Virus record (IMG/VR): IMGVR_UViG_3300044701_000569
Coordinates: 293,560-357,559 of that record
Length of the DNA: 64,000 nucleotides
Reading direction: 5' to 3' (one strand)
Positions 1 through 64,000 of this stretch are shown here, piece by piece. The translations under genes were made by a program, and so were the position numbers. Under the pieces are notes generated by a model. The model did no database searches and was not told where the DNA came from. It saw only the letters and a program-made list of their open reading frames with translations. Every line of letters starts with the position of its first letter. Within the stretch, counting starts at the first letter, position 1.

Positions 1-278
1 CGTTCAATTCGTTCACTAGCCTTAGGCTCTGCATAACTCACAGGCAAGTCGTTTACTTCAACGATACGAGCTTTACGGATTCTACGGAAGGGAAATTCTG
101 GGTTGCCTGTAGTAAGTCCAATTTCATCTTCTGCAAACCACTTATGGCGAATCACAGTGCCTGAGTATACATTAAACTCCTGTGTAACAACGCCCTGTGC
201 ATAGAGGTGTCGTTTGTCCCACAGAATGTTCTGTACACGGATTGTAACAGTATTACCCTCTTTAAGCAGTTCGCTCAT
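1..278 (-). CDS. hypothetical phage protein (runs off the window start)
   Basis: ATG at 278 with GAGG upstream, open to base 1 (MSELLKEGNTVTIRVQNILWDKRH...). Not in the ORF track. Downstream of the promoter at 308-335. Confidence 0.7.
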   Translation of the reverse strand, partial: MSELLKEGNTVTIRVQNILWDKRHLYAQGVVTQEFNVYSGTVIRHKWFAEDEIGLTTGNPEFPFRRIRKARIVEVNDLPVSYAEPKASERIE

Positions 279-307
279 GATAAACCCTCGTGATTGACTA
301 TATTATT

Positions 308-335
308 AGTATAGCATCACGAGGGCGTTTGTCAA
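308..335 (-). promoter_or_regulatory. sigma70-like promoter TTGACA-N16-TATACT
   Basis: Read directly; the -35 box contains the TGA stop of ORF 332..550. Confidence 0.8.
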
Positions 336-550
336 CCAGAAATTTTGGCAAATAATGCTTCTGCGTCTGGATAAGTCTTCATTTTGGACACTTGTTGGTC
401 CCAAACTTCCATCATAATCAGTTCAAAAATTGTTTCAGCTTCTGAACCGTGTTGTTCTATCACTTCGCTTACTTCACTCATAGTATCACAGTTCCAAAGT
501 AGATCTGCTAGTTCTACTTGACGTGGGGACAGTCCGCTAAGAGAAATCAT
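332..550 (-). CDS. hypothetical protein
   Basis: 72-aa ORF; start overlaps the upstream stop. Confidence 0.7.
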   Translation of the reverse strand: MISLSGLSPRQVELADLLWNCDTMSEVSEVIEQHGSEAETIFELIMMEVWDQQVSKMKTYPDAEALFAKISG

Positions 551-795
551 AGTTCTACCTTTTGTACACGATCGTATCTAAAGCTGCGCCAAGCACCTGC
601 ATTGGTATCCCAAACATTCACAGTACCAGGCTTACCTTCTTTTTCAGTCTTTGGACGACTGCTTTCTGGAATCACGTCAAATGACTTAGTACAAGTCATT
701 ACTCTCTGTTCACCGTCCAGTTTTAGGAACGTCACTATTAGAGTCTTGCTTCTCAGCATCTCCACTAGTTCCGCTTCCGTTGGAATTCCCTTCAT
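547..795 (-). CDS. SH3/WYL-like beta-barrel protein (DUF2693-like)
   Basis: TFLKLDGEQRVMTCT...VWDTNAGAWRSFRYD pattern. Start uncertain (ORF track gives 885). Confidence 0.65.
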   Translation of the reverse strand: MKGIPTEAELVEMLRSKTLIVTFLKLDGEQRVMTCTKSFDVIPESSRPKTEKEGKPGTVNVWDTNAGAWRSFRYDRVQKVEL

Positions 796-901
796 CTCTG
801 CGATCTTTGTTTCCAAAGATTCTGTCATAGTTACTTCTGTATGCATCATCATCTGCGCCTTTTCTTTTTGAACTACCTTTTCCACCGTGCCATTGGCTCA
901 T
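710..901 (-). CDS. small conserved phage protein (GGKGS...Y..N.DRIFG type)
   Basis: ATGA coupling to the upstream stop at 898; motif recurrent in phage small proteins; 3' end overlaps the next gene. Confidence 0.55.
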   Translation of the reverse strand: MSQWHGGKGSSKRKGADDDAYRSNYDRIFGNKDRRDEGNSNGSGTSGDAEKQDSNSDVPKTGR

Positions 902-1089
902 ACCAATTCCTCAACAACACCTAAGATTTCTGCTCCAATCAGCAGTACACCACCTGCCACAAGCCAGCCTGCGCCAGGTATGATATATCCTGCGGCAACA
1001 ATACTGCTGCCTGCTATCATTCGTAAACCACTCTTAACAAGGCTAACATAAAAGTGACCTTTACTAGGATCCTTTGGTTGAATTTCCAT
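898..1089 (-). CDS. small membrane protein
   Basis: 63 aa with two hydrophobic segments. Confidence 0.7.
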   Translation of the reverse strand: MEIQPKDPSKGHFYVSLVKSGLRMIAGSSIVAAGYIIPGAGWLVAGGVLLIGAEILGVVEELV

Positions 1090-1210
1090 TTTGTTTCTTC
1101 TTTTCTAATTCTCTAGTTAGTTTGCAAGGACCCCAGGTACAATTGGGGTCGTATTTTTGTCTACAGAGTATACATAACTGATCCTTAGGAATATCTTCCT
1201 TTTGGGTCAT
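1064..1210 (-). CDS. small Cys-rich protein (possible Zn finger), 48 aa
   Basis: Hand-translated MTQKEDIPKDQLCILCRQKYDPNCTWGPCKLTRELEKKKQNGNSTKGS; fills the gap; GGAG upstream. Confidence 0.55.
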   Translation of the reverse strand: MTQKEDIPKDQLCILCRQKYDPNCTWGPCKLTRELEKKKQNGNSTKGS

Positions 1211-1211
1211 G

Positions 1212-1904
1212 TCACTCCTTTCGACCACCAAACAACTGTAAGAGGTTAATGAACAAGTTAATAAAGTCCATGTATAGAGTTAATGCACCTCGAACTTCTG
1301 CAACACTATTTGCATCCACTGAGAGTTCTTCGCGGATCTTTTGCGTGTCATATGCTGTCAGTCCTAGAAAGATAATAATAGCCAGTGCTGAAATTACCAT
1401 CTGCATAACTGTACTGCCAATAAAAATGTTAACAATACTAGCAATGATAATTGCAATCAATCCCACAAACATAAACTTGCCCATGCTGTCTAGACTCTGT
1501 TTAGTAAAGTAGCCATAACCACTCATAACACCAAACAGAATAGCTGCGCCCATAAAGGCACTAACAATTGAGCCCATAGTAAACACAGCAAAGATTGTAG
1601 CAAAGCTCAATCCCATTAGTGCTGCAAATCCGTGTAAGCATAATTGTGCTACACCCTTGCTAGGATTATTACCTAGGATCATAGCAACCCCAAAGATTGC
1701 CACCAGCGGTGAAAAGATTACAATCCATTTCATCACACCTGTGAAAAAGAATGCCAACAACTCTGGGCTAGTGCCTACAAAGTAACTAACAATCATTGAC
1801 ACTAGAACAGCTAGGCTCATATGTCCGTAGACACGACCCATTGCTGAATTAATTTCATCAGCAGAACGATAGGACATTCCACCTGTATAACTTGTTCCAA
1901 ACAT
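1212..1904 (-). CDS. Bax inhibitor-1/YccA family membrane protein
   Basis: Seven hydrophobic segments, LTAYDTQKI and ALTLYMDFINLF motifs; AAGGAG before ATG 1904. Confidence 0.92.
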   Translation of the reverse strand: MFGTSYTGGMSYRSADEINSAMGRVYGHMSLAVLVSMIVSYFVGTSPELLAFFFTGVMKWIVIFSPLVAIFGVAMILGNNPSKGVAQLCLHGFAALMGLSFATIFAVFTMGSIVSAFMGAAILFGVMSGYGYFTKQSLDSMGKFMFVGLIAIIIASIVNIFIGSTVMQMVISALAIIIFLGLTAYDTQKIREELSVDANSVAEVRGALTLYMDFINLFINLLQLFGGRKE

Positions 1905-1914
1905 ATTTGTCTCC

Positions 1915-2502
1915 TTAACGTTGATCAACAATTTTATCCACTAGCCCGTAAGCCAGTGCTTCTTCTGCACTCATAAACGTGTCACGATCCATATCACGTT
2001 CAAAGTCCTCGTAGGTCTTACCTGCTGTGTTGTGCTTAACATACAGCTCAGTAAGACGCTTCTTCCAGTACATGATTTCCTTGTAGGAAATCTCAATGTC
2101 TGAAGCCATACCTCTTGCACCACCCGATGGTTGGTGAATCATGTGTCGTGCATTAGGCAGCATCTTGCGCTTGCCTGGCGCACCTGCCTGTGCTAGGAAT
2201 GAACCCATTGAGCAGGCTTGACCCATGATAATAGTCTGCACATCAGGCTTGATAAACTGCATAGTGTCATAGATAGCCATGCCAGCTGTGATTACTCCGC
2301 CTGGTGAATTAATATAAAAATAAATGTCTTGTTCTGTTGCCTGTGACTCTAAGAAGAGCAACTGTGCGACAATTAAATTTGAGCTGTTGTCGTCTACTGG
2401 ACCGTTTAACATTACGATCCTATCTTTGAGTAAGCGACTGTAAATGTCGTAGGATCGCTCACCGCGAGCTTCCTGTTCAATTACCATAGGTACTAAGGGC
2501 AT
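1915..2502 (-). CDS. clpP: ATP-dependent Clp protease proteolytic subunit
   Basis: [18 protein letters not shown]; catalytic Ser (QACSMGS), His (MIHQP), Asp (RDTFM). Confidence 0.97.
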
Positions 2503-2505
2503 ATA

Positions 2506-2742
2506 TTATCTTCTTCCTGTATATCTAATTGTTTCTTTAGGACCAGAACTTGTAAATTCTACTCCCGCCATTGCACCAACATAGGTTCTACCATTGTGCT
2601 TTAACATTAGTTTAACACTTTTATTTAAACTTACAACCAGTGACTTGCCTGGTTTGTATTCTAGCACATCAGCATCTACTTCAATGTCATTGTTGGTGTT
2701 TTTTAACTTGCAGGTATCTGCAAATGTAGAATTACTCTGCAT
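2506..2742 (-). CDS. hypothetical protein
   Basis: 78-aa ORF in a packed operon. Confidence 0.65.
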   Translation of the reverse strand: MQSNSTFADTCKLKNTNNDIEVDADVLEYKPGKSLVVSLNKSVKLMLKHNGRTYVGAMAGVEFTSSGPKETIRYTGRR

Positions 2743-2989
2743 CTTGTGAGCCTCTTAATCTTACATTAGCAACATAGTTTTCTACCAATAGTTTGGTTAT
2801 AGTTGCCATAGCCACTGCTGCAAAGTTTTCTTCGGGCACAGTCTGCATCTGATCAATTACATTAGCAGCCATTGTCTTATAGGCCTCATCTCTACTGATG
2901 CCTACAGCTTTCCAGTCAATTGGCTGTGCTAATTGTCCTTCCATAGCTAATGCTGCTAATTGGTTTACTATCTGTTCTTGTTCTTCCAT
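2732..2989 (-). CDS. hypothetical protein, paralogue of 19791..20033
   Basis: GGAG SD; shared PIDW...AY..MA..V...KLLVEN. Confidence 0.75.
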   Translation of the reverse strand: MEEQEQIVNQLAALAMEGQLAQPIDWKAVGISRDEAYKTMAANVIDQMQTVPEENFAAVAMATITKLLVENYVANVRLRGSQDAE

Positions 2990-2997
2990 AAGTTCTC

Positions 2998-3204
2998 CTA
3001 GTGTACTCTAACCTCTGTTACTTTTTCGTTTGGATCAAAGTGAAAATGCTCAATACACAACTTGGCTATGTTATCCGGAATGACGTTTTGATCCTCACCG
3101 TCTGGTATCCAAATTCCTTTTACTGTTCCATCCTTACCAACAATCAAACCGTAATCGTCTTTGGCTAGGGCATTCTCAAATTCTAATTTTACTCTGTTAG
3201 ACAT
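2998..3204 (-). CDS. hypothetical protein
   Basis: 68-aa ORF in operon. Confidence 0.65.
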   Translation of the reverse strand: MSNRVKLEFENALAKDDYGLIVGKDGTVKGIWIPDGEDQNVIPDNIAKLCIEHFHFDPNEKVTEVRVH

Positions 3205-3805
3205 CTTCTTTTACCTTTTTTAGGATTGTTTTGTGAATACCTGGGTTAACACGTAGTACGTGAGGCATCATTTCGTGTCTGATATAGTTTCTAGTATACT
3301 TGATATTTCTGTTACTGTCATCCTCTAAATACTCTACATTATTTAAGTTGGCCCAAAGTTCTAGGTCTCGTTTGCGAGTTAGACGAAAAGGACGAACTAC
3401 ATTCTGCCTAGTGTGAGGAATAAGTTTTGGAGTACCGTGCATTGAGCTCCAAACCCACGTTTCAACTACGTCGTCTAAATGATGACAGGTTACTACAGTG
3501 TGTCCCCGCCAATACGGACCGTTAAACCACTCATAACGTGCTTCACGCCACCATTCTTCCATGCTCATACCTTTGGGACATTCACCCTCTAATACGTGCT
3601 CGCGATAACGAACGTCTGTGTACTTGGTTCTGCACTGTTCACGCAGCCAAGCGGCAGCACGAATGCCGTGATCCGTTCTGTGATTGAAGTGTGCTACAGT
3701 GACACGATGATTTCTGCGCAGGAAGTCTAGAGCTGCCATTGAGTCAACTCCGCCTGAGCAAGCCAGTACAATGTCTCTGGGCAGTTTGCCCTGCATCTTA
3801 ATCAT
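3197..3805 (-). CDS. tilS: tRNA(Ile)-lysidine synthetase-like PP-loop ATPase (catalytic domain only)
   Basis: ACSGGVDSM PP-loop, HFNH, REARY, HHLDDVVET, RNYIRHE. Start at ATG 3805 coupled to the upstream small ORF. Confidence 0.88.
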   Translation of the reverse strand: MIKMQGKLPRDIVLACSGGVDSMAALDFLRRNHRVTVAHFNHRTDHGIRAAAWLREQCRTKYTDVRYREHVLEGECPKGMSMEEWWREARYEWFNGPYWRGHTVVTCHHLDDVVETWVWSSMHGTPKLIPHTRQNVVRPFRLTRKRDLELWANLNNVEYLEDDSNRNIKYTRNYIRHEMMPHVLRVNPGIHKTILKKVKEDV

Positions 3806-3900
3806 TGGAACAACAGATGCAGTACCCAAAGGGTACCCACTCCAACAAAAAATCCAACACCAAAAATTACTTTATTAAGTTCTTTTTCATCATCGCTCAT
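3802..3900 (-). CDS. small single-TM protein, 32 aa
   Basis: MSDDEKELNKVIFGVGFFVGVGTLWVLHLLFQ; ATGA overlaps at both ends. Confidence 0.65.
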   Translation of the reverse strand: MSDDEKELNKVIFGVGFFVGVGTLWVLHLLFQ

Positions 3901-4241
3901 ACAATTACCTGCTTTTGGGTTGCTGATTTAAAAATACTATTACCTTTTTCTCTAATCAAATCCACTAGATACTGAGGTGTATCCTGTGCAATTTGCATTA
4001 GATCTTCTTGTGTGATTTCACCTGTAGTAGTAAACAACCAAATCTCAGGTGAGCGTTGTGGATTGAACTGTGCTCGCAGAGTCATAGCATGCAGATTGAG
4101 AGGGTGTTCAAATCGCTCGCCCTTAATGTCTGCCAGCAGTTTCTTGTTTTCGTAGCCAGTGATGTCTAGGATAGTTTCAAACCCTAGGCAGTCCCAGTAG
4201 GCAATGAATGTGCGTTCTTTATTTGGCATTGAGTAGCTCAC
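3897..4241 (-). CDS. hypothetical protein
   Basis: 114-aa ORF. Confidence 0.7.
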   Translation of the reverse strand: MSYSMPNKERTFIAYWDCLGFETILDITGYENKKLLADIKGERFEHPLNLHAMTLRAQFNPQRSPEIWLFTTTGEITQEDLMQIAQDTPQYLVDLIREKGNSIFKSATQKQVIV

Positions 4242-4470
4242 TGTATTTCATGATAAAGAAAGTGCGTTTCTTTTCTGAGTAAAAATCCAACATTACGCAG
4301 TCTTTGTAATTGTGTGTTTCTGGATCAAACTCTCTGTGATTGCGATTAACAAACCCTAGCCTATCTTTCATCCGTTCACGAATTAATAATACACTTATAG
4401 GATAGTCCTGCAATAGGTGCCAGCAAACACTTTTCCACTGACTGTGAGTTAATTCAATTGGCTTACTCAT
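4219..4470 (-). CDS. small protein of the F-x-L/M-K-W/Y-S C-terminal family
   Basis: FYSEKKRTFFIMKYS. Confidence 0.7.
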   Translation of the reverse strand: MSKPIELTHSQWKSVCWHLLQDYPISVLLIRERMKDRLGFVNRNHREFDPETHNYKDCVMLDFYSEKKRTFFIMKYSELLNAK

Positions 4471-4852
4471 AATTACTCTGTACCAGAGCCAGCAGTGTTT
4501 GATACTTTTCGTAGGCAGCTCTTACCGCTGAATTTTCTTGACGTATTCTGCACTCACGTTCGTGTTCCACAATTATGTTACTTACTCTAGACACGTTATT
4601 AGAAAAATGGCGATTGTCATGCAATCCAGCACGTTCTACCCAGTCGCCATGTTCTAGTAGAGCACGGAAGCGATCCTCTGGCATGTGGATTTCCACACAC
4701 TTGACATCTTCAACAGGAATCTCCTGGAAAATATCTGGATCACTTTCGCTCCACAGCTGATAGGGCATACGCCTAACCCTACGTTGCATGCGAGAGCTAG
4801 GCTGCACGTATGCATCGTATTTTCTGCAGAATTCATCCACTTCATGCTTCAT
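4463..4852 (-). CDS. hypothetical protein
   Basis: 129-aa ORF. Confidence 0.7.
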   Translation of the reverse strand: MKHEVDEFCRKYDAYVQPSSRMQRRVRRMPYQLWSESDPDIFQEIPVEDVKCVEIHMPEDRFRALLEHGDWVERAGLHDNRHFSNNVSRVSNIIVEHERECRIRQENSAVRAAYEKYQTLLALVQSNYE

Positions 4853-4860
4853 AATTGTGC

Positions 4861-5073
4861 CTATGAATATTTTAGAGCGAAAAAGGTTGCATAGTGTTCT
4901 TTGTAAAATTTAAAAACAGTATGAGAAGGAACGTCTCCTACCATTTCATCCCAGCGTCTTTGATGGAATGCAAAGTCAAAGTCTACACCCTGCACCCAAC
5001 CCTGCTGTCTTAGCTGTCTAACAATGTTCATCACACTGTCAGCTGAACGATTCTCAATCGTTATCTGTACCAA
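4861..5073 (-). CDS. small protein of the F-x-L/M-K-W/Y-S C-terminal family
   Basis: FKFYKEHYATFFALKYS. Start uncertain (TTG 5073). Confidence 0.6.
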   Translation of the reverse strand: MVQITIENRSADSVMNIVRQLRQQGWVQGVDFDFAFHQRRWDEMVGDVPSHTVFKFYKEHYATFFALKYS

Positions 5074-5566
5074 AGCGAGCTCTGAAGCCTTCTGGATCAT
5101 CTTCGTATTCAGTGATGAAGTTCCGTAACGCTTCTTCAACTAGTTCGTTTAGAGTCATGTCACGTTCATGAGCCAGTGTCATCAATTGAAACAGCTCATC
5201 ACGATCCATGTCCAACGGAACGCTTACTCGTTCATCGTATTCTTCACCTGCGATAATAGCCTGTGCCTTTTGGATGAAGTCATCGTCTGATTCCAAATCA
5301 ATGTAATTTACTTCGTCCCAAGCCTGCTTATCTACCTTTAGCTCTGAATCATAGATACGATAGGCTCTATCATTAGCATAGTCGCAGAGTTCAACGCAAT
5401 ATACTCGTTGGTTGTCTCGCGGGGCAAAAATAATGTTTAACGAGTAACCATCCTGTTTCTCATTCCAGCTGGTTAAACAGTAAAGGTCTGAAATATTACC
5501 AAAATACTCACTGCCTTCAGTGATACGGCAATCTACCAATTCCATCCATTCTTTTAGAGTAAGCAT
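5054..5566 (-). CDS. hypothetical protein with C-terminal ribbon-helix-helix-like segment
   Basis: LMTLAHERDMTLNELVEEAL; AGGAG SD; promoter upstream. Confidence 0.7.
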   Translation of the reverse strand: MLTLKEWMELVDCRITEGSEYFGNISDLYCLTSWNEKQDGYSLNIIFAPRDNQRVYCVELCDYANDRAYRIYDSELKVDKQAWDEVNYIDLESDDDFIQKAQAIIAGEEYDERVSVPLDMDRDELFQLMTLAHERDMTLNELVEEALRNFITEYEDDPEGFRARFGTDND

Positions 5567-5591
5567 TAGAGTTCTCCTGTTGTGATAGTTT

Positions 5592-5619
5592 ATTATACTA
5601 TACTAGTCAAATTTGTCAA
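5592..5619 (-). promoter_or_regulatory. sigma70-like promoter TTGACA-N16-TATAAT
   Basis: Read directly. Confidence 0.8.
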
Positions 5620-5622
5620 GTG

Positions 5623-5653
5623 AAAAAAAATGGAGCTCAGCGGCTCCATTTTT
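5623..5653. terminator. intrinsic (possibly bidirectional) terminator
   Basis: A8-TGGAGC-tcagcg-GCTCCA-T5. Confidence 0.75.
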
Positions 5654-5658
5654 CATAA

Positions 5659-6324
5659 TTAATTTAAAATTTGCATTCCCGGATTCTCGTTTATTCTTAC
5701 AATCTTTCCGTTCATGTCAGCTGTATGTGTTAATACATAGTCATAAATTTTGTCTAGTGTAATTTGGCAGTTGTCAGTTTTAGAATAATCAAATCTAGGG
5801 GCAATACTAGATACAATAATTCCATTACTATTGTGATAAGCAAGTCCTAGCATTAAATGGTTTTGATATGCCTTTGATCCTGCATACCCTGCCATTTGTG
5901 TGTTTACAGTTCTGTTAATATCTAAAGACATACTAGTAGTCATAAAAATAATTTTAGATCCAGCTTTCATCTTAGACTGACATTCAAGTGCCAACGCATG
6001 CGGATATACAACATGAACTTTAATTGATCTAAAATAGTCTTTTTCTCTAACAGGTGATTGTAAATCAACTACGTTGTTAGGATAAGATCCTGTATTTGTA
6101 TTATAAATTAAAATATCAATGTTATCAAATCTTTGAGTTGCTTTTTTGAAATCGTTTAGAAAAGTTTCTAATGTTGAAAAGTCTGCAATAAATTGATTTG
6201 GATCATTAGACTGATTTGCTTTATGTGATACAATAATTACATCATGCCCGTTGTGTCTTGCTTTAAGAGCAAAATCATTTCCAAACTTCTTTTCAGTTCC
6301 ACCACCTACAATAACAATATTCAT
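5659..6324 (-). CDS. short-chain dehydrogenase/reductase (SDR)
   Basis: N-terminal Gly-rich IVIVGGG, IDILIYN, catalytic YAGSK. Confidence 0.75.
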   Translation of the reverse strand: MNIVIVGGGTEKKFGNDFALKARHNGHDVIIVSHKANQSNDPNQFIADFSTLETFLNDFKKATQRFDNIDILIYNTNTGSYPNNVVDLQSPVREKDYFRSIKVHVVYPHALALECQSKMKAGSKIIFMTTSMSLDINRTVNTQMAGYAGSKAYQNHLMLGLAYHNSNGIIVSSIAPRFDYSKTDNCQITLDKIYDYVLTHTADMNGKIVRINENPGMQILN

Positions 6325-6339
6325 TTAGTATCCCTTTAA

Positions 6340-6960
6340 TTATTTTATATACAAAGAAAGTTGTGTTTGAGCAGTTAATCTTGGAGTGTCTTGCTCTACA
6401 TTTATATCATGTAAAGAACCAGCTGTATTCATAAAGATAACTCCGTGTCCTTTTGTTCCAGGACATGAGTATATAAGTTTGTTGGGGTCTTTATGATCCC
6501 AAAATTTTGTGCCTTCTTTATTTTCTGTTAGATTTAAAATAGCTGCAAAAACAGTTCGTCGATTATCTAGATGCTTACTCATTTTGTGACCGTTTTGATC
6601 ACAGACAATATTTGTAAAAGACGTTACTCCGCCAATATTCCCTGGAAGCATCCAGGGCCAATTATTAGTAAAACTCTTTTGTAAATCTCCGCTGAATCCA
6701 TCTATTAAATTTACAAAAAGAGAGTGAATGGATTTTGTATATTCTTCAACCCACTCACTCTCTTTTTTTAGGAATGAACGATGTTGATGATCATTCCAAT
6801 TTTTTCTAGTAGTATTTGCTGAACCAAAACTGTCAGACTCTTTAAAATCGTTTGGTATCTCTGTATCCAAAAGATTAAAGTTCCAAATCCAGTGCTTATA
6901 ATAACTAAGCACTGGACCTTGGTTTAGATTTACTAGTTCAGGAACAGATAGTTGTATCAC
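6340..6960 (-). CDS. 2OG-Fe(II) oxygenase-like protein
   Basis: HLD...GTKF...SLHDI...RLT (HxD..H..R). Confidence 0.7.
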   Translation of the reverse strand: MIQLSVPELVNLNQGPVLSYYKHWIWNFNLLDTEIPNDFKESDSFGSANTTRKNWNDHQHRSFLKKESEWVEEYTKSIHSLFVNLIDGFSGDLQKSFTNNWPWMLPGNIGGVTSFTNIVCDQNGHKMSKHLDNRRTVFAAILNLTENKEGTKFWDHKDPNKLIYSCPGTKGHGVIFMNTAGSLHDINVEQDTPRLTAQTQLSLYIK

Positions 6961-7784
6961 TTGCCGTCGTCAATTTGAGCGTTCACAGCCTTAACTAATG
7001 CAGCCAAACGCTTGAGGTCATCTTCACTGAGCACACTGGCAGTAGGAGTTGCAGTAGCCTGGACGCTCTGAGCAAAAGCTTCATCGGCCTTTTCCTTGTC
7101 AATTTCATCCACAACTTCGTAACGGCATGCACGACCCTTGGAATCGTTGTAGTCGTTTGGAATGCTCACTACGTCACGTGGATTAATCTTAACGATTACA
7201 ACACGCTCACCACCAAAGTGGTTGAGGTAATCACGTGAGCAGAAGTGCAAGCCAGTTGAGCAGGTACGATTCTGATCGTCGTCTACGCGGTTACGCTCCA
7301 TCTCAACCACACTGCCAACACTGTTGTTCATAGTGCCAGTGTAGCAGTCCTTGTAGTCATTCTTTACCTTCTTGTAGGCAAGGAAGTGTCCATCTGGAGT
7401 GATAGGCAGGCTGTTCTTTTCCAAGAAGCCATACAGTTCAGTTACAGCTCTCTTACTAGGATTCTGCATGAGATTCTCCATGAATTGGATCATAGGCTCA
7501 ATTGGAAATCCATCCTGTAGCATCTGGATCATGCGATTGGAAAGAGCATTGTGCATTTCCTCGCCCTTCCAGAACAGCTTGTCACCCTGTACAGCTACAT
7601 TGCCCTGTCCATAGTCCAGAACAACCTTCTTGGGTTCAATTACGTCTTTAACAGTGTCCCAGTCACTGGCCTTGATAGCATCAACTACTCGCTGATAGGT
7701 GATATGGGTCTTGTTGATGGTGTGTGGCTTGTTGTCAATTACGACAACAATGTTATTGCCTTGGATTAGAAACGGATATGACAT
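6957..7784 (-). CDS. rIIB: rIIB-like protein
   Basis: NPSKRAVTELYGFL, DGHFLAYK, CSTGLHFCS, KGRACRYEVV; directly downstream of rIIA. Confidence 0.9.
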   Translation of the reverse strand: MSYPFLIQGNNIVVVIDNKPHTINKTHITYQRVVDAIKASDWDTVKDVIEPKKVVLDYGQGNVAVQGDKLFWKGEEMHNALSNRMIQMLQDGFPIEPMIQFMENLMQNPSKRAVTELYGFLEKNSLPITPDGHFLAYKKVKNDYKDCYTGTMNNSVGSVVEMERNRVDDDQNRTCSTGLHFCSRDYLNHFGGERVVIVKINPRDVVSIPNDYNDSKGRACRYEVVDEIDKEKADEAFAQSVQATATPTASVLSEDDLKRLAALVKAVNAQIDDGK

Positions 7785-7785
7785 G

Positions 7786-9942
7786 TTATTCACCTTTGTT
7801 TGCAGAGTCAATTAGGTTGATGTATTCAGCAATAGCAGTGCTATCGCTACGGTAACCGCTCACAGCCTTTAACAACGGATAACGATTGAGCACTTCGTTA
7901 ACCTGAGTTTGGTACTTTTCAACCAGTGCGTCTGGACTGAAGTTTGCATTGGGTGCAAAACGCATGAACAGTCGCTTTACGTTGAACGTACTACCCCTAA
8001 ACTTTTCAACTTCCAGCAGTTCCTTAACAAACATCTTGTAAGGGCTGTTGTCGCCAATCAATCCAAGGATCGTATTGTTATTATACTCGTAAATGCTGCC
8101 TGTGTCAAGACTAGATTTCACCATTCCCAACATAATTTTGGAAATGTCTTTGCCGTTGAGCACAGTGGCAACATGTTCTTCAAAGTTCACCCAGTTTTTG
8201 CGAGCACGGATGGCTTCAATATCACCCTTGCGAACACCGTAGATTTCACCAGTGAACAAACCAGTGAGTGCGGTTACGTCATCATACAGTTCCTTGCCGC
8301 TGGCATAGCCTTTGGAGCTCTGCATGCTGAAACCGCTCAGTGGAACATAGTAGTAGGTTTGATTGGCATCAAACGAGTCAGCCTTGCCTGCATCGCGCCA
8401 CACCATTTCATCACGACGGCTGTAACCGCCGTTGTCACGACGCTCCAACTTCATAATAGTCACATTGCGAGCTACACCCTGACGATCCTTCTTCTTCAGT
8501 GTGCTGGCTTGAAACTGACGTTCTGCGGGCGGATTATAGATGCTCTTGAAAAATGCCTTAACATTCATAGGCTTAGAGCGATCCGCAGGCTCCAAAATCC
8601 AAATAGTACGGCTGTCGCTGTCAGTTTCGCGATAGTGGAACTTAACACGTTCTGCGGCACCTGTCTTGAGGTCGCTCACAACAAAGTGGCTATAACCGTC
8701 CACAGACAGGTGCCAAGCACGGAAGGTAATGCGATGTCCGTCTTTGTCCAGCTTATCTGAATATTCCAAACTGTCCTTGAGGGTAGTTAAGCCCTTCTTG
8801 CCACGGCTGACTTGTAGTCCCTTGAGTTGGACATTGAACTTGCGAGCCAGTGTCTCAGTGTTTAGGATAAACGTCTGCGGACGCTGATAGCTGTCTGGAT
8901 TATAAGTAGCCAGTTTGGTGTCAACAGCATACTTCTTAACAGCAGCCGTCCAAAGACTGTGATCCTTCTTCTTGTACAAGAAGATAGCACGATCCCAAAG
9001 ATTCTTGATAGCATCTGCTTCATCTGCAAGACGAATGCTCAACTGAGCGTTCAGTGCTTCCAGTTTACGCTTGATACTGTCAATGGTTTGCGGAATATAG
9101 CTCAAACCCTCGCGGCTGGCTTGGAAGTCCAATTCACCAATAGCAAAATGGATTTCAAGTCCACAGCTCAACAGTCCACGGAGTTCTCCCAGTGTAGACT
9201 CAGCGTTGGGCACATCAATTGGATATGCAATATTGCCCATAATAGCGTAACTGTTGCGAGTGTTTGAATACGCATGAATGCCCTGCACAATATCGCGGCT
9301 TTCATACTGCGGATCTTCAAAGGCAAAGTTAGTGCCGTCTACAACAGGACGCAGAGCAAAATACTTGTAGACTGTGCGAGCTTCCTGACGGAACTTGTCA
9401 AAGTCCCAACGATCGTTCACAGCGAACTTGATCTCAACACCGCTAGGCTCATCCGTTTCATCCTGGCTCATCAGTGCAATACTGGGCACACCTTCATTGT
9501 TGATAAAAGCGGTGTAAACACCCTTGATGCCATCACGGATTGCCACCACAGTAAAATTGTCAGTGTAGCTGAACGGGCTCTTAGAACCCAAACCTAACGC
9601 ACCAATAAACTCGTTTGAGTTAGTTTTGGTGCTTTCAAAATAGGTAGTATAGATGTTGGTAACCTGCTCGTGAGTCAAGCCTGTGCCGTAGTCACGAATA
9701 CGGAAGGTAGGATCCAAACTGTTGGGAAGGTGTACATCAAACGGAGTGCCAGTCTTGCCTGCGGCAGCATGACTGTCCACAGCATTACAGGAAAGCTCAC
9801 GGATGATAGCGCGGATCTTGTTAGCATACAAGCCGCTGGAAAGAATGTTGAACGCTTTGGCTGAGTTGCGAATACGGAATTCGCCAATCTGGCCTACGTT
9901 GGAAAGGATAGCTTCGTTTTGGGGAGCAGTATTAAGAATCAT
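7786..9942 (-). CDS. rIIA: rIIA-like protein (GHKL ATPase N-terminus)
   Basis: LYANKIRAIIRELSCNAVDSH, IRDYGTGL, GALGLGSKSPFSYTD, ASREGLSY. Confidence 0.92.
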   Translation of the reverse strand: MILNTAPQNEAILSNVGQIGEFRIRNSAKAFNILSSGLYANKIRAIIRELSCNAVDSHAAAGKTGTPFDVHLPNSLDPTFRIRDYGTGLTHEQVTNIYTTYFESTKTNSNEFIGALGLGSKSPFSYTDNFTVVAIRDGIKGVYTAFINNEGVPSIALMSQDETDEPSGVEIKFAVNDRWDFDKFRQEARTVYKYFALRPVVDGTNFAFEDPQYESRDIVQGIHAYSNTRNSYAIMGNIAYPIDVPNAESTLGELRGLLSCGLEIHFAIGELDFQASREGLSYIPQTIDSIKRKLEALNAQLSIRLADEADAIKNLWDRAIFLYKKKDHSLWTAAVKKYAVDTKLATYNPDSYQRPQTFILNTETLARKFNVQLKGLQVSRGKKGLTTLKDSLEYSDKLDKDGHRITFRAWHLSVDGYSHFVVSDLKTGAAERVKFHYRETDSDSRTIWILEPADRSKPMNVKAFFKSIYNPPAERQFQASTLKKKDRQGVARNVTIMKLERRDNGGYSRRDEMVWRDAGKADSFDANQTYYYVPLSGFSMQSSKGYASGKELYDDVTALTGLFTGEIYGVRKGDIEAIRARKNWVNFEEHVATVLNGKDISKIMLGMVKSSLDTGSIYEYNNNTILGLIGDNSPYKMFVKELLEVEKFRGSTFNVKRLFMRFAPNANFSPDALVEKYQTQVNEVLNRYPLLKAVSGYRSDSTAIAEYINLIDSANKGE

Positions 9943-9987
9943 TGTGTGCCTTTCGTGTGCCTGTGTGTTTAACTAACCTACATATAT

Positions 9988-10015
9988 AGTATAGCACCGT
10001 AGCGAGATTTGTCAA
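9988..10015 (-). promoter_or_regulatory. sigma70-like promoter TTGACA-N16-TATACT for rIIA
   Basis: Read directly; -35 overlaps the stop of the upstream ORF. Confidence 0.8.
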
Positions 10016-10266
10016 CCAGAATTCTTAATTAGATAAAGAGTCATGTCTCGTTCATCCAATTTTACCAAATCGTTTGGATACTTATTGGATCCAGAATCCA
10101 AACGCTTGCCTGTGGGCACCTTAATAACCTTAATCATCTTGTTATTAAGTTTGATAACTTTACCAAATTGGAGACTGTTATGACTTGGGTAAGCCACGTA
10201 GTCATCCAATTTGATAGGACGCCCAAGTTTATCCCTGTGATCAGGAACAGTTTTGGGCACCGTCAT
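10012..10266 (-). CDS. hypothetical SH3-like protein
   Basis: DKLGRPIKLDDYVAY; TAATG coupling at 10266. Confidence 0.7.
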   Translation of the reverse strand: MTVPKTVPDHRDKLGRPIKLDDYVAYPSHNSLQFGKVIKLNNKMIKVIKVPTGKRLDSGSNKYPNDLVKLDERDMTLYLIKNSG

Positions 10267-11348
10267 TAGAACGCATCCCAATGATAAGAGCGTTCTTTCA
10301 CTTTGCTCAGTGTCACTCTGTCACCCAAATCGTTGATAAAGATGAACTTGCCTGAGCCAGCATCAACCTGCTTTAGGTCTTCTGGTCCAAAACGAGCACA
10401 CTCCCAATCAAAGTCCACTTCGCCATCCTCATCCACAGCTTCTGGATTTGGATTCTTGTAGTCCAGGCTTAGACGCTGTGTCAACGGATTACCGTGCCAT
10501 TCTGTGCTTTCTAGAAGCTCTTCTGAAATGTCCAAACCTTTGGGCTGTAGAGTAACCTTGTAGCGAGTTTCTGAGCTGAACTCTGGACGAGCGTTCAACA
10601 TTTTCATTACCTGCTGAGGAGTCTCATTGTAACGGTTCATTTCTTCAACCATTGCCTTGAGCATGTCAAAGTTGAACTGATCAAACATTGTAGAAATCTT
10701 GCAAACTGTTTGAATGTGTGTCTTGTTCTTGAGATTATCTTCGCAGTACTCTACAATGAAATCCTGTTCAAGACCTTTGAAATCCAACATGTAGTAAATG
10801 CGTCCAGGACGGTTTCGCATGTGTTCATTTACACGCCACTTGTCGTTGCAGGTGATGATAAACATCTTCTTTGAAGGATATACACCGTCAAGAAGAGTCA
10901 GCATCTTTTCCTGGTCATCACGATCGTAGACTTTTTCAAACTCATCAAAGAGAATGACTGTGGGCTGTTCAATCATCTGCATAAAAGCATTAAATCCTTC
11001 GCCGCACCAAGGTTCATTAATTACAATAGTGGGCACACCCTCTGCCTGTGCATCAAGTGACAGCATCTTGGCTAGCAGTGTCTTGCCTGAACCTTTTTCA
11101 CCAGTGAGCATTACACCAGTTGAAGCTGTGCGATCCTTAAAGGTATTAAAAATTCGCTGAGCGTTGCGCTTTGTGTCGCCATAGATCTTGCCCTTGATTT
11201 CAAATCCATCAATCTGCTCAAGATAGAATACTGAGTTCATCTTGTCAAATTTAACTGTATATGTGCCTGCAGGTAGAGCATCATGGAGATCCATGGCTTC
11301 TTTGGTGCTGACATTGAAGCGAGTACCAGATTTTAGAAAGTATGTCAT
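10266..11348 (-). CDS. AAA+ family ATPase
   Basis: Walker A GEKGSGKT, Walker B ILFDEFEK, LLDG, NRPGR. Confidence 0.92.
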   Translation of the reverse strand: MTYFLKSGTRFNVSTKEAMDLHDALPAGTYTVKFDKMNSVFYLEQIDGFEIKGKIYGDTKRNAQRIFNTFKDRTASTGVMLTGEKGSGKTLLAKMLSLDAQAEGVPTIVINEPWCGEGFNAFMQMIEQPTVILFDEFEKVYDRDDQEKMLTLLDGVYPSKKMFIITCNDKWRVNEHMRNRPGRIYYMLDFKGLEQDFIVEYCEDNLKNKTHIQTVCKISTMFDQFNFDMLKAMVEEMNRYNETPQQVMKMLNARPEFSSETRYKVTLQPKGLDISEELLESTEWHGNPLTQRLSLDYKNPNPEAVDEDGEVDFDWECARFGPEDLKQVDAGSGKFIFINDLGDRVTLSKVKERSYHWDAF

Positions 11349-11357
11349 GTCTTGCCC

Positions 11358-11561
11358 TTAATCTTTGTTTGTTACGTGAGTTTTAAACAACAGTCCAGCT
11401 AGGATCAAAATACCCCATGCCTGCATCCAGCCAATTTCGTTGACACCATTAATGGCACCAACTAGACAGTAATTCCAAAGTAGCATTACTGGAAGGCTGA
11501 GAATTAGACCAATCAGAACAACTAGTCCAATTGCGGCTGTTACAAGTCCTAACATTTTCAT
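11358..11561 (-). CDS. small membrane protein
   Basis: Two TM segments, LWNY...IGWMQAWG. Confidence 0.75.
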   Translation of the reverse strand: MKMLGLVTAAIGLVVLIGLILSLPVMLLWNYCLVGAINGVNEIGWMQAWGILILAGLLFKTHVTNKD

Positions 11562-11631
11562 AGAGTTCTTTCTTTGTTGTTTATAGTTTTATTATAGATA
11601 GAAATAGCTGTTTTGTCTACCTCTAAATAGC

Positions 11632-12096
11632 TCAGATCTCTTTATTTTTTTCTTTTGTTAGAGCTGCCACCAGCAAGAATCTTTCATATGACTTGCGCAC
11701 AGTTGGATTCTCTAACAATTTTTCTTGTTCTTCCATCATAGCGTTGACTCCTGCTTCAGCAAGGTCGCGAGTGCTGGCGAACTCTAGGCTAAAGAACTCA
11801 TCACCAAAAGCAGCTTTCATTTCTTCCCAGGCAGCACGTTGTCGTGGAGTAATTGGACGTTCTTTTGGTTTGGCTTCACTAGCAGCATATATTGCTTTTG
11901 AAATAGCATCTTCGGCTACTCGGCCTGCGGCAATCATTGGAGCATAAGCAGGATCAATACCATAGCGACGTGAAGAGCCACCAGGATACACACAGACTAG
12001 ATGTGAACCCTTTGGAAAACTATCCATAAGTTCGCTGTCGTATTCAGCTACAGGCTTGTAGCGACGACCTTCTTTAATGTAGTACAGCTTTTTCAT
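11632..12096 (-). CDS. hypothetical protein
   Basis: ATGA-coupled start MKKLYY. Confidence 0.7.
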   Translation of the reverse strand: MKKLYYIKEGRRYKPVAEYDSELMDSFPKGSHLVCVYPGGSSRRYGIDPAYAPMIAAGRVAEDAISKAIYAASEAKPKERPITPRQRAAWEEMKAAFGDEFFSLEFASTRDLAEAGVNAMMEEQEKLLENPTVRKSYERFLLVAALTKEKNKEI

Positions 12097-12350
12097 GATG
12101 ACCACTTTAAAATGAACATTGTAGCATCTTTTGACGATTCAAACAACCACACCAAGCCCATTGTTTCAAACGGTCCACTGATATAGTTTGATACCCAATC
12201 ATCAATAGCAGCACCTTGCTCCCATGTCATTGGTTTGAGAACAACACGAGTCCAACCTAACTCGCACAGCATGCTGGCAAGAACTTCGAAGTCAATCTCT
12301 TTGGCAATCTCACTAGCCATTCTTTCAGCTAATTGATCTTGTAAATTCAT
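12093..12350 (-). CDS. small protein of the F-x-L/M-K-W/Y-S C-terminal family
   Basis: WLFESSKDATMFILKWSS. Confidence 0.7.
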   Translation of the reverse strand: MNLQDQLAERMASEIAKEIDFEVLASMLCELGWTRVVLKPMTWEQGAAIDDWVSNYISGPFETMGLVWLFESSKDATMFILKWSS

Positions 12351-12580
12351 GTCCAACGCATTATAAAATGGGTTAGAGTTCTGTCATCATCTATTTCAAC
12401 AGTCATGCCTTGAACTCTAGCCCGTAGGTTTTTCTTGCACCAATCATCTAACTCATCAGTGTGGTTAGCCCAAAACTGGATATCAGTGAGTACAATTAAA
12501 TGCTTTGCATCACTGGTTAATGCATAATCAGCAACTATGAACTTGTTACGTTTCCAGTCTGCAAACAGATCTTCCGTCAT
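12347..12580 (-). CDS. small protein of the F-x-L/M-K-W/Y-S C-terminal family
   Basis: IDDDRTLTHFIMRWT. Confidence 0.7.
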   Translation of the reverse strand: MTEDLFADWKRNKFIVADYALTSDAKHLIVLTDIQFWANHTDELDDWCKKNLRARVQGMTVEIDDDRTLTHFIMRWT

Positions 12581-13413
12581 ACTTCAATACAGATATTTGG
12601 ATTCCACCCTGTTTGCTCATAACCACTATAACCTCTAGGATTACAAACAACTCTAGTCTCGCCAATTACGTAATCAAAGCAGTGATGAGTATGACCGTGT
12701 GTCCACAGTTTAATCTGTGGTCGATCAGCAATAAAATTTCCTAGTTCACTGTGATAGCCACCGTTCATAATTCTGTCATTCTTATATTGTTCGTGACAGC
12801 TTTGGAAACTGGGGCTGTGATGTCCAACAACTACGTACTTTTTTGAGGAGTCACTGTCCACAGTCTTTCTAATAAACTCTAACGTTTCGCGATGACGATG
12901 CACTGTAGTAGCAGGTTTTAGTTTACTGTAGCCCTTAGTGTCATCTCTAATCAAACGAAAGTCATTGATCATATTAGTCAAAGAATGTAACGTTACTGGA
13001 TCACCCCTGTTGCAGTCAGTCCACAGTGTACCTCCCACAAATGTAACATCGTCAATTTCTTTTAGATCTCTTTCTAAGAAGTAGACATTAGGAAACTTAG
13101 AACACTCATCTCTAAGATGCTGAATACTGCCTTCCCATCTACCATGATAGAACTCGTGATTACCAGCAAGATAAATCACATGCGGAAACTGAAACGAGCA
13201 TCGCTTTAAGAAATCACGAAATAACTGTGCTCGTGCCTGACCATGAACCAACTGTCTTAGTTCTAAGTGACTATATTTTGTTTCGGGATGACTGTGTAGA
13301 TCTTCAGCAACCATAATGTCGCCTGAGAGGATTAACACATCACAAGCTTCGTTGTTTGTGATGTTGATATCAGCAAACTCTAAATGAAGGTCTGATACAA
13401 TTTTAATTCTCAT
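12577..13413 (-). CDS. calcineurin-like metallophosphoesterase
   Basis: SDLH, LSGD, AGNHE, GHHSP, HGHTH, NPRGY. Confidence 0.93.
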   Translation of the reverse strand: MRIKIVSDLHLEFADINITNNEACDVLILSGDIMVAEDLHSHPETKYSHLELRQLVHGQARAQLFRDFLKRCSFQFPHVIYLAGNHEFYHGRWEGSIQHLRDECSKFPNVYFLERDLKEIDDVTFVGGTLWTDCNRGDPVTLHSLTNMINDFRLIRDDTKGYSKLKPATTVHRHRETLEFIRKTVDSDSSKKYVVVGHHSPSFQSCHEQYKNDRIMNGGYHSELGNFIADRPQIKLWTHGHTHHCFDYVIGETRVVCNPRGYSGYEQTGWNPNICIEV

Positions 13414-13703
13414 TATGTTAACATCCTTATTAAGCCGATAGTGTCAATAGTTGTTAGAAGCAGGTAGTTAGCCAGCATGCCAAATGATTTCCTAGTATAA
13501 CTAGCCCAAGCATACATAGCACAACCAAGAATCCAAATAGGATACAACACAAGTAAAGGAGGATTGGGGACGGTGACCGCCATAGTGATTGAACATCCAA
13601 TCGATATAGCCCATGCGACAACCTCCACCATAAAACGGAACGAGTTAGATCTCCAATCATCTTTGATCCATTCAAGAGTAGGTCTAAATATTTCATTAAT
13701 CAT
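13413..13703 (-). CDS. membrane protein
   Basis: Three hydrophobic segments. Confidence 0.75.
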   Translation of the reverse strand: MINEIFRPTLEWIKDDWRSNSFRFMVEVVAWAISIGCSITMAVTVPNPPLLVLYPIWILGCAMYAWASYTRKSFGMLANYLLLTTIDTIGLIRMLT

Positions 13704-13899
13704 TGTGATTATACTTTAAAATTTCAATTTCACCATCCGCCTTCTTGCGATGACGTAGGTAACCATCTTCACAGAGGCTGTCGATAGTCTTTTCAATAGA
13801 GTGCAATACAATTGACTTATAAAAAAGAACAAAAGTTGCAATACTTCCAATAATATATGCTAGAAACAAATAGCCCCAGCCTGGCATCATGTCAAACAT
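13696..13899 (-). CDS. small membrane protein
   Basis: N-terminal TM helix. Confidence 0.7.
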   Translation of the reverse strand: MFDMMPGWGYLFLAYIIGSIATFVLFYKSIVLHSIEKTIDSLCEDGYLRHRKKADGEIEILKYNHND

Positions 13900-13900
13900 C

Positions 13901-14164
13901 TTACTTTCCTTTGTCTATAGTGCTGAGCAGTTTAATATTCTCTAGTTCCACTTTACGTTTAGCTTCGTCCCACATGAACCAAACGCCTAATCCGCCAAAA
14001 TAAACTACGAACCAGATTGGTGTGCGCAGTTCCTTATCAACTGTAAAGTAGTCTAGTACTAGATTTAGTACTAACATACTTATGATTACACCGCAAAGAA
14101 AAATCAATCCCTTGCCTATATAAGTCAAAAAGTATCTCCATACTCTTGGAATTTTTAGTAACAT
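13901..14164 (-). CDS. membrane protein
   Basis: Two TM segments; start at ATG 14164. Confidence 0.65.
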   Translation of the reverse strand: MLLKIPRVWRYFLTYIGKGLIFLCGVIISMLVLNLVLDYFTVDKELRTPIWFVVYFGGLGVWFMWDEAKRKVELENIKLLSTIDKGK

Positions 14165-14165
14165 A

Positions 14166-14849
14166 TTACACCTTAAAAAGTTTAACATAGTTGAGGCGAG
14201 TCTCATTTACGTCAAAGGAACGATTCTTTACCTGAGACTTTATCTTTGCTTTGATCCTCTTGCGCTCACCTACTTCAAGTCGATCCTTAGTCATAAAACT
14301 CACAAGATTACCTGTGAGGTCTGCAACATAGTTATAGCTCTGCCACTGTTCAGAAAAGAAGCGAGAAAGTATTTTAGCAACACCCTCTACATTATCCTTC
14401 TCCTTGCCAATATATTGACTATCTCTGTATTCTGTGCGTAGCAGTTTCTTAAAGGCAGCGTCTTCAACTTCACGACGCACTAGTTCTGGAACATAAGCTA
14501 ATAGGCCTACTTTCTGAAAGTCTACTGTATCGCCACTCACAACCTTGAATACATCCTCTTGAAAGCCTGTAAGTTGACCTCCAATTACTCCTAGGGTATA
14601 ACGACGGAAGTGCTTGAGAGCAACATCCACAGCATCGTAGTCAGCTTCTGTAACTTCTAGCTTGTTATAATCTGATGGCAACCAATTCGCAGCATCTTGG
14701 AAATGATACTTTACCAAATCCTTGTTTGCATGAATGGTTTGATTATTGGTTTCTGAAAATCTTTGAGCAACTTTTACGTAGCCGCCGTTCTTGCGATAGG
14801 CTGCAAATGCTACTGCAAGAACGTCTTGAACGGGGAATGTTGTTTTCAT
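14166..14849 (-). CDS. hypothetical protein (possible C-terminal OB-like fold)
   Basis: 227 aa with its own promoter; ends ETRLNYVK. Confidence 0.7.
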   Translation of the reverse strand: MKTTFPVQDVLAVAFAAYRKNGGYVKVAQRFSETNNQTIHANKDLVKYHFQDAANWLPSDYNKLEVTEADYDAVDVALKHFRRYTLGVIGGQLTGFQEDVFKVVSGDTVDFQKVGLLAYVPELVRREVEDAAFKKLLRTEYRDSQYIGKEKDNVEGVAKILSRFFSEQWQSYNYVADLTGNLVSFMTKDRLEVGERKRIKAKIKSQVKNRSFDVNETRLNYVKLFKV

Positions 14850-14880
14850 GTGTGCCTCTGTAAGTGCCTATTACACTGTT

Positions 14881-14908
14881 AGTATAACAGAAAGGCACAA
14901 GTTGTCAA
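14881..14908 (-). promoter_or_regulatory. sigma70-like promoter TTGACA-N16-TATACT
   Basis: Read directly. Confidence 0.8.
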
Positions 14909-14911
14909 CCA

Positions 14912-15421
14912 TTATCCAAAAAACCTATCAAATGTAATATCCTGAACTCTAGTCTTTTTATCCATATGACCTTCATCTTTGATATTTCCAATAGGTTTAA
15001 ATCCGTGTTTCACTATATGTTCTTTTATAAACTGTCGTTCAACTTGATTGATTTCAAACTTGTAATCGTTGATATTTTCTCGAGGATAGTCAGTCATGTC
15101 CCATATTTGGATTTTAACGTCATTTTTATTAATTTCTGGAAAATGCTTTATAATATCCAACATGTCGTTACCGGCAGTCTTTTTACTTGGAACAGTAGGC
15201 CATCCAGGAATATGAAATGCTTGTCGATAAATTCTTTCGCCAAAGGTTTTAGTATTAGAATCGTATTGAACACCAAATTTCATAGTTTTTTCGTAATAAT
15301 AAAATGCATATACATAACTCTGTACACCCATTTTACGCATATCGTCTTTTATCTTATATGCGGTAAGATAGCAGCTCAAATCAAATTCAAATGTTGGCAG
15401 TTTATTTGTATCAATAATCAT
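14912..15421 (-). CDS. divergent GIY-YIG-like protein
   Basis: SYVYAF...MKFG...GERIYRQ...VERQFI...PIGN. Confidence 0.5.
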   Translation of the reverse strand: MIIDTNKLPTFEFDLSCYLTAYKIKDDMRKMGVQSYVYAFYYYEKTMKFGVQYDSNTKTFGERIYRQAFHIPGWPTVPSKKTAGNDMLDIIKHFPEINKNDVKIQIWDMTDYPRENINDYKFEINQVERQFIKEHIVKHGFKPIGNIKDEGHMDKKTRVQDITFDRFFG

Positions 15422-15801
15422 TTTGGTAGTTCCTGTTGAATTCTAACAGCAGTCCAAGGTCCTGCGCCATAATCAACGATTGCAATATTATTGTCCTTGC
15501 AAATCATTATAACATAGTCACGCACTTCTTGCCAAGTAGTGTCCATTAGCCATTCAGTCATTCCGGCACCCAGTGTACAGCAACGAAAACGAAAATGACC
15601 TAGAACACTATCCTCAATCCATTTAATGATTGCAGGATCTTCATGATAGCACAGCCAACTATAGCTGGCTTCCCAAAACGGACCGTAAGGAAGCTGATAC
15701 TTGCCTAATCGTCCATTTGGATTACTATTGGTGATACCAGGCTTAGTATGCTGAAGCCCATTAGCCAGAACAATAGGATTGAAAGTATAATACCAAGCCA
15801 T
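15418..15801 (-). CDS. divergent GIY-YIG/T5orf172-like protein
   Basis: WYYTF...KPGITN..PNGRLGKYQ...IEDSV. Confidence 0.5.
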   Translation of the reverse strand: MAWYYTFNPIVLANGLQHTKPGITNSNPNGRLGKYQLPYGPFWEASYSWLCYHEDPAIIKWIEDSVLGHFRFRCCTLGAGMTEWLMDTTWQEVRDYVIMICKDNNIAIVDYGAGPWTAVRIQQELPK

Positions 15802-15802
15802 G

Positions 15803-16906
15803 TTAGAATCCTTGATCCCATTGTCCTAGTTGATCTCTAACTGTTGGAATGCTGATAGTCTTAGCGATATGCTTGAGACCATTGCTTACAACATAGTTAG
15901 AATCCAAAGGTTGATATCCCGGGCGATTCTTATCCAACAGCAAACACGCTTTCTTGATACCCAACTGTGATGCGTTAGCAGTTCCAAAACGTTTTTGTAG
16001 TTCTTTGGCAAGTTTAACAGTGTCCTTGTCAGATACTGTAATACCCGCTTCTTCATTCTCTTGAATAAAGATAGCAAAACTTGTCAGCATACAACCATCA
16101 ATACTTTGATGCTTAAAGTTATTCACTAACCAGGTAAGGCTCTTTTCAAGAAGTCGCCCGGGCTTCTGCTCGTCCTTGTCAAGGTCAAATGTAAGATATA
16201 CTTCATTCAAGTTGTGAATTGCGTATGCAATACGATTGCCTGCTCGTTTGATTTCAACACTAGGTACACGAGTAACTACAGCATCAATCTGAGGTGCAGG
16301 ATAAATGCCTGTAGCAACTTTAATAAAGTGCTGGTCAAAAATATCAACGCCACGCTTGTTGCGAACATTAATAGCAAGAAACAAGTGTCCTGCCATAAGA
16401 AGGGCAAGAGCAAATGTCTTTTCAAAGTCGCCTTGATCTGGAACGTCAGCTACCCAAAACGGCAACTTCGTTAGACCCTGACGGATGCGGTTAGTGGATG
16501 TGTGTGTACTGTCTGCGTTAAGAACAATGTTACCATACTTGGCAGGCATCTTTAGCCCAAGACTAGTCATTGCAAATTGATCAAACCAATCACGCTCTAG
16601 TTTAGCGCAGTGATTTGGAGACGTATCTCTATTAAATGCTGGGTGACTAAAAACATGTTCGACAGGAACATCTTCGTAATAGGGTGTAAGATTAATTAAT
16701 CCAAAATATTGATTAAGTCTGCCCTGCCAAGGACCAACTACTGCATCAACGCCTTTAGCTAGATCAGTTAGCGGGATAAGTCCGTTGGGGTAATTTTCGC
16801 TCATTGCTCTACAGTCAATGAACGCAGGTTCAACTGTAAAGGGTTTATTGTAACTCTGCATGAATGTTTGCAGAGAATTGTGCGCAACAGCGCGACGTGT
16901 AGCCAT
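15803..16906 (-). CDS. hypothetical protein with degenerate ParB/Srx-like N-terminal domain
   Basis: FNRDTSPNH...NADSTHT resembles the Y/FQR...DGQHR arrangement. Confidence 0.5.
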   Translation of the reverse strand: MATRRAVAHNSLQTFMQSYNKPFTVEPAFIDCRAMSENYPNGLIPLTDLAKGVDAVVGPWQGRLNQYFGLINLTPYYEDVPVEHVFSHPAFNRDTSPNHCAKLERDWFDQFAMTSLGLKMPAKYGNIVLNADSTHTSTNRIRQGLTKLPFWVADVPDQGDFEKTFALALLMAGHLFLAINVRNKRGVDIFDQHFIKVATGIYPAPQIDAVVTRVPSVEIKRAGNRIAYAIHNLNEVYLTFDLDKDEQKPGRLLEKSLTWLVNNFKHQSIDGCMLTSFAIFIQENEEAGITVSDKDTVKLAKELQKRFGTANASQLGIKKACLLLDKNRPGYQPLDSNYVVSNGLKHIAKTISIPTVRDQLGQWDQGF

Positions 16907-16983
16907 AATAGTTTCCTTTTCTCTAACCCTGTGGGTTACTAAAATTCGGTTATTTCAGCGAAATGCTCTCTAACCGTAGTACT

Positions 16984-17011
16984 ATTATAGCTTGATTTTG
17001 TTTATTGTCAA
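16984..17011 (-). promoter_or_regulatory. sigma70-like promoter TTGACA-N16-TATAAT
   Basis: Read directly; -35 overlaps the stop of 17008..17532. Confidence 0.8.
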
Positions 17012-17532
17012 CTGTTTAGAAGATCTTTTTCTTCTTTTGTGAGCTTATCTTTGACGTCTCTAGTATCAAATACTTCGTTGCCGGTAAATCCGCGATCATC
17101 AATCCAACGAGTGTATAGTCCAGGTTCACGTCCAAATGCTTCAATTTCCCAAGGAGTGTCCCAATAGTCCATTTCATCCGAGTACAGTTCGCCCTGGAAT
17201 TTAGTGTTACGAGCAGGACGCCACATGTTCTTCATTTCGCCCTTAGCATACTGCTTTACATGCACCATTTCATGACAAAGTGTTCTGAGCTGTTTAGATA
17301 GTTTTTTATCTTCATTACCGATGCGTATGTTAAACTCTTTTGGTCTTCCGCCAAAATCGTTGTCTAGGTATTCGCAGTCACCCTCTAAATCACCCATATC
17401 TGGAACGAAGAATATACTAACAGTAAGAGTATCTGCTAATCGTTTAGTCATCATCTTTTCAGCACAAAAACGAGCTAGGTCTTTGGCTAGCTTCTTCTGC
17501 ATGCTTGTTCCGCCTCGACAGTAGACTTTCAT
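17008..17532 (-). CDS. zincin metallopeptidase-like protein
   Basis: TLCHEMVHVKQY and PWEIEA. Confidence 0.8.
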   Translation of the reverse strand: MKVYCRGGTSMQKKLAKDLARFCAEKMMTKRLADTLTVSIFFVPDMGDLEGDCEYLDNDFGGRPKEFNIRIGNEDKKLSKQLRTLCHEMVHVKQYAKGEMKNMWRPARNTKFQGELYSDEMDYWDTPWEIEAFGREPGLYTRWIDDRGFTGNEVFDTRDVKDKLTKEEKDLLNS

Positions 17533-17561
17533 CGTAGCTCTCCCTTGCTATTCGTACTTAT

Positions 17562-17978
17562 CTACATAAACTGCTTATTTAATAGTAGCATATTATTCTC
17601 AGTCCAAAATACATTTTTAAGCCCAAAACTAGTGATTGCCCGCATACAACCTGCACAGGGTTTAGCCAGTCCTTCTACCCAACTGCTTGATCCATTATCT
17701 GGGTGTTTAATTCTTACAATATAGATGTCGCATTTAGCGAGCTGATCTTGAGTGATTAGACGCAGTGCATTTTTAATTGCGTCAATTTCAGCGTGAAGAT
17801 AGATGCTGTCTTGATTTTTACCCCACTCCCACATCAAAGGATGGGTTTTGTAGCTGTTTACACCAGTGGCGATTAGATGCCCTTTGTACACGATCCCTGC
17901 GGCTAGTTTATACCTACCCCGAACACCGGGATTTTCAGCCGCCAGACGCATTAACATCTGTTTAATTTTGGGATTCAT
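17562..17978 (-). CDS. cytidine/deoxycytidylate deaminase family protein
   Basis: LHAE and PCAGC zinc motifs. Confidence 0.88.
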   Translation of the reverse strand: MNPKIKQMLMRLAAENPGVRGRYKLAAGIVYKGHLIATGVNSYKTHPLMWEWGKNQDSIYLHAEIDAIKNALRLITQDQLAKCDIYIVRIKHPDNGSSSWVEGLAKPCAGCMRAITSFGLKNVFWTENNMLLLNKQFM

Positions 17979-18007
17979 TTTAAAGATCCTAATTGCCTAT
18001 ATATTTT

Positions 18008-18035
18008 ATTATAGCGACAATTTTGGATCTGTCAA
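18008..18035 (-). promoter_or_regulatory. sigma70-like promoter TTGACA-N16-TATAAT
   Basis: Read directly. Confidence 0.75.
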
Positions 18036-18251
18036 TCAGTATCTGTAGACAATTCTGCCTTTGGACAGATCGTATGGACTCATTTCCAATTTAACTCGAT
18101 CGCCCATAATAATACGGATTTTGTTTTGACGCAGTCTTCCGCCTGTATAAGCGATTAACGTGTGTTCGTTGTCTAATTCTACTTTGAACATTTGATTTGG
18201 CAGCACTTCAGTAACAGTGCCGTCAAATTCAATTAACTCATCCTTGGGCAT
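18036..18251 (-). CDS. infA: translation initiation factor IF-1
   Basis: [14 protein letters not shown]...[26 protein letters not shown]. Confidence 0.96.
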
Positions 18252-18429
18252 CGGTTACCTTCGCTATGGAGAGGCCTCCATCTTCCAATACCTTAATGTG
18301 TAGCTTGTCGCCTGGCTTCCATCCCATACGTTCTGAAATTTCAGGGGGGATAGTCATTAGTACATTTTTGTCATCGCCGGGGATATCCTTAAAGATTTCT
18401 TCGGCTTTATAAGTCATCTTTTTTGTCAT
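18238..18429 (-). CDS. AbrB/MazE-type DNA-binding protein
   Basis: [19 protein letters not shown]. Confidence 0.75.
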
Positions 18430-18436
18430 GCTTTAT

Positions 18437-19171
18437 TTACCTTGGTTCATACAGTTCGTAAGAATTTGTCATACTGTAGAGACAGAAATCGTATCCACGT
18501 ACTCGCATTTTAGGCAGTGTGCTTCTAATGCCAATTTCTTTCTTAGAGCTAATATAATTCCAAGCTGAGTTACCCATATCTTTAAAAGGAACAGCAACCT
18601 TTAGAAGATTGTTATTCTTATTACTAAAATAAAAGTTTGCAGACTTTTCATTCTTAGAGTATTTAGAAATTTCTTTTACAAATGTCCAAGCTTCATCAGA
18701 AGTATAAGCACCTCTATCATTTGTTAAACTACTATATTCTTTGAATAGAGAGTCTGTTTCAATACTTTCTTTATAAAAGACCGGAAGTTTGACTAGAATG
18801 GGAAGCCTATCGCTTCTAACTGATCGAGACTCTTCTAGAGTGAGCTCCATCTCTCGCATAAAGTCACTGATGTGTTCGCTCTTAAGTCGACGCATTAGTA
18901 GCTTGTGTTTAAAATACTTGCGTATAAGCTCTGCAGTTCTTAAGGAATCTAGCGACGGATTATGTAGACTAGTATAGTTAACTAAAGCATCATAGATTTC
19001 ATGCGGCTGTTTACCAGCATTAGAATAATCAACCACTACTGCAAGTGAATCAACTGTAAACTCGTGGATACGATAAGATATGTTAGGAATAGAAGTTGTT
19101 GCTTCTTCCTCATCATCAAAAATAAAATTATTACTGTGAGTTGTCGCCAGTATCTGTGCAATGGGTTTCAT
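18437..19171 (-). CDS. hypothetical protein
   Basis: 244-aa ORF. Confidence 0.7.
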   Translation of the reverse strand: MKPIAQILATTHSNNFIFDDEEEATTSIPNISYRIHEFTVDSLAVVVDYSNAGKQPHEIYDALVNYTSLHNPSLDSLRTAELIRKYFKHKLLMRRLKSEHISDFMREMELTLEESRSVRSDRLPILVKLPVFYKESIETDSLFKEYSSLTNDRGAYTSDEAWTFVKEISKYSKNEKSANFYFSNKNNNLLKVAVPFKDMGNSAWNYISSKKEIGIRSTLPKMRVRGYDFCLYSMTNSYELYEPR

Positions 19172-19404
19172 TAAAGATCCTTATCAAACTCTTTTGTTGT
19201 GTAGTAATCTAAAAGTTGACGCTCAATATGTCCTAGAGTAATACCGTAAGATCCCGAAGTAATAAATCTAAAGGGTAGTTTACCCCAACCTCGATTTCTT
19301 AAATATTGCCTGTATGCTTCTCTGTGTTTTTTATTTGTGGCATCAAAATTTACTTCAGGTCGACCTTTATTAAGCATCGTCTTCGTCTTCATTAGCTTCG
19401 CCAA
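19171..19404 (-). CDS. hypothetical protein
   Basis: 77-aa basic ORF. Confidence 0.7.
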   Translation of the reverse strand: MAKLMKTKTMLNKGRPEVNFDATNKKHREAYRQYLRNRGWGKLPFRFITSGSYGITLGHIERQLLDYYTTKEFDKDL

Positions 19405-19789
19405 ACGGCAATGGCAAATCTTCTTCGGCTTCGTCTTCTTCCTCTTCTTCTCGCGAAGCTTTCTTAGTCTTTACATAGTCCATAGGAGTGATGCTTAGTG
19501 TGCGTCCATCTACTCGCATCTGTTCTTCTAGTGTAAACAGTTTAGTAAGACTACCCGGACCTTCCCATACTTCATTCATAGCAGCATTAATATCGTTTAA
19601 CGATACTCTGCTTAGGCGCAGTACACCAAAATAACGCTGTAGGTATCCAAGATAGACTTCCGGAATCAACTTGTGATCGGAGAACTTAAAGGTTCCATTG
19701 AACCCAGCTGGATGCATTGGGTTTTCTGCGAACTCGGGCCTATTGTAAAAAGAGATTTTATCTTCACATGCCTTTTGATAATCAAACAT
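19370..19789 (-). CDS. hypothetical protein with acidic C-terminal tail
   Basis: EEEEEDEAEED...EDEDDA. Confidence 0.7.
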   Translation of the reverse strand: MFDYQKACEDKISFYNRPEFAENPMHPAGFNGTFKFSDHKLIPEVYLGYLQRYFGVLRLSRVSLNDINAAMNEVWEGPGSLTKLFTLEEQMRVDGRTLSITPMDYVKTKKASREEEEEDEAEEDLPLPFGEANEDEDDA

Positions 19790-19790
19790 A

Positions 19791-20033
19791 TTAACGTTTT
19801 CCTAGTAGTTTAAGGTTAAGAACAAAGTTTTCTACAAGTAGTTTAACAATGATTGCCTTGTCTGTCAAGAGGTCATTCTTCATTTCCATAACATGACTAG
19901 CCATCATTGCATACGCTTGTTTTTCTGTGATGTTAAGATCCGTCCAATCAATTGGATCTTCCATCTCCATCTCCATTGCTAGTTCAATTAGCAATGCAAG
20001 ATTTGGATCTGTTGGTTCAAAAATGTCACTCAA
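19791..20033 (-). CDS. hypothetical protein, paralogue of 2732..2989
   Basis: DPIDW...KLLVENFVLN. Confidence 0.75.
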   Translation of the reverse strand: MSDIFEPTDPNLALLIELAMEMEMEDPIDWTDLNITEKQAYAMMASHVMEMKNDLLTDKAIIVKLLVENFVLNLKLLGKR

Positions 20034-20036
20034 TGT

Positions 20037-20774
20037 TTAGTCCCAAAGTGCTTGATAATATTTTCCAAAAAGACGGAAGCCGTTAGTGATACGAGCTTGA
20101 TATTCCTTCATTCCGTCCCAGTCAGTCTCAGCAGTATGGTTTGGTCCGTCTACCATTTGATAAAGTTTGGCAGTACCATCGTCGTTCCACTCAACTACTT
20201 TAGAACGGAGATCGTACTCTCCCTTGCGGAATTGATCTTCCCAGCTTTCATCAAGTTCGGATTCAAATGCAAAAATCATCTGATCCATAACCCAATCCCA
20301 ACGTTTGAAATGATTAGTATCAGTGTCCCATTCGTTTTCTTTTGGAGGAGCACTGGTAGAGCGTAGCTCTTCAGGCACGTCTTCGTCATCAACAAAAGGT
20401 GCGCCGTGCTTAGATGCCTTTAGCTGTTTAAGCATAGGCAGTGCAATAAGAGCAAGAGTATGATCCATGCTCCAGGTATCGTAACGATCAATACGAATCT
20501 TTATCTTGCGCTCACGCTTGCTTTCAACCCACTTTAAAAATTTGTAAAGCCAAGTTTCTGAACGATCATCGCTCCAGCGGTCCACATCAGGATTATCTTT
20601 GGTGGGTCTTGGTACTACATTACCGTGAGCTAACCACTCACCAAAATCATGCACCCAGTTAGGCTTGCTTTCAATGCCAAACTCGTCTTTTACAGGCTTC
20701 GCCCAAAAGCAGAGCAGCTCTGCTAGCTGGTAGGGTCCAAACCAATTCTTGTAGGGTCCAATATAGACTTTCAT
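20037..20774 (-). CDS. conserved hypothetical phage protein
   Basis: IRIDRYDTWSMDHTLA...GFRLFGKYYQALWD. Confidence 0.8.
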   Translation of the reverse strand: MKVYIGPYKNWFGPYQLAELLCFWAKPVKDEFGIESKPNWVHDFGEWLAHGNVVPRPTKDNPDVDRWSDDRSETWLYKFLKWVESKRERKIKIRIDRYDTWSMDHTLALIALPMLKQLKASKHGAPFVDDEDVPEELRSTSAPPKENEWDTDTNHFKRWDWVMDQMIFAFESELDESWEDQFRKGEYDLRSKVVEWNDDGTAKLYQMVDGPNHTAETDWDGMKEYQARITNGFRLFGKYYQALWD

Positions 20775-21121
20775 TTTTCCACCTTTGTATTTCGTTTATC
20801 TCTAAAGAGTTTAACATCCTTCATTGCACTTGTCAAGGCCGTAGCATAATTTAAAGCCTGTTGTTCACTCATGCAAATGGTGGTTTCGTGTTCCAAATAT
20901 CCTTTTGTAAGTAGATTCCAAAACTGTCGCCAGCGAGTTATACTCCAAAAAGGACTTTTCACTGTAACGTGTATGTTTACACTAACACCAGTGTCGTCAG
21001 CTTCTACCCAAAGATGATGTGTATGGTCAGGTTGTCCGCAGCCGCAAACAACATCATAAACTTTTGAGTCTCCCCAATCGTTTACTATTAAAATGCCTTC
21101 TGCTGGTTTTTGTATCTTCAT
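20771..21121 (-). CDS. hypothetical protein (CxC-H motif)
   Basis: VCGCGQPDHTH. Confidence 0.7.
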   Translation of the reverse strand: MKIQKPAEGILIVNDWGDSKVYDVVCGCGQPDHTHHLWVEADDTGVSVNIHVTVKSPFWSITRWRQFWNLLTKGYLEHETTICMSEQQALNYATALTSAMKDVKLFRDKRNTKVEK

Positions 21122-21849
21122 TGTGCTTTTGATTCTATACTGAGATCCTTGCTCTTTAGAGCAAACATATGGTCTCGTAGTTTTTCCATTAGCCCTTGAT
21201 TTCTCAACATTTTAAAAACTAGGTTTTCAACTGAAAACTCTCCGCCTGATTCTAGTCCAGCTTTTCTCATTCTCTTTAAGTCATCCCATTGTTGATTCAC
21301 TTCAACGAGACTGTCTGACTTAAGAACAGTTTTGATTTCGCCACTGTACTGTTTGTATTTTCTTTGTACATCCTGACTGTTAATGTCAACCTGTTCTTTC
21401 TTAGGTTCACTGACCCATTTATCTTTGAGAACACTGTAGATACCTAGACTGTGATGCTCTTGTGCTACATCCTGTACATAGACTTCAACGTCAATGCCTT
21501 TTACTTTGATATCATACTGTGTGTTGTATTGATTCTTCTTAGCATCAAATAATTCTGGAAACTCAGGCTCATTTTCTGGAACTTTAGCTACTATATGTAG
21601 ATCAATGTCACTGTATTTTGTATAGGAATAAGCAGCATTAGATCCGCTCACTGTTATATCAACTAACGATATCTTAACACCTATAAAATCTATAAAGTCT
21701 TTGATTACTTCCAGTAGACCCTTACGTATCGCTGGGTGCATTCTTCCACTGTTATCCCACAGTTTAGGATTTAGATCGTCGTGAAACACTACAGCTGAAT
21801 CCACGCTGACTTCATTTTTTTGCGATACGGTAAACTCTTTAATTAGCAT
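21118..21849 (-). CDS. Pol-beta superfamily nucleotidyltransferase
   Basis: SGSNA...SDIDLH...VEVYVQ; TAAATA 4 nt before the ATG. Confidence 0.85.
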   Translation of the reverse strand: MLIKEFTVSQKNEVSVDSAVVFHDDLNPKLWDNSGRMHPAIRKGLLEVIKDFIDFIGVKISLVDITVSGSNAAYSYTKYSDIDLHIVAKVPENEPEFPELFDAKKNQYNTQYDIKVKGIDVEVYVQDVAQEHHSLGIYSVLKDKWVSEPKKEQVDINSQDVQRKYKQYSGEIKTVLKSDSLVEVNQQWDDLKRMRKAGLESGGEFSVENLVFKMLRNQGLMEKLRDHMFALKSKDLSIESKAQ

Positions 21850-21871
21850 ACAGTATTTAGCGCATCAAAAA

Positions 21872-22090
21872 TCAATTCAGCATAGATCCGCCGCTAAACG
21901 GCTTAACATCGTCTCGGCTTTCAGAAATACGATCAATTATTGCTTCAAATCCCTCAGTATCTAAATAGGTTTTATACATGCTGAGAGCAATAACACTCAT
22001 AATAGCGGCTATTTCCATAGGATCGTAATCTTCTAACATTAGATCTGTAAATGTTAAAAATTTACGATACAATTCATCTTGATCATTCAA
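21872..22090 (-). CDS. hypothetical protein
   Basis: 72-aa ORF. Confidence 0.7.
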   Translation of the reverse strand: MNDQDELYRKFLTFTDLMLEDYDPMEIAAIMSVIALSMYKTYLDTEGFEAIIDRISESRDDVKPFSGGSMLN

Positions 22091-22562
22091 TGAAACGCTC
22101 CTTTAGTCTTTGTTGACGCTCAAGTTCATGTTCGTCGCAAAGTGTACGCATCCAACCGCCTGTGCGCCAGCTTCCAGGAGTTCCGCATTCCTCACAGGTT
22201 GTAGCAGCCATAGCTTCTGCCATACGTACCATGCCGTGAATCTGTTCATCGCCGCCACTGTAGTAAAAACGCAGACCGCCAAACTTTTCCTTAACCTGCA
22301 TAGCAACAACCTGCTCTACATGTGGTGTGCGAGGATAACCTGGCTCGCCTGTTTCTACACCCTTTTCAACTTCCCACTGTCTGCGCTTTTCAACCCAATC
22401 AATATGATGTTGAATACAGGCACAAAGATTGTTGATAATATTGTACCAACCTTCTCCACAACTAAAACCCCAGCACATGGCTGTTTCGTTCATTGGTGAG
22501 TTTCTGTCCCTAAAAATCTTAGGGTACTTTTCGCACAACTGTTTATCTAGTTCTTCTCTCAT
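22083..22562 (-). CDS. conserved phage protein with C-terminal Zn ribbon
   Basis: QVKEKFGGLRFY, CEECG...LCDEH. Confidence 0.8.
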   Translation of the reverse strand: MREELDKQLCEKYPKIFRDRNSPMNETAMCWGFSCGEGWYNIINNLCACIQHHIDWVEKRRQWEVEKGVETGEPGYPRTPHVEQVVAMQVKEKFGGLRFYYSGGDEQIHGMVRMAEAMAATTCEECGTPGSWRTGGWMRTLCDEHELERQQRLKERFIE

Positions 22563-22573
22563 AATACAACTCC

Positions 22574-22993
22574 TTAGGATAGTCCTGCTAGTAACTTATA
22601 GTTATTCCATGCCTTTTGTGCTGCTGGATTCTTAGCAACTTCTTCCTCAGGCGCAAATGTGTCAAGCCAGTAGTAGGGCAAGCGACGCGGGTGAGCACCA
22701 AACTTACGAGGCTGATGGAACTTACCTTGATTCCATAATTCAATGCTTACATTACGAAAACGCTCTTCATCTTCGTCTTTGTAACCAGCCCATTCTGGAT
22801 TAGAACCGCCAAAAAATCCACGCATTAGATTAGCATCAGATCCTCCAGCATAACCTTGCCAAATACCTTGCCACTGCTCATCATTATTGGGATCAAAGTC
22901 TGTTCTAGCCACAATAACCAAAACATCATTAATATCTACGATGCCTTCCACAATATCACGAATGCAACGGCTGTAACTCAATCCAATTTTCAT
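22574..22993 (-). CDS. hypothetical protein
   Basis: 139-aa ORF; TTGACA-N16-TATCAT promoter at 23027-23054. Confidence 0.75.
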   Translation of the reverse strand: MKIGLSYSRCIRDIVEGIVDINDVLVIVARTDFDPNNDEQWQGIWQGYAGGSDANLMRGFFGGSNPEWAGYKDEDEERFRNVSIELWNQGKFHQPRKFGAHPRRLPYYWLDTFAPEEEVAKNPAAQKAWNNYKLLAGLS

Positions 22994-23069
22994 TTTAAGG
23001 GCCTCAATAAAAAACTTTATGCTTATATGATAGCAGATTTAATTTCGTTGTCAACCACTAAATAATAGT

Positions 23070-23510
23070 ATGGAAGATGCTTACACTACAGCATTTTACG
23101 ATCTAGTCAAGGACACTCAAGAGCGTTCAGGTTTCGAATTGCCAGAACAGATTGAGGCGTATGTAGTCATGCTGTTGGCTAATTTTGTTGATCGTCCAAA
23201 CTTTCTCCCAACTCGATCATTTGCAGAAGCATACTTAAAACTTCATCGTCCTGCAGACCTGTCAGCTAAAGAACTAGGTGATACCTGTCTTTTTGTTACC
23301 GGTGTATTTCCTACCTACGGTTCAAACAGAGGCATGAATAGACGCTACTATCAAACTATTGGTATAGGATCTTATGAAATGGTCGCTGAAGTAATGCACA
23401 GAGATTTGTTTATCAATCTTGCAACCCACTTTGAGTTTATCAGCGACTTTATAGAATTAACTGTAAGGAATAAAAATCTAGGGGCCGTAACCCCTAGATT
23501 TGATTTATGA
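23070..23510 (+). CDS. hypothetical protein (late, possibly leaderless)
   Basis: TAAATA at 23059-23064, 5 nt before the ATG. Confidence 0.75.
   Translation: MEDAYTTAFYDLVKDTQERSGFELPEQIEAYVVMLLANFVDRPNFLPTRSFAEAYLKLHRPADLSAKELGDTCLFVTGVFPTYGSNRGMNRRYYQTIGIGSYEMVAEVMHRDLFINLATHFEFISDFIELTVRNKNLGAVTPRFDL
23473..23501. terminator. hairpin between convergent genes
   Basis: aaatctagggg-ccgtaa-cccctagattt. Confidence 0.65.
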
Positions 23511-24011
23511 ATTTAATACCTTAGCAACTGAATTCATAACACTAGCAATACGTCCAATGTCACGAAGCTGTTCAACTGTATAGCCTTCTGTCTTCAGTGT
23601 TTCATAATGTGCCTTAACACAGAAATGACACTTGCCTACAATACTGGCAGCAAGACTAAACGCTTCAAAGTTTGACTTAGTAGTTCCGCCATGACTAGCA
23701 ATAGCGTTCATGCGTAACTGTGCTGGCAATCCTTTCAGCGCAGGATCATCAGCCATCTCAACATAGGGGTACCAGGTATTGTTTTGGGCCATAGTTGATG
23801 CGGCTGTCATTGCTGACTCTGCGTATACTGGAGCATCTGCTAATAGTACAGCAAGTACTTTACCGTTGCCTGTTGAGGCAAGTGCGGCTACAGCACAACC
23901 CATAGCTACATCTGCATCTAGTGTACTACGCAATAGAACAGCGTCAAGATTTAACTTGGTGTCCTTTGCGTAGTCTGGCAACGCAGTTTTAATTGCGTCA
24001 ATGAATGCCAT
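23505..24011 (-). CDS. ahpD: alkyl hydroperoxidase D
   Basis: LPDYAKDTKLNL, MAQNNTWY, LRMN, GKCHFCVKAH. Confidence 0.93.
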   Translation of the reverse strand: MAFIDAIKTALPDYAKDTKLNLDAVLLRSTLDADVAMGCAVAALASTGNGKVLAVLLADAPVYAESAMTAASTMAQNNTWYPYVEMADDPALKGLPAQLRMNAIASHGGTTKSNFEAFSLAASIVGKCHFCVKAHYETLKTEGYTVEQLRDIGRIASVMNSVAKVLNS

Positions 24012-24544
24012 TACAGTGTCTCTCCGCCTACTGCACGATTACATGCACAAAGTTCACCAGTTTGTAGAGCGTCTAGTACACGCAGAGTTTCTTCTGGGCT
24101 ACGACCTACGTTCAAGTTGTTGACAGTAACGTGCTGGATAACATTGTTTGGGTCAACGATGAATGTAGCACGAAGTGCTGCGCCTGCTGGAGCGTAGAAT
24201 ACACCAAGTTGATTGATTAGGCTTAGTTCACCACGCTGTGTGTCTGCGAACTGTGTATGTGTAATCTTAGCAAGATCAGGATGTGCCTTCTGCCATGCTA
24301 GCTTGCAGAACTCATTGTCTGTGCTTCCTGTGAGCAATACTGCATCACGATCCTTAAAGTCGCCTGTTAGCTTGTCGTAAGCAACGATTTCTGTTGGGCA
24401 AACGAATGTAAAGTCCTTAGGGTAATATACAATTACCTTCCACTTGCCTTCAAATGACTCGTCTGTAATGTCAAAGAATTGATCACTACCTGGGTTTACG
24501 CCTGTAACGGCAAATGCTTCTAGCTTATCGCCAACTGTTTTCAT
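24011..24544 (-). CDS. ahpC: alkyl hydroperoxide reductase C (2-Cys peroxiredoxin)
   Basis: YPKDFTFVCPTE, ALRATFIVDP, VGRS, LCAC. Confidence 0.95.
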   Translation of the reverse strand: MKTVGDKLEAFAVTGVNPGSDQFFDITDESFEGKWKVIVYYPKDFTFVCPTEIVAYDKLTGDFKDRDAVLLTGSTDNEFCKLAWQKAHPDLAKITHTQFADTQRGELSLINQLGVFYAPAGAALRATFIVDPNNVIQHVTVNNLNVGRSPEETLRVLDALQTGELCACNRAVGGETL

Positions 24545-24601
24545 GTGTGTCTCCTTATGTTATGAAAAATACTCAGTAGAAGTTTGCTACTTCATTCATT
24601 A

Positions 24602-24630
24602 AGTATACATTTATTTACAATTAAAATCAA
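24602..24630 (-). promoter_or_regulatory. ahpC promoter TTGATT-N17-TATACT with internal TAAATA
   Basis: Read directly. Confidence 0.7.
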
Positions 24631-24650
24631 CTATTATTTGTGGATTTTTT

Positions 24651-24687
24651 ATTGTATTTTTCTATTACTGTAATTGATTAAACCAAT
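24651..24687. promoter_or_regulatory. putative OxyR binding site
   Basis: ATTG-N7-CTAT-N7-ATTG-N7-CAAT versus consensus ATAG-N7-CTAT-N7-ATAG-N7-CTAT, upstream of ahpC. Confidence 0.7.
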
Positions 24688-25292
24688 TACAGACTTAGAT
24701 CTAAAAGATGACGGCCTTCTCGTATTTCGCCTCTTACAAAAGAGTTGAAAGCCAATGTTGTTCGTGTATAATTGTTTCTTGTTGGTGCTACAGAATGTGT
24801 GATCTTGCTAGGAAATAAAACTATGTCTCCTGTATTTACAGGACAAGTTGCCATAGTAGTGTTCCATTGATTATCAGAACCTGCAGGTATATAAATCTGT
24901 TGAAACTCTTTCTTATGAAAGATTATTGCATCATAGTTTCTATTAGCATTTATATATAGACACCCAGATACTAAACTATTTTGATGCTGATGTTCGTGAA
25001 AATACTGTCCTGGGTCTAACCAACTTAACCAGCTTTGAGTAATTTCTATAGTTAAATTATTCTTTGGGGAATAAACCTTCTTAAGATAATTGTCTAGTTC
25101 ATTTTGAACTATGGTCCTAATATTAGTCATCTCTGGTCTATCCAAAACATATTGATCATCGCCCATAAGATTACCTATGTTCTGCATAGCAGTCGTTTTT
25201 TCATTATCAAAGAATTCGAGTTCGCCCTGATGGAAGTTTCTAGGCATTTGACTGATAGAAACAGCGGTTGGGAATATATCTACAATAGGCAT
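24687..25292 (-). CDS. 2OG-Fe(II) oxygenase (TIGR02466-like)
   Basis: HQHQNSLVSGCLY, LFPS..THSV, RTTLAFN. Confidence 0.85.
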   Translation of the reverse strand: MPIVDIFPTAVSISQMPRNFHQGELEFFDNEKTTAMQNIGNLMGDDQYVLDRPEMTNIRTIVQNELDNYLKKVYSPKNNLTIEITQSWLSWLDPGQYFHEHQHQNSLVSGCLYINANRNYDAIIFHKKEFQQIYIPAGSDNQWNTTMATCPVNTGDIVLFPSKITHSVAPTRNNYTRTTLAFNSFVRGEIREGRHLLDLSL

Positions 25293-25391
25293 GGTGTTCC
25301 TTACATTATAGTAGTAGTTATTGTTAACTGTCAGAATTTAAAGGTAAAAGTGGTAAATACATGTAGCGCAGAGCGTGAGGGGCATACAAAT

Positions 25392-25670
25392 ATGGAATTT
25401 CTAAAACTCGTGGGCGAGGTAGGGTTTCCGATTGCTGCTGCTATAGCAGCCGGTTATTTCGTCTTTTTAACAGTAAAATTTATTCTGCAGGGCGTAAACA
25501 GCAGTGTAAACGGATTAAAAAACATTATTAGTGCTCTGGACAATCGTGTCCAGACTATGAACAACGACCTAGTTAAGATTGATGCGCTGTTAAGCTACGT
25601 TATTGGTGTTAGACCTAACGTTGACAGACTAGCAGCTAACGAAGGCAAAGAGGATGCTAGGAGAGATTAA
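25392..25670 (+). CDS. YvrJ-like small membrane protein
   Basis: VGFPI motif, TM helix, coiled coil; GAGG SD and TAAATA upstream. Start reassigned from 25104. Confidence 0.75.
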   Translation: MEFLKLVGEVGFPIAAAIAAGYFVFLTVKFILQGVNSSVNGLKNIISALDNRVQTMNNDLVKIDALLSYVIGVRPNVDRLAANEGKEDARRD

Positions 25671-26014
25671 TGAATACCAATGAATTAGTACAAGCAATTA
25701 ATCAATACGGATTTCCTATTATAGCTGCAATGGGCTTAGGATACTTTGTATATTACATCTGGCAGTGGGCAACACAGGAAATTAAACCAGTGCTTGGGGA
25801 CGCAAGCTCAACCCTAATTAAACTTGTGGATCGTATTCGCATGTTAGACAATGACATGATACGTCTCAACACAAAACTATCAATGGTGCTAGAGTATCGT
25901 CAAGAAATTGAAGCCGCTGCTACACAAAAAGAAAAAGAAGACCTAGAAGAGCTATTGCACAAGTATAAGAGCTTCAGCAAAGGTTTTGATTCTACAGGTG
26001 ATGCTAAAAAATGA
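25670..26014 (+). CDS. YvrJ-like small membrane protein (paralogue of the previous gene)
   Basis: YGFPI...GYFV...DRIRMLDNDMIRL. Confidence 0.75.
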   Translation: MNTNELVQAINQYGFPIIAAMGLGYFVYYIWQWATQEIKPVLGDASSTLIKLVDRIRMLDNDMIRLNTKLSMVLEYRQEIEAAATQKEKEDLEELLHKYKSFSKGFDSTGDAKK

Positions 26015-26154
26015 CAGGACTGTTAAATGCTATAAGCGGTAAAGTTTTTACTGAATGCGACCTAGTCGCAGCACTAGGGGTAGGATTCTTAATTGGAACG
26101 CTCTACACACTTACTGTTTTAATGTTGTTACACAAGCTTCAAGGCGTGTTTTAA
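26011..26154 (+). CDS. possible small membrane protein, 47 aa
   Basis: ATGA-coupled; LVAALGVGFLIGTLYTLTVLMLL; overlaps the 3' end of the convergent gene. Confidence 0.4.
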   Translation: MTGLLNAISGKVFTECDLVAALGVGFLIGTLYTLTVLMLLHKLQGVF

Positions 26155-26698
26155 TAATATCAATCACTGAATCACTGAGTACTACTTCATAGTGATTTAG
26201 CTCTACTTCTACCAGTTCCATATCTTCATGATGCTTCATGCTGTCAATAGTAACTACACCGTCGTTGGGTGCTATCATAAAAGGGCTTTGTCCTCGTAAC
26301 GTAACTACGTTAGTCCACGGATGTTGTATCTTAATTTTATCTGCTTGCCTCATGGGCCAACTGTTGGGACCTATGTCTCTCATTAGTCTAGAGAACGGTA
26401 AAAAATACTGTACATAATTTGCTACTTCTGCTCCGCCGTAGGGCGTACTAAGAGTCACAGCACCCAGCACTTGTTTAGGCATATGATTGGCTAGATGTAG
26501 AGAGTATATACCGCCTAAACTATGTGCTATAAAAAATATATCTTTTGTATTCATTAACGACAGTTTCATTGCAGCTAGATTATTTTCAAATCCGTCTCTA
26601 CTGTCGTAGTCAATGTCTATGCCCCTGCCTAGCTTGCTTCTAATATAATTAAAACTTTCGCTAGTAGCACTAGCACCATGTATGTAAACTAGGTTCAT
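26111..26698 (-). CDS. alpha/beta hydrolase (lipase/esterase-like)
   Basis: YIHG oxyanion segment, AHSLGG nucleophile, NDGVV, NHYEV. Confidence 0.88.
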   Translation of the reverse strand: MNLVYIHGASATSESFNYIRSKLGRGIDIDYDSRDGFENNLAAMKLSLMNTKDIFFIAHSLGGIYSLHLANHMPKQVLGAVTLSTPYGGAEVANYVQYFLPFSRLMRDIGPNSWPMRQADKIKIQHPWTNVVTLRGQSPFMIAPNDGVVTIDSMKHHEDMELVEVELNHYEVVLSDSVIDIIKTRLEACVTTLKQ

Positions 26699-28740
26699 TT
26701 CTCAGTTGCAATCCATTCGCCTTGCCAATCGTCACCTAGGTTCTGCTGTTTCATGAACTGGCAACGTTCAAACCAAATTTCGTAATACTTGTCCATTTGT
26801 CCATTAAATGTTCCCTTCATCATAGCACACATTTCAGCAGCTTCGTCAAACTTTTTCTGTTTGTACCAAGCATGCATGGCATTATGGGTATCACGATCCA
26901 TAATATATTCACGTTCGTTGCCCTTTATTCTCAGCACTGTGTATATGTTGTCAGCAACAGTTTTTCCTTTGGGCTGTAGGTTGTCTAGGTATAGATAGAA
27001 AAAGTCATCTTTGGTTCTGTTGTAGGTTTCAGCACCAATGATAGCCAACACACCATAGGCTTTGCAACGTGCTTCTAGTCGTGCAGCAGTACTAACCATG
27101 TCACCTAGTATGTCATAGCCGTGGCGTTCAGTTGATCCCATCTCACCTATAAATCCAGTGCCTGTGTTACAACCCCATCCCATAGCAGCAGGAGGTAAGC
27201 CCTGTGCTTCCATGTCTGCTGTATAACGATCCACAGCATCCAACATTTCTAGTCCTACCTTAACAATGGTGCGAGCATGATTAGGATCATCAATTGGAGC
27301 ACCATGCATGTGCATGCTAGCGTCACCTACATACTTAATAACCATACCTTTGTTGTTCATGATAGGTATAGTAATAGCATCCATATAGCCATTCATATAC
27401 TTGGCTAAGCCACCTACATCATCTCCATAGTGTTCACCAATTGGTGTGAAGCCACGTAGGTCTGAGAACATAACTGATACATCTTTACGCACACCTCGCT
27501 TGATAAGTTCTGGATCTTTCTGTAGCATCTCTACTACTTCCTTAGAGCAGTAGCCTGCAAACTGTTTCTTGATTGCCTGCTTCTGTAGGAATTCACTTAC
27601 AAACTTAATGCCATAAGTATGCAGAGCCACGAGTACAAAAGTAATCGTGCTTGCCGTCGCGTCTCCCAGGAAGGCTCCGTTATGGAAATAGTAATAAGAA
27701 GCAGCCACAGGGGTAATGATCCCCACAACAGTTGTAACGAGTCCGACATAAGTCCACCTTGATAGTAAAATTATTAGGGCACCTACTACAAGTATAAACA
27801 TGTATTCTGCGCTCTGTGCCCAGTCAGGACGCTGAATATTGCTGCCATTAAACATTGTTCCCAGCAGTGCTGCCTGCACATCTTGGGGATACACTGAACC
27901 CTTTGCTGTGGGTACAGGATTAGATAAGCCTGCGGCACTTACACCTACTATAACCACAGCACCATTAAAATCTTTGGGCAAATCAGCTGCACTAACACTC
28001 TTGTTAGTCTGACTCCAATCAACCCATACTCTACCATCTTGTTCTGTAGAGATAATACCAAATTTAGGTATTCTCAATTTTTCTACACCGTACTCGTTCA
28101 GTTTAATTTGAAAATTAGGATCACCTGCAATTACTCGTAGAGCTTCTAATGAAAGGCTGGGATACAGTACACCATCCACTGCTACCACAAGAGGTAATCT
28201 TCTGGTAACTCCGTCTATCTCAGTCATGGTGCTGACTATACCTACGCCCGCTGCATTCTTTTCCAGTGAAGGAACGTTTGCAATTATACCTTCTGCTGTG
28301 GGTATCTTGTGCAGGTACTCACTGCCCACAATAGCAGCGCCAGGATTCTTAGGTTGATTCTTTGTCTTATCGCTGGGTTGATTAGGTAGTATTACTGGTA
28401 GCTGTGCCAGTGTATTGGCTAAGAAAGCATCTCCGTTGAATCTGTCTTTCTCTGGCATCATCACGTTGAATATTACTAGTCCTGCGTTTCTAGCATACAG
28501 GTTGTGTATTAGTTCTGCATACACAGTTCTAGGAAAAGGCCACTGTCCCCATTTATCAAGTGATGCTTCATCTATGTTTACTGTATAGATATTGTTCTCT
28601 GTAGGTTCCTTAGAAGTAATAAGCCTGTCAAAGTAGTTTAACTTAACAGCTTCTAAGAATACAGGCTGCGACATAAACGTTGCCAGCAGTACGAATAGGG
28701 TTACAAATGCCCATAGTGGGTTGACAAATAGTTTCTTCAT
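26695..28740 (-). CDS. CHASE2-domain class III adenylate cyclase
   Basis: IDEASL..GQWPFPR, DGVTRR (CHASE2), three TM helices, FSDLRGFT, KYVGD, GDMVSTAARLE. Confidence 0.93.
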   Translation of the reverse strand: MKKLFVNPLWAFVTLFVLLATFMSQPVFLEAVKLNYFDRLITSKEPTENNIYTVNIDEASLDKWGQWPFPRTVYAELIHNLYARNAGLVIFNVMMPEKDRFNGDAFLANTLAQLPVILPNQPSDKTKNQPKNPGAAIVGSEYLHKIPTAEGIIANVPSLEKNAAGVGIVSTMTEIDGVTRRLPLVVAVDGVLYPSLSLEALRVIAGDPNFQIKLNEYGVEKLRIPKFGIISTEQDGRVWVDWSQTNKSVSAADLPKDFNGAVVIVGVSAAGLSNPVPTAKGSVYPQDVQAALLGTMFNGSNIQRPDWAQSAEYMFILVVGALIILLSRWTYVGLVTTVVGIITPVAASYYYFHNGAFLGDATASTITFVLVALHTYGIKFVSEFLQKQAIKKQFAGYCSKEVVEMLQKDPELIKRGVRKDVSVMFSDLRGFTPIGEHYGDDVGGLAKYMNGYMDAITIPIMNNKGMVIKYVGDASMHMHGAPIDDPNHARTIVKVGLEMLDAVDRYTADMEAQGLPPAAMGWGCNTGTGFIGEMGSTERHGYDILGDMVSTAARLEARCKAYGVLAIIGAETYNRTKDDFFYLYLDNLQPKGKTVADNIYTVLRIKGNEREYIMDRDTHNAMHAWYKQKKFDEAAEMCAMMKGTFNGQMDKYYEIWFERCQFMKQQNLGDDWQGEWIATEK

Positions 28741-28776
28741 AAAGTATTTATGAAGAAAAAGATTCTAAAAAGGTTT

Positions 28777-30450
28777 TTATTGTCCCTGTGTTACAGTTAT
28801 AGGACCACAGCTTATGTTAGCACACGAATGTGTGATTGAATAGTGCTGCTGTGTTGGTCCTGACTGTGTTACAGTAATACCTGTAGCGCCGCCACTTAGT
28901 GTTATGTTGCTCATGTGTGCTGCACTACCTTGTTGCAGCACATTTACTGTCTTGTTGCCGCCACTAAGAGCTAGTTCAAGGTAATGATTACCACTGTCTT
29001 TCTGTTCAACTGTTACACTGTTATTATTGCTACTAACATTAGCACTAATACCTTTAGTACCACCCGTGCTCTGTTGCGTAATATTCAGTGTATTATTGCT
29101 GCCTGATAAGAACAGTTCACTATAGTTTGTAGCAGATCCTGATGTAGAAGTTTGATTCACTGTTACGTTGTTAAACGAACCTGTACTGCGCACTTCAGCA
29201 TAATTATTTTTAGTACCTAACTGTGTAATGTTAATAGTACTCGAATTACCTATTTGTTCAACAATTACTCTTGTGTCCTGTGAAGCTCTACCTTGAAAAC
29301 CTGTAACTCTATTCACTACACCTGAGTTAGCATTGAATGGTGCGGAACTTCCACCGCAGCAAAGTGTACTAGGATTAGCTACACTACCACTACCTACATC
29401 TGTCGCTGTAGTTGCATTGTTGCTGTCATAATAAAAGGTGATCTCAGCTATCTGCATACTGTCGCAGTTTAGGCCGCACCCGTCGCCAGCTTTGGTTGTT
29501 GGAAAGAAAATGTAATAATAAACATAAGCGGTAGAGTTAGTAACAGTAATCATTGCACTAGTGTCAAACCTATTATTGCTTAGATTTAGATTACCATCCT
29601 GTATCAGTGTCCATGTAGTGCCATTATTTGAGCCGTACAGTTTGTAACTGGTGGGATCTCTACCAGGAAAGTCGTTGGCTGTGGTTAATGTAAAACCCGT
29701 AACTACTCGACCCGTATTTAATTTAACGGTAACTCCCGCATTGTATTTGTCAAAGTTTAGATATTTAGTATAGGGATTATTATCAAAAGCATTAGCTGCG
29801 CCTTCATTTGGCGGACTGTTGTTGCTGGTAGGATAATGATTAGTGATATAAACATTACTACTGTTGTTATAGATAGCTGTTGGTACAGGACTAGGTGCAG
29901 GTGCTGTACTACTAGGTGTTTGTGTAGCAGTTTGTCCCTGTGTTAACGGAACCGTAGAATAATTAGCATCAGCATAAGTGTTTGCTTGTTGTATAGTAGG
30001 ATTAAGTGTACCAGTCCACGATACTCCGCTGGTGTCACTCATGCCTGATGATCCGCTGAATAACTGTCCTGTGTTATTATCATTACCTACAAAGAAGAAA
30101 TAATCAGGACCTATATTAACAATCTTACCAGTGCCTAGTGTACCTGCTACAGTTCCGTTACTGTTGTAAACTTTAGCTTCATAAGGATAACTGGCATTAC
30201 CAGTTAAACTAAATTTAACGTACTGCCCTGTCTGCCAACTCCACTGTCCTGATGTCCAGGGAATTTTGTAAGCTGTACCTGGCTGTTTACTGTAGATTTC
30301 GCAGGTAGTTGTATACAAGCAGGCGCTTACGTTCCATTGGCTGTCAGCAATTTGATATCTGCCAAACTGAATGTCAGTGAGATCAGCCCGTGCTGCCGTT
30401 GACAGGAATAATAGTGCTATAGCAAATAAAAATTTTTTTATCTGTTCCAT
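28777..30450 (-). CDS. secreted discoidin (F5/8C-like) plus curlin-repeat protein
   Basis: Signal peptide; NAFDNN..TKYL, TANDFPGRDP..YKLYGSNNGTTW, MQIAEI; C-terminal QxG/N repeats. Confidence 0.8.
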   Translation of the reverse strand: MEQIKKFLFAIALLFLSTAARADLTDIQFGRYQIADSQWNVSACLYTTTCEIYSKQPGTAYKIPWTSGQWSWQTGQYVKFSLTGNASYPYEAKVYNSNGTVAGTLGTGKIVNIGPDYFFFVGNDNNTGQLFSGSSGMSDTSGVSWTGTLNPTIQQANTYADANYSTVPLTQGQTATQTPSSTAPAPSPVPTAIYNNSSNVYITNHYPTSNNSPPNEGAANAFDNNPYTKYLNFDKYNAGVTVKLNTGRVVTGFTLTTANDFPGRDPTSYKLYGSNNGTTWTLIQDGNLNLSNNRFDTSAMITVTNSTAYVYYYIFFPTTKAGDGCGLNCDSMQIAEITFYYDSNNATTATDVGSGSVANPSTLCCGGSSAPFNANSGVVNRVTGFQGRASQDTRVIVEQIGNSSTINITQLGTKNNYAEVRSTGSFNNVTVNQTSTSGSATNYSELFLSGSNNTLNITQQSTGGTKGISANVSSNNNSVTVEQKDSGNHYLELALSGGNKTVNVLQQGSAAHMSNITLSGGATGITVTQSGPTQQHYSITHSCANISCGPITVTQGQ

Positions 30451-31520
30451 TGTCTCACCGTTACAACTGTGCTGCCGTTGCCCACTGTGCGTGTTTCAAT
30501 ATCATTAGAGTTTACGCTAACATTGTAGGTAACATTATCAAACTTTTCGCCTGTTCTAATACTAATGATATTGCCTCGCAACTCATCCTGTTTGTAATAA
30601 TAGTTACGTCCTTTTTCATTTCCACATTCATTGAAGGGATAACAGGTATTGCCTCCTAGTGTGCCGTCTTCAACTTTGCCTGCTGTGGCTGCGGCAATTA
30701 TCTTTGTTTCAGCAGCTTCCTGTGCTCTCAATGCTGCTAGTCCGCTAGCTCCCTGTTGGTGGGAATTTTTTTCCTCTTGTGTTTCTTTAACTGCGGGGCG
30801 TTTTCTTTCTTCTTGTTCTGTTCTAGCTTCTACTATAGCACCAGGCATTTTAAGGATACTGTCATTACGTGCTACTTGAGATAGATCCATAGGAACCTGC
30901 ACAGGTGGCAGTGGAGGTTGATTAGAATCTACAACGTAAGTAGCCGTGAATGCTTGGTTAAGCACTACACTGCCCAATGCTGTCATAACTTCAATAGAAC
31001 CTGTTATGCAATTTCCTGCAATCTCATATTTCTTCAGTGCTTCTTCAGTTGTACAGCTGGGCAGTAGAACCACCATGCTTCTACCTGCTTCGTCAACTGT
31101 CATTGAAAAATCTGTGCCGCGCACAGCAATAGTGGCTGTGGGAGTTTTTATGTTTACCTGCTGAGGATTATTTTTAGCAATCTGTCCTGAAGCGTATCTC
31201 ACAGAACCCAGTGCTACTTTGATTCCCAGTTTACCTGCGTCTGCATTTTTAGGATCGTACACGAAGTCATCAATAACCAAGCGACTGTTTGCTGTAATCT
31301 TTACATTGGTATTATCTATAAATTTTAACTCAGCACTGGTGTTGGAACCAACTATGATTAAATCGTCACTGAGAATGCCTGTGCTTCTGGTTAGAGCAGA
31401 TTTTTTCTTTGCTCGTTCCAGTTGGGCATGTTCCCCAGTCAGTGAAGTCACACTTCCAATGTTTGCTTCAGCGATACTGGGGATTGATAAACACGCCAAC
31501 AACAACCATAATAGTTTCAT
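30438..31520 (-). CDS. FecR-domain periplasmic protein
   Basis: Signal peptide, IDDFVYDP, KTPTATIAVRGTDF. Confidence 0.88.
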   Translation of the reverse strand: MKLLWLLLACLSIPSIAEANIGSVTSLTGEHAQLERAKKKSALTRSTGILSDDLIIVGSNTSAELKFIDNTNVKITANSRLVIDDFVYDPKNADAGKLGIKVALGSVRYASGQIAKNNPQQVNIKTPTATIAVRGTDFSMTVDEAGRSMVVLLPSCTTEEALKKYEIAGNCITGSIEVMTALGSVVLNQAFTATYVVDSNQPPLPPVQVPMDLSQVARNDSILKMPGAIVEARTEQEERKRPAVKETQEEKNSHQQGASGLAALRAQEAAETKIIAAATAGKVEDGTLGGNTCYPFNECGNEKGRNYYYKQDELRGNIISIRTGEKFDNVTYNVSVNSNDIETRTVGNGSTVVTVRQWNR

Positions 31521-32194
31521 TACTTCCCTGTTGACACAATTACTGTGTTAGAGTTACCGTTGGTGTTGATTGAAACAGTGGTATCAACTATACCATGCTG
31601 TGTAACTGTATGTGTGTTACTGGTGCCTAGAACTGTAGCTAACAAGTGATGTCCGCCGCCTGCACTAGGACCACTCATGGTATTAGTAAAGGTATTGGAA
31701 TCGCCTGTTATAGATATGTTAGCAGTACTGTTACTGGTTTGGATATTTTGTGTAACTGTATTGCTATTGCCTGTAATACCCAAGGTGTTGGTAATGTTAG
31801 CACCTTTGATAGTCTGAGTCACTGTATTCATGTTACCGCTAATGGTTGTAGTAGAAGTAACTGAAGTACAGGCAGTTGTGCCATCACCGCAATTCATTGT
31901 TACGGTGTTGTTGTTTCCAGTGATATTTTTAATTATTGTGTTTGAATCACCTACGACTGTGTAGTCAAGAATGTTTCCATCACCGGTCTGTGTTGCTGTC
32001 ATTGAGTTGTTATTTCCAGTGATAGTAGAATGAGTTGCAACTGATCCTACCTTATTTAGAGCACCAACCTGAGTAATAGTCACAGTGTTACTATTACCGA
32101 TCTGTTCAATATAAACAGCATTGTTTGCGAATGCAGCCTGAGTAAACATCACACTCACTACTGCTGCCGCACTAGCCATTAATATTTTTTTCAT
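31520..32194 (-). CDS. curlin-repeat protein (CsgA/CsgB-like)
   Basis: Signal peptide; IEQIGNSN, ITQVGALN, ATQTGDGN and repeated (I/T)xGxxN; rich in N, T, G. Confidence 0.8.
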   Translation of the reverse strand: MKKILMASAAAVVSVMFTQAAFANNAVYIEQIGNSNTVTITQVGALNKVGSVATHSTITGNNNSMTATQTGDGNILDYTVVGDSNTIIKNITGNNNTVTMNCGDGTTACTSVTSTTTISGNMNTVTQTIKGANITNTLGITGNSNTVTQNIQTSNSTANISITGDSNTFTNTMSGPSAGGGHHLLATVLGTSNTHTVTQHGIVDTTVSINTNGNSNTVIVSTGK

Positions 32195-32268
32195 AATTAT
32201 TGCCCTCTTTGATCCCGTTACTGTTGATAGGACGGATCTTCCTTATATGACATAGCCCTATGTCTATT

Positions 32269-33165
32269 TTATTTTTTTTCTTCTGCCTTTTCTTCTGCCT
32301 TGGTTTCTGCCTTGTTTTGCGCTGCAGGTTGTGTGACTGCTGCATCACCTGGTTGAGGCCAAGGTGCTGCAACTGGTTTAGAAAATGCCCAGTGTCCTTT
32401 ACGAGCACCATCATTGATTAGCTCAATCACTGCCCCGTGAACTGCTAACTGTGTTGCTCTGTTAATGCTTTCATTTGCAGCTACACCTGATTCTAGCTCA
32501 AATGCTTTCTGTCCCAGTTCATAGAATTTGATTACACCCACTCTATCCTGAACTGAAGCTACAGTTTTCTTAACCATTACAGATGAAAGAACTTCACCGC
32601 TGGACACACTAACTGCTCGTAGACTGATAACTACTTCATCCTGTCTGTATTCTGTTGAAGCACCAATGCCCAACAGTCTAGCACCATTACCGCCACTTAC
32701 TGTGTTTGAGTCATAGCCCACAATACCGCCTTCCAGCAGTATTCCTGCGAACACCATTGGAGGTAAAGGCTGTGCTTTATCTCCTTGATAGAGTTCTCTC
32801 ATCTGACGTATAAGTTGACGCTCTTTGATAATGTTGTCTAGTCCCCCACGCTCTACTACTTTGAACCATTGTCCGCCGCCTATGGTTTGTAGGCTTTGAA
32901 TTAGATAGTTGTCTGCGCCCTGTGTTACAGCAGAACTTAGACTGGCTATGTTCTGTACTGATTTTCTTTGTCCTGTTAGGTCTCTAAAGTTGTAGACAGC
33001 CACAGTCAATGCTCCCTGTGCAGGAGGTGCTAGTTGTGGTTCTTTCTTTAGCTCAGGAACAGTTACAACAGGATCATCCCAAGTTCTTAATTTAGCTGTG
33101 TTTATACTGGCACAACCTGAAAGCACTGTTGCTGCTAAAAGTGTTGAAATTAATTTTAGTTTCAT
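32269..33165 (-). CDS. csgG: curli secretion channel lipoprotein CsgG
   Basis: Lipobox LSGC; AVYNFRDLTGQRK, SSAVTQG, WFKVVER, LLEGGIVGYD. Confidence 0.93.
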   Translation of the reverse strand: MKLKLISTLLAATVLSGCASINTAKLRTWDDPVVTVPELKKEPQLAPPAQGALTVAVYNFRDLTGQRKSVQNIASLSSAVTQGADNYLIQSLQTIGGGQWFKVVERGGLDNIIKERQLIRQMRELYQGDKAQPLPPMVFAGILLEGGIVGYDSNTVSGGNGARLLGIGASTEYRQDEVVISLRAVSVSSGEVLSSVMVKKTVASVQDRVGVIKFYELGQKAFELESGVAANESINRATQLAVHGAVIELINDGARKGHWAFSKPVAAPWPQPGDAAVTQPAAQNKAETKAEEKAEEKK

Positions 33166-33617
33166 GGTGCGATCCATCCAAAGTCCCCGATCGGAACTGT
33201 CATTGTTGTAACATTGCCCTGTGCATCTCTAATTGTAATTTCAATTAGATTGCCTGTCTTTGTATATGTTATTGTTCCACCATTAAACGCAAAGGTGCCC
33301 ATTACCTGTGAGCCAGTACCTTCAAATAGCTTTTCAGTAATCTGTCTTGCTAGTTCATTATACACACGACTTTCTAGGTTAGCTATAAATCTAGCCATAG
33401 TTGTGTTTTTAGCATCTAGTTCTTCTTTTAATTGTTCTGCTTTCTTTTCAGCTGTTATAGCTAGTCTTCTACTTAATTCTTGATTGTAAACAGACAGTAC
33501 GTGACTGCTGTAGCCTATGCCTGAAAAGGAAGGATTGTTAAATTGAAATACTATTTCACTTGCATTTGCAGATGATGCAAGAATGGCAAATGTTGCCGCG
33601 GTTATTATTTTCTTCAT
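33162..33617 (-). CDS. csgF: curli assembly protein CsgF
   Basis: Signal peptide then IVFQFNNPSFSG (CsgF FxNPxFGG motif); GGAGG SD; coupled to csgG. Confidence 0.85.
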   Translation of the reverse strand: MKKIITAATFAILASSANASEIVFQFNNPSFSGIGYSSHVLSVYNQELSRRLAITAEKKAEQLKEELDAKNTTMARFIANLESRVYNELARQITEKLFEGTGSQVMGTFAFNGGTITYTKTGNLIEITIRDAQGNVTTMTVPIGDFGWIAP

Positions 33618-33655
33618 CGTGCCCTCCAGAAGAATAGAGATTTCTTCTACAGTAT

Positions 33656-33661
33656 TATTTA
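33656..33661 (-). promoter_or_regulatory. TAAATA late-type promoter of the curli operon
   Basis: Motif recurs upstream of structural-region genes. Confidence 0.6.
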
Positions 33662-33692
33662 AGCACAACTATGAGAAAGTTTAGTATGTAGA

Positions 33693-35333
33693 TTATTTGG
33701 AAGCAATGTATCCAGGAGTAGGAGTCTGCTGGTCATCATTCCAGTTAAATCCTGCACCCATTACTACTGTTTTACCTAGCTTTTTAACTAGGTCACTACC
33801 ATCTTTAATTATTGTATAATCAAGTGTGTCTGTTCTCAAGAACATGATAGTAGTTATACCATCTGCTAGATGATAGCTTTCATAGGCTATTCTTGCATAG
33901 ACCTTGTTCATTTTTTCTACGTCAACTGTGCCATCCTGATTAATTGCTGTAGCAATCAACTTGTCAGAGTTTTTAATCTTGTCAAGATTTAGCACAAGTG
34001 CCTTTATGGTGTTATAGAAAAGTTCATAAGTTTTATTGAAGTCACTAAATGGTTCAAGAATTTCTTCGTTTAGTGCTTGAAAACCTTTTGGATTCCAGTT
34101 GTACTTGTTGCCTAACTTAGCTTTGCCTTTTATTACGTTGTATTGATTACCATCAAATTTATTAAGAGGAACCTTGATTCGATTTCCCTTCTTATCAGTA
34201 CTATAAATTGTAGCGTTATCAGGAGCAGCTGATAAAATAGCATTAATGCCTTTTCTCCATGGTTCCCAACCAGCAGTAGCTTTTGCAATACTCTTACTGT
34301 TTAGTCGACCACCCGTTGACGCACTAGCTTTAATCTCAAGTTCAGTGTCGCCAACCTTGAGATCGCCTTTCTTTGCTTTCTCCGCAGGATTGCCCATCAT
34401 TGATAGTGCCATCTCTCCTGGTCCAATTGCTCCAGAAGTCTTACCAGGACTATAACTAAAAATGTTTTGTTCTACAAAGATGTCAAAAAGTTTCTTGTAC
34501 TTAGGATTAACATTGTCTTTGATGTTACCTCTGTCTGTACCTATCACAGACAACATATTGATAACATCGCCCTTAACACAAGCAGCTAAGAAATCTTTAA
34601 TTTCTTTAGGGTCTACGTCTGCTTCAGATTGAATGTCAACAATTTTACCAAATAGTGCCTGCTTTAAGGTTTTAGTAAATTCCGCTGCGTTAACAGCTCG
34701 TTTAGTTGCTAGTGTTCTTTCTTTAGAAGTCATTGCGCCGAGGTCTTCTTCTTGGTAGCCTTGAACTTTATTGCCAAGTGCTACTAGATAGCTACTAACT
34801 TCTCTTACAAAACTTTCAGCTTCTTTTTGTTTTCCAACAGCAATATCTTTTGCTGATTTAAGTTCCTCAACCTGTTTAGTCAACTGATCAAGATTCTTAC
34901 GCATAGGGGTAATAAATTGCTTCTTAACCTTTTCGTCAATATTTGAAGCTTCAATAGCTTTGATCTGATCCTTTAAAGTTGCAATAGTGCTTAGAATTGA
35001 AGAATCTACTTCTTCAGACTCTCTAATGCTCTCAACAGGTGCAGGTTGTGGTGTAGCTGGTTGTGGCTGTGCAGGTTTAGCAACAGGTGCAGGCTGCGGC
35101 GTAGCTGGTTGTGGTTTTTCTTGTTGTTGTATGTTTGCTTTAGACAAGAAAGCAGCAATACTATCTGACATCTGTTTAAGTTTATTTGCAACAGATGTTT
35201 TAACATTTTGTTTTTCTGGCGGTAGTTGTGAAAGTGCAGATCCAATTACATCAAGATCGTGAATTGCTTTTTGAGCTTCAAGGTCTGATTGCTCAACAGC
35301 TTCTTTAATAACTAATAACTCTCTAAATTTCAT
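33693..35333 (-). CDS. large protein with coiled-coil N-terminus and PD-(D/E)xK nuclease-like C-terminus
   Basis: GPGE...KGDL...LEIKAS; PQPA repeats; TAAATA upstream. Confidence 0.65.
   Translation of the reverse strand: MKFRELLVIKEAVEQSDLEAQKAIHDLDVIGSALSQLPPEKQNVKTSVANKLKQMSDSIAAFLSKANIQQQEKPQPATPQPAPVAKPAQPQPATPQPAPVESIRESEEVDSSILSTIATLKDQIKAIEASNIDEKVKKQFITPMRKNLDQLTKQVEELKSAKDIAVGKQKEAESFVREVSSYLVALGNKVQGYQEEDLGAMTSKERTLATKRAVNAAEFTKTLKQALFGKIVDIQSEADVDPKEIKDFLAACVKGDVINMLSVIGTDRGNIKDNVNPKYKKLFDIFVEQNIFSYSPGKTSGAIGPGEMALSMMGNPAEKAKKGDLKVGDTELEIKASASTGGRLNSKSIAKATAGWEPWRKGINAILSAAPDNATIYSTDKKGNRIKVPLNKFDGNQYNVIKGKAKLGNKYNWNPKGFQALNEEILEPFSDFNKTYELFYNTIKALVLNLDKIKNSDKLIATAINQDGTVDVEKMNKVYARIAYESYHLADGITTIMFLRTDTLDYTIIKDGSDLVKKLGKTVVMGAGFNWNDDQQTPTPGYIASK
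35033..35115 (-). repeat. intragenic duplication encoding PQPATPQPAPV twice
   Basis: Two near-identical caacaggtgcagg...gtagctggttgtgg units 48 nt apart. Confidence 0.8.
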
Positions 35334-35359
35334 GGGCAACCCTAAATCTTATAATATAT

Positions 35360-36055
35360 TTATACTATTTTAGGGAACAGCATGTCTGTACAAAACAGAT
35401 CCACTTCTGCTTCGTTAAGCCCTAGACTTTTCATTACATTAGGTGTATGGGGGTTTTGACGCTGATTGTCACAGTACCAGTTCTGTGCCTTAACAGTATC
35501 TTCTAAGGCTGCTGAATCAGCATAGTCACTGATCTCGTCAAAATAGGCTCGTAGGTTATTAAGTGCTATGTTTATAATTGCTACAGCTTCTTCTTCTGTG
35601 TTGACATTTCCAGCAGCCAACATCTTATCTGTAAAAATATTCTTAGCCCACTGTGGCAGTTCTCTCTGCTTCTTAGGTATAAAATCTTCTACACTATCCT
35701 TGTAGCCTAGAATCATAGGATGATTCGCGCCACCACTCGAAGGACTAAAATCGTGAAACGCACCTGTTATCTTATTCTTACCAGCAATAACATCAAAGCC
35801 GTAGATAGGTCCGCCGTTGGTAAGGCTAGGAAACACACAGACGTGCATCATCCAAAGACCTTTGCTTTCTCTAGCATCTACAACATCAATATGAGCCCTA
35901 CGCACATGTAGATTAGCCCATACACGATTAACCCAGCCCCCGTCGCTCTTATTAAATTGCGACATTCCCGGTTCGTTAATTTCAACTGCGTGTTCTTCAA
36001 ATATCTTGATAATCTCGTCTTTGCAATCAATTAGCTTTTCCCAAATTACACTCAC
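35360..36055 (-). CDS. ferredoxin-dependent bilin reductase, PcyX/PcyA-like
   Basis: RRAHIDVVD, MMHVCVFP, PIYGFDVIAG, RELPQWA..IF, YCDNQRQNPHT; next to heme oxygenase. Confidence 0.88.
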   Translation of the reverse strand: MSVIWEKLIDCKDEIIKIFEEHAVEINEPGMSQFNKSDGGWVNRVWANLHVRRAHIDVVDARESKGLWMMHVCVFPSLTNGGPIYGFDVIAGKNKITGAFHDFSPSSGGANHPMILGYKDSVEDFIPKKQRELPQWAKNIFTDKMLAAGNVNTEEEAVAIINIALNNLRAYFDEISDYADSAALEDTVKAQNWYCDNQRQNPHTPNVMKSLGLNEAEVDLFCTDMLFPKIV

Positions 36056-36585
36056 TCTTTAATCTCCGACATCTGTTGGAATAACTTAGTTGCAAAGTCA
36101 AAACAAATCTTAGCTTCTTCAGCCATGCTATCGTTTAGTCTAGCACGTATTCTTTCTTTCAGTTCTTCAACTGGTTCATTGAATTGATACATCTTTCCTG
36201 AACCCGGTACTCGCTTTGCTAACATCTGTCCACCACTCAAGTCGCCCATATGTCGAACATAAATGTGTGCCATTAACTTGTCCGGATCATCCTGTATCTT
36301 AACTAGATGATCCATGTATTCTTTTACTACGGGCAGCAACGGTGGTTGCTTATTAGTATCTGTCCATAGTTCTTGATAATCTTCGTGTATTGCAGGAGCA
36401 CGTCTTACATCAAGTATACCGTGTACCATTGCAAATACTTCTAGAAGATTATACTGAGGGTGCTGATTAAAAAGGAACGTTGCATAACGTTCCTTTGATA
36501 GGTTACTAGAAAACATCTCACGGACAAATTCTTGCCGTTCAGCAGCTTTATGATGTTCCCAAGTTAGTTCTTTTAAGTTGCTCAT
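36052..36585 (-). CDS. biliverdin-producing heme oxygenase
   Basis: LKELTWEHHKAAE, AHIYVRHMGDLSGGQ, EEAKICF. Confidence 0.92.
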   Translation of the reverse strand: MSNLKELTWEHHKAAERQEFVREMFSSNLSKERYATFLFNQHPQYNLLEVFAMVHGILDVRRAPAIHEDYQELWTDTNKQPPLLPVVKEYMDHLVKIQDDPDKLMAHIYVRHMGDLSGGQMLAKRVPGSGKMYQFNEPVEELKERIRARLNDSMAEEAKICFDFATKLFQQMSEIKE

Positions 36586-36599
36586 ATTATTATATAGCG

Positions 36600-36911
36600 T
36601 TACTCTTGTTCTACTTTCACTTGAAGTGGAAATCCGTGATTCCTACTTGCAGTAATTGTTTCAGCACTCTTCTGTTCTGCTATTTCAAAAAAGTATGTAC
36701 CCACTACAGCTTTACCTTCTGTATGTATGGTCATTGTAATGTGTTCAGCACTTTTCTCAGAATGCTTGTAAATCTGTTTTAGAATTTCTACTACCCAATT
36801 CATTGGGGTAATTTCGTCATTGAACATAATAACATTAAACTTTTTAGGTTCAACTGTCTGCTTCTTAATCTTTTCGTCAATTTTAATATCGATATCTGTT
36901 GCTATACTCAT
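36600..36911 (-). CDS. clpS: N-end rule adaptor ClpS
   Basis: VIMFNDEITPMNWV, IHTEGKAVVG, FPLQVKVE. Confidence 0.92.
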   Translation of the reverse strand: MSIATDIDIKIDEKIKKQTVEPKKFNVIMFNDEITPMNWVVEILKQIYKHSEKSAEHITMTIHTEGKAVVGTYFFEIAEQKSAETITASRNHGFPLQVKVEQE

Positions 36912-36927
36912 TTTGTTCTCCTGGTAA

Positions 36928-36948
36928 GGTGGGGGGATTTCTCCCCCC
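36928..36948. terminator. GC hairpin after hsp20
   Basis: ggggga-tttc-tccccc; no clear U-tract. Confidence 0.45.
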
Positions 36949-36957
36949 TAGACTAGA

Positions 36958-37422
36958 TTACTCGCTGTCTATTGTTAATGCTTCAGCTTTTGAAGGTGCT
37001 GTAATAGCAATCTTCTTAGGCTGTAGCTCTTCTGGTACACGGCGCTTGAGATGAATGTTTAACATTCCTAGCTCAAGTGTTGCACCATCCACTTCAACGT
37101 GGTCGGCGAGAGTGAACTCTCTACGGAAATTGCGTCCGCCGATTCCCTTGTGTAGATATGTCACACTGTCATCTCCTTTTGGAGAAATCCCTTCAATACG
37201 AAGAACATTCTTGTCCTTTGTAATTTCCAAGTTATCCATAGCAAAGCCAGCCACGGCAACGCTGATAATATACTCGTCGTCGTTTAGCTGTACAATATTA
37301 TATGGAGGGTATCCACCGCTTGAATTAGCTGAGTACTGTCGTTCAATTTCGTTAAACAGTCTATCAAAACCAATTGTGGCTCTGTGGAATGAAGGTAAGT
37401 CTAGAGTTGTAAGTCTTGTCAT
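36958..37422 (-). CDS. small heat shock protein Hsp20 (IbpA-like)
   Basis: IGFDRLF, YPPYNI, AVAGF, YLHKGI..RNF.REFTLA. Confidence 0.95.
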   Translation of the reverse strand: MTRLTTLDLPSFHRATIGFDRLFNEIERQYSANSSGGYPPYNIVQLNDDEYIISVAVAGFAMDNLEITKDKNVLRIEGISPKGDDSVTYLHKGIGGRNFRREFTLADHVEVDGATLELGMLNIHLKRRVPEELQPKKIAITAPSKAEALTIDSE

Positions 37423-37476
37423 GTTTTTCTCCTTTAATAAGCAAGAACTTTATAATGAGCCCTAACGGCGCTCATT
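37423..37476 (-). ncRNA. ROSE-like RNA thermometer in the hsp20 leader
   Basis: 5' hairpin plus UUCUUGCU-uauuaa-AGGAGAA pairing the SD with a bulged G. Confidence 0.7.
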
Positions 37477-37477
37477 T

Positions 37478-38587
37478 TTATTTACCAATTGTAGATGACT
37501 CAAAAACACTGTTATGAGTTTGAGTACAGCGTACAAAGGTAGTGCATTTGCTAAGTTGCTTCAGCGTCTTAGCGCCTGCGTATGTACAGGTACTGCGCAA
37601 TCCGCCCAGTATATCCTGCACAGTATTTAGTACCGCTCCTTTGTAGGGTACTAAAACAGTACGGCCTTCTGAAGACCTGTAGTCCTTCAGTCCGCCAAAA
37701 TGTTTGTTGTTGGCACTTTCTGAACTCATACCGTAAAACTGTACAAATTTCTTTTCTTGAATTTTACGTTTACGAGCTGTTAGATGGTCTCCAACTTCGT
37801 ATTCTAATTCATTAGTTTCGTAAAACTTAGAGATAACTTCGCCCCCGCCTTCGTCGTGTCCTGCCAGCATACCACCAAGCATTACAAAGTCGGCACCGGC
37901 AGCAAATGCTTTAGCAACATCACCAGGACAAGTGCATCCACCATCAGCAATAATATGACCGCCCAGACCGTGAGCTGCGTCGGCACATTCAATAACTGCA
38001 CTAAGTTGTGGGTACCCAACGCCAGTCTGGATACGAGTAGTACAGACACTACCAGGACCAATACCAACTTTAACAATATCTGCACCTCGCAGTATTAACT
38101 CCTGTGTCATGTCACCAGTAACAACGTTGCCGGCAATAATTGTATGTAGTGGAAATTCTTTACGAATCTTTGAAACATAGTCAGCAAAGTGTTCGCTATA
38201 ACCGTTAGCAATGTCAATACAGATAAACTTAATATCAGTAAAGTGGGCGCATAAGTCAACTAACTTATCAAAGTCGGCAGCACCTGTTCCGGTAGAAATA
38301 GCAAGATGATTACCGCTAAATGGATAACCCTTACTCCAATCATTATAGTCGTAGTTTTTAACTAAACATGTAAACATTTTATGCTTTGCTAATGCATCAG
38401 CTATAGCAAATGTACCAACACCATCCATGTTAGCGGCCATAATAGGTATGCCAGTCCATGTTTGTTCACTGTGCTTGAACGTATATGTGCGCTCAAGGGT
38501 TACTTCTTTACGACTAGATAGAGTTGACCGCTTAGGACGAATTAATACGTCCTTGTAATCAAGTTTAACGTCTTGATCGATTCTCAT
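37478..38587 (-). CDS. guaC: GMP reductase
   Basis: [44 protein letters not shown]. Confidence 0.95.
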
Positions 38588-38841
38588 TACTTCCTCTTAT
38601 TTGAGTATGGATTGGGGAAATTATCTTCATTTCTTGCCTGCTTTTTAAGCCATCTTGATCTAGCAGCAGCCTTGGCCTTCTTACGTCTTATACTGGGCTT
38701 TTCGTAAAATTCTTTTTCTCTGAGTTCTTGAAGAATTCCAGAATCTTGTACCTTCTTCTTGAATCTTCTAATGGCTCCATTAATGTCTCCATTACGGACT
38801 TCAACTACAAGTCCTCTAAACTCATCATTCACCTTCTTCAC
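38587..38841 (-). CDS. rpsU: 30S ribosomal protein bS21
   Basis: [25 protein letters not shown]. Confidence 0.92.
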
Positions 38842-39229
38842 TGATACCTCCTAGAGCTGATGAAAGAATACTGATGTTGTATATTCTGTTGCTACTTATA
38901 TGATTATAAACAGAGTCTACAGCATTTGTCAACCAATAAGTTTTTGGTTTGGCAATCATAAAACTGAGTAAGTCTTTTATATAAGGTGGACATTGGTCTA
39001 CGTCCACTATAACAATCTGACAAAGATTAAACACAGACAATAACCAATCTATATCGGCAGAAGCATACTGTTGCTTATCATAAAGATATACATTGATGCT
39101 TTCTTTTGTGTTTGGAAAGACTTCATTTTGTATTTGTTGTTGTAAATCTGCACTAGGAAAAATCACTAGCACACCAACAGCATCACTGAATACCTTGTCA
39201 GGCGGTGTAATTAAATTAATGTTTGTCAC
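38825..39229 (-). CDS. hypothetical protein
   Basis: 134 aa, LITPPD N-terminus. Confidence 0.75.
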   Translation of the reverse strand: MTNINLITPPDKVFSDAVGVLVIFPSADLQQQIQNEVFPNTKESINVYLYDKQQYASADIDWLLSVFNLCQIVIVDVDQCPPYIKDLLSFMIAKPKTYWLTNAVDSVYNHISSNRIYNISILSSALGGISEEGE

Positions 39230-40554
39230 TTGTCTCTACGTAGCTTATTAAAGAGTGTGTTTTCATCTTGTTCAGAATTTTGTTTGTAACCAATTTCTTC
39301 TTCCCAAGGTAATTTATCAATCTTCCCTTTTATATATAGAGTCTTGTACATCTTTAGAGTTTGATCTGGATGAGCAGCCTTCCAAGAAGTTTTAGAATTT
39401 TGAAATTCGCTATCTAATTCTTTTGCATCGTATTCTGCAGAGCGACGCAGTTCATCTTCACTCAACGTTTCGCTGTCTGACAGTTCCAAGGACTTTAAAG
39501 GTTTTTTTTTGAGCTCGGTGTCTACTGGGGATTCTTCTTGTTGTGCGACTGGAGTTTCAACTCGTGGTGGCTCTGGGTCTCTTTCAACCACTTCTCTGAC
39601 ATCTGGCTCAGCTTCTTTGGCGGGTTCTTGTGCTGTGTTGACTTGTGGGGTTTGTGTTTGAACCAACTCATTTTGTGTCTCCTTTACAGGGAATGGCCAG
39701 GGAGAAGTAGTTACTGTTGGTTCCTGTTTTAGATTAAGCTCGTATAGATCACTTGCCATTTCTTTTTCAGATTCTTCTTCCTGTCTACGTTTCTTTTCAG
39801 CCTTATGGTAGTCCCAGGTATATTGACTTGCAATTAGTAGTAGAACTGCTAATGGATCAAATACAAAGATTAAAATAACAATGACCCAACGCACTGCTTC
39901 TTCAAGCATATTTTCGTTTGCACGATCACCGTATATAAACTCAGCAATGTATTTGATTGGGCCAACTTCTGCTTCAATTTTACGAATATTTGCTGCAATA
40001 GGCGCACGTTGCTCGTTTATAGATGCTATCTCTTTTTGTGCAGCAGCGATTTCATCAACCAATCGTTTTCTGTCTGCAGCCTGACTTCTACGTATTTGCA
40101 GAGCACGTTCTGCTCCACTTTGAGCAGTTGTGCGACTCATTGTTTGGTTAACTACGTCGTCCAGTTGTTGTATTAGTTTTTGGTTAGCTTCAATAATAGT
40201 TCTTTGATTTCGAATTCTTTCGTCATAGACTACAATGCTTGCTTGTGCGTCACTGCCTACTAGTGTTTGATCAAGGTGCGCTTTTGATAAGAATCCAAAA
40301 ATGCCCATAGAAGTAATAAACATAAGAACAAACACTGCAACGGCTAGATAGGTCTTTAGCCACCATGCTGCAATGCTCCAATATCTATGTAGCCATACTG
40401 CGGTTACTAGCTTACCAACTTCTAGTGCTACGCCCATAACCACAATTGGTACTACAGCGGCAGCGAAAATGGCTGCAAGGCCAGCTACGCTGTAATATAT
40501 TGCTATCACACTAATGCTCAGTGCAGATAGAAAGGTAATTAAGGTCATGAACAT
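39226..40554 (-). CDS. membrane-anchored coiled-coil protein
   Basis: Three N-terminal TM helices, coiled coil, EVGPIKYIA, FVFDPLA TM, acidic tail. Confidence 0.8.
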   Translation of the reverse strand: MFMTLITFLSALSISVIAIYYSVAGLAAIFAAAVVPIVVMGVALEVGKLVTAVWLHRYWSIAAWWLKTYLAVAVFVLMFITSMGIFGFLSKAHLDQTLVGSDAQASIVVYDERIRNQRTIIEANQKLIQQLDDVVNQTMSRTTAQSGAERALQIRRSQAADRKRLVDEIAAAQKEIASINEQRAPIAANIRKIEAEVGPIKYIAEFIYGDRANENMLEEAVRWVIVILIFVFDPLAVLLLIASQYTWDYHKAEKKRRQEEESEKEMASDLYELNLKQEPTVTTSPWPFPVKETQNELVQTQTPQVNTAQEPAKEAEPDVREVVERDPEPPRVETPVAQQEESPVDTELKKKPLKSLELSDSETLSEDELRRSAEYDAKELDSEFQNSKTSWKAAHPDQTLKMYKTLYIKGKIDKLPWEEEIGYKQNSEQDENTLFNKLRRDK

Positions 40555-40615
40555 CTAGTGATTTCTCCTCAGTTAACTATTTAAACTCTTTTCGTATGTC
40601 ATTTATCTACGCAGT

Positions 40616-41047
40616 TTAGTTTCTTCTCATTTGGCTAATTTCTTTAGCCTGTTCATCATTAATAATTGGTACTGCATTGCTCTTGTGCATAGTAGCAATA
40701 CCCTTAATAAGAGTACCAGTATAGCGATTTGGTTCTTTCTTAGCACAAGCATGTTGTAAATCTTTAATCTCAGAATTTAAACTAGGAATACGAGGACCTG
40801 TATCTCTGCGGTATGCAGGTGTTTCTAAAAGTTTAGGAGTAGCTTCTACGGGTTTTTTGCTACGTTTTCCATTAAGATAGTCCGTAAACTCTTCTAGGGT
40901 CATTGGACTTAGACGGATGCTCTTTAAGAATTTATTATGTTCGCGCCAACGTAATTCTAATGCGGCTTGTTTGGCCTTGGTTAGTTTAGTCTTGCGTTTC
41001 TTGTAATTAGTTGTGGTAAGATATGGCCCAACCAAATGCATTGTCAT
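40616..41047 (-). CDS. conserved phage protein (HKSNAVP motif)
   Basis: KGIATMHKSNAVPI; promoter TTGACA-N16-TATAGT at 41079-41106. Confidence 0.8.
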   Translation of the reverse strand: MTMHLVGPYLTTTNYKKRKTKLTKAKQAALELRWREHNKFLKSIRLSPMTLEEFTDYLNGKRSKKPVEATPKLLETPAYRRDTGPRIPSLNSEIKDLQHACAKKEPNRYTGTLIKGIATMHKSNAVPIINDEQAKEISQMRRN

Positions 41048-41112
41048 AAAAATCTCCGCTATAGTGACACGTTGTATTACTATAGCAGAGTTTTGTAATC
41101 TGTCAAGTATGT

Positions 41113-41562
41113 TTAGTTACACCAACTAGTTTTGGCTTCACCGTAATACTCGCGAGCAAATCCATTTTCTATCAGCATTGCTCTCAAACTCTTGCCGTCC
41201 AAAAGAACATCACCTAACACACGCCCGCCGTACTTGTCCCAATCCATAAGAACAACTTGACGTTTGGTAGCCTGAGCGATCATTTTCTTTGTGAAAGCTG
41301 ATGCATTCTGTCCTCGTTGATCTTCTTGAGGACATTTAGCTCTAAATCCCTTTTCTGGAGTATCAACTCCAAAAACTCTAACTGAAAGTTCCTTTTTAAG
41401 AGGATCTGGAAGGAAGGGTGCTTCAAACGCAACTGTATCTCCGTCAATTACTCGCGTGATGTTTGCATCGTATGTTACGCCTGCTTTTTGCTTTTGCGCT
41501 AACACTGGTGTAACTAAAACTAGTGATAAAACTAGAGTTGTTAAAAACTTCATCATATACAT
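41113..41562 (-). CDS. secreted thermonuclease (SNase family)
   Basis: Signal peptide, VIDGDT, GVDTPE, DKYGGRVL. Confidence 0.92.
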   Translation of the reverse strand: MYMMKFLTTLVLSLVLVTPVLAQKQKAGVTYDANITRVIDGDTVAFEAPFLPDPLKKELSVRVFGVDTPEKGFRAKCPQEDQRGQNASAFTKKMIAQATKRQVVLMDWDKYGGRVLGDVLLDGKSLRAMLIENGFAREYYGEAKTSWCN

Positions 41563-41620
41563 ATTTCCTTATAACCTTTTTAGGTTTATCATAATGTATG
41601 TATATTTATGATATGCAGAT

Positions 41621-41647
41621 AAAAAGAAAGGCGCCCTAGAGCGCCTT
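41621..41647 (-). terminator. intrinsic terminator ending the tmRNA transcript
   Basis: AAGGCGC-tctagg-GCGCCTT then TCTTTTT. Confidence 0.75.
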
Positions 41648-41999
41648 CCTCACTGTTCTGTTGCCCGGTAAGTGAACCGCGAACCTGCTGTTTCTTAGGC
41701 AGCTAGCGCAAAGTTGTTGTCATTGACAGCAACGTTTACGAATAGTTCAGGAGTAAAGGTTTTTGTGCCGTTTACTTGATTTTGCTTCTTTTACGGAGAT
41801 CGCCTACCGTGTTGCCGTCTCTACTATCTCACCCAATCGATCCTAGTTCAGCCCCATCATAAAAGGACAATTAGCATGACAGTTACAATGACTGTAAATC
41901 CTACTAAAAATCTTACTAGATCGTCTTCCATAACTATCCTTTTATGGTGGAGCTGGCGGGAGTTGCACCCGCGTCTTGAATGCCTTCGCTTTGAAGGGA
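41648..41999 (-). ncRNA. ssrA: circularly permuted (two-piece) tmRNA
   Basis: Acceptor piece ...GCGGGTGCAACTCCCGCCAGCTCCACCA ends at 41945 and precedes the coding piece, which starts GGGGCTG at 41855. G3:U70 pair present. Tag frame ends NDNNFALAA-TAA at 41695. Outer ends approximate. Confidence 0.92.
41857..41931 (-). CDS. putative 24-aa TM peptide inside the tmRNA intervening segment
   Basis: AAGGA SD, ATG, MEDDLVRFLVGFTVIVTVMLIVLL, TGA. Confidence 0.5.
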   Translation of the reverse strand: MEDDLVRFLVGFTVIVTVMLIVLL

Positions 42000-42012
42000 T
42001 TACAACAATTTC

Positions 42013-42216
42013 TTAAACAGGCTGAATGTTACTTGCCTGTTGTCCTTTTGGACCCATTGTGATTTCAAATCTTACACTCTGTCCTTCTTGTAGGCTTTTG
42101 TAGCCACTAGAAGAAATTTGTGAAAAATGAGCAAACACATCTGCGCCGCCATTGTCTGGAGTAATGAAACCAAAACCTTTAGCTTCGTTAAACCATTTTA
42201 CTTTACCTGTTACCAT
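42013..42216 (-). CDS. cspA: cold-shock protein
   Basis: GKVKWFN, KGFGFI (RNP1), VFAHFS (RNP2). Confidence 0.96.
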
Positions 42217-42224
42217 TTTATTTT

Positions 42225-42285
42225 CCTATGTGTTATATATTACTAATATTTGTTCAGTTCATCTAACTCTTATATAACACACAGG
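42225..42285 (-). promoter_or_regulatory. 15-bp RBS-occluding stem in the cspA leader
   Basis: CCUGUGUGUUAUAUA pairs with UAUAUAACACAUAGG, which includes the SD AGG. Confidence 0.65.
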
Positions 42286-42379
42286 TTACTAACTAGTCTC
42301 AATTTATCTTACTAAAATTTTCGTATAGTGCATTATTGCACAGTTTGTAGATTTGTCAACCTACATTCTATTTAGCTGG

Positions 42380-42511
42380 TTAATCATATGGCTTTAAAAA
42401 ATCATCATTTTTTGAATCTTCTTCAAAATTGCTCCAATCATAGGTTGCTAACTTATAAATCCAAAAAGCATGTAATCCTATTACAAAAGTCAAAAGAAAT
42501 AGATTTGTCAT
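42380..42511 (-). CDS. small single-TM protein, 43 aa
   Basis: MTNLFLLTFVIGLHAFWIYKLATYDWSNFEEDSKNDDFLKPYD; ATGA-coupled. Confidence 0.65.
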   Translation of the reverse strand: MTNLFLLTFVIGLHAFWIYKLATYDWSNFEEDSKNDDFLKPYD

Positions 42512-42729
42512 ATTTTTTTATTCTCATATGTATAAACGAGTTTAGTTACATCATCAACCTTGACTAACCATCCGTCTTTGTTTACTATGTATACATCGCC
42601 AGGTTTGTAGAGTGCGCTTTTTCCGCCTTCTACTCCTTCTCTAGTTACACCCATAACTTCTCCAGGCCATTCGCCTTCAACTCTCCAGCTGGTCCCAGCT
42701 TGTGATATGTTATAATCTACCCACAGCAT
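42508..42729 (-). CDS. hypothetical protein
   Basis: 73-aa ORF in operon. Confidence 0.7.
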   Translation of the reverse strand: MLWVDYNISQAGTSWRVEGEWPGEVMGVTREGVEGGKSALYKPGDVYIVNKDGWLVKVDDVTKLVYTYENKKI

Positions 42730-43383
42730 TTAGACTCCACTGGCTAAAACAATCTTACAGATATGTTCTAACCGTTCAATGTGTTCAAAAGTACGCCACG
42801 GGCTTGTATCTATAGCAACAACCCCATGTCCTTTAATACCTATAATATCATGAGCTATGACACCATTCTTGTCAACACCTAATCTATCAATTGTTTCATC
42901 TGCCAGCTTTTGACTGATAGGCGGCACATCTGGTACATTTGGTGCTACCTTTGTGTAACGTCCTAGTTCTGGAAAGTCCTTTACCAGTTTGTCTAGTTCA
43001 ATGCCCTTGTGCATTGCTGCTACACAATATGTTGGATGAAAGTGCATTACTACTCTAACATCGTTGCTGTGTTGTCCCATTTCTTTTTGCAGTCCAAAAT
43101 GCAACGGAATCTCTCCGCTGGGCTTTAGATTTGCACTGATGTCAGTGTATTCCATTTCCTCCCAAGCATAATTAAACGCTGCTGAACCAACACCACTATT
43201 AATAGTTCTCCAGATTCTAATTTTCTTAAACAGCTCTGGTTGCATTGTTTGCTTACGAATGCCGCTGGGAGTGATATAGAAATGATCTCTATCATGATGT
43301 CGGATACTAACATTGCCGTCGCGGCTAGTAATCCAGTTTCTATTATAAGCCGAAACCATTGTTTCGCATATTGTTTCTAACAT
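42730..43383 (-). CDS. class II aldolase/adducin family protein
   Basis: DGNVS, ITPSG, PSGEIPLH, VMHFHP, GHGV. Confidence 0.9.
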   Translation of the reverse strand: MLETICETMVSAYNRNWITSRDGNVSIRHHDRDHFYITPSGIRKQTMQPELFKKIRIWRTINSGVGSAAFNYAWEEMEYTDISANLKPSGEIPLHFGLQKEMGQHSNDVRVVMHFHPTYCVAAMHKGIELDKLVKDFPELGRYTKVAPNVPDVPPISQKLADETIDRLGVDKNGVIAHDIIGIKGHGVVAIDTSPWRTFEHIERLEHICKIVLASGV

Positions 43384-44549
43384 TAATGTTTACCTATTAA
43401 ACTTGCTATTTCACGAGCTGTGTATGCGCTTAATGTCCATCCTAGGTGCCCGTGACCTGTGTTATACCACACACCTAGGTTTCTTGTGCTTCTAGTAACT
43501 ATGGGCATCATATTAGGAGTCATTGGCCTTAGACCTGCCCAAGGAGTAATTGATTCCATGTTTACTTCAGGAAACAGTCTCTCTGTCCATTCTTTCAAAG
43601 GCCTTATGCGGTCCTGGATAATGTCTGTGTTATATCCATTTAATTCCGCTGTTCCTGCTACCCGTAAACGTCCTTCACCTAGACGAGCAGTAACAATTTT
43701 TGCTTCATCATCTAATAAACTTACCCAGGGTGCTGGTCCTGGATCGTTAATTGTGATGCTGTATCCTTTAACAGGATAGATAGGCAAATCGTCGCCTACT
43801 CTTTTAGCAATGGCTCTGCTGCCTGCGCCTGCACAAACTACAACAGGCCCTGTTTCTAAGAACTGGTAAATGTCATAGTTTTTTATTGTCTTTTGTTTAA
43901 ATTTTACATTGTACTTCGTTTCAAGTACCTTTGATAATTCAACGCAGAACTTGTGTATGTCGCCGGTGAAGTCTTGTTCATTATAAAAACCGCCAACAAC
44001 AGTATCAATGCTGTTCTTTAGAGCAGGCTCAATTGAAAGTATTTCGTCCTTGCCTACTTCCCAACGATTCAATCCTGCTTCTTTGTAAAGTCTGTTTGTA
44101 TCTCTTGCAAACTCTAGTTCTTTTTCTGAACGATAGATATGTAGGATACCTTTTTCAACTTTATCAAATTCAATACCTTCTTCTAGTGCAATCTGTTTAT
44201 AGAGTGCGTGTGCCTCTATAGCCATCTCACAGGTCTTTCTAGTATTGTTTTCTCTATTTTTGATGTGTGTTAAAAACTGAGCAAGCCAGCGATACTTCTC
44301 TAGGCTAGGCTTAGGATTAATCAGTAGTGGTGCATCTTTCTTAAAGAGCCACTTAACACCCTTGTGTACGCTGCGCCAACTATTCCAAACTTCAGCATTA
44401 CTTGCACTGAGCTGTCCGCCATTAGCAAAAGAGGTAGCCATTGCTGGATACCTCTTTTCGTCAACGACAGTAACTTGGCAACGTGACTTTGCCAAATAGT
44501 AAGCGGTGGTGATGCCTGTGATTCCGGCGCCGATTACTGTTACTTGCAT
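43383..44549 (-). CDS. dadA: D-amino acid dehydrogenase
   Basis: GAGITG, TSFANGGQL, YPVKGYS, WAGLRPMTP, TGHGHLGWT; start at ATG 44549. Confidence 0.92.
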   Translation of the reverse strand: MQVTVIGAGITGITTAYYLAKSRCQVTVVDEKRYPAMATSFANGGQLSASNAEVWNSWRSVHKGVKWLFKKDAPLLINPKPSLEKYRWLAQFLTHIKNRENNTRKTCEMAIEAHALYKQIALEEGIEFDKVEKGILHIYRSEKELEFARDTNRLYKEAGLNRWEVGKDEILSIEPALKNSIDTVVGGFYNEQDFTGDIHKFCVELSKVLETKYNVKFKQKTIKNYDIYQFLETGPVVVCAGAGSRAIAKRVGDDLPIYPVKGYSITINDPGPAPWVSLLDDEAKIVTARLGEGRLRVAGTAELNGYNTDIIQDRIRPLKEWTERLFPEVNMESITPWAGLRPMTPNMMPIVTRSTRNLGVWYNTGHGHLGWTLSAYTAREIASLIGKH

Positions 44550-44553
44550 TAAT

Positions 44554-44751
44554 TTACATAGTGTTCTTTTTGTCCTGGATTTCTCCACGACGGGCCTTGG
44601 ATAGCTTACCAAGCTCACCTAGTGCCTTGCGAGCGCGAGCGGCTGCTGCCTTAACGCCCTTACCTTCAAATGCTTCTGATTCCTTAAGATAATTGTTAAA
44701 TGCTAGAACAATTTCTTCGTGTACGGAATTTGTTGTGGTTGTATCAGTCAT
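44554..44751 (-). CDS. histone H1-like (Hc1-type) basic protein
   Basis: FEGKGVKAAAARARKAL...RRGEIQ. Confidence 0.7.
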   Translation of the reverse strand: MTDTTTTNSVHEEIVLAFNNYLKESEAFEGKGVKAAAARARKALGELGKLSKARRGEIQDKKNTM

Positions 44752-45341
44752 GTGTTTTCTCCTGTAATGATATTATATATTTCTTTCCAACTCTTCACCC
44801 TAGGAATCATGGCATCAACATAATCCATGTTATGTCCATGTTCCACAAGCAACGGTTTAAGTCCAACATTGAGTCCTGCTTTACAGTTGTCAATCTTGTC
44901 TTCGATCCACCAGCATTGGGTATCACGATACTGTTCAAGAACCTTGTCCTTGTCTGCACCTGTGTCTAGAAAGATAAAGTGATCAAAAGCTGTCTCACCA
45001 AATAGTTTGCGCACATTCATCTTGCGCAATCGTTGAGCGTTTCGATCTTTGCTTAGGCTGGTGATGCAATGAAAAACATAACCATATTCTTCATGCAATC
45101 TCTTAACGTAATGCTGTGCATCACGTAGTGCAGGAAGGAAACCAATGCTTGCTGATTCGTTAAAAATCTTAATCAGCTTCCTACCCTGTTCGTCATCGAT
45201 GCCATAACGTTTACCAATAGAGTAAACGAATTGTCCACCGTCTTGTTTTCTAAATCCGTGTTCTTCCATCCAACAGTGGAAGGCCCATTCCCAATCAAGA
45301 ATGACACCGTCTGCGTCTGTAAGTATTACTCTGTCTTTCAT
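44748..45341 (-). CDS. HAD-family phosphatase (5'-nucleotidase-like)
   Basis: DADGV, ITS, WIED. Confidence 0.85.
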   Translation of the reverse strand: MKDRVILTDADGVILDWEWAFHCWMEEHGFRKQDGGQFVYSIGKRYGIDDEQGRKLIKIFNESASIGFLPALRDAQHYVKRLHEEYGYVFHCITSLSKDRNAQRLRKMNVRKLFGETAFDHFIFLDTGADKDKVLEQYRDTQCWWIEDKIDNCKAGLNVGLKPLLVEHGHNMDYVDAMIPRVKSWKEIYNIITGENT

Positions 45342-45372
45342 CTGTTCTCTCTTTGGCTATTACTACTTTTAA

Positions 45373-45400
45373 AGTATAGCACAAAGTTTGGATTTGTCAA
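45373..45400 (-). promoter_or_regulatory. sigma70-like promoter TTGACA-N16-TATACT
   Basis: Read directly; -35 overlaps the PAAR gene stop. Confidence 0.8.
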
Positions 45401-46446
45401 GAGTAATATAACTTGAGTCCAGACTCGTAGTTACCTTTATACATTGTGGTAACCTTGCCTCTTTGTTTGGATTTATTTCTATCGTAGCTGAGATGAATCC
45501 AAATTGTGTTGCCGTGCTCAAAAATAATTTGATCGTAATCTATGTTATCTCTTATCCACTGCGCTCTCGGCAAGTAGTCACGTGGTGCTAATCCAGGCCA
45601 CTGTATGTCCATAGCCATTCCGTTGCAGTGTTGGCTTCCGCTTGAACCTTGTCTAAATCCACTATTAATTCTAATTCCGGGATATTTTCGGTTTACTGGT
45701 TCTGCTACATTTTCTGCTAGATATTTTAAGTTACCCATTAGATCCTGTATTGAATAGCCCTTTTGTGACTGCAATTGATGTTTGAAAACACAGTTAAGAG
45801 TAAAGTCTTTTACGGTGTAGTTAGTTGAGAGCCTATAATTGTAATCAATACTTGAGGGTAGATTAGATGTATCTACATCTCTACGCTCAGGAGCATCACC
45901 TTGTCTTCCGCTGTTATCCACTGTAGAGGGAGAAGTTGGAGCACCTGGTTGTGTGCTTCTATCGTTAGGCGAACTATATGCACTAAATCTAGGATTTGAT
46001 CCCCCGCCGCTTGTTGGTGCACCGTCTTCGCCGCCTTCATCATCTTCAGCGGCACCAGCACCTTCATTGACAATGGCATTTGAACCTGCTGCTGAATAGG
46101 GATCAGTAGCTACTAATACTCCTTCTACAAGTACAGCACTACCGTTGCTTACTGAAAGGTCTCCAACAAAAACTGTAGACTGAAGTTCAACCACAGTAGT
46201 TGCGCCACAGATTCTATCATCGTCATGCCTGTGTACAGGGTTGCTATAGACAAAAACAGATGGGGCGCCTTCAGCAGTTTTAGGATTACAATGCGGGCTA
46301 GCAGGGCACAAACTATCCGGCTGGGCGGGATCCTCGTGTTCTATTACAGGGATACTATTAACAAATACTGTTTGGGGATTTTCAGCAATTAACTGACCCC
46401 CACTGTGTGTATTGGGATCTCCTTGTACTGCCCACAACTTGCTCAT
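45397..46446 (-). CDS. PAAR spike-tip protein fused to peptidase M15
   Basis: GDPNTHSGG, TVFVNSIPV, PVHRHDD..CGA; G/D/S linker; SGFR..SQH..GMAMD...WIHLS. Confidence 0.88.
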   Translation of the reverse strand: MSKLWAVQGDPNTHSGGQLIAENPQTVFVNSIPVIEHEDPAQPDSLCPASPHCNPKTAEGAPSVFVYSNPVHRHDDDRICGATTVVELQSTVFVGDLSVSNGSAVLVEGVLVATDPYSAAGSNAIVNEGAGAAEDDEGGEDGAPTSGGGSNPRFSAYSSPNDRSTQPGAPTSPSTVDNSGRQGDAPERRDVDTSNLPSSIDYNYRLSTNYTVKDFTLNCVFKHQLQSQKGYSIQDLMGNLKYLAENVAEPVNRKYPGIRINSGFRQGSSGSQHCNGMAMDIQWPGLAPRDYLPRAQWIRDNIDYDQIIFEHGNTIWIHLSYDRNKSKQRGKVTTMYKGNYESGLKLYYS

Positions 46447-46455
46447 TTCAACACC

Positions 46456-46746
46456 TTAAACCATTTGGATTCCGCTGGTACTTGAAATGTATTGCTTGGC
46501 CATTTCGCCATCGGTCTTGTGTACAAAAACTAAAGTGTTCTTGTTTATTTTAATTCTAGCACTAGGATTAATAGTAAAACTAAAAGGTCCTAGGCCCAGT
46601 CCTTGGTGTGTTGCCATTACAACCATTGGTTTTTCAATCGTAATAGTAGTTGAGTCTTCCTCTACGAAGCGAGCAACAAGTTCCTCTCCTCCAGTAGTTT
46701 TCATAGATACTGCGTCTTGTGATTTGTATGGTGCTTCTATTAACAT
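46456..46746 (-). CDS. Sm/LSm-like fold protein
   Basis: KTTGGEELVAR...IEKP...YISSTSGI. Confidence 0.65.
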   Translation of the reverse strand: MLIEAPYKSQDAVSMKTTGGEELVARFVEEDSTTITIEKPMVVMATHQGLGLGPFSFTINPSARIKINKNTLVFVHKTDGEMAKQYISSTSGIQMV

Positions 46747-46749
46747 AAA

Positions 46750-47010
46750 TTAAGTTCCTATTGTGTGTCCAGTTCCGTTAAATCCGGTTTCATCTATATA
46801 CTTGGCTAGCTGATCGTAGCCACCAATATACTTTTCTCCTAAGAAAATTTGTGGCACTGAACGTGCATCAGGAACTGCTTCAAGTAGTTCTTCCTTAGTG
46901 TATCCGTCGCCAATTTTCTTTTCTTCAAACGGGATATTTCTTGCCTTTAATAGGGCCTTGGCTCTATCACAGTATGAGCAGTTATATTTGCTCCAAATAG
47001 TTGCTAGCAT
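46750..47010 (-). CDS. glutaredoxin
   Basis: CSYC, SVPQIF, IGGY. Confidence 0.93.
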   Translation of the reverse strand: MLATIWSKYNCSYCDRAKALLKARNIPFEEKKIGDGYTKEELLEAVPDARSVPQIFLGEKYIGGYDQLAKYIDETGFNGTGHTIGT

Positions 47011-47037
47011 TTATATGTTTCCTTTATTAACAATTAA

Positions 47038-48138
47038 TTATAGCGCAGGTAGTTCGTCGTAGTCAATAGCATCACTCATAACACCAATGACATAATTAGT
47101 TGACTCATTTTCTTGCAGTGCTGTCTGCTTCTTGCTGGTATCGCTGTGCTTGTTGAACCAAGGAATAGGAGTAGACTTAGGAGCAGGGTTCCAATACTTA
47201 ATACCTATCTGCTTCAGCGCATCAGTTGCAGTGAAGTCTACAAAGTCTTTTAAGATACCTGCATTCAAACCAATAACTGGTCCCTTCTGGAATAGATAGT
47301 CTGCCCATTCTTTTTCTTCTCTAATAACATCCTTGTAAATCTGTATTACTTCTGATTCACAATCTTTAGCGGCTTGAGCAAAGCGATTGTCTTCTTTAAC
47401 TACTTGATTAATCAAGTAGGCAGTCCAACCTTTGTGTAGCAACTCGTCTTGTAGGATCAAGCTAATGATGTTACCATTACCAATAAAGATCTTATTCTCT
47501 ACCATAGCAAGGCTTGTTGCAAATGATACCATAAAGCGGAATGCTTCCAATCCATAACTAGCATGTAGAGCTAGATAGATTGCTTTAACGTGTTCGTACT
47601 CATCAACTGCTTCGCCTAGTTCTTTGCGACAGTTAATAAGATGTAGCTTATCATAATACAAACCAATGCTTGATGCCATGTCTACAATTTCTTGTGTGTC
47701 GTGAATGGTGTTGAACACATCCTTAGGTACATTGTAGATGTTGCGGATGATATGACTGTAGCTCTTACTGTGAATGTTAGTTTCAAAGAAGCCCCAGTTA
47801 TACATCAGTGCTTCTACTTCTGGAAGACTGCACACAGGCGTAAACACCTGCGTTGGACCTCTACCCTGAAGGCTATCCAAAGCAGTTTGGCGAAGTAGGT
47901 TACTAGTAAAAATATGCTTGACAGCATCACTGGCCTCTTTAAAGTCGTTTGCATCTTTGGTTAATGAGATTTCTTCAGGTTGCCAAAAGAATCCACGTGC
48001 AGTGCTATCATAGTCTGCAATCTTTTTGTACTTGACTTCTTCAAAACGCTGAATCGTTACTGGACCTTCGGGATCCAAAAACATTTTACGTGATAGATAA
48101 TCTGTCTTTGTGCTTAGATTATATTGCTGTTTGCTCAT
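47038..48138 (-). CDS. nrdB: ribonucleotide reductase class Ia beta subunit
   Basis: FFWQPEE, LDSLQGR, ETNIHSKSY, DELLH. Confidence 0.96.
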   Translation of the reverse strand: MSKQQYNLSTKTDYLSRKMFLDPEGPVTIQRFEEVKYKKIADYDSTARGFFWQPEEISLTKDANDFKEASDAVKHIFTSNLLRQTALDSLQGRGPTQVFTPVCSLPEVEALMYNWGFFETNIHSKSYSHIIRNIYNVPKDVFNTIHDTQEIVDMASSIGLYYDKLHLINCRKELGEAVDEYEHVKAIYLALHASYGLEAFRFMVSFATSLAMVENKIFIGNGNIISLILQDELLHKGWTAYLINQVVKEDNRFAQAAKDCESEVIQIYKDVIREEKEWADYLFQKGPVIGLNAGILKDFVDFTATDALKQIGIKYWNPAPKSTPIPWFNKHSDTSKKQTALQENESTNYVIGVMSDAIDYDELPAL

Positions 48139-48377
48139 TTATGATTTCCTGTTATTTTTTCAATTTCATTTACTATAGTCTTAAGCGTAGTCATTCTCCA
48201 CTGCCTAGATTCAGGAATTTCAATTTTAAATTCCTGTTCAATTGATATCATTATTTCAGCTAGATCAAGACTATCTGCACCTAATTCATTTATTAAATTA
48301 GAGTGCGGTTTAATGTCACTGATATTAACTCCTAATTGGTCAACTAGAAGAGTTTTAATTCTACTTTCTATGTTCAT
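48135..48377 (-). CDS. acyl carrier protein
   Basis: ELGADSLD phosphopantetheine motif, EQEFKIEIP; ATGA overlaps with nrdA and nrdB. Confidence 0.85.
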   Translation of the reverse strand: MNIESRIKTLLVDQLGVNISDIKPHSNLINELGADSLDLAEIMISIEQEFKIEIPESRQWRMTTLKTIVNEIEKITGNHK

Positions 48378-50716
48378 AGTTTGCAGGATTCGCAATCGTC
48401 GTCTTCAAAATTGACTTCTTGTTGAGGTTGAAACTCTACTTCAGGATGGAATCCATTTATCTTTTCTTCTACTGCTTTACTGCCTGCTTTGTTAATCAGA
48501 CTGTAGTAGAAAGTTTTAATTCCCCATAGTTGACTCTGCATCAAGTTCTTAGCAATTAGTGTTGTAGGAACTTTGCGTTCAGTAAAGTGTGCAGGATTAT
48601 AGAAAGTATTAGTTGAAATACTTTGATCTACATATGCCTGTAGTACAGCCGCTGTCTTTAGATAGCCAGCACAGTCTTTTTGTTCCCACATGAGCTGATA
48701 CTTATTCTTCAACTTTTGATACTCAGGAACAACTTGTGTAAATGAGCCTGCCTTTGATTCTTTAGTACTGATAAGACTCATTGGCATTTCAATACCGTTA
48801 GTGCTGTTAATAACAACACTACTCGATTCTACAGGAGCAATAGCCATTTGAGTTGCATTTCTAACTCCGTACTGTTTCATATCTGCTCGCAGAGTTTCCC
48901 AGTCTAGTTCTGGAGTAAAGTCTGCTAATTCATTAACACCTTGGGCTCTAAGTTCCCAGGGAAACTGTCCCTTACCATAACGTGTCTTGTCGCTATTCAA
49001 ACAGGGGCCGCGCTCTTTGGCTAATTCAACCGTTGCTTCAGTTAGATAGTATGCTTGATGTTCCATCCAAGTCTTAACTTCTTGTAGTGCATCCTTCTCG
49101 CCATACTTAAGGCTGCGCTTTGCATGCCAGTAGGCTAGGTTAGTAACACCAATACCTAATGGACGAATTTCATCATTACTTAATTTACTTTGTATACTCA
49201 AAAAGTCCTGATAGTCAAGAATATTATTAAGGCTGCGATGTAAAATTCTACAGGCTCTGCGCATGTCTTCTGGATTGCGGAATGCTCCCCAATTGATGCT
49301 GCCTAGTGTGCATAGGGCAATACGACCTGCATCGTCATCTAAACGCTTGAAGGGCTTAGTTGGCAGTAGGATTTCGCAACAGAGGTTGCTCTGATAAATG
49401 GTATCGTACTCAGGATCAAACGGACCTTGATTCATAACATTGTCAATAAACACAAGATAGATACGTCCTGTGTCTGTGCGCTCTTTGAGTATGCCACCTT
49501 TGAAAACATCTTCAGCATTCATAGTCTTCTTGCGCAGATCCTTACGCTTCTCATACTTTACATAGAGTTCTTCAAATAGCTTTGCATCTTTATAAAAAGC
49601 CTCGTACAAATCAGGTACTTCGTTTGGATCAAAGAAAGTTATGTTTTCTTTATTTTTAAATCTTCTCCAGAAGAAGGCACTAAGCACAACCCCATAATCC
49701 ATATGACGGACTCTTGTTTCTTCCGTTCCTTGGTTGTTTTTAAGTACGATGAGATCATCAAACTGATGATGCCAAATAGGATAGAATACAGTAGCACTTG
49801 CATTGCGGATACCTCCTTGTGAGCATGAGCGCAGATCACCAAACCATTTCTTCAAGAAGGGTATCATGCCAGTGTGCATAATTTCTCCGCCGCGGATGGG
49901 CGAACCTAGAGGCCTAAGACGACCAATTTCAAGACCAATGCCAGCACGTTTGCTGGCATACTTGGCCATCATCTCCCCACTAGCAAATATGCTATCCAAA
50001 TCGTCGTCACTGCGGATAAGAACACAACTAGAAAACTGTTTAGTAGGAGTCCCAAGCCCAGCCAACACAGGAGTAGCAAGAGTAAACAAACCATCTGAAG
50101 CACAGTTGTAGTACTCTTTGATGAGACGCATACGGGCCGTGTTAGGTTCTTCTTTATGAAATACAGTTGCGGCAGCAACCATATAACGAACTTGTGGTGT
50201 TTCATAGATTTCCTTTGTCGCACGATTGCGTACCAAATATTTTTCAATTAATTGTTCAATGGCAGCATACGAATACATTTCGTCTTTTTCGTGATCTATG
50301 ATCTCGTCCATTTTGTTCCAATCATCTTCCGAATACCATGTAAGAAGATCAGCTGTATATAATCCAACTTCAACATTTCTCTTTACAATGTCGTAGAGGC
50401 GGGGAGGCTCGTATGAGCCATAAACATCCTTTCTCAACATAGAGAGTCTTTGATTACCTGCTACGTATTGATAGTTAACATGACCAATGTCTGGGTTAGT
50501 TTCAACATCAATGAGGTCTACTACTGCTCGAAGTGTTATACCGTCAATCTCTTGTGTAGTAATACCGTCGTAGAAATGAGGTTGTGCTTTGATTTCAATC
50601 ATTGACTGACTAACATCTGCTATTCCGCTACAAACCTTAGCAACCTGTGCCTGCCACTTTTCAATTGTAAGTGGCTCAATTGTGCCGTTTCTTTTAGTTA
50701 CACTTATCTTGTTCAT
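48374..50716 (-). CDS. nrdA: ribonucleotide reductase class Ia alpha subunit
   Basis: ATP cone, QFSSCVL, QSNLCCEI, CTL, KTFYY, C-terminal CESCKL. Confidence 0.97.
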   Translation of the reverse strand: MNKISVTKRNGTIEPLTIEKWQAQVAKVCSGIADVSQSMIEIKAQPHFYDGITTQEIDGITLRAVVDLIDVETNPDIGHVNYQYVAGNQRLSMLRKDVYGSYEPPRLYDIVKRNVEVGLYTADLLTWYSEDDWNKMDEIIDHEKDEMYSYAAIEQLIEKYLVRNRATKEIYETPQVRYMVAAATVFHKEEPNTARMRLIKEYYNCASDGLFTLATPVLAGLGTPTKQFSSCVLIRSDDDLDSIFASGEMMAKYASKRAGIGLEIGRLRPLGSPIRGGEIMHTGMIPFLKKWFGDLRSCSQGGIRNASATVFYPIWHHQFDDLIVLKNNQGTEETRVRHMDYGVVLSAFFWRRFKNKENITFFDPNEVPDLYEAFYKDAKLFEELYVKYEKRKDLRKKTMNAEDVFKGGILKERTDTGRIYLVFIDNVMNQGPFDPEYDTIYQSNLCCEILLPTKPFKRLDDDAGRIALCTLGSINWGAFRNPEDMRRACRILHRSLNNILDYQDFLSIQSKLSNDEIRPLGIGVTNLAYWHAKRSLKYGEKDALQEVKTWMEHQAYYLTEATVELAKERGPCLNSDKTRYGKGQFPWELRAQGVNELADFTPELDWETLRADMKQYGVRNATQMAIAPVESSSVVINSTNGIEMPMSLISTKESKAGSFTQVVPEYQKLKNKYQLMWEQKDCAGYLKTAAVLQAYVDQSISTNTFYNPAHFTERKVPTTLIAKNLMQSQLWGIKTFYYSLINKAGSKAVEEKINGFHPEVEFQPQQEVNFEDDDCESCKL

Positions 50717-50749
50717 TTTTGTTTGCCAGTACTTTCTTATGTGTGATAT

Positions 50750-51175
50750 TTATTGAAGTGACGGCATAGAGAACTTCTGTTGCGAAACAAGTCCATTAGG
50801 TAACTCTCGTTTGTGTACATGTGTGTCCTCTAAGTATCCGATTACTCTATCATCTACATGGAGTAGATAATATATTTTTGATTCAGCAGGGCTGTATTTT
50901 ATATGTATCTCAAAGGTACTCTTTGAAAACATATCTGTTAATTGCAAAGTATAACAAATCGCCAGAATTTTTACGAATGCGCAGTAAGTGTTTTCCTGGA
51001 TAAGTTCCCAAGGTGAAGGCCATGTGCTCCTGTCATAAGGATCACATTGATATCGTACTATAGGAACTGGCTTGAAAAAATTAATAACAGCTTGTAGAGG
51101 ATCCGTATGATCCTCTAATGTGTTTCTAAAACTTCTCCAGGCTGCTAGTCGCTGTTCGTAATTCTTGCTAAACAT
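50750..51175 (-). CDS. hypothetical protein
   Basis: 141 aa, WPSPWELI. Confidence 0.75.
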   Translation of the reverse strand: MFSKNYEQRLAAWRSFRNTLEDHTDPLQAVINFFKPVPIVRYQCDPYDRSTWPSPWELIQENTYCAFVKILAICYTLQLTDMFSKSTFEIHIKYSPAESKIYYLLHVDDRVIGYLEDTHVHKRELPNGLVSQQKFSMPSLQ

Positions 51176-52797
51176 TAACCCTTGGTTCTTACTCTGTAAT
51201 AGAAATCTGCATCATCACTACTAGTAGAGTTTAACACCATCAGAGCTACTGTGTCAAGTATAGTATCGCCATCTTCGTCAAAATTCTGCGCACTAAATTT
51301 TAAGTTTTCTGCAAAATTAACGTCACCGACATAGTCATAATCATCCGAAAGAGTTTGGATGTCGCTGTATGGATCAACTACAATTTTAATTACGCCTGAA
51401 CGATGTGCCTGGACTTGATTACTTCTATAAACATAATCAATTTCTATGCCTTTGATTGAATTGGCTGGGAATTTGGCTATCTTAGTAGTTTCGTTAAATT
51501 CAACCAATCTTACATATTCTGTAAATGAATGCTGTACCACAGCAGGTGTGTCTACTTCTGGTAAGAAAGGAACGTTGAAAAGGAATTCTAGATTGGTACC
51601 TAATTCTTCTGAACGTTGAAACCAATCTCCTTCGCTTACATTGGTATGTTTTAGGAAAGTTACAACAGGGTGTTGGGGGTTTATAGATGATCCGCCTTCA
51701 TTACCTACATTGAAAAACTTGTTGTTTATACTCTTGTTGTAAACACCGTTCGTTATGCGAATAGCTTCGTTGTCAATGTCATCAAACACACAGTTTGTAA
51801 TTAAATTATGTAGTGGTCCTGTTAGCTGTCCGCTAGTGCCAAGTACTGTTGTTTCGCCAAAGCCAAACCCTTCTAGCATATTAGTAAATTTACTGTCTTT
51901 GAATGTGTTATGTTTGACGTCAAATCTAGAAGACACACCGTATGCAAAACCATTAATGTTAACATTCTCAAAGGTGTTATATGATGTTGTTACAGCAGTG
52001 CTCAGAGCGTTCATCTGTATAGCAATGCTGTTGGCTGTAAAGTCAACGCCTGTTAACCAAACACCATTAATATTAATGTCTTTGAACATGCTCTGTGTGC
52101 AGTTTTCTAATCTAAATGCAGGAACATTATCATACACAATGTCAATAGTAAATCTACTCATTGAAATATGTTTAGCTTGATTAGTTTCTGTAGTTATACT
52201 GTCACTAGCAACAGTTGTTATTGTAGTTGCACCATTTACAGTTCTAAATGCAGGTGTAGTTCCTGTGATTCTAAACACAGTCTTTTCAGGTCCTGCCCCT
52301 TCAATAGTTACATAAGGTGGAATATAGATAGTAGAGGATAGTTCATATACACCAGGTTCTACATAAAGAACAACTCTGCTCTGAGGATTAGTTCTATTAG
52401 CATCATTAATGAACAGCTGATATATAGCACGTTGGAAAGCTGCGGTTTGATCAGTGCCGTCGCCTGGACAACCAAACGCTCTGACACTTACTCTGTCATC
52501 TAATCTTGCCTGTAACGTTCTAGATACAGGACTGTTTACAGTAGCACCTGTTTGAATATAAGGAGCATCGTCTCTGTAAGTATAGGTGCTAGCGTATTCA
52601 AAAAGATTTGTATGTTGTGTAAGAACTTCTGTATTTCCTACATAAGGCGAACCTTCGGAAACAGCGCCGTTTCCTATATAAAGTTTTTGTGAATCTACAG
52701 CCCAGCCAAACTCGCCGCTAGCTAGCTGCGGTACGCCCGAACCTTCATTTTCTCGACCTCTACGGATCTGAATACGGCTTATCTGAATAACTGCCAC
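51175..52797 (-). CDS. virion fibre/tailspike-like protein (Mtd-N-like domain plus pectin-lyase beta-helix)
   Basis: IQIRRG..LASGEFGWAVD.KLYIGNG; VSVRAFG..GDG.DQTAAFQRAI; PGVY. Confidence 0.8.
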   Translation of the reverse strand: MAVIQISRIQIRRGRENEGSGVPQLASGEFGWAVDSQKLYIGNGAVSEGSPYVGNTEVLTQHTNLFEYASTYTYRDDAPYIQTGATVNSPVSRTLQARLDDRVSVRAFGCPGDGTDQTAAFQRAIYQLFINDANRTNPQSRVVLYVEPGVYELSSTIYIPPYVTIEGAGPEKTVFRITGTTPAFRTVNGATTITTVASDSITTETNQAKHISMSRFTIDIVYDNVPAFRLENCTQSMFKDININGVWLTGVDFTANSIAIQMNALSTAVTTSYNTFENVNINGFAYGVSSRFDVKHNTFKDSKFTNMLEGFGFGETTVLGTSGQLTGPLHNLITNCVFDDIDNEAIRITNGVYNKSINNKFFNVGNEGGSSINPQHPVVTFLKHTNVSEGDWFQRSEELGTNLEFLFNVPFLPEVDTPAVVQHSFTEYVRLVEFNETTKIAKFPANSIKGIEIDYVYRSNQVQAHRSGVIKIVVDPYSDIQTLSDDYDYVGDVNFAENLKFSAQNFDEDGDTILDTVALMVLNSTSSDDADFYYRVRTKG

Positions 52798-52826
52798 GAG
52801 TCTCTCCTACGCATTATTTTATATAT

Positions 52827-53507
52827 TTATGCGTACTTCTCGTAATAGTCGTATACCCTATTCCACCATTTTTGTTCCCATTCTTCAAATTCATCGGGCC
52901 ACAAATCAAACTGCTGATATTCTTCGTCTCGTGTACACATAAAAACATGTCCTTCACGTATGTTTGTGCCGTGAATTTCATTGTGCGCTAGAGCATAAGC
53001 AGTCATTTGAAGATAGTAATCCTCAATCCACTCTTTCTTTTTAGGCTTGTTGCTCTGCTTAAAGTCCATAATGCAGGCTTGCCCTTTGTAGATACCTACT
53101 AGGTCTGTTGTACCTGCATAAAGTTGCGGGATATACAGAGGAACTTCGCTGCCCCAGATTTCCGTTACATCGTCTAGTGCATGTACTTTAACCCGAGTAG
53201 CCATTGCGTGAGCTTTTTGTGCATAGGGATTGCTGCCGGGAGTAGGCCATACACCTGAAGCAATGTAGTCTTCTAGGTATTTGTGCATGCGAGTTCCAAC
53301 GCCCGCAGCTTCTGTTGTTATCTCTTGAGCTTTGGCTTCACCTACACGTTTGCGCCATTCTATTAGGTGCGTCATGTCCTTGGTAGCTCCAAGGATTGTT
53401 GTAACGCTGGCTACGGGTGTTCCGTTTGGTGTTAGGTATCTTCTCTTGCCGTTTACTTCTGTACGCTGTAGAGGTTCGTAGGTATACTTGTTAGTTATTA
53501 GTGACAT
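52827..53507 (-). CDS. PD-(D/E)xK exonuclease
   Basis: SVTTIL, GTRMH, SEV, YAGTTD, DFKQS, QMTAY. Confidence 0.88.
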   Translation of the reverse strand: MSLITNKYTYEPLQRTEVNGKRRYLTPNGTPVASVTTILGATKDMTHLIEWRKRVGEAKAQEITTEAAGVGTRMHKYLEDYIASGVWPTPGSNPYAQKAHAMATRVKVHALDDVTEIWGSEVPLYIPQLYAGTTDLVGIYKGQACIMDFKQSNKPKKKEWIEDYYLQMTAYALAHNEIHGTNIREGHVFMCTRDEEYQQFDLWPDEFEEWEQKWWNRVYDYYEKYA

Positions 53508-53522
53508 AATAACAATATAGCA

Positions 53523-53843
53523 TCAAAGCGATTTTAAGTCAACCGCATTCTTTGCCATATTACCTACAGTGTCTCCTGGCCTGCCAGGATTGCCAGGTAG
53601 GTTAGCAAGGTCGTCAGTTTCGCTTGATTTTAATTCTATATTGAGTTTGTCAAAGTTTGTGACTAGCTTCTGTAGTCTAGGATCTGCATCGTATGCAGCT
53701 TTGAAGAGATCATAGGTAAAGTTTCCTTTACCCATGTTCTGCATTAGTTTGTCTAGTTTTTCTATTGACAGTTTAAACTTGCCGCCATCTTTCAAATGCT
53801 TAAGAACTTGAAAGATTGTGTTTGCGTCAGTTGTTTCTGTTAC
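53523..53843 (-). CDS. hypothetical protein, probably made as a -1 frameshift extension of 53840..54580
   Basis: Frame open from the A9G run; no ATG/GTG or SD ahead of the TTG at 53795. Confidence 0.6.
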   Translation of the reverse strand, partial: VTETTDANTIFQVLKHLKDGGKFKLSIEKLDKLMQNMGKGNFTYDLFKAAYDADPRLQKLVTNFDKLNIELKSSETDDLANLPGNPGRPGDTVGNMAKNAVDLKSL

Positions 53844-54580
53844 TTTTTTTTTGAACCTGTGCGCTCTACGCTTTCACGTCTCGCACGGCCCATTTCTTCG
53901 TCACCACCAGCTGCTGGTTCAGCAGCATCAGTTGAAGGTGCAACTTCTTCTTCGTCACCTGCAGGTGCTAACTCGTCATCAACTGTAGGTTCCATTTCTG
54001 GTTCTGCGCCCATAGGCTCTACTGGTTCTGCTTCGCCTGTTAGCATGCCTACACCCTGTGTTAGTGTAGAACGTGTTGACTCCATTGCAGCATACATAGC
54101 TTCTAGTGCAGGCTTAACTGTTGATGTAAACTGTTCTGCTTGTGCAGAACCCATTTCATCACGAATAGCGTCGGCTAGTTCAAGCATAGACTCTGTCTGC
54201 ATTTCAGCAGTGTCTTCCATCCAACCAGTAACACGATCAACCATATCCTTAGCTGCCATTACTAGTTCGGCCTTGTCTTCTTCGCCTTCGTTTAGTCTGC
54301 TGATTGCTTCGTCAATTGCTTCTGCTACAGATCCGCGTTCTGATAGTGCAGCATTTAGAACATCTAGGAAGAGCTTGTTCTTTTGGTAATCTTCTTTCTG
54401 TACAGCGTCAAAACTTTCTGTAGTTTGTACCTGTGATAGCTTGGTGCGTATCTTATTGCGAACATCCTGAAGCTGTTCAGTTGTGAACTTGTCAAGATCA
54501 ATTCTAGCTCCAAAACGTTGAGCTAGGCTCTCGTTGAGCTTCTTTGCGGATACTGGTTTTGTAAATTCTCTAATGTTCAT
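53840..54580 (-). CDS. acidic coiled-coil protein, prohead core/scaffold-like
   Basis: MNIREF N-terminus, LNE/TES sites, Glu/Pro-rich tail; TAAATA upstream. Confidence 0.6.
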   Translation of the reverse strand: MNIREFTKPVSAKKLNESLAQRFGARIDLDKFTTEQLQDVRNKIRTKLSQVQTTESFDAVQKEDYQKNKLFLDVLNAALSERGSVAEAIDEAISRLNEGEEDKAELVMAAKDMVDRVTGWMEDTAEMQTESMLELADAIRDEMGSAQAEQFTSTVKPALEAMYAAMESTRSTLTQGVGMLTGEAEPVEPMGAEPEMEPTVDDELAPAGDEEEVAPSTDAAEPAAGGDEEMGRARRESVERTGSKKK

Positions 54581-54619
54581 TGTCTCTTCCCAAATGACTT
54601 GTATGTTTTATTTATGCGA

Positions 54620-55042
54620 TCAGAATATAAATTTATCTAAATCCTGTTTTAAGGCCTTGGATTTAGCTATGGAAATGTCTAACCTGTGTAGTCTAGATTC
54701 TACTACACTTATATCGTCTGTTCTACGGATACGGTTTCTATAGTAAAGAGCATCATTATAGTGCTTTAGTAGCTCTAGATCTACATTCATGATACGATCA
54801 ACGTGATTCCTACCCTCAGCTAGGCTTTTAGCCAGCGCAATAGCAGAGATCTTAAAATTAGTTACTCCAACTCGTGCGTTCTTAGCACAGTCATATACTT
54901 GGTAACCTTTAGAATTCTTACGGATAGCATAACTACCAATACGAATACTGTTACCTCGCTGATAGGGCATAATTATACTGGAGTTTTCAAGCCCAGTTTC
55001 AATTAGTTCCATAAGTTCATCTGCGACAGAGTCAAAGTTCAT
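54620..55042 (-). CDS. hypothetical protein
   Basis: 140-aa ORF. Confidence 0.75.
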   Translation of the reverse strand: MNFDSVADELMELIETGLENSSIIMPYQRGNSIRIGSYAIRKNSKGYQVYDCAKNARVGVTNFKISAIALAKSLAEGRNHVDRIMNVDLELLKHYNDALYYRNRIRRTDDISVVESRLHRLDISIAKSKALKQDLDKFIF

Positions 55043-55235
55043 TTTTCTTCACCATGATTTGATTGTTATAAACAATCTTAGTTATAAGACTTTTCCTAAC
55101 TAGATCGATAATAATGACTCGCTCTCTTTCGTTAAAGCTGGACAAGGGAGCAATGTCATTCATGTTCTCTAATATAGCACGTTCTTCGTTAGTTGTAAAG
55201 ACACTAAATCCCTTGATCAGCTCATTTATTTTCAT
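55032..55235 (-). CDS. hypothetical protein (MKINE N-terminus)
   Basis: 67-aa ORF. Confidence 0.7.
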   Translation of the reverse strand: MKINELIKGFSVFTTNEERAILENMNDIAPLSSFNERERVIIIDLVRKSLITKIVYNNQIMVKKNEL

Positions 55236-55474
55236 ATGTTCTTAACCATTACCTTGTCGCCAGGTTTGATACCTCTATCTACTGTTCCTTTGACCTGTGT
55301 GTCCAATGTTAGGTTGCCGCGGTCGTCTTTGGTTATAGCGCCGGGCTTGCTAGGATCTTTAGGCACTACGGTCTTGACCTGTGTCTTTGGATCTACAAGG
55401 ACTGTTTCCTTATCATCATCGCTCATGATTTGAAGGATTGGACTTTGTTCTAATACAATTTCATTTATTTTCAT
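55232..55474 (-). CDS. hypothetical protein (MKINE N-terminus)
   Basis: 80-aa ORF, AAGGA SD. Confidence 0.7.
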   Translation of the reverse strand: MKINEIVLEQSPILQIMSDDDKETVLVDPKTQVKTVVPKDPSKPGAITKDDRGNLTLDTQVKGTVDRGIKPGDKVMVKNI

Positions 55475-55569
55475 TTTTCTGTCCTTGAAAGACTCTATTT
55501 GAATTTTTCGACAGATGGTGAGTCCGTAAAAAAATCCACGTAATAATATAATATTATTTAGCGTGAATT

Positions 55570-55806
55570 TTAGAACTTCATTAATATTGTAACGACTGTG
55601 GTTAAGAGTCCAGCGACTATTGTTGTAGCTGCGCCAACTATAACTTTGACTAGGCTGTTTTGGCCCTGACGCATGTCTTCATGTATGGTAGATATCTTTT
55701 GTTCTACGCTGGTTAGTCTATCGTCTAGCTGCTGGTAGCGAAGTGCGCACAAGTCAACGTGTGCTTCTAAACTTTGCTTTTCTAAACTTGTGGGTGCAGA
55801 TGACAT
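55570..55806 (-). CDS. coiled-coil plus C-terminal TM protein (XhlA/holin-like)
   Basis: SLEAHVDLCALRY, coiled coil, hydrophobic C-terminus. Confidence 0.65.
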   Translation of the reverse strand: MSSAPTSLEKQSLEAHVDLCALRYQQLDDRLTSVEQKISTIHEDMRQGQNSLVKVIVGAATTIVAGLLTTVVTILMKF

Positions 55807-55876
55807 CTACTTTAATCTCCGTAATAACACAAAAAAGGTTAGTGTGCCTAGAAAATAGATGCCTGAGTGGATTTGT

Positions 55877-56272
55877 TTAACTGATAGTATTTAGTTCAAA
55901 CACTATATTTTTTGTCTGTTTGTTCTTGCTATCAAATACACAATCTTTTAGTTTAATAGTTTCTTGTAGTCCGTTTATTATAGGAACTAAATGAAAATCA
56001 CTGTCCAGCATTTCAACTGTAAGACCACCTTCGTACTCAACATTAAACTCCCCACTCCATACAGTGTGTTCGCCCTTGTAACTTGATCCAAACCTAAAAT
56101 CTTTTACACTAACAGTTTCTGTTTTTAGATTTTCTAAATCAATGTTTACCCGCAGTGTGAGCGTTTGTAGAAATGTTAGATAGTTCTGTTGCTGATGCCA
56201 AACAGGATCAGATTTGTTAAAACGTGCATCCGTTTTGGTTATATCAACTAGGGTATAGAACTTAAATCTCAT
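55877..56272 (-). CDS. hypothetical late protein
   Basis: TLVDITKT...QQQNY; TAAATA 5 nt before the ATG. Confidence 0.75.
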   Translation of the reverse strand: MRFKFYTLVDITKTDARFNKSDPVWHQQQNYLTFLQTLTLRVNIDLENLKTETVSVKDFRFGSSYKGEHTVWSGEFNVEYEGGLTVEMLDSDFHLVPIINGLQETIKLKDCVFDSKNKQTKNIVFELNTIS

Positions 56273-56290
56273 GTAGTTATTTACAGAGAT

Positions 56291-56320
56291 AAAAAAAACG
56301 CCACTATAAAAGTGGCGTTT
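56291..56320 (-). terminator. intrinsic terminator
   Basis: AAACGCCAC-ttttata-GTGGCG-T8 on the minus strand. Confidence 0.8.
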
Positions 56321-56348
56321 CCCTTCCCATCCCTAGGAATATTAGCTA

Positions 56349-56720
56349 TTAAGCTAGTGTGATGCTTGAAGCTTCTGCAACAGTTGTGTCGTTAGCTGCT
56401 ACTGCTGTACCTAGTCCTAGTGCTACTACTAGGTGACGTAGACGAACCTGTAGGCTTGCTGCACTCTGAGCATGACCGTCCATAATCACGTGGATTGTGC
56501 CGCTGTTGTCATTGGTTACGAAAACCATCTGTCCGCCAATTTCACGTAGGATTAGGTCTAGTTCTGAACCGTATGCTGCGTCATAGCTGCGTAGGTCAAT
56601 AGCTGTGTTGCTGTCGTCCTTGATTGTGATCAAGAAAGCCTTGAGCTGAACTGTGCTGTAAATTGTACCAGCTGAAGGTACTGTATTAGCTTTTGGTGTA
56701 AAATCAAAAGTCGCTGCCAT
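56349..56720 (-). CDS. small putative virion structural protein
   Basis: Strong TAAGGAG SD, TAAATA promoter, own terminator, Ala/Thr-rich. Confidence 0.65.
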   Translation of the reverse strand: MAATFDFTPKANTVPSAGTIYSTVQLKAFLITIKDDSNTAIDLRSYDAAYGSELDLILREIGGQMVFVTNDNSGTIHVIMDGHAQSAASLQVRLRHLVVALGLGTAVAANDTTVAEASSITLA

Positions 56721-56809
56721 TTTATATCTCCTTAAATGTCTCTAATGGCAAACTCACTACTCTGTGAGCTTGATATAATTATTTAGTCAAACGGAGAAAA
56801 ATTGGGTTG

Positions 56810-57754
56810 TTATTGCTTATTTTTGGCTCTTTTGTGAAGAGCTCTTAGATTCTGTATATAACCAGGGCCAGCCTGTACTATATCGTCTATCATGTCAATA
56901 ATAGGCATATAAGCTTCTACGTAGGCTGCAGGTATAGTTCTACCTTCTATTGCACTAATTAAAAACTGTCTAGTTAACATGAGTTTATCAGCGCCTACAA
57001 GATATCTATACATTGCGATATCTTTATTAATAATGCTTATATCTGGTTTGCTTACTGTAGGTTCAGGATCAGTAGCAAACTCTTTCTCCATGTTGTTGTT
57101 TGCAGCCCAGTGTTCAAAATCTGTAATGATATCCGAACTGCGTAGTTTTGCTCTAACAGCAAATATTAATCGTGTAGCAACAACTCGCTTGTCCTGTCGT
57201 GTAATATGCTGCCAGTTACCAAGCTCTCTACGTATTTCTTTATAGTCTTTATTTGTTATTCTAAGTATAGTTTCAAGTTTAATGAACAATGCAGTTGGCA
57301 GTGTTGGCTCTTTTCCCTGTGCTAGATCTCTAATGTATCTATTGAGATCTAGCATAGGTATTTTAGTTTTCTTTTTAAGAGCTATAGCAGCATCAGGGTC
57401 TTTTAGTTTTTCTTGAGCACTATCGCTGCCTACTAAGAAATAGATAAAATTGTAGAGGTCGGTACCCATAATACGATAGAACTTGTACAGTTCAAAACCT
57501 GCTGTTTTCTTTGCGTAGTCTCTTACTGTGGCTGCATAAGAAGGATAGCGGCGTAGTGTTTCTAATACCAACAGCATTAGGTATAGTCGTTCACAGCAAT
57601 CTGAATAGGTCAGTTTCTGTGAACTACCGTCGTCTTTGGTCATCCTTGACTCAAAGATATCTTGTAGGAAAGAAAATGGTTTATCTTTGGAAGGTGTAAT
57701 TTCGTGACCCCCTTCCATCAATGCCCACTCTAGTGCTGTGTATCGCTTTTCCAT
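56810..57754 (-). CDS. hypothetical late protein
   Basis: 314 aa; ALMEGGH motif. Confidence 0.75.
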   Translation of the reverse strand: MEKRYTALEWALMEGGHEITPSKDKPFSFLQDIFESRMTKDDGSSQKLTYSDCCERLYLMLLVLETLRRYPSYAATVRDYAKKTAGFELYKFYRIMGTDLYNFIYFLVGSDSAQEKLKDPDAAIALKKKTKIPMLDLNRYIRDLAQGKEPTLPTALFIKLETILRITNKDYKEIRRELGNWQHITRQDKRVVATRLIFAVRAKLRSSDIITDFEHWAANNNMEKEFATDPEPTVSKPDISIINKDIAMYRYLVGADKLMLTRQFLISAIEGRTIPAAYVEAYMPIIDMIDDIVQAGPGYIQNLRALHKRAKNKQ

Positions 57755-57758
57755 TTAA

Positions 57759-58247
57759 TTACTTTGCGTTGTTCTCAATCCAAGTCATTACATCATAGAG
57801 ATCGTTTACAAGTTGATTAGGACCAACTGGTTCACCTTGTCCTAGTTCTGCTTGCTTGCTCTGCTTGCGAATAGCTGCTAAAACATTAATAGCATCGTCA
57901 GCGGTCTTGATGTAGGCTTCACGAATTGTGCTTTCCTGCTCAACAGGATCTTTAGCTTTACGCACAGGACCTGCACTCTTTAATTGTGCCTGCGCCATGC
58001 CCATTAACTTTTGTATTGCCTTTGGATCTAAGCCAGTGCGCTTAACAACATCCATTAGACTATTAGGACCAAATGGTGTACCAAATTCTGTCATTGCACT
58101 GCCTAAGCTGGCCATTTGATTTGATTCAACATCATCTTTGTGACTTGCTGCCATGTCCATTAGAGTGCGACCTAGCTCTGCTAGTTTTGCTTGCTGCGGA
58201 TCAATGCTAGTTTTTTGCATCTCAACCATTACATCTTTAATTTTCAT
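57759..58247 (-). CDS. hypothetical late protein
   Basis: 162 aa; MKIKDV N-terminus. Confidence 0.75.
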   Translation of the reverse strand: MKIKDVMVEMQKTSIDPQQAKLAELGRTLMDMAASHKDDVESNQMASLGSAMTEFGTPFGPNSLMDVVKRTGLDPKAIQKLMGMAQAQLKSAGPVRKAKDPVEQESTIREAYIKTADDAINVLAAIRKQSKQAELGQGEPVGPNQLVNDLYDVMTWIENNAK

Positions 58248-58259
58248 TTTATGTTTCCT

Positions 58260-59354
58260 TTAGTTTGGTGTCCAACGATGACGTGGAACTAATTTTGTTT
58301 TAGAGCCTAGAGCCATATAGCCTTCGCCACCTTGCTCTCCGCCTGTTGATGCTTTTACATCCGCATCAGCTGCATCCAACTGATCAATTAGATCGTTTTT
58401 TACGCTCATAATCTTATTTACTAATTCAAATACAGCAGGCAGTGCGTTAGGATTAGCTTTGTTTAGCTCTGCTATCTTTGCCTGCTTGCCTGCGCTTACT
58501 GTTGATGCCTGTAACCAATTAAAGAATCCATCAGCAGATAAATTGTCTAACTGTTTTGCCTTTGCTGTTTGATTCACAAAGGTATAGATAATGTTCTTCA
58601 TGTCACTCAGCCCTGCCACGGGTGCTAGGAATTGATCAATAGCTTTACCATTCTTAGCTGCTAAAGATCTAATCTCTTTTACGTGGCTGGTGTCAACCTT
58701 AGGCGTGTGAGTTACATAGGTTTGTCCTAGTACTACTGCTTCTGGACTGTTTAGTTCAGCAATGTTCTCAATTGGAGTTCCGTTCTTGCTGCCAAACTCA
58801 TCATACTTCATGTGTACAACCACACCAACCTTGGCTCTTGCTGAACGCTTGCCTAGGTCACTGCTTGGGTCAACTGTATAGGTTACCTTGTTAGGAGTAA
58901 ATTGAATACCTTCTTTGGTAGACTGAAATGGTTTGCCTGGATGCCACAGTAGGTCTCCGTAGACATATCCTCTAAAGTCTGGTGGTGTACTCTTTTCCAT
59001 GATAGTGAAGATGCCGGCCATGTCATTACCAAACTTTTCTCTCCAGTCTTCGCCTTTGCCAGAGCTTTTAATAAAGTTAGCCAGGTCTTCTGGGTTTGTG
59101 CTTTTGTTTCTTCCCCAGCCATTCTTGCCAACAAGAACAAACTTGCCGTCTTCTTCTCTACCCCAATACACAGTAGGATTACCGTCCCACTTGATACTAA
59201 CATCACTGGTGTCTTTGCCTAGCTTGTCTAATACATCTGCTGCTTCGTTAGCACCTGCGGCACCATCAACAAAAACTAAATCTTCAAGGTGCTGATAGTC
59301 TCTACCAACCTTGGCAGCTTCTGTTAACAATGTTTTAAATTCTTGAAATCTCAT
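58260..59354 (-). CDS. KxDG ligase/nucleotidyltransferase-like protein (DUF6267-like)
   Basis: HLEDL, IKWDGNP, YGDLL, FTPN, GEGY, KLVPR. Confidence 0.7.
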   Translation of the reverse strand: MRFQEFKTLLTEAAKVGRDYQHLEDLVFVDGAAGANEAADVLDKLGKDTSDVSIKWDGNPTVYWGREEDGKFVLVGKNGWGRNKSTNPEDLANFIKSSGKGEDWREKFGNDMAGIFTIMEKSTPPDFRGYVYGDLLWHPGKPFQSTKEGIQFTPNKVTYTVDPSSDLGKRSARAKVGVVVHMKYDEFGSKNGTPIENIAELNSPEAVVLGQTYVTHTPKVDTSHVKEIRSLAAKNGKAIDQFLAPVAGLSDMKNIIYTFVNQTAKAKQLDNLSADGFFNWLQASTVSAGKQAKIAELNKANPNALPAVFELVNKIMSVKNDLIDQLDAADADVKASTGGEQGGEGYMALGSKTKLVPRHRWTPN

Positions 59355-60133
59355 CTGTTGAATGCTCCAGAACTCATAGAGCTGTGATTGAGCAGAGCAC
59401 CACTTAGTTCTCTAATACGATTTAGGTGCTTGTCAGCTAGTGTTTCTTTCTGTGGATACTCTTTCCAAGCAGGATCTGCTTTTAGGTCTGCTAGGAACTG
59501 CTGTCCTCTAGTGCCTAATGCTGCAACAATAGATTCTACTGATCCTAGATCCTTTGCGCCTGCGTTTGGTCCTATCAGTGTCTTAGCTATTTCATCTAAG
59601 TCTGTTGATACTATACTATCATCAGCTCTGTTTAGCAAGCCTTTAAACGCACTCCACTTCATATCTTTTTCTTTAGCAAGTTTAGCCATTGCTAACTGTT
59701 TGTTTAATCCCTTATAGGGACTGCCTTTGGGTATATCATGAATGTGAAACTTGCTTACCACTTCACTGTTTGGCACCAGCATTAAATCCACCTGGTGTGA
59801 CTGATCACCTACAGGAACTTTAACGTGTACATTGATACCAATTACCTTAGTTTCAAAGCCTGCTTTCTTAAAGAGATCTTCAAGTGCTTTCTTAGTTGGC
59901 AGTGGCTTGTCTGTGCCCAGTGCTGCCATTACGGCATCTTGGTCTACAATTACATCCAAGTCGCCGCTCTTTTTACCTGGTGTAGGGGTTGCGCCTGAAC
60001 CAATTGGAAAGCCTTTAATCTTGATGTTATCAAGTACTGAATTAATAGACTTTGTTAGTTGAGGAATAACAGCATGATCAAAATCGCTGGTTCCATCAAA
60101 TACATTGCCACCTTCTTTAAGAATTGCCTTCAT
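59351..60133 (-). CDS. Pol-beta superfamily nucleotidyltransferase-like protein
   Basis: IGSG...SGDLDVIVD...QVDLM; EGGNVF near the N-terminus. Confidence 0.75.
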   Translation of the reverse strand: MKAILKEGGNVFDGTSDFDHAVIPQLTKSINSVLDNIKIKGFPIGSGATPTPGKKSGDLDVIVDQDAVMAALGTDKPLPTKKALEDLFKKAGFETKVIGINVHVKVPVGDQSHQVDLMLVPNSEVVSKFHIHDIPKGSPYKGLNKQLAMAKLAKEKDMKWSAFKGLLNRADDSIVSTDLDEIAKTLIGPNAGAKDLGSVESIVAALGTRGQQFLADLKADPAWKEYPQKETLADKHLNRIRELSGALLNHSSMSSGAFNR

Positions 60134-60386
60134 TTCTTTCCTTAGATTCAATTATTTTAGTTATAGCTCTGCGAAACTTACGTGGATCTCCGCTTTTAAT
60201 TGAATTTAAAAAGCGACGCTCAAGCTCTGAAGCAGTTTCTACATCATATGTTGAATGTATTCTGCTCAGTAAATTAATGGAACTTTCAATAATGTTGTTG
60301 GCTGTGGTATCGATAAAACGATCCGCATCACGCTTTCCATAAACACTGTTCAGCTCTTCTAATATACTTCTAGTACGTTTTCTCAT
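60117..60386 (-). CDS. hypothetical late protein
   Basis: MRKRTRSILEEL; SD and TAAATA upstream. Confidence 0.75.
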   Translation of the reverse strand: MRKRTRSILEELNSVYGKRDADRFIDTTANNIIESSINLLSRIHSTYDVETASELERRFLNSIKSGDPRKFRRAITKIIESKERNEGNS

Positions 60387-60531
60387 TGCACTTTCCTATA
60401 TTATTATTTAGTGTAATATAAAGAGATTAAATCTTTTTAGTAAATCCTTGACTTTTATCATGGTTTACACTATATACTAAATACGTAGCTGATGTTATCA
60501 GCAACACAACACACACATATAGAGGAAAAAC

Positions 60532-60675
60532 ATGTTAAGTAAACTATTCAGACGACTGTTTTGTCAGCCGTCAGATCTCGAAGCTTTTATTCTAAGCAAG
60601 CGTCCAACTAATGCAGCCGAAGTAGACTATTGGACAATCCAGTACAATCATACTAACAAGGGAGCATGGTTATGA
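60532..60675 (+). CDS. small protein, 47 aa
   Basis: GAGG SD; MLSKLFRRLFCQPSDLEAFILSKRPTNAAEVDYWTIQYNHTNKGAWL. Confidence 0.7.
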   Translation: MLSKLFRRLFCQPSDLEAFILSKRPTNAAEVDYWTIQYNHTNKGAWL

Positions 60676-60806
60676 AGACGCTCACACACAGATTTTTCAG
60701 CGGACTCTTTTTCTTTTTTGAAGCAATGGGCAAGGCTCGAGCTGCTGCAGAACTTTCACGTATGGGCAAGTACGAAGAAGCTAAACGTATAGTATCTCGA
60801 GATTAA
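60672..60806 (+). CDS. small basic protein, 44 aa
   Basis: GGAG SD, ATGA-coupled; MKTLTHRFFSGLFFFFEAMGKARAAAELSRMGKYEEAKRIVSRD. Confidence 0.7.
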   Translation: MKTLTHRFFSGLFFFFEAMGKARAAAELSRMGKYEEAKRIVSRD

Positions 60807-60807
60807 A

Positions 60808-61017
60808 ATGTTCCATGAATTCAAAACAGTTGATCATAACATATTGGGTTCATGGTGCAATCGTTGGGGCTACGTCACAACTATAGCAACGTTTAACAAC
60901 AACGATATTGTTGTTAAAACCATAACACCATATAAAACCAAATTGATTAGACACTTTGATGATTGGGAAACCTGCGAAGAGTTTATTGATTTGATAGAAG
61001 AAGATAGGAGATATTAA
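60808..61017 (+). CDS. hypothetical protein
   Basis: 69-aa ORF in the plus-strand operon. Confidence 0.65.
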   Translation: MFHEFKTVDHNILGSWCNRWGYVTTIATFNNNDIVVKTITPYKTKLIRHFDDWETCEEFIDLIEEDRRY

Positions 61018-61112
61018 TGCCAAAAACTGAAACAGTATCCAGAATTGGATTCGTTACAAGTCTTTCGCTGATGATAACACTGTATTACAGTTTTCTAATC
61101 AGTGTATTTTAA
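61017..61112 (+). CDS. small TM peptide, 31 aa
   Basis: AGGAG SD, TAATG coupling; MPKTETVSRIGFVTSLSLMITLYYSFLISVF. Confidence 0.55.
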   Translation: MPKTETVSRIGFVTSLSLMITLYYSFLISVF

Positions 61113-61197
61113 CACTTGACAGAACTAAATAAACTGCTATTATTAGCACTGTAATAGAAATATTACAAGTCATACACACACATACAGGAGAAATATA

Positions 61198-61509
61198 ATG
61201 ACTACAGATTTTACAAAGCAAGCACAAGAAATGGCAACTCAGTTTGCCGATCAGATCAAGGCAGCAGTGCCTCAGGTCAAGTTTAATAAGAATGGATATG
61301 AGATCCGCACACAGATGCTAGAAATGGCACAGAATCAAGTGTGGCAGGACTTTCATGCTCGTTGGGGACAGTTTGAGTCTTCAGTTAGCAAGGATGGTAA
61401 GGAAGTGGTAACAAAGGTAGAAATGCCCGCAGTTCCTGGTGCTGACAAGGTGCTAGAAGCTGCTGAAAAGTTCTACAATTTTGTAAATAACACTAACACA
61501 AATAAGTGA
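61198..61509 (+). CDS. conserved hypothetical phage protein
   Basis: NKNGYEIR...AEKFYNFV; AGGAG SD; dual promoter at 61116-61143. Confidence 0.8.
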   Translation: MTTDFTKQAQEMATQFADQIKAAVPQVKFNKNGYEIRTQMLEMAQNQVWQDFHARWGQFESSVSKDGKEVVTKVEMPAVPGADKVLEAAEKFYNFVNNTNTNK

Positions 61510-61573
61510 TGTTAAAAGTATATTAGTAATAAGGGCATAGCCCGTTATTTAAGATGTAATTATATACAGAGCA

Positions 61574-61612
61574 GCCCCTGGAGTAGCAGTACTTCAGGGG
61601 TTAATCTTTTTT
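61574..61612. terminator. terminator between convergent genes
   Basis: gcccctggagta-gcag-tacttcaggggt followed by a T-run. Confidence 0.7.
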
Positions 61613-63170
61613 AGAATATTAAAGCGTAGACGAAAAGATCATCTTGACTTATATTAGAAGCTAGGCGATTGTTTATATCTGTGAGATCACTAATATCTAC
61701 TGGAATAGTTGGCTTGTTTGTTAAGTCTGCGTAACTGCCAGAAAACAGTGTAGGCGTATCGCTAAGGTCGTTGTAACTTGTAACTAGTGTTGGTTTATTA
61801 GTTAGGTCTTCGTAGCTTCCTGAAAACAATGTTGGAAGTCCAGTTAAGTCGTCATAGCTGCCGCTGAACAATGTAGGAAGATCTGTTAAATCATTATAGC
61901 TGACAGTTGTTAAGTAACCTTGAGTTGTTACATAAGTTTCAGTAGCATATCCTGTTAGAGCAGAAATAGTAATAAATCCTGCGTTATTTGTTAAATCTCC
62001 GGTGTCCGAAGGTATTGTTGGTTTATTAGTTAGATCGTTGTAACTGCCGCTGAACAGAGTTGGTTTACCGCTCAACTGGTCATAAGTGATGTTAGGAATA
62101 TCTCTGCCATCAAAATTCAATCGTTTGCCTGTGCCAATGTTTGTCCAGTATTGAGTATTGCTTGTTGGCAAACTTTCGTTATCAAAGTTTGCAACATATA
62201 TGCTGCCATTATCATACACAGCATCCCCTGCAAGATAGCGTGTATTTTCTCCGCCAGGTAACAGTGTATGATTAGCGGTCCATTGCGGGGCAACTGCTAA
62301 CGAAGTTGGTTTATCAGTTAAGTCATTATAGCTGCCGCTGAACAGTGAAGGTAGGTCAGTCAACTGATTATAGCTAGTAACTCCTCCTGAAACTGTTACA
62401 CTTACAATTCCATCAGCATCAATTGTTAGACCAGAACCTATTTTAATTCCGCCCAGTATGCTGTTGGATGCTTTTGGTAAGCTATATCCTGCACCACTGG
62501 AAGAAAGAACATTGTTGTTATCACTAAGTTGGCTGATGTCAGTTGGTATAGTGGGTTTATCAGTCAGTTGAGTGTAACTTGTAATTAGGGTAGGTTTATT
62601 AGTTAGATCGTTGTAGCTTCCGCTGAATCCGTCTACAGTACCATCTGCATTTTTTGTTAGGCCTCGACCAATTTTAATTCCGCCTTTTACAGATCCACTA
62701 GCTTCCGGAACGTCAGTGATAAAACCTCTACCGTTTACAAATGATTCAGTAGCATATCCGGTTAATGCTGTATTTGTAATAAAACCAGCACTGTTTGTAA
62801 GCTGGCTGGTATTTGTTGGTACAGTTGGTTTATTTGTTAAGTCGTCGTAGTTGCCGCTGAATAGGGTTGGCTTGTTTGTTAAATCTGCGTAACTGCCGCT
62901 AAATCCGCTTATAACCTGATTGTTAATTCTAATAGTAGTGCCATCAACTTTAACACCACCTTTGGTTGTTGCCGATGCAGTGGGTAGTGTATAAGTTACT
63001 CCACCGCCTCCATCAGTGCCGCCTGTTGATAACGGAACACCACCAGGAGTTTCACCGTCAGACAGTCTTAGTACGCCGTCTGAAATATCAAAGAAAAGGT
63101 TTCCAACTTCGCCTACGAAAACGTCAATATCAGCATTGACCAAACCGGCTTTAATTTTACGAAACGCCAT
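61611..63170 (-). CDS. repeat-rich virion fibre protein
   Basis: About 13 (LF)SGSYxDLTxKPT repeats, three PxAS...GG(V/I)K repeats, internal W..RYLAGDAVYDNG.IY (CBM5/12-like). Confidence 0.8.
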   Translation of the reverse strand: MAFRKIKAGLVNADIDVFVGEVGNLFFDISDGVLRLSDGETPGGVPLSTGGTDGGGGVTYTLPTASATTKGGVKVDGTTIRINNQVISGFSGSYADLTNKPTLFSGNYDDLTNKPTVPTNTSQLTNSAGFITNTALTGYATESFVNGRGFITDVPEASGSVKGGIKIGRGLTKNADGTVDGFSGSYNDLTNKPTLITSYTQLTDKPTIPTDISQLSDNNNVLSSSGAGYSLPKASNSILGGIKIGSGLTIDADGIVSVTVSGGVTSYNQLTDLPSLFSGSYNDLTDKPTSLAVAPQWTANHTLLPGGENTRYLAGDAVYDNGSIYVANFDNESLPTSNTQYWTNIGTGKRLNFDGRDIPNITYDQLSGKPTLFSGSYNDLTNKPTIPSDTGDLTNNAGFITISALTGYATETYVTTQGYLTTVSYNDLTDLPTLFSGSYDDLTGLPTLFSGSYEDLTNKPTLVTSYNDLSDTPTLFSGSYADLTNKPTIPVDISDLTDINNRLASNISQDDLFVYALIF

Positions 63171-63199
63171 CCCTTAGCCCCCTATACGATATTTATCGG

Positions 63200-63424
63200 T
63201 TACTGTTTAGGAATTGGTTTCTCGTCTTGTGTTAGTTTTTGTATTACAGGACTGATTTTGCCTTGATCAGCTTTCTTTAATTCAATGTCTTGCTGAAGTG
63301 GAGGAACAAACACTGGATTCTGATCAAAGTCTTTTGGATCTTTTGGTGGCAGTTCGTTAGAAGACTCGCCGTCTAGCTTGTCAATAATATCGGCCAAAGC
63401 CCTCATAAATTCTGCTGCTCTCAT
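63200..63424 (-). CDS. hypothetical late protein
   Basis: MRAAEF, FVPPLQQ; TAAATA 5 nt before the ATG. Confidence 0.75.
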   Translation of the reverse strand: MRAAEFMRALADIIDKLDGESSNELPPKDPKDFDQNPVFVPPLQQDIELKKADQGKISPVIQKLTQDEKPIPKQ

Positions 63425-63438
63425 ACTATTATTTACCG

Positions 63439-63861
63439 TTATTCTGTTCTGTCTTTGTTATCTATGGCTCCGCCTGTTACCCAGGCACTACAAGAACGTG
63501 TTCCAGCGCATTTGAAATGGAGGAAATTGCAGTATCCTAAATCTGCTTTGTGTATTGTAGCCATTCCGTCAACATTTGCGTCATCACCTTTGATGCCGTC
63601 TTCCATGCACTTCCACATCTTGTCTGATACATCAAAAGCTGCACAATTACCACATTTCATAGTCTTAGCAGTCTTTTCTGTGATGTTCCAACGACGGGCA
63701 GCATCCTTCCAATATGATTCTGGCTCTTCAGGATTAGCAGGACCGTAGTGATAATCATCTATGGCCTTTTGACGATTCTTTAAGTTAACATCTATGTCGT
63801 AGGTTGCTATAGGACAGCCCTTGTTAGCTGCTTCTACAATGTTGATATACTTGCGATACAT
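63439..63861 (-). CDS. Cys-rich protein (possible Fe-S/Zn binding)
   Basis: CGNC..F, GYC, FKC..RSC.AW; GGAG SD before ATG 63861. Confidence 0.75.
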   Translation of the reverse strand: MYRKYINIVEAANKGCPIATYDIDVNLKNRQKAIDDYHYGPANPEEPESYWKDAARRWNITEKTAKTMKCGNCAAFDVSDKMWKCMEDGIKGDDANVDGMATIHKADLGYCNFLHFKCAGTRSCSAWVTGGAIDNKDRTE

Positions 63862-64000
63862 TAATAAATCTCCCGCCATTGTAGACTAACTCTAGCAGTA
63901 CCATCTGCTGATCCAATATTAGTTACTGCTATCACATAGATTTCGCTGTCTGTGCTGTCATAGTTCTGTACAATGTAGTTCTTTTTAGCACTACTGGGAA
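63861..64000 (-). CDS. C-terminus of a probable structural protein (partial)
   Basis: Open frame ...EIYVIAVTNIGSADGTARVSLQWREIY-TAA. Confidence 0.6.
   Translation of the reverse strand, partial: PSSAKKNYIVQNYDSTDSEIYVIAVTNIGSADGTARVSLQWREIY

What the first reader, a model, noticed from the sequence alone, without database searches (positions are those of the whole stretch)
26111..33661. Phage curli secretion system joined to a FecR-CHASE2 adenylate cyclase relay
Seen: one co-oriented late cluster, csgF-csgG-curlin-FecR protein-discoidin/curlin protein-CHASE2 class III cyclase-alpha/beta hydrolase, with overlapping or short junctions and export signals on every envelope component. No CsgE, CsgC, CsgD, ECF sigma or TonB receptor is present. 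Known: CsgG/CsgF form the type VIII amyloid channel; csgF/csgG occur in some aquatic myophages; FecR-domain proteins partner CHASE2 cyclases in rhizobial signalling. Inference: the infected cell displays a lectin-bearing amyloid-like fibre whose assembly or contact is relayed through FecR to CHASE2 to make cAMP. This would be a phage surface-sensing system that could aggregate new hosts, shield the cell from grazers or superinfection, or time lysis. FecR may replace CsgE under the pore.
Basis: partly seen in the sequence, partly recalled or inferred. Interest (0 to 1): 0.9.

Follow-up and report, generated by a model that had tools for sequence, protein, structure and literature searches.

The report
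Known phage curli module with cyclase sensor
This is a new example of a gene set already described in marine phages, a curli fibre secretion system joined to a FecR-type protein and a membrane cyclase, whose function has never been tested and for which the sequence now suggests a concrete model.

Summary
On the minus strand, 33617-26695, lie csgF, csgG, a 224-aa curlin, a secreted FecR-domain protein, a second curlin with a discoidin (CBM32-like) head, and a CHASE2/class III cyclase. Junctions are tight and export signals are where expected.

It is not new. The same six-gene cassette is annotated in Pelagibacter phage HTVC008M and Methylophilales phage Melnitz. Wittmers et al. 2022 (PMC9599517) described curli genes plus FecR plus adenylate cyclase as a widespread, transcribed pelagiphage module.

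In 80 viral loci the order held wherever flank allowed: 79/79 for the upstream genes, 62/65 for the second curlin, 45/46 for the cyclase. The alpha/beta hydrolase and the upstream 548-aa ORF occur only in this lineage. "Late" expression has no support.

What I add:
- The cyclase sensor is CHASE2.
- In bacteria, FecR-domain proteins sit next to CHASE2 sensors whatever the output domain, and without csg genes. The cassette is therefore a curli unit joined to a FecR-CHASE2 sensing pair.
- The phage FecR ends in a curlin-like repeat (hhalign E 9e-6; controls at least 0.07).
- The second curlin's head domain is variable.
- The cyclase carries Asn-to-Ser at the transition-state site.

Fibre display, lectin binding, a FecR-to-CHASE2 relay and cAMP output all remain inference.

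The parts
33162..33617 (-). csgF. 151 aa counted from the ATG with a GGAGG Shine-Dalgarno; the mechanical ORF starts at a TTG at 33668. Has a signal peptide.
   Evidence: Pfam CsgF E 8.6e-18; phrog_35372; start and SD; signal peptide; present in 79/79 viral loci.
32269..33177 (-). csgG outer-membrane lipoprotein channel subunit, 302 aa, with an LSGC lipobox.
   Evidence: Pfam CsgG E 4.6e-50. phmmer to solved E. coli CsgG E 5.8e-43, with the lipobox aligned; the E. coli constriction residues Y/N/F align to V/S/L.
31520..32194 (-). Curlin A: a 224-aa secreted curlin-repeat protein and candidate fibre subunit.
   Evidence: Pfam Curlin_rpt E 2.8e-5. The family profile A5 hits the solved curlin-repeat protein 8c50 at E 2.7e-9. 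Signal peptide.
30438..31520 (-). Secreted FecR-domain protein, 360 aa. It has a signal peptide, a FecR-type beta domain (about residues 22-200), a helix plus a disordered linker, and a C-terminal beta domain (298-357). It has no anti-sigma domain and no transmembrane segment.
   Evidence: Pfam FecR E 2.6e-11. AF2 model pLDDT 82. Foldseek to PupR CCSSD (6ovk) and BDI_1681 (4m0n), E about 1e-4. Invariant Cys156/Cys171.
30441..30578 (-). Curlin-like tail of the FecR protein, the last roughly 46 residues.
   Evidence: hhalign of the FecR C-terminus against the curlin B repeat family gives E 8.8e-6 and probability 83%. Controls were reversed sequences, the FecR N-domain, six unrelated families and 30 column shuffles, all with E at or above 0.068. 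The tail is absent from bacterial CHASE2-partner FecR proteins. It is not detected by Pfam Curlin_rpt or by a single-repeat HMM.
28777..30450 (-). Curlin B: a 557-aa modular secreted protein made of an N-terminal beta domain, a discoidin/CBM32-like domain and about seven curlin repeats.
   Evidence: Pfam F5_F8_type_C E 6.3e-10. AF2 model pLDDT 79 with 14 regular strands at 392-555. Foldseek to CBM32 modules, TM 0.75-0.78. C-terminus to 8c50, E 9e-9, and to the curlin A family, E 7.6e-9. Head domain varies among loci.
26695..28740 (-). Membrane CHASE2 sensor fused to a class III nucleotide cyclase, 681 aa. Layout: TM1, periplasmic CHASE2, three TMs, cytoplasmic cyclase.
   Evidence: Pfam CHASE2 E 2.5e-39 and Guanylate_cyc E 7.2e-15. 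phrog_35576 over the full length. Hydrophobic segments. Catalytic residues D427, K469, D473, D543, S550, R554.
26111..26698 (-). Small cytoplasmic alpha/beta hydrolase, 195 aa. It is translationally coupled to the cyclase, is specific to this lineage and is not part of the conserved cassette.
   Evidence: Weak Pfam hits below cut-off. Found only in L003/L004 among 80 viral loci. No signal peptide.
33693..35339 (-). Upstream 548-aa ORF of unknown function with a proline-rich repeat and coiled coil. It is lineage-specific and preceded by the window's only TATAAATA.
25389..26014 (+). Two tandem paralogous small TM plus coiled-coil proteins (phrog_18771), convergent with the end of the cassette. 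They are recurrent companions of the cassette.
   Evidence: phrog_18771 E 1e-30. The same pair lies directly upstream of csgF or downstream of the cyclase in 48 of 82 loci. No Pfam or PDB assignment beyond coiled coil.

Best explanation
The region is one more copy of the curli (type VIII secretion) auxiliary module known from marine pelagiphages and methylophages. I read it as two units joined together.

Unit 1 is a minimal curli machine of the alphaproteobacterial type. CsgG is the outer-membrane channel and CsgF its cap. There are two Sec-exported curlin-repeat proteins: a plain 224-aa subunit, and a modular one whose variable N-terminal head is here a CBM32/discoidin sugar-binding fold.

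Unit 2 is a periplasm-to-cytoplasm sensing pair. A secreted FecR-domain protein works with the periplasmic CHASE2 domain of a membrane class III cyclase. The same pairing occurs in bacteria with cyclase, kinase or phosphatase outputs.

In the phage version the FecR protein has gained a curlin-like C-terminal repeat. This gives it a way to bind curlin subunits or fibres. The cyclase could then report or control the state of curli export or assembly in the infected cell, most likely through cAMP.

Shown: gene content, export signals, folds, homologies and conserved order.
Inferred: that fibres form, that the head is displayed and binds sugar, that FecR touches CHASE2 or curlin, the direction of signalling, and the nucleotide made.

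The confidence of 0.55 is for the whole two-unit reading including the inferred steps. Identity with the published phage module alone is about 0.95.
For: - Domain calls.
- The same cassette is annotated in HTVC008M and Melnitz and is described in PMC9599517.
- Order is conserved: 79/79 loci for the upstream genes, 62/65 for the second curlin, 45/46 for the cyclase.
- Both curlins are homologous to the solved curlin-repeat protein 8c50, and a beta-solenoid-like C-terminus is predicted.
- The head domain matches CBM32 structures.
- Export signals and conserved Cys pairs are present.
- The FecR N-domain matches periplasmic FecR/PupR domains.
- Six of the eleven complete bacterial contigs found (L086-L093, L095-L097) have a CHASE2 neighbour: cyclase in four, SpoIIE phosphatase in one, histidine kinase in one. 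None has csgG or csgF.
- Published FecR-CHASE2 clusters exist in Burkholderiales, Pseudomonas aeruginosa, Campylobacterota and Sinorhizobium meliloti.
- The FecR tail is homologous to curlin B repeats (E 8.8e-6; all controls at or above 0.068). The tail is absent from the bacterial partner proteins.
- Five of six catalytic residues of the cyclase are intact, including the adenine-specifying Lys.
Against: - No experiment exists for any step.
- Melnitz cultures showed no clumping (PMC9004378).
- The CsgG constriction residues differ from those of E. coli.
- The transition-state Asn of the cyclase is Ser in this subtype, so activity may be low or altered.
- In S. meliloti the FecR-domain neighbour of cyaD1 acts downstream of cAMP and was not needed for signal perception.
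- Variable genes of up to 4.5 kb can separate curlin B from the cyclase, and one locus lacks the cyclase.
- The curlin-like tail is not detected by Pfam or by a single-repeat HMM.
- The folded, Cys-containing head of curlin B may not pass the narrow CsgG channel. It could then stay in the periplasm as an anchor rather than be displayed.
- No cAMP receptor was found among the neighbours tested.
Confidence: 0.55

Rival explanations
1. The CsgG-CsgF pore is the functional core. It has been repurposed as a gated outer-membrane channel for lysis timing (pinholin or secretin-like) or for import of nutrients or cofactors. No fibre is made.
For: This was proposed for Melnitz and for pelagimyophages (PMC9004378, PMC7029224). 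No clumping was seen in Melnitz cultures. The CsgG constriction residues are changed. CsgE is absent. TM plus coiled-coil small proteins recur next to the cassette.
Against: Two genuine, signal-peptide-bearing curlin-repeat proteins are kept in essentially every locus (79/79 and 62/65), and they are homologous to a solved curli subunit. A bare pore has no use for them. CsgF, which is needed for surface nucleation and not for pore assembly, is also always kept.
Confidence: 0.12
2. FecR and the CHASE2 cyclase sense an external or envelope cue unrelated to curli, such as iron, cell-wall state or superinfection. They then set cAMP to control phage or host genes, possibly including the curli genes. 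In this reading curli is the output or is unrelated, not the input.
For: This is the regulatory view taken in PMC9599517. The bacterial FecR-CHASE2 pairs work without csg genes. In bacteria the accessory domain on the FecR partner can be LysM, pointing to peptidoglycan. Variable insertions separate the cyclase from the curlins.
Against: The FecR gene sits between the two curlin genes with overlapping junctions. Only in phages does FecR carry a curlin-like tail, which points to curlin as its ligand. No cAMP-responsive regulator was found nearby.
Confidence: 0.2
3. FecR is not a signalling protein here. It is a periplasmic chaperone, gate or nucleator-anchor for curlins, a functional stand-in for CsgE/CsgC/CsgB. 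The cyclase is an independent auxiliary gene that travels in the same variable island.
For: FecR has a curlin-like tail. CsgE and CsgC are absent. A Foldseek match links part of the FecR model to the periplasmic retention plug of an RTX adhesin (5ix9, TM 0.73 over 62 columns). Locus L018 has the curli genes and FecR but no cyclase.
Against: The cyclase is retained in 45/46 loci. The independent FecR-CHASE2 pairing in bacteria makes coincidence unlikely. Which part of FecR aligned to 5ix9 is not known.
Confidence: 0.15
4. The heads of curlin B, discoidin among them, stay in the periplasm as plugs or peptidoglycan anchors that tether a fibre threaded through CsgG. They are not displayed as lectins.
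For: The folded heads are about 340 aa with conserved Cys pairs and the CsgG channel is narrow. RTX adhesins use such periplasmic plugs (PMC5550230). Bacterial FecR partners carry the peptidoglycan-binding LysM domain.
Against: The head is hypervariable among phages: discoidin in 27/62 loci, other types in the rest, total lengths 175-806 aa. This looks more like diversification against external ligands. Short versions have no head at all.
Confidence: 0.15

Closest known systems
Pelagiphage/methylophage T8SS (curli) module: HTVC008M gp014-gp019, Melnitz gp99-gp104, and HTVC023P-type podophages (Zaragoza-Solas 2020; Buchholz 2022; Wittmers 2022)
   Same: Same six genes in the same order. Cyclase 43% and CsgG 47% identical to Melnitz, 36% and 45% to HTVC008M. 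A permuted tmRNA lies a few kb upstream, as in Melnitz. CsgE/C/D are lacking.
   Different: Only distant at DNA level (no megablast hit). The source contig is 357 kb rather than about 140-150 kb. Curlin B carries an N-domain plus a discoidin head. An extra hydrolase and a 548-aa ORF are present. The small phrog_18771 pair sits at the other end, on the opposite strand.
Alphaproteobacterial-type minimal curli operons (csgG, csgF, curlins; no csgE/csgD)
   Same: CsgG, CsgF and curlin-repeat subunits with Sec signals. Wittmers et al. place the phage proteins nearest alphaproteobacterial ones.
   Different: Bacterial curli operons are not reported to contain FecR or a cyclase, and I found no csgG/csgF next to bacterial FecR-CHASE2 pairs. 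The constriction residues of CsgG differ from the E. coli structure.
Bacterial FecR-domain protein plus CHASE2 sensor gene pairs (Burkholderia 'BiofilmReg' LysM-FecR + CHASE2 kinase; S. meliloti cyaD1-SMc02177; Campylobacterota CHASE2 cyclase-PDE-FecR-TPR cluster)
   Same: A secreted FecR-domain protein without an anti-sigma domain is encoded next to a sensor with TM, CHASE2 and three TMs.
   Different: The phage FecR has a curlin-like tail instead of LysM or nothing. It is embedded between curlin genes. No response regulator, Crp-type regulator, PDE or TPR partner was seen in the window.
FecA-FecR-FecI cell-surface signalling
   Same: The FecR-type periplasmic beta domain (Pfam, and Foldseek to PupR CCSSD). 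The concept of an outer-membrane event relayed through a periplasmic FecR domain.
   Different: No cytoplasmic anti-sigma domain, no TM helix, no ECF sigma factor and no TonB-dependent transducer are present. The iron-regulator label does not apply.

Membership tests
Pelagiphage T8SS/curli auxiliary module (Wittmers et al. 2022) | Gene order csgF-csgG-curlin-FecR-(second curlin)-adenylate cyclase on a phage contig | tested here: met
   The same order is seen in HTVC008M and Melnitz and in 80 IMG/VR loci.
CsgG (T8SS channel) | Pfam CsgG domain, lipoprotein signal with Cys, and homology to solved CsgG | tested here: met
   E 4.6e-50. LSGC lipobox aligned with that of E. coli CsgG, E 5.8e-43.
CsgG (T8SS channel) | Constriction-loop residues as in the E. 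coli structure (Tyr/Asn/Phe) | tested here: not met
   Aligned residues are Val/Ser/Leu, with a one-residue insertion in the loop. The consequence for pore size is unknown.
CsgF | Pfam CsgF domain over its full length, plus a signal peptide | tested here: met
   E 8.6e-18 over profile positions 2-132 of 132. Signal peptide from the ATG at 33617. No direct phmmer hit to solved CsgF.
Curlin (CsgA/CsgB-type fibre subunits) | Tandem curlin repeats homologous to a subunit with a solved fibre structure, plus a Sec signal | tested here: met
   Curlin A family to 8c50, E 2.7e-9. Curlin B C-terminus to 8c50, E 9e-9, and weakly to 8enq, E 0.66. Fourteen regular strands predicted.
Curlin (CsgA/CsgB-type fibre subunits) | Forms CsgG/CsgF-dependent extracellular amyloid | not testable with these tools
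   Needs expression with Congo red, ThT and EM assays.
Enterobacterial curli system (csgBAC-csgDEFG) | CsgE gate, CsgC chaperone and CsgD regulator present | tested here: not met
   None found in the cluster or among ORFs within about 12 kb. The same is reported for all phage copies.
FecR-type anti-sigma factor (FecIRA cell-surface signalling) | N-terminal cytoplasmic anti-sigma domain plus a TM helix, with an ECF sigma factor and a TonB-dependent transducer partner | tested here: not met
   The protein starts with a cleavable signal peptide directly followed by the FecR domain, with no TM. No sigma70_r2/r4 or TonB receptor was found nearby.
FecR-type periplasmic domain | Pfam PF04773 and the fold of PupR/BDI_1681 periplasmic domains | tested here: met
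   E 2.6e-11. Foldseek E about 1e-4, rmsd about 3 A over about 155 columns.
CHASE2 sensor | CHASE2 domain flanked by one N-terminal and several C-terminal TM helices, with a cytoplasmic output domain | tested here: met
   CHASE2 at residues 15-322, E 2.5e-39. Hydrophobic segments at about 8-30 and 313-377.
Class III adenylate cyclase | Two metal-binding Asp, an adenine-specifying Lys with Asp/Thr, a transition-state Asn and an Arg | tested here: inconclusive
   D427, D473, K469, D543 and R554 are present. The Asn position is Ser550. This DKD-D-S-R signature is shared with Melnitz and 21 of 47 unique phage proteins. The rest of the phage proteins, and the bacterial relatives, have Asn.
Bacterial FecR-CHASE2 sensing pair | A secreted FecR-domain protein encoded beside a CHASE2 sensor | tested here: met
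   In the window the two genes are separated only by curlin B. In bacteria they are adjacent in L087-L091 and L097, with three different output domains.
Bacterial FecR-CHASE2 sensing pair | Physical or functional interaction between FecR and CHASE2 | not testable with these tools
   No multimer prediction was available. The one genetic test in S. meliloti did not support FecR acting upstream of the cyclases.
Discoidin / CBM32 carbohydrate-binding module | F5/8 type C domain and a CBM32 jelly-roll fold | tested here: met
   Pfam E 6.3e-10. Foldseek TM 0.75-0.78 and rmsd 2.4-2.9 A to galactose-binding CBM32s. Ligand binding was not tested.

The most novel reading that the evidence does not exclude
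The phage FecR protein acts as an amyloid-templated sensor. Its curlin-like tail docks onto curlin B subunits or the growing fibre at the CsgG/CsgF pore, and its FecR domain passes that state to the CHASE2 domain. Curli export or fibre contact would then be converted into a cyclic-nucleotide signal inside the infected cell. This would be the first link between functional-amyloid assembly and second-messenger signalling, and the first ligand logic for CHASE2: the accessory domain on the FecR partner defines what is sensed.
Probability: 0.15. Interest if true: 0.8.

Novelty: new member of a known kind. Interest (0 to 1): 0.4.

Why it matters
The module is among the most widespread auxiliary gene sets of phages infecting the ocean's most abundant heterotrophs. 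Wittmers et al. found it at 65 of 65 Global Ocean Virome stations and found it transcribed. Its function is still openly called a mystery.

Three points turn a vague "regulatory genes near curli genes" statement into a specific model that can be tested in laboratory E. coli:
- The cyclase sensor is CHASE2.
- FecR-CHASE2 is an old bacterial sensing pair.
- The phage FecR carries a curlin-like tail.

It could also give CHASE2, a common sensor domain with no known ligand, its first mechanistic handle. As a discovery of a new system, however, the finding is not new.

Tried and rejected
- Megablast of the whole region against phage genomes found nothing. Relatives are visible only at protein level.
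- Late-promoter idea: TATAAATA occurs once in 64 kb against 4.7 expected. The sigma-70 and terminator scans were uninformative.
- Pfam Curlin_rpt on 13 FecR proteins gave no hit even at E 5.
- A 23-residue single-repeat HMM did not beat composition-matched shuffles, although best hits clustered at the C-terminus. Only the profile-profile comparison was significant.
- A sequence search of the FecR C-terminus against the PDB found nothing. I could not establish which part of FecR matched the RTX-adhesin plug 5ix9.
- The genome-contig scan returned only 15 loci. Three of them are phage-like contigs inside MAGs, so the bacterial sample is small.
- Wittmers et al. report a histidine kinase upstream of csgF. 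The recurrent small proteins I find there (phrog_18771) show no HisKA or HATPase by Pfam or by PDB profile. I did not examine podophage loci.
- The ribonucleotide reductase search gave no useful host clue.
It was rerun without them.
- I rejected a virion-structural role for the curlins, because every one has a Sec signal and conserved Cys pairs.
- I rejected the 'iron regulator' reading of FecR, because the protein has no anti-sigma domain and no sigma factor or transducer accompanies it.

Full report
WHAT IS THERE. On the minus strand between 33668 and 26111 lie seven co-oriented ORFs with overlapping or short junctions. Pfam assigns them as follows:
- CsgF, E 8.6e-18.
- CsgG, E 4.6e-50.
- A 224-aa Curlin_rpt protein, E 2.8e-5.
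- A 360-aa FecR-domain protein, E 2.6e-11.
- A 557-aa protein with an F5/8 type C (discoidin) domain, E 6.3e-10.
- A 681-aa CHASE2 (E 2.5e-39) plus class III cyclase (E 7.2e-15) protein.
- A 195-aa alpha/beta hydrolase, with hits only below the Pfam cut-offs.

Reading the translations gives the export signals:
- CsgF has a signal peptide when started at the ATG at 33617, which has a GGAGG ribosome-binding site.
- CsgG has an LSGC lipobox.
- Both curlins and FecR have cleavable signal peptides.
- The cyclase has one transmembrane helix before CHASE2 and three after it, which puts CHASE2 in the periplasm and the cyclase domain in the cytoplasm.
- The hydrolase has no export signal.

The C-terminal 165 residues of the 557-aa protein are curlin repeats. 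They match the solved curlin-repeat protein 8c50 (E 9e-9) and the curlin A family (hhalign E 7.6e-9). The AlphaFold model shows 14 regular strands there.

IT IS A KNOWN MODULE. PHROGs already holds families for CsgF, CsgG, FecR and the full-length CHASE2 cyclase. tblastn finds the cyclase and CsgG in Methylophilales phage Melnitz (43% and 47% identity) and in Pelagibacter phage HTVC008M (36% and 45%). Their GenBank annotation shows the same six genes in the same order: Melnitz gp99-104 and HTVC008M gp014-019.

Three papers cover it:
- Zaragoza-Solas et al. 2020 reported csgF/csgG in pelagimyophages and proposed fibre-mediated 'sibling capture' (PMC7029224).
- Buchholz et al. 2022 proposed a pinholin or secretin role in lysis timing, and saw no clumping in Melnitz cultures (PMC9004378).
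- Wittmers et al. 2022 explicitly described CsgF, CsgG, CsgA/B, FecR, a second CsgA/B and an adenylate cyclase as one module in pelagi-podophages and pelagi-myophages. They report its presence at 65/65 Global Ocean Virome stations, its transcription, the lack of CsgE, and the superinfection-shield, aggregation and import hypotheses (PMC9599517).

None of these papers mentions CHASE2, discoidin or lectin domains, signal peptides, or the C-terminus of FecR.

SYNTENY SURVEY. A scan of IMG/VR with the FecR protein found 503 viral stretches. It also showed that the window comes from a 357,559-bp contig. In the best 80 loci, searched with the window's proteins:
- CsgF, CsgG and curlin A precede FecR in 79 of 79 loci with enough upstream flank.
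- A second curlin follows FecR in 62 of 65 loci.
- The CHASE2 cyclase follows in 45 of 46 loci with at least 7.5 kb downstream.

Many loci are close relatives, so these are not independent counts. The distance from curlin B to the cyclase is at most 63 bp in 23 of 61 loci. It reaches 4.5 kb where unrelated genes are inserted.

Curlin B is modular. Its C-terminal repeats are constant, but its total length runs from 175 to 806 aa. The head is discoidin in 27 of 62 loci, the window-type N-domain in 15 (9 of them with discoidin as well), and something else or nothing in 29. The hydrolase and the upstream 548-aa ORF occur only in the window's own lineage (L003, L004). They are not part of the cassette.

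THE FecR-CHASE2 PAIR IS BACTERIAL AND INDEPENDENT OF CURLI. A scan of one genome per bacterial species with a FecR alignment gave 15 loci. Three are short contigs binned in MAGs that carry the whole cassette and share flanking genes with viral loci, so they are probably phage DNA. One further locus (L094) is a 1.9-kb fragment.

Among the other eleven contigs, six have a CHASE2 protein next to the FecR-domain gene, with three different outputs:
- A cyclase in three Betaproteobacteria and one Treponema.
- A SpoIIE/PP2C phosphatase in a gammaproteobacterial MAG.
- A histidine kinase in Parazoarcus, where the FecR protein also has a LysM domain.

None of the eleven has csgG or csgF nearby. The sample is small, but it agrees with the literature:
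- LysM-FecR plus a CHASE2 kinase in Burkholderiales and P. aeruginosa (PMC5192318).
- CHASE2 cyclase, phosphodiesterase, FecR and TPR clusters in Campylobacterota (PMC9239204).
- The consecutive genes clr, cyaD1 and SMc02177 (FecR domain) in S. meliloti (PMC5498481).

FecR therefore goes with the CHASE2 sensor domain, not with a particular output. The phage cassette is best seen as a curli unit fused to this sensing pair.

One caution applies. In S. meliloti the FecR-domain gene is a target of the cAMP regulator and was not required for signal perception. The only genetic test so far does not place FecR upstream of the cyclase.

A CURLIN-LIKE TAIL ON THE PHAGE FecR. The AlphaFold model (pLDDT 82) has four parts:
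- A FecR-type beta domain at residues 22-200. It matches the periplasmic domains of PupR and BDI_1681 (Foldseek E about 1e-4).
- A long helix.
- A disordered linker.
- A 60-residue beta domain at the C-terminus.

All 63 unique phage FecR proteins end in a motif that resembles a curlin repeat. Pfam's Curlin_rpt model does not detect it, and a short single-repeat HMM was no better than composition-matched shuffles.

A profile-profile comparison of the last 75 residues against the curlin B repeat family gives E 8.8e-6 (probability 83%, 46 columns). Against curlin A it gives E 5.5e-3. Controls all gave E of 0.068 or more: reversed sequences, the FecR N-domain, six unrelated families from the same loci, and 30 column-shuffled alignments. 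The bacterial CHASE2-partner FecR proteins lack this tail.

I regard the tail as probably real but not proven. It offers a physical way for FecR to bind curlin subunits or fibres.

Part of the FecR model also matches the periplasmic retention plug of an RTX adhesin (5ix9, TM 0.73 over 62 columns). The tool does not say which part matched, and a sequence search could not settle it.

STATE OF THE COMPONENTS.
- CsgG aligns along its length with solved E. coli CsgG (E 5.8e-43). The three constriction residues Tyr/Asn/Phe align to Val/Ser/Leu.
- The curlin A family profile hits 8c50 at E 2.7e-9.
- The discoidin domain superposes on galactose- and GalNAc-binding CBM32 modules (TM 0.75-0.78).
- The cyclase keeps both metal-binding Asp, the adenine-specifying Lys, the second specificity Asp and the Arg. 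The transition-state Asn is Ser550.

Among 47 unique phage cyclases, two signatures exist: Lys/Thr with Asn in 24, and Lys/Asp with Ser in 21, plus two variants (one with an alignment gap at the second metal Asp, one with Ser and Asn). Melnitz shares the window's signature. HTVC008M and the bacterial relatives have Asn. The Ser variant is conserved and so is under selection, but its activity and product are unknown.

CONTEXT. The cassette lies in a region rich in auxiliary genes:
- Heme oxygenase and a bilin reductase immediately upstream.
- ClpS, Hsp20 and a GMP reductase-like gene.
- A permuted tmRNA.
- Peroxiredoxin and an AhpD-like gene.
- A 2OG-Fe(II) oxygenase.
- Ribonucleotide reductase.

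No ECF sigma factor, TonB-dependent receptor, CsgE/C/D or cyclic-nucleotide-binding protein was found among the ORFs tested. TATAAATA, the T4-type late promoter core, occurs once in the window, upstream of the 548-aa ORF, against 4.7 expected by chance. 'Late' expression therefore cannot be claimed.

Two tandem small TM plus coiled-coil proteins (phrog_18771) lie convergent with the end of the cassette. The same pair sits directly upstream of csgF in HTVC008M-type loci, and the family occurs in 48 of 82 loci. They have no kinase domains. They may be what was reported as a short 'histidine kinase' in podophages, but I did not check podophage loci.

VERDICT. The system, however, is a published and widespread phage module, so this is a new member of a known kind.

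It gains indirect support from the bacterial FecR-CHASE2 pairing and from the curlin-like tail on FecR. Every functional step is still inference. There are also specific points against it:
- The rhizobial genetics.
- The absence of clumping in Melnitz cultures.
- The Asn-to-Ser change in the cyclase.
- The possibility that the folded head of curlin B cannot pass through CsgG.

My best reading is a curli-type fibre system coupled to a FecR-CHASE2 cyclase sensing pair, held at moderate confidence. The main rivals are a pore-only function, a cue unrelated to curli, and a chaperone or anchor role for FecR.

Noticed in passing
whole window; source contig IMGVR_UViG_3300044701_000569: The window comes from a 357,559-bp viral contig. 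Other contigs with the same cassette range from about 141-146 kb (pelagimyophage size) through 171-212 kb to 280-373 kb. The cassette therefore spans very different genome sizes, unless some contigs are concatemers or chimeras.
   Followed up: no
41604-42070 (-): A permuted (two-piece) tmRNA with tag peptide VAVNDNNFALAA, found by ARAGORN and by Rfam (RF04321, 127 bits). It lies a few kb upstream of the cassette, as the tmRNA does in Melnitz.
   Followed up: partly
35360-36585 (-): A heme oxygenase and a ferredoxin-dependent bilin reductase lie directly upstream of the cassette. A bilin reductase lies 2-6 kb upstream of csgF in many related loci (24 unique sequences). This is notable for phages whose cultured relatives infect non-photosynthetic SAR11 and OM43.
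   Followed up: partly
25389-26014 (+): Two tandem paralogous small proteins of about 93-114 aa (phrog_18771), each with an N-terminal TM helix and a coiled coil, lie convergent with the cassette. The same pair sits directly upstream of csgF in HTVC008M-type loci, and the family occurs in 48 of 82 loci. No kinase domain is detectable. Function is unknown; holin- or antiholin-like, or signalling, are possibilities.
   Followed up: partly
26695-28740 (-), residue 550: The cyclase has Ser in place of the transition-state Asn, co-varying with Asp rather than Thr at the second specificity site. This signature is shared with Melnitz and with about half of the phage homologues. It is absent from HTVC008M and from the bacterial CHASE2 cyclases examined.
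   Followed up: yes
L012, L064 and nine other viral loci: A calcineurin-like metallophosphoesterase recurs near the cassette in 11 loci, in some of them between curlin B and the cyclase. The family includes class III cAMP phosphodiesterases, but no assignment was possible.
   Followed up: no
23505-24544 (-), 45397-46446 (-), 51175-52797 (-): Other auxiliary or structural oddities: a peroxiredoxin (AhpC/TSA) plus an AhpD-like CMD protein pair; a 349-aa PAAR-motif protein; and a 540-aa protein with an Mtd_N domain and a pectate-lyase-like beta helix, probably a fibre or depolymerase.
   Followed up: no
L083, L084, L085 (MAG contigs labelled Rhodobacteraceae, Pelagibacter, Flavobacteriaceae): Short contigs (6.8-19 kb) in three bacterial MAGs carry the complete phage cassette, with flanking genes shared with viral loci. 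They are probably phage DNA binned into MAGs, and could mislead host or origin inferences.
   Followed up: partly

What the first reader, a model, noticed from the sequence alone, without database searches (positions are those of the whole stretch)
37423..37484. ROSE-like RNA thermometer on phage hsp20, behind a late promoter
Seen: TAAATA (37479-37484, overlapping the guaC stop), hairpin AUGAGC..GCUCAU, then UUCUU(G)CU-uauuaa-AGGAGAA. Known: ROSE elements in alpha/gamma-proteobacterial sHsp mRNAs use U(U/C)GCU pairing to the SD with a bulged G. Inference: temperature-gated chaperone supply during virion assembly.
Basis: partly seen in the sequence, partly recalled or inferred. Interest (0 to 1): 0.6.

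Follow-up and report, generated by a model that had tools for sequence, protein, structure and literature searches.

The report
ROSE-like leader on phage hsp20
The 55 bases ahead of this giant phage's small heat-shock gene are a short two-hairpin RNA leader of the bacterial "ROSE" thermometer type. The same leader sits ahead of chaperone genes in well over a hundred related aquatic T4-like phages, apparently undescribed, and its temperature response is inferred rather than shown.

Summary
It comprises a TAAATA box (37484-37479), hairpin I (37476-37454), UUCUU[G]CUU (37447-39), loop AUUA, AAGGAGAA (37434-27) and the AUG (37422).

Taken alone, this sequence is not beyond chance. The motif occurs twice in the window against 1.3 expected. 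Rfam's best hit is ROSE_3 at 16.4 bits against a threshold of 43. ViennaRNA prefers a different fold.

The comparative evidence decides the matter.
- 142 distinct hsp20 leaders from uncultured relatives, cyanophages, pelagiphages and phage Melnitz share the same two hairpins.
- 125 of the 142 carry U(U/C)GCU facing the Shine-Dalgarno sequence across a single unpaired G.
- The remaining 17 carry changed arms that still pair.
- Hairpin I covaries at all six pairs.
- A model built from these leaders hits the 357-kb genome once.
- Everywhere else it hits only leaders of hsp20, groES, groEL and dnaK, plus chromosomal hsp20 and rpoH-like genes in Alphaproteobacteria.

The late-promoter reading is plausible. 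TAAATA boxes are depleted overall, strand-specific and sit just upstream of genes, and the genome has a gp55 homologue. No transcription start site has been mapped.

Verdict: a new, phage-borne member of the short ROSE-like leaders. Thermosensing is inferred.

The parts
37479..37484 (-). TAAATA box, a T4-late-promoter-like -10 element in the context GGTAAATA. Its last two bases overlap the guaC-like stop codon.
   Evidence: Sequence read directly. TAAATA is present in 54 of 54 distinct leaders of the window's clade, and usually ends within about 5 nt of the base of hairpin I, or 30-45 nt away when an extra 5' hairpin intervenes. Window-wide, the box is depleted, strand-biased and enriched upstream of ORFs. 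The genome has a gp55 homologue.
37454..37476 (-). Hairpin I: AAUGAGC[G]CC, loop GUUA, GGGCUCAUU. It has 7 + 2 pairs with a conserved unpaired G37469. It probably lies at or within a few nucleotides of the 5' end of the transcript.
   Evidence: Predicted as the minimum-energy fold. All 6 modelled pairs show compensatory double changes across 80 and 97 leaders. RNAalifold recovers its outer 4 pairs. The N[G]CC-loop-GGN core matches hairpin I of the ROSE_3 consensus.
37439..37447 (-). Anti-Shine-Dalgarno arm UUCUU[G]CUU. The ROSE motif UUGCU is 37444-37440 and the unpaired G is 37442.
   Evidence: U(U/C)GCU is present in 125 of 142 distinct hsp20 leaders. CTTGCT is invariant in the window's clade. 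The arms pair better with their own partner than with swapped partners.
37435..37438 (-). Loop AUUA of the terminal hairpin.
   Evidence: Among relatives this stretch is A/U-rich and varies in sequence and length, as a loop would.
37427..37434 (-). 3' arm AAGGAGAA, containing the Shine-Dalgarno GGAG (37432-37429). It lies 6 nt upstream of the AUG.
   Evidence: Sequence read directly. Eight pairs form with 37447-37439 around the bulged G37442. Predicted free energy of the isolated hairpin is -4.4 kcal/mol at 20 C and -1.8 at 37 C.
36958..37422 (-). hsp20 (IbpA-like small heat-shock protein, 154 aa), the regulated gene. The AUG is at 37422-37420.
   Evidence: Pfam HSP20, 4.6e-14. There are 6277 homologues, some named 'molecular chaperone IbpA' by their source. 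It is 44.8% identical to the IbpA-type ORF in locus L087, whose leader is Rfam ROSE_2.
37411..37450 (-). Alternative, mutually exclusive helix. AAGU-CUUG-UUAU (37450-37437) pairs with AUGA-CAAG-ACUU (37422-37411), burying the AUG and codons 2-4 and leaving the Shine-Dalgarno sequence in a 14-nt loop.
   Evidence: This is the ViennaRNA minimum-energy fold, with probability 0.95 at 20 C. ACAAGA is invariant in 54 of 54 distinct clade sequences. Only 1.2% of synonymous variants bury the AUG as well. However, covariation is not significant, and the pairing is absent outside this clade.
37478..38587 (-). Upstream guaC-like gene (GMP reductase/IMPDH family), whose stop codon abuts the element.
   Evidence: Pfam IMPDH, 6.5e-69. 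Phage homologues are annotated as GMP reductase. A metatranscriptome contig bridges this gene and hsp20.
36931..36948 (-). 3' hairpin GGGGGGA-GAAA-UCCCCCC, directly after the hsp20 stop codon and 19 nt before clpS. There is no U-tract. It may bound or stabilise the hsp20 mRNA.
   Evidence: Sequence read directly. The simple scan did not call it a terminator. Not followed up.

Best explanation
The segment 37476-37420 (minus strand) is the 5' leader of the phage's hsp20 mRNA. It belongs to the short, two-hairpin ROSE-like class of translational thermosensors known from bacterial ibpA/hsp genes.

Proposed mechanism, with shown and inferred steps marked:
1. A gp55-type late promoter (TAAATA, 37484-37479) starts transcription about 6-7 nt downstream, at the foot of hairpin I. 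This step is inferred.
2. Hairpin I is a stable, covarying, G+C-rich stem with a conserved bulged G. It caps the 5' end and acts as a folding and stability scaffold. The structure is shown by covariation. The role is inferred from Pseudomonas ibpA.
3. The weak terminal hairpin pairs UUCUU[G]CUU with AAGGAGAA, burying the Shine-Dalgarno sequence at low temperature. Complementarity and conservation are shown.
4. Warming, or any condition that melts this roughly -3 to -5 kcal/mol helix, frees the ribosome-binding site and raises Hsp20 synthesis. This step is inferred.

In the window's own clade the same UCUUG can instead pair with codons 2-3 (CAAGA), burying the AUG. This may add to or replace Shine-Dalgarno occlusion.

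The leader was most likely inherited together with an ibpA-like gene from an AT-rich alphaproteobacterial-type host and rewired to a phage promoter. In related phages it has spread to groES, groEL and dnaK.
For: Context:
- The downstream gene is a true small heat-shock protein.

Conservation:
- 142 distinct hsp20 leaders were collected from the window's uncultured clade, from cyanophages (S-PM2, P-SSM2, ACG-2014g types), from the pelagiphage HTVC008M type and from phage Melnitz. All show box, hairpin I, spacer, anti-SD, A/U loop, AGGAG and AUG, although their first codons differ.
- 125 of 142 carry U(U/C)GCU. Thirteen carry AGAC[G]CU facing AG-GUCU, and four carry AACU[G]UCU facing GGA-GGUU. 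HTVC008M-like leaders carry CUUU[G]CU facing AGGAGG. The arms change together.

Covariation:
- In an arm-swap test, own partners form 7.26 pairs against 5.50 for swapped partners, with 0 of 2000 permutations as high.
- For the whole structure, 89.9-92.3% of cells pair against about 81% in shuffles. The covariation score is 0.32-0.35 against 0.16 in shuffles (0 of 500 as high) and 0.02-0.12 for slid controls.

Specificity of covariance model R1:
- One hit in the 357-kb genome (53.1 bits, E = 8e-12).
- One hit in each of five related 155-275 kb contigs, always at hsp20.
- All 97 hits in 372 kb of loci lie ahead of hsp20, groES, groEL or an ibpB-type gene.
- An exact-pattern scan of IMG/VR returned 79 loci: 76 sHsp and 3 dnaK.

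Link to known ROSE elements:
- Melnitz's leader matches ROSE_3 at 34.1 bits, E = 3.5e-4.
- ROSE_3 is also the top Rfam hit for the window.
- R1 hits an E. coli-type ibpB leader and chromosomal hsp20 and rpoH-like leaders in a sample of Alphaproteobacteria.

Energetics:
- The window's isolated terminal hairpin has a predicted free energy of -4.4 kcal/mol at 20 C and -2.8 at 30 C.
- The ROSE_2-matching ibpA-type terminal hairpin in L087 has -5.2 at 30 C and -3.1 at 42 C. The two have similar stability about 10-15 C apart.

Published behaviour of the class: two hairpins, UYGCU paired with the Shine-Dalgarno sequence, hairpin II alone sufficient, and deletion of the G locking it shut (PMC3669281).
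Against: - No experiment bears on temperature.
- The window's leader scores 16.4 bits against ROSE_3's gathering score of 43. Only 1 of 15 further phage leaders gave any ROSE hit, at 25.4 bits.
- ViennaRNA does not predict the Shine-Dalgarno helix in this sequence. Its probability is 0.04 at 20 C, against 0.95 for the coding helix.
- By that model the hsp20 translation-initiation region is not unusually closed among the window's genes (rank 33 of 36 when ordered from most to least closed).
- RNAalifold on 97 leaders recovers only hairpin I.
- Within the Shine-Dalgarno helix, only 2 of 7 modelled pairs show double changes. Most of the support is conservation, which a protein-binding site would also produce.
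- The covariance model, and the alignments used for the counts, were built from the same leaders, so the counts are partly circular.
- Both candidate helices have predicted melting points near 50 C, well above lake or ocean temperatures.
- The one RNA-library contig crosses the putative start site without a break.
Confidence: 0.68

Rival explanations
1. In this clade the working repressor is a different hairpin. The leader segment AAGU-CUUG-UUAU (37450-37437) pairs with AUGA-CAAG-ACUU (37422-37411). This buries the start codon and codons 2-4, while the Shine-Dalgarno sequence sits exposed in a 14-nt loop. The element would still be a melting-type translational control, but not a ROSE-type Shine-Dalgarno occlusion.
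For: - It is the minimum-energy and dominant ensemble structure. In the window sequence its probability is 0.95 at 20 C and 0.80 at 37 C. The clade mean is 0.55, against 0.20 for the Shine-Dalgarno helix.
- Its predicted free energy is -8.6 kcal/mol at 20 C, against -5.3 for the Shine-Dalgarno hairpin within the full-length leader, the value directly comparable to the -8.6.
- ACAAGA (codons 2-3) is invariant in 54 of 54 distinct clade sequences, whereas codons 4-10 vary synonymously. ACA and AGA make up only 44% and 33% of Thr and Arg codons in the window.
- Only 1.2% of codon-usage-weighted synonymous variants bury the AUG as well as the native sequence.
Against: - The pairing is not conserved outside this clade. 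Cyanophage, HTVC008M, Melnitz, groES and dnaK leaders keep UYGCU and the Shine-Dalgarno sequence but have other first codons.
- The formal count is not significant: 92.9% of cells pair against 91.5% in shuffles (40 of 500 as high). The five core pairs never vary, and only one pair shows U-A changing to A-U.
- A-rich second and third codons are favoured for reasons unrelated to pairing.
- Nearest-neighbour energy rules do not model the non-canonical pairs known in ROSE helices.
Confidence: 0.17
2. The leader is a constitutive expression cassette with no sensing role. A 5' stem-loop protects the mRNA from 5'-end-dependent decay, and a strong AGGAG with an A-rich spacer drives high translation. 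The conserved UYGCU would be a relic carried along with the ibpA-like gene, or the binding site of a protein. Candidates are a RegA-type translational repressor, CsrA, or a DNA-level Pho box as annotated for S-PM2.
For: - Hairpin I is the only part with strong covariation, and the only part RNAalifold finds.
- The Shine-Dalgarno helix is weak and supported mostly by conservation.
- In S-PM2, regA lies directly upstream of hsp20.
- A published S-PM2d study listed the stretch containing ACTCGCTT as a putative Pho box of an hsp20 that is P-regulated (PMC10976474).
- 5' stem-loops are known to stabilise ibpA mRNA (PMC3669281).
Against: - The arms change together in several lineages (AGAC/GUCU, AACUUU/GAGGUU, ACUC/GAGU), which a fixed protein site would not require.
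- The motif, the bulged G and its spacing from the Shine-Dalgarno sequence are exactly those of validated thermometers.
- The cassette is found only on chaperone genes, not on other highly expressed late genes of the same genomes.
Confidence: 0.12
3. Nothing functional is present. Hairpin I would be the transcription terminator of guaC, and the anti-SD/SD complementarity and the TAAATA box would be chance matches in A+T-rich intergenic DNA.
For: - In the single sequence the motif count is at chance level (2 observed against 1.3 expected).
- TAAATA occurs 41 times in the window.
- The hairpin directly follows the guaC stop codon.
Against: - The whole module travels with hsp20 whatever gene lies upstream: guaC, groEL, regA, purL or others.
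- No U-tract follows hairpin I, and the terminator scan does not call it.
- The covariance model hits this site at E = 8e-12, and it is the only hit in the genome.
Confidence: 0.03

Closest known systems
Short ROSE-like RNA thermometers of Pseudomonas ibpA (Rfam ROSE_3, RF02523; Krajewski et al. 2013, PMC3669281)
   Same: - Both are 5' UTRs of about 55-62 nt ahead of an IbpA-type small heat-shock gene, with exactly two hairpins.
- Hairpin I is G+C-rich with the core N[G]CC-loop-GGN.
- Hairpin II pairs U(U/C)GCU with the Shine-Dalgarno sequence across one unpaired G.
- ROSE_3 is the best Rfam match for the window, and a significant one for phage Melnitz's leader (34.1 bits, E = 3.5e-4).
   Different: - The phage leader scores below the family's gathering threshold (16.4-34.1 bits against 43).
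- Its hairpin II is A/U-closed. It lacks the flanking G-C clamps reported as important in Pseudomonas, and is predicted to be weaker (about -1.8 kcal/mol at 37 C for the isolated hairpin).
- In this clade the AUG can be paired, whereas it is unpaired in Pseudomonas.
- It sits behind a phage TAAATA box rather than a sigma-32 promoter.
- It lies in a virus.
E. coli/Salmonella ibpA and ibpB ROSE-like thermometers (Rfam ROSE_2, RF01832)
   Same: - The gene family is the same: the window's Hsp20 is 44.8% identical to the IbpA-type ORF in L087.
- Both have CUCGCU/CUUGCU facing AGGAG across a bulged G.
- The phage-derived model R1 hits the ibpB-type leader in L087 at 26.7 bits, E = 2e-4.
   Different: - The enterobacterial ibpA element has three hairpins and a longer terminal stem (CUC[G]CUGA/UCAGGAG plus outer pairs). 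Its predicted free energy is -4.0 kcal/mol at 37 C.
- ROSE_2 gives no hit on the window.
Classical ROSE elements of Alphaproteobacteria (Rfam ROSE, RF00435; Bradyrhizobium hspA and rpoH)
   Same: - They share the U(U/C)GCU motif, the bulged G and the heat-shock gene context.
- R1 finds related short leaders on chromosomal hsp20 genes, and on one rpoH-like gene, in a sample of 151 genomes of the class holding an 'Alphaproteobacteria' MAG. The best is L342 at 47.9 bits on a contig longer than 404 kb.
   Different: - Classical ROSE elements have four hairpins and are about 100 nt long.
- Rfam's model does not hit the window.
- The aquatic alphaproteobacterial leaders found here are themselves below Rfam's thresholds.
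Phage RNA thermometers reported so far (lambda cIII; SPbeta blyA fourU; a sigma-70 fourU in a gut Caudoviricetes), as listed in Robo-Therm 2024, PMC11182007
   Same: All are cis-acting mRNA structures in a phage genome that are proposed to gate translation by temperature.
   Different: - Those are fourU or bespoke structures on lysis/lysogeny or sigma-factor genes, each known from a single phage or a few phages.
- This one is ROSE-type, sits on chaperone genes, and is conserved across a large group of lytic aquatic T4-like phages.
- Seven full-text searches found no paper describing it.
T4 late promoters (TATAAATA, gp55/gp33-dependent)
   Same: - An A/T box with no -35 element lies immediately upstream of the leader.
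- All seven ATAAATA copies in the window lie on the coding strand and within 41 nt upstream of an ORF start, against 19 copies expected by chance.
- The genome has homologues of gp55 and gp23, and the window has an RIIA homologue.
   Different: - The box here is GGTAAATA. It matches 6 of the 8 positions of T4's TATAAATA and 7 of the 8 of the clade's usual GATAAATA.
- The ATAAATA boxes in the window also precede non-structural genes such as nrdA and an endonuclease.
- About a third of cyanophage-type leaders have TATAAT instead.
- No start site is mapped.

Membership tests
ROSE-like RNA thermometers | Lies in the 5' untranslated region of a small heat-shock (or other heat-shock) gene | tested here: met
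   The element ends at the AUG of a Pfam HSP20 protein (4.6e-14). In relatives it lies only ahead of hsp20, groES, groEL or dnaK.
ROSE-like RNA thermometers | Conserved U(U/C)GCU anti-Shine-Dalgarno motif | tested here: met
   UUGCU lies at 37444-37440. The motif is present in 125 of 142 distinct hsp20 leaders, and the rest carry ACGCU or CUGUCU with matching changes in the 3' arm.
ROSE-like RNA thermometers | A single unpaired (bulged) G within the motif, opposite the Shine-Dalgarno sequence | tested here: met
   G37442 has no partner when UUCUU-CUU pairs with AAGGAGAA. All but 4 of the 142 parsed helices have the arrangement C/U-[G]-C/U, and the G column is invariant in alignment A3.
ROSE-like RNA thermometers | [quoted passage not shown] | tested here: inconclusive
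   Hairpin I is met: all 6 pairs covary. The terminal helix is supported by complementarity (89-90% of cells paired), by 2 of 7 pairs with double changes, and by the arm-swap test (0 of 2000). It is not predicted by ViennaRNA for this sequence or by RNAalifold.
ROSE-like RNA thermometers | Score at or above the curated Rfam gathering threshold (ROSE, ROSE_2 or ROSE_3) | tested here: not met
   Window: ROSE_3, 16.4 bits against 43, E = 0.49. The best phage relative is Melnitz at 34.1 bits. Only 1 of 15 further leaders gave any hit, at 25.4 bits.
ROSE-like RNA thermometers | Translation rises with temperature through melting of the Shine-Dalgarno hairpin | not testable with these tools
   Only computed free energies are available. 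The isolated terminal hairpin has -4.4 kcal/mol at 20 C, -2.8 at 30 C and -1.8 at 37 C.
T4-type late promoter | TATAAATA-like -10 box without a -35 element, upstream of the gene | tested here: inconclusive
   The box is GGTAAATA, matching 6 of the 8 positions of TATAAATA. TAAATA is conserved in 54 of 54 clade leaders. Of the coding-strand TAAATA copies, 17 of 31 lie within 70 nt upstream of an ORF, a zone covering 10.6% of the sequence. A weak sigma-70-like match also lies just upstream.
T4-type late promoter | The genome encodes the late sigma factor gp55 | tested here: met
   A gp55 homologue lies at G000:C1:125400-125747 (E = 2.1e-11, 27% identity to S-PM2 gp55). A gp23-like capsid protein is also present.
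T4-type late promoter | Transcript 5' end about 6-7 nt downstream of the box, appearing late in infection | not testable with these tools
   Only assembled contigs of one freshwater metatranscriptome were available. One 819-nt contig spans 37106-37924 without a break.
Intrinsic terminator (of guaC) | G+C-rich stem followed directly by a U-tract | tested here: not met
   Hairpin I is followed by UAUAAAGUU, and the terminator scan does not call it. The hairpin also travels with hsp20 when other genes lie upstream.
fourU RNA thermometers | Four consecutive U residues pairing with AGGA of the Shine-Dalgarno sequence | tested here: not met
   The anti-SD arm is UUCUUGCUU, with no run of four U residues facing the Shine-Dalgarno sequence.

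The most novel reading that the evidence does not exclude
The element may be more than one captured bacterial leader. It may be the common translational switch of a virus-encoded heat-shock regulon. Aquatic T4-like phages (cyanophages, pelagiphages, methylophages and freshwater/marine jumbo relatives) would place one short ROSE-type thermosensor, weakened to suit cool water, on every chaperone gene they carry (hsp20, groES, groEL, dnaK) and drive it from their own promoters. That would make it by far the most widespread viral RNA thermometer. It would also explain the regulation of hsp20, a core cyanomyovirus gene. Part of this leader has been read as a Pho box in S-PM2.
Probability: 0.45. Interest if true: 0.75.

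Novelty: new member of a known kind. Interest (0 to 1): 0.6.

Why it matters
hsp20 is a core gene of T4-like cyanophages, and its regulation and role are unknown. A 2024 paper held in the library (PMC11182007) counts only about three RNA thermometers in phages.

If this leader senses temperature, it has several consequences:
- A single, easily testable RNA device would link water temperature directly to chaperone supply inside infected cells of some of the most abundant phage-host systems in lakes and oceans.
- It would give a ready explanation for temperature effects on phage productivity.
- It would provide naturally low-temperature-tuned ROSE variants for RNA biophysics and synthetic biology.
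- It would flag a subfamily that current Rfam ROSE models miss, in phages and in AT-rich Alphaproteobacteria alike.

Tried and rejected
- Rfam at gathering thresholds over the whole window found only the phage tmRNA.
- Nucleotide search of cultured phages found only distant guaC matches. The protein search found no cultured phage above 48% identity.
- The hairpin I finder first written here failed because it allowed no bulge, and a later version had a faulty pattern. Both were replaced.
- Single-protein locus searches with S-PM2 and HTVC008M Hsp20 reached only close relatives. An alignment query was used instead.
- Doron et al. 2016 (PMC5029184), wanted for the expression class of cyanophage hsp20, is not held.
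- The genome-contig scan found no cellular host copy of the exact pattern. It found phage-like contigs inside MAGs, one probable chance hit ahead of a hisG-like gene, and three unrelated hairpins.
- The terminator reading of hairpin I was rejected, as was the fourU class.
- RNAalifold did not recover the Shine-Dalgarno helix.
- The coding-helix rival gained no covariation support.
- The own genome has no groEL or groES, so the regulon idea cannot be examined in this phage.
- The RNA-library contigs cannot show transcript ends, and DNA carry-over cannot be excluded.
Full report
**What is in the window.**
All genes in this region lie on the minus strand.
- A guaC-like gene (37478-38587; Pfam IMPDH/GMP reductase, 6.5e-69) is followed by a 55-nt gap.
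- Next comes a 154-aa small heat-shock protein (36958-37422; Pfam HSP20, 4.6e-14).
- Downstream are clpS, a heme oxygenase and a bilin reductase. Upstream are ribosomal protein S21 and a permuted tmRNA.

Read as RNA, the gap contains the following:
- TAAATA (37484-37479), whose last two bases are the first two of the guaC-like stop codon.
- A hairpin of 7 + 2 pairs with an unpaired G37469 (37476-37454).
- A 6-nt spacer.
- UUCUU[G]CUU (37447-37439), the loop AUUA, AAGGAGAA (37434-27), a spacer AAAAAC, and the AUG (37422).

The window is part of a 357.5-kb IMG/VR virus record. That record encodes homologues of T4 gp55 and gp23, and the window encodes an RIIA homologue. It is a distant T4-like jumbo phage. 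A freshwater metatranscriptome holds 42% of the sampled 31-base words of the 3-kb stretch searched (window 36000-39000).

**The single sequence proves little.**
- TYGCT-N2-10-AGGAG occurs twice in the window against 1.3 expected in shuffles.
- Rfam gives nothing at gathering thresholds. With permissive settings its best match is ROSE_3, but at 16.4 bits against a threshold of 43 (E = 0.49).
- ViennaRNA folds hairpin I as described. It then pairs AAGU-CUUG-UUAU with AUGA-CAAG-ACUU, burying the AUG and leaving the Shine-Dalgarno sequence in a loop.
- By this model the hsp20 ribosome-binding region is not unusually closed among 36 genes of the window.

**Comparison settles what it is.**
I collected 80 loci with close Hsp20 relatives, the hsp20 regions of cultured phages, and about 110 more loci from pelagiphage-type and cyanophage-type clades. 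This gave 142 distinct leaders.

All share one plan: an A/T box, a hairpin with the core N[G]CC-loop-GGN, a short A-rich spacer, C-U-(U/C)-G-C-U-U, an A/U loop, AGGAG and the AUG. The plan persists whatever gene lies upstream (guaC, groEL, regA, purL). It also persists although the first codons differ between clades. The conserved partner of the UYGCU box is therefore the Shine-Dalgarno sequence and not the coding region.

- 125 of 142 leaders carry U(U/C)GCU.
- The remaining 17 are informative. Thirteen have AGAC[G]CU facing AG-GUCU, and four have AACU[G]UCU facing GGA-GGUU.
- HTVC008M-like leaders have (AA)CUUU[G]CU facing AGGAGG(UU), and some cyanophage leaders have ACUC facing GAGU.
- When the 5' and 3' arms of the 39 distinct arm combinations are exchanged, the helix drops from 7.26 to 5.50 pairs. 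None of 2000 random reassignments reaches the native value.

Formal pair counts come from a MAFFT alignment of 80 leaders and a model-based alignment of 97.
- 89.9% and 92.3% of cells pair, against about 81% in shuffles.
- Covariation scores are 0.32-0.35, against 0.16 in shuffles (0 of 500 as high) and 0.02-0.12 when the partners are slid.
- All six pairs of hairpin I show compensatory double changes.
- In the Shine-Dalgarno helix only two of seven pairs do. The pair next to the unpaired G alternates between C-G and U-G.

**Caveats on that evidence.**
- The model and alignments come from the same leaders.
- Related sequences inflate such counts.
- RNAalifold recovers only the outer four pairs of hairpin I.

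Hairpin I is established. The Shine-Dalgarno helix is well supported but not proven.

**Specificity.**
- Covariance model R1 finds one site in the 357-kb genome, this one (53.1 bits, E = 8e-12).
- It finds one site in each of five related 155-275 kb contigs, always at hsp20.
- In 372 kb of fetched loci, all 97 hits lie directly ahead of a start codon. Besides hsp20, seven are leaders of a 95-aa GroES or a 541-aa GroEL about 2 kb upstream of hsp20, complete with an ATAAATA box. One is the ibpB-type leader in locus L087.
- An exact-pattern scan of IMG/VR returned 79 loci: 76 sHsp genes and 3 dnaK.
- A scan of 185,579 species genomes returned phage-like contigs binned into MAGs. Two carry hsp20, including a 335-kb contig. 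Two carry dnaK behind GATAAATA.

The leader is thus a chaperone-gene leader and nothing else.

**Relation to known ROSE elements.**
- Melnitz's leader matches ROSE_3 at 34.1 bits (E = 3.5e-4). The alignment covers both hairpins, including the shared AU[G]CC...GGGU core of hairpin I.
- Locus L087 is filed as an unverified Campylobacter phage but carries an enterobacterial-type ibpAB region. It served as a positive control, matching ROSE_2 at 100 bits.
- R1 also finds short leaders on chromosomal hsp20 genes, and on one rpoH-like gene, in 9 of 151 genomes of the class that holds an 'Alphaproteobacteria' MAG. The best has the same UCUUGCUU-AGGAGA core as the window, on a contig longer than 404 kb.
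- These bacterial leaders, too, fall below Rfam's thresholds, as do 15 further phage leaders.
- By its defining features the element is ROSE-like, closest to the two-hairpin Pseudomonas ibpA type. In that type hairpin II alone confers thermoregulation, and removing the unpaired G locks it shut (PMC3669281).
- By Rfam score it is not a member of any curated ROSE family.

**Energetics.**

| Structure | Free energy (kcal/mol) |
|---|---|
| Window terminal hairpin, isolated | -4.4 at 20 C, -2.8 at 30 C, -1.8 at 37 C |
| Window Shine-Dalgarno hairpin, within the full-length leader | -5.3 at 20 C, -2.6 at 37 C |
| ROSE_2-matching ibpA-type terminal hairpin in L087 | -5.2 at 30 C, -3.1 at 42 C |
| Window-clade mean at 37 C | -0.9 |
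| Cyanophage-type mean at 37 C | -2.0 |
| Pelagiphage-type mean at 37 C | -2.9 |

The phage hairpin therefore has, about 10-15 C lower, the stability the bacterial one has across its working range. That fits tuning to cool water but is only an inference.

The competing helix with codons 2-4 is stronger, at -8.6 kcal/mol at 20 C. Its partner ACAAGA is invariant in the clade. Only 1.2% of synonymous variants bury the AUG as well. However, it has no significant covariation and no counterpart in other clades. I keep it as a clade-specific addition or rival.

**Promoter.**
- ATAAATA occurs 7 times in the window against 19 expected. All seven copies lie on the coding strand and within 41 nt upstream of an ORF start.
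- TAAATA occurs 41 times against 69 expected, with 31 copies on the coding strand by the script's count (30 in the search table). Seventeen of those lie within 70 nt upstream of an ORF, a zone that covers 10.6% of the sequence.
- Every leader of the window's clade has the box.
- Together with the gp55 homologue, this makes a T4-type late promoter the likeliest driver.

Four points limit that conclusion.
- The window's own box is the weaker GGTAAATA.
- The ATAAATA boxes in the window also precede nrdA and an endonuclease.
- A third of cyanophage-type leaders carry TATAAT instead.
- The only RNA evidence is an 819-nt metatranscriptome contig that runs unbroken from guaC into hsp20. That is compatible with read-through or with DNA carry-over.

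**Novelty.**
Seven full-text searches found no description of a ROSE-like element on phage hsp20. A 2024 paper counts about three phage RNA thermometers, none of them ROSE-type (PMC11182007). A 2024 S-PM2 study listed the stretch containing the anti-SD box as a putative Pho box (PMC10976474).

The mechanism class is well known. The phage setting, the breadth across aquatic T4-like phages and the spread to groES, groEL and dnaK appear to be new.

**Verdict.**
ROSE-like architecture is very likely (about 0.9) and a late-type promoter is likely. Temperature gating is inferred (about 0.6-0.7). The assembly-chaperone purpose is speculative.

Noticed in passing
L019:959-1012 (groES ORF 1010-1297); L018:1219-1270 (groEL ORF 1268-2893); also L008, L016, L033, L051, L064: Related phages carry groES-groEL directly upstream of hsp20. 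The groES or groEL gene has the same ATAAATA box and ROSE-like leader (R1 hits of 40-51 bits).
   Followed up: partly
L222, L256, L273 (IMG/VR); L205, L209 (contigs in 'Halobacteroidaceae' MAGs): A 633-aa DnaK gene is preceded by the same leader, often behind (G/C)ATAAATA. Phage-encoded Hsp70 would then share the hsp20 control element.
   Followed up: partly
window 41625-42070 (-): A permuted (two-piece) tmRNA gene is encoded by the phage (Rfam tmRNA_permuted 127 bits, beta_tmRNA 108 bits). An ATAAATA box lies at 41603-41609, just downstream of it and ahead of an endonuclease-like ORF.
   Followed up: no
window 35360-36911 and 38587-38841 (-): An unusual run of host-like genes surrounds hsp20: ClpS adaptor, heme oxygenase, ferredoxin-dependent bilin reductase and ribosomal protein S21. 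They sit in a jumbo phage whose sequence is held by a freshwater metatranscriptome.
   Followed up: no
window 36931-36948 (-): A perfect GGGGGGA-GAAA-UCCCCCC hairpin lies between the hsp20 stop codon and clpS. It has no U-tract. It may be a 3' stabiliser or processing site that bounds the hsp20 message.
   Followed up: no
window, whole: ATAAATA is strongly avoided (7 copies against 19 expected). All seven copies lie on the coding strand, 4-40 nt upstream of ORF starts. Some lie only 4-5 nt from the called start (for example 28745-28751), which suggests either very short leaders or mis-called starts.
   Followed up: partly
L084 / L330 (S-PM2, hsp20 at locus 20655-21065): The stretch published as a putative Pho box of S-PM2d hsp20 (PMC10976474) contains the anti-SD box ACTCGCTT of the ROSE-like leader. 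regA, a translational repressor gene, lies directly upstream of hsp20.
   Followed up: partly
L087 (MG065691.1, 'UNVERIFIED Campylobacter phage A11a'): This record carries an enterobacterial-type ibpA-ibpB region, with a ROSE_2 element at 100 bits. It probably includes host or contaminant DNA.
   Followed up: no
L206 / L339 (PBPT01000016.1, 335-kb contig in a 'Neomarinimicrobiota' MAG): A contig about as long as this jumbo phage's genome, carrying hsp20 and the same leader, is binned in a bacterial MAG. It is either a mis-binned phage or a hint at the host.
   Followed up: no
L350 (G091:C6:6491-6548): In one genome of the sampled Alphaproteobacteria class, the leader model hits just ahead of an rpoH-like sigma-factor gene. 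This fits the known ROSE control of rpoH in some Alphaproteobacteria.
   Followed up: no

Follow-up and report, generated by a model that had tools for sequence, protein, structure and literature searches.

Phages have long been known to encode tmRNAs, among them the Bxz1 group, phage G, and the mycobacteriophage DS6A, whose molecule consists of the tRNA-like domain only and has been proposed to shut down host trans-translation (PMC4131195). Huge phages also carry tmRNA, and some of them carry SmpB as well (PMC7162821). Two-piece tmRNAs of phages are already documented: Buchholz et al. described that of phage Melnitz in 2022, with 53 two-piece molecules among 133 unique phage tmRNAs, mostly aquatic and including 300-kb Caulobacter phages (PMC9004378). 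Known permuted phage tmRNAs include those of the Methylophilales phage Melnitz, the Pelagibacter phages HTVC008M and Mosig, the Caulobacter phages phiCbK and CcrSC, and Synechococcus myophages (PMC9004378). A 2025 tmRNA database holds 79 phage tmRNAs and is the source of the model that detects the gene reported here, and permuted tmRNA genes whose intervening sequence carries cargo, either a tRNA-Ala gene or a repetitive element, have also been described (PMC11915505).

The gene reported here lies in the final 64 kb (the window, that is, the whole stretch of DNA analyzed) of a 357,559-bp IMG/VR virus record. The features described below make it probable that this freshwater jumbo phage has a working two-piece tmRNA (ssrA). 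Like the Melnitz-type genes, it is a complete permuted ssrA, detectable by ARAGORN, in a large lytic-type aquatic phage, and it belongs to an operon headed by an early-type promoter (PMC9004378). As in those phages, no SmpB gene was found when the phage genome was searched. Unlike them, the best subtype model is beta rather than alpha or cyano, the Rfam scan found no riboswitch, the gene is fused to a cold-shock protein (csp) gene, and a long intervening segment with mini-ORFs separates the two pieces; among GenBank phages, blastn found no similar tmRNA and megablast no similar flanking DNA. The phage resembles the Bxz1 group, Bacillus phage G, and the huge phages in being large, rich in tRNAs, and equipped with its own ribosome rescue RNA, whereas the tmRNAs of those phages are standard one-piece molecules and some huge phages, unlike this one, encode SmpB.

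Identification and anatomy of the permuted tmRNA gene

In the 64 kb, ARAGORN called just one gene, and this was a permuted tmRNA ("tmRNA*"). The Rfam model RF04321 (tmRNA_permuted; gathering score, 47) matched over its full length (positions 1 to 213) with 127.4 bits (E = 1.5e-24). RF01850 (beta_tmRNA) matched the whole gene with 108 bits, above its gathering cut-off of 84. Because the ARAGORN call is joined by Rfam scores above the cut-offs, the match is far beyond chance. A first-pass annotation, made from the letters alone, had proposed a phage-encoded, circularly permuted two-piece tmRNA at this locus and had named ARAGORN and the Rfam permuted-tmRNA models among the checks; these two were positive, and the phage context described below agrees with the proposal. 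Its remark that standard annotation often misses such genes does not apply here, since both programs detect the gene at default settings. The locus had been placed at 41621 to 41999; the gene reaches slightly farther and occupies about 42008..41624 on the minus strand, in the order csp, acceptor piece, intervening segment, coding piece, terminator.

The record is 100% complete according to CheckV, has a GC content of 39%, and contains 27 tRNA genes plus one tmRNA. Neighboring genes match phage families, with PHROG matches that include endolysin/PAAR and nuclease families; a PAAR/endolysin-like protein and an SNase-type nuclease lie beside the locus in the window, together with auxiliary metabolic genes for a FAD oxidoreductase, a class II aldolase, and an IMPDH/GMP-reductase-like protein. 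The syntenic relatives of the locus are IMG/VR viral contigs. The tmRNA gene is thus a phage gene and not part of a bacterial contig. Public runs with sequence of this phage are freshwater, lake, and wetland metagenomes, and 98 to 99% of the phage words are present in at least 3 samples from 3 studies. Protein-atlas neighbors of two adjacent proteins narrow the host no further than Pseudomonadota. Two further observations concern the surrounding genome. The 349-aa protein encoded at 45397-46446 (minus strand) of the window has a PAAR motif (PF05488) at its N terminus and a C-terminal part that resembles a PHROG endolysin family. In addition, ARAGORN calls a tRNA with a four-base anticodon (tgat), to which it assigns no identity, at 289168-289239 of the record, within the phage's 24-tRNA cluster, which puts it about 4.3 kb ahead of the window.

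Between 42500 and 41400, the minus strand has one promoter-like site, a sigma-70-like promoter at 42332..42359 (TTGACA, 16 nt, TG-extended AATAAT; 11/12 consensus matches), upstream of csp. The csp gene (42013..42216, minus strand) encodes a 67-aa cold-shock-domain protein (PF00313, E = 1.7e-29; phrog_729), and its UAA stop codon, at 42015-42013, ends 5 nt before the acceptor piece, in line with the position directly downstream of a csp gene given in the first-pass annotation. No internal promoter for the tmRNA was found within csp. Since no other promoter-like site precedes the terminator, one csp-tmRNA transcript is the parsimonious reading, and the predicted promoter probably drives both genes jointly. 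The cspA thermoregulator 5′ UTR (RF01766) scored 20.4 bits here, below its gathering cut-off of 78.

The acceptor piece (41945..42008, minus strand) is 64 nt long and comprises the 5′ strands of P2, the T-arm, the 3′ acceptor strand CAGCUCC, the discriminator A, and an encoded CCA. It had been called very short, but its length agrees with the family consensus, which has 63 positions up to the CCA. The acceptor is tRNA-Ala-like, with a 7-bp stem (GGGGCUG/CAGCUCC) that includes G3:U70, followed by ACCA (A73 discriminator, CCA encoded). The T-arm has a 5-bp stem (41972-41968 with 41960-41956, GCGGG/CCCGC) and a 7-nt loop, UGCAACU (41967-41961). P2 joins the two pieces through the pairs UGUUG/CAACA and CAUUCAA/UUGGGUG, as seen in both the cofold and the covariance model alignment; the cofold also recovers the acceptor stem and the T-arm. 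The permuted order of the halves (CCA ending at 41945, upstream of the GGGGCUG 5′ half at 41855), the G3:U70 acceptor stem, the joining helix, and the terminator all appear on the minus strand as first described. The T-arm and the 3′ acceptor strand, the final ∼32 nt of this piece, match sequence in all 5,426 complete Escherichia coli genomes at 90 to 99% identity, so the determinants of charging and delivery look canonical, with the exception of the T-loop. There, position 2 is a G, where the family consensus and tRNAs have an almost universal U. The G at this position is conserved across the phage clade, the loop reading UGCAACU in the window and in the relatives L023 and L025, and UGCGACU in the more distant L030.

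The coding piece (41652..41855, minus strand; G1 = 41855) begins with GGGGCUG, which is followed by a D-loop-like region and by the 3′ strands of P2, these reaching to about 41812. Next come a small hairpin with a candidate pseudoknot, PK1, then the tag reading frame and a 3′ hairpin. The candidate PK1, at about 41809-41782, consists of CGG/CCG plus GC..UCU/AGA..GC, and a single double compensatory change in it, CU/AG to GA/UC, separates two sequence types among the related loci. The 3′ hairpin, at about 41677-41652, has the conserved loop GGCAACAGAAC and is followed by an intrinsic terminator (41624..41651, minus strand) with a 12-bp stem and a U-run.

The tag frame admits two readings, as it contains two in-frame copies of the hexamer GUAAAC with a spacing of 36 nt. 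In the longer version (41695..41769, minus strand) the resume codon is GGC (Gly; 41769-41767), which follows the upstream GUAAAC, and the frame encodes GTKTFTPELFVNVAVNDNNFALAA and a stop. The second GUAAAC precedes GUU at 41733-41731, from which ARAGORN predicts a 12-aa tag, VAVNDNNFALAA; in L023 and L025, ARAGORN predicts a 24-aa tag, AEMTFTPELFVNVAVNDNNFALAA. We favor GGC 41769 because it lies 14 nt past the candidate PK1, because the consensus resume codon coincides with it in the RF04321 alignment, and because L030, a more distant phage tmRNA, has an equal geometry (GAAGC, 14 nt, GCA). The most likely tag predicted from the sequence is therefore GTKTFTPELFVNVAVNDNNFALAA, with some ambiguity left by the two in-frame GUAAAC sites. 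The tag ends ...NDNNFALAA-UAA, and so in ...FALAA whichever resume codon is used.

The element order, a tag of the form ...N-D-x-x-F-A-x-A-A, and a 3′ hairpin of similar loop sequence just before a terminator are shared with the betaproteobacterial tmRNAs of RF01850. The phage gene differs from them in its intervening segment (89 nt with an ORF, against about 30 nt in the consensus), in about 36 extra nt in or before the tag, and in the T-loop UGCAACU. With the coding piece alone, beta_tmRNA was again the best model of the Rfam clan (46 bits, partial match), so that the best subtype model is betaproteobacterial and not alphaproteobacterial, the group named first in the first-pass annotation. 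Descent from the beta two-piece lineage is likely by this measure, with the subtype call itself to be held loosely, since the model has limited specificity: two standard tmRNA sequences in tandem in a Pantoea genome score 85.8 bits with it. That tandem, on a scaffold of Pantoea sp. BRM17 (L006 7613-8000 / L008), is a standard tmRNA with the 5′ part of a second tmRNA a few dozen bases or less downstream; it also scores 71 bits as "permuted," which calls for caution in assigning subtypes, and it is the type of arrangement from which permuted genes could arise.

When 185,579 species genomes were scanned for a permuted arrangement of this acceptor stem, only three loci emerged, in a Sphingomonadaceae metagenome-assembled genome (MAG), in Pantoea, and in a Gaiellaceae MAG. 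The first is a contig with an alpha-type gene, and the third (L007) has no Rfam match. No sampled genome of the class of Pantoea had beta_tmRNA above the cut-off (0/150), and no bacterial donor was found in these searches.

Conservation among related phages

Related loci were gathered by pattern scans, and all identities are given relative to the window. L002/L024 and L003 are strains of the same phage, with flanks 98.5 to 99.5% identical. L023 and L025 are syntenic and more distant, with flanking genes 70 to 76% identical. The csp gene, acceptor piece, intervening segment, coding piece, and terminator are present in all of these relatives. Compared with L023 and L025, csp is 91% identical, the acceptor piece 97% (L023) and 100% (L025), and the region from G1 to the tag stop 91 to 92%, whereas the intervening segment is at the chance level of 40 to 44%. 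The mature pieces are thus far more conserved than the surrounding phage genes. The changes that do occur in the mature RNA are few and largely compensatory (L023 T-stem, candidate PK1, terminator stems): both acceptor-piece changes in L023 compensate each other, turning the T-stem from GCGGG/CCCGC into CCGGG/CCCGG, and the terminator differs in sequence among the relatives while its pairing is kept. Across 9 permuted tmRNA loci, the acceptor and T-stems covary and G3:U70 is fixed (9/9). Because compensatory changes keep the stems paired, the RNA is under selection, and covariation with a fixed G3:U70 is the signature of a functional RNA.

Two features of these relatives lie outside the mature RNA. 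In L002/L003, csp and the acceptor piece are separated by a 73-nt insertion that the window lacks; it encodes a 22-aa hydrophobic peptide, MKAYQPIVAVLIVIFVLIHVFM (L003 6982-7050, plus strand). On L030, another freshwater phage contig, the permuted tmRNA adjoins genes for a ClpX-like ATPase, ribosomal protein S21, HSP20, and ClpS (L030 1-2908), a neighborhood that looks like a proteostasis and translation cluster.

The conservation pattern bears on what the RNA does. The phage could encode a decoy that binds host SmpB, and perhaps AlaRS and EF-Tu, without tagging and so shuts down host trans-translation. Such a role would suit a phage with no SmpB of its own and an RNA with an unusual G at T-loop position 2 throughout the clade, and DS6A provides a precedent, a similar molecule being inhibitory to tmRNA when expressed (PMC4131195; PMC11915505). 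A decoy, however, would need the tRNA-like domain only, whereas here conservation at 91 to 100%, against 70 to 76% for the flanks, extends to the tag frame, the sequence before the resume codon, the stop, and the 3′ hairpin, and the canonical ALAA end of the tag is kept. We therefore regard a decoy or inhibitor as improbable.

The first-pass annotation had suggested that the phage supplies a rescue system that may resist host RNase toxins, that is, a replacement tmRNA protected by its two-piece form. By general logic, mRNA-cleaving toxins would raise the demand for rescue, which fits an ordinary rescue tmRNA equally well. The two-piece form is, moreover, ordinary in whole bacterial lineages and in many phages (PMC9004378; PMC11915505), neither the window nor the relatives have a toxin, antitoxin, or defense gene linked to the locus, and no feature of the sequence points to nuclease resistance. 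Nothing in the sequence, the context, or the relatives supports the suggestion, and we consider it very improbable. Least probable of all is a passenger without function in the phage, passive or in decay, that stems from the chance capture of a host tmRNA gene or from an attachment site: prophages do frequently carry ssrA fragments (PMC9004378) because ssrA is an integration site, but here both halves are complete and in permuted order, a strong promoter-like site precedes the gene and its own terminator follows, and the conservation of the RNA well above neighboring genes in syntenic relatives, with compensatory changes, largely refutes such a remnant.

The variable intervening segment

The 89-nt intervening segment (41856..41944, minus strand) is closed by pairing of its ends (41944-41931 with 41873-41860), and a UGAU leader (41859-41856) precedes G1; the segment is expected to be removed when both pieces mature. 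It contains a predicted mini-ORF (41857..41931, minus strand) of 24 aa, MEDDLVRFLVGFTVIVTVMLIVLL, with AAAGGA 5 nt upstream of its AUG. The encoded peptide is hydrophobic, its UGA stop ends 1 nt before G1, and it had no match in Pfam or PHROG.

Among strains with ∼99% identical flanks (the window and L002/L003), the intervening segment is wholly replaced. Its length is 89 nt in the window, 135 nt in L002/L003 (L003 7120-7254), 178 nt in L023, and 62 nt in L025; identity between the variants is 32 to 54%, and the interior of the window's segment is unrelated to that of the relatives. The parts that are kept are the closing stem, found in 4/4 variants with compensatory changes in each, and the 4-nt UGAU leader before G1. 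In 3/4 sequence classes, AAAGGA lies within 1 to 3 nt of the CCA and an AUG follows at +13 to +15. The cargo differs in each case: L025 has none, only a plain hairpin; L023 has a 23-aa ORF and then a 44-aa membrane-like ORF that ends at the same UGA; and L002/L003 have a Cys-rich ORF (L003 7131-7337) that is stop-less before G1 and reads into the tmRNA body. Permuted genes with a tRNA-Ala gene or repetitive element as cargo likewise have an intervening sequence that tolerates inserts (PMC11915505). Unlike those, the phage loci have protein-coding cargo, a ribosome-binding site 1 to 3 nt past the CCA, and variation between strains that are otherwise 99% identical.

The Cys-rich ORF represents a real protein family with a core of about 45 aa and the pattern CxC...CxxC, in which M1, C4, C6, R7, D28, C31, and C34 are invariant. 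A profile search found 118 clusters at E ≤ 1e-3 among 1.84 billion representatives, and no copy of the family was found in the genome to which the window belongs. The closest members lie inside the intervening segment of other permuted phage tmRNAs (L030 3001-3192; L031 3001-3159; L034/35, with the ORF at L034 957-1184), which have other acceptor stems and share the leader, the frame, and the lack of a stop before G1. Other close members are directly upstream of alpha-type permuted tmRNAs (L026-L029; L026 3001-3192), and more distant members are ordinary small phage genes. A general role of the family as a dedicated tmRNA partner was rejected, since 6 distant members sampled had no tmRNA or tRNA within 1.5 kb. 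Searches of Pfam, PHROG, and PDB sequences with the Cys-rich ORF gave nothing. When an AlphaFold model built from 53 sequences (pLDDT 83) was compared with PDB and Swiss-Prot, the sole matches were to bacterioferritin-associated ferredoxins; these were not significant (E about 6, TM 0.39 to 0.50), and identification as a Bfd-like [2Fe-2S] protein was not accepted. The modeled likeness to bacterioferritin-associated ferredoxins may serve as a lead.

The mini-ORFs could simply be tolerated cargo at a site that is excised anyway, which is one possibility. Another, which we put forward tentatively and consider rather unlikely, is that the intervening segment is a translated "slot": the tRNA-processing cuts by which both tmRNA pieces mature would also set free a mini-mRNA of 90 to 180 nt on which translation ends at the RNA 3′ end, and the small proteins would be built-in clients of trans-translation, their level coupled to tmRNA activity. 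The mini-mRNA may then have its ribosome-binding site just past the CCA and a cargo that is swapped between strains. Its ORF may either stop 1 nt before the RNase P site, as in the window and L023, or have no stop, as in the Cys-rich cases (L003, L030, L031, L034), so that translation would always end at the mini-mRNA 3′ end. A coupling of this type is known for arfA, whose level depends on tmRNA activity.

Transcription and proposed function

The RNA data consist of assembled contigs of public RNA runs, from libraries in which DNA carry-over is possible. In the lake metatranscriptome X25, contigs of the coding piece of a type-B relative reach word depths of 115 to 245, and a 992-nt contig that takes in csp and the acceptor piece and reaches the first part of the coding piece has a depth of 47; flanking phage genes are absent from the X25 contigs. 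All of these contigs belong to relatives at 90 to 95% identity and not to this phage. With that restriction, and with DNA carry-over possible, they are weakly suggestive of a stable and abundant RNA made from a csp-linked precursor, and the depth difference in the relative (115 to 245 for the coding piece against 47 for the csp-acceptor contig) is no more than a hint of two stable RNAs. In X19, the one RNA run in which this very phage occurs, the tmRNA is not covered by any contig, the depth being only 2 to 5.

In X25 and X26, contigs of relatives or other organisms end at positions corresponding to 41667 and 41947, where they are joined to Illumina adapter. Position 41667 lies in the loop of the 3′ hairpin of the coding piece, and 41947 is 2 nt short of the CCA end. 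These adapter-joined ends hint at discrete RNA ends.

By analogy with established tmRNA biology, processing, charging, tagging, and the benefit to the phage would proceed as follows. The csp-tmRNA precursor would fold with the intervening segment as a stem-loop atop the acceptor stem; host RNase P would cleave before G1 (41855), and host 3′-processing enzymes would trim the RNA to the CCA (41945). The 64-nt acceptor piece and a coding piece of roughly 200 to 230 nt would remain base-paired, and the molecule would be charged with alanine by host AlaRS. Because the phage encodes no SmpB, it would depend on that of the host; compatibility with host SmpB and AlaRS is assumed. Together with EF-Tu, host SmpB would bring the charged complex to ribosomes stalled on broken mRNAs, where translation would resume, most likely at GGC 41769. 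The appended tag, ending in ALAA, would mark the product for ClpXP-type proteolysis, and the ribosome would be freed. During infection, mRNA decay would generate many non-stop complexes. Together with 27 tRNAs and Csp, an RNA chaperone probably made from the same transcript, the gene most likely sustains the supply of ribosomes for the synthesis of phage proteins.

With this locus, the described class of phage two-piece tmRNAs gains a member of beta-like subtype from a freshwater jumbo phage. The conserved T-loop G and the two in-frame resume sites are simple, testable departures from the textbook tmRNA. The more useful lead is the set of loci that are nearly identical except for the intervening segment: the variant series, from an empty hairpin through a hydrophobic mini-ORF and a stop-less Cys-rich ORF to two ORFs, offers a comparison both for the tolerance of the precursor and for the translation of RNA excised during tmRNA maturation. 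More broadly, the 27 tRNAs, the tmRNA, and Csp of this phage support the view that large phages bring a translation maintenance kit with them.
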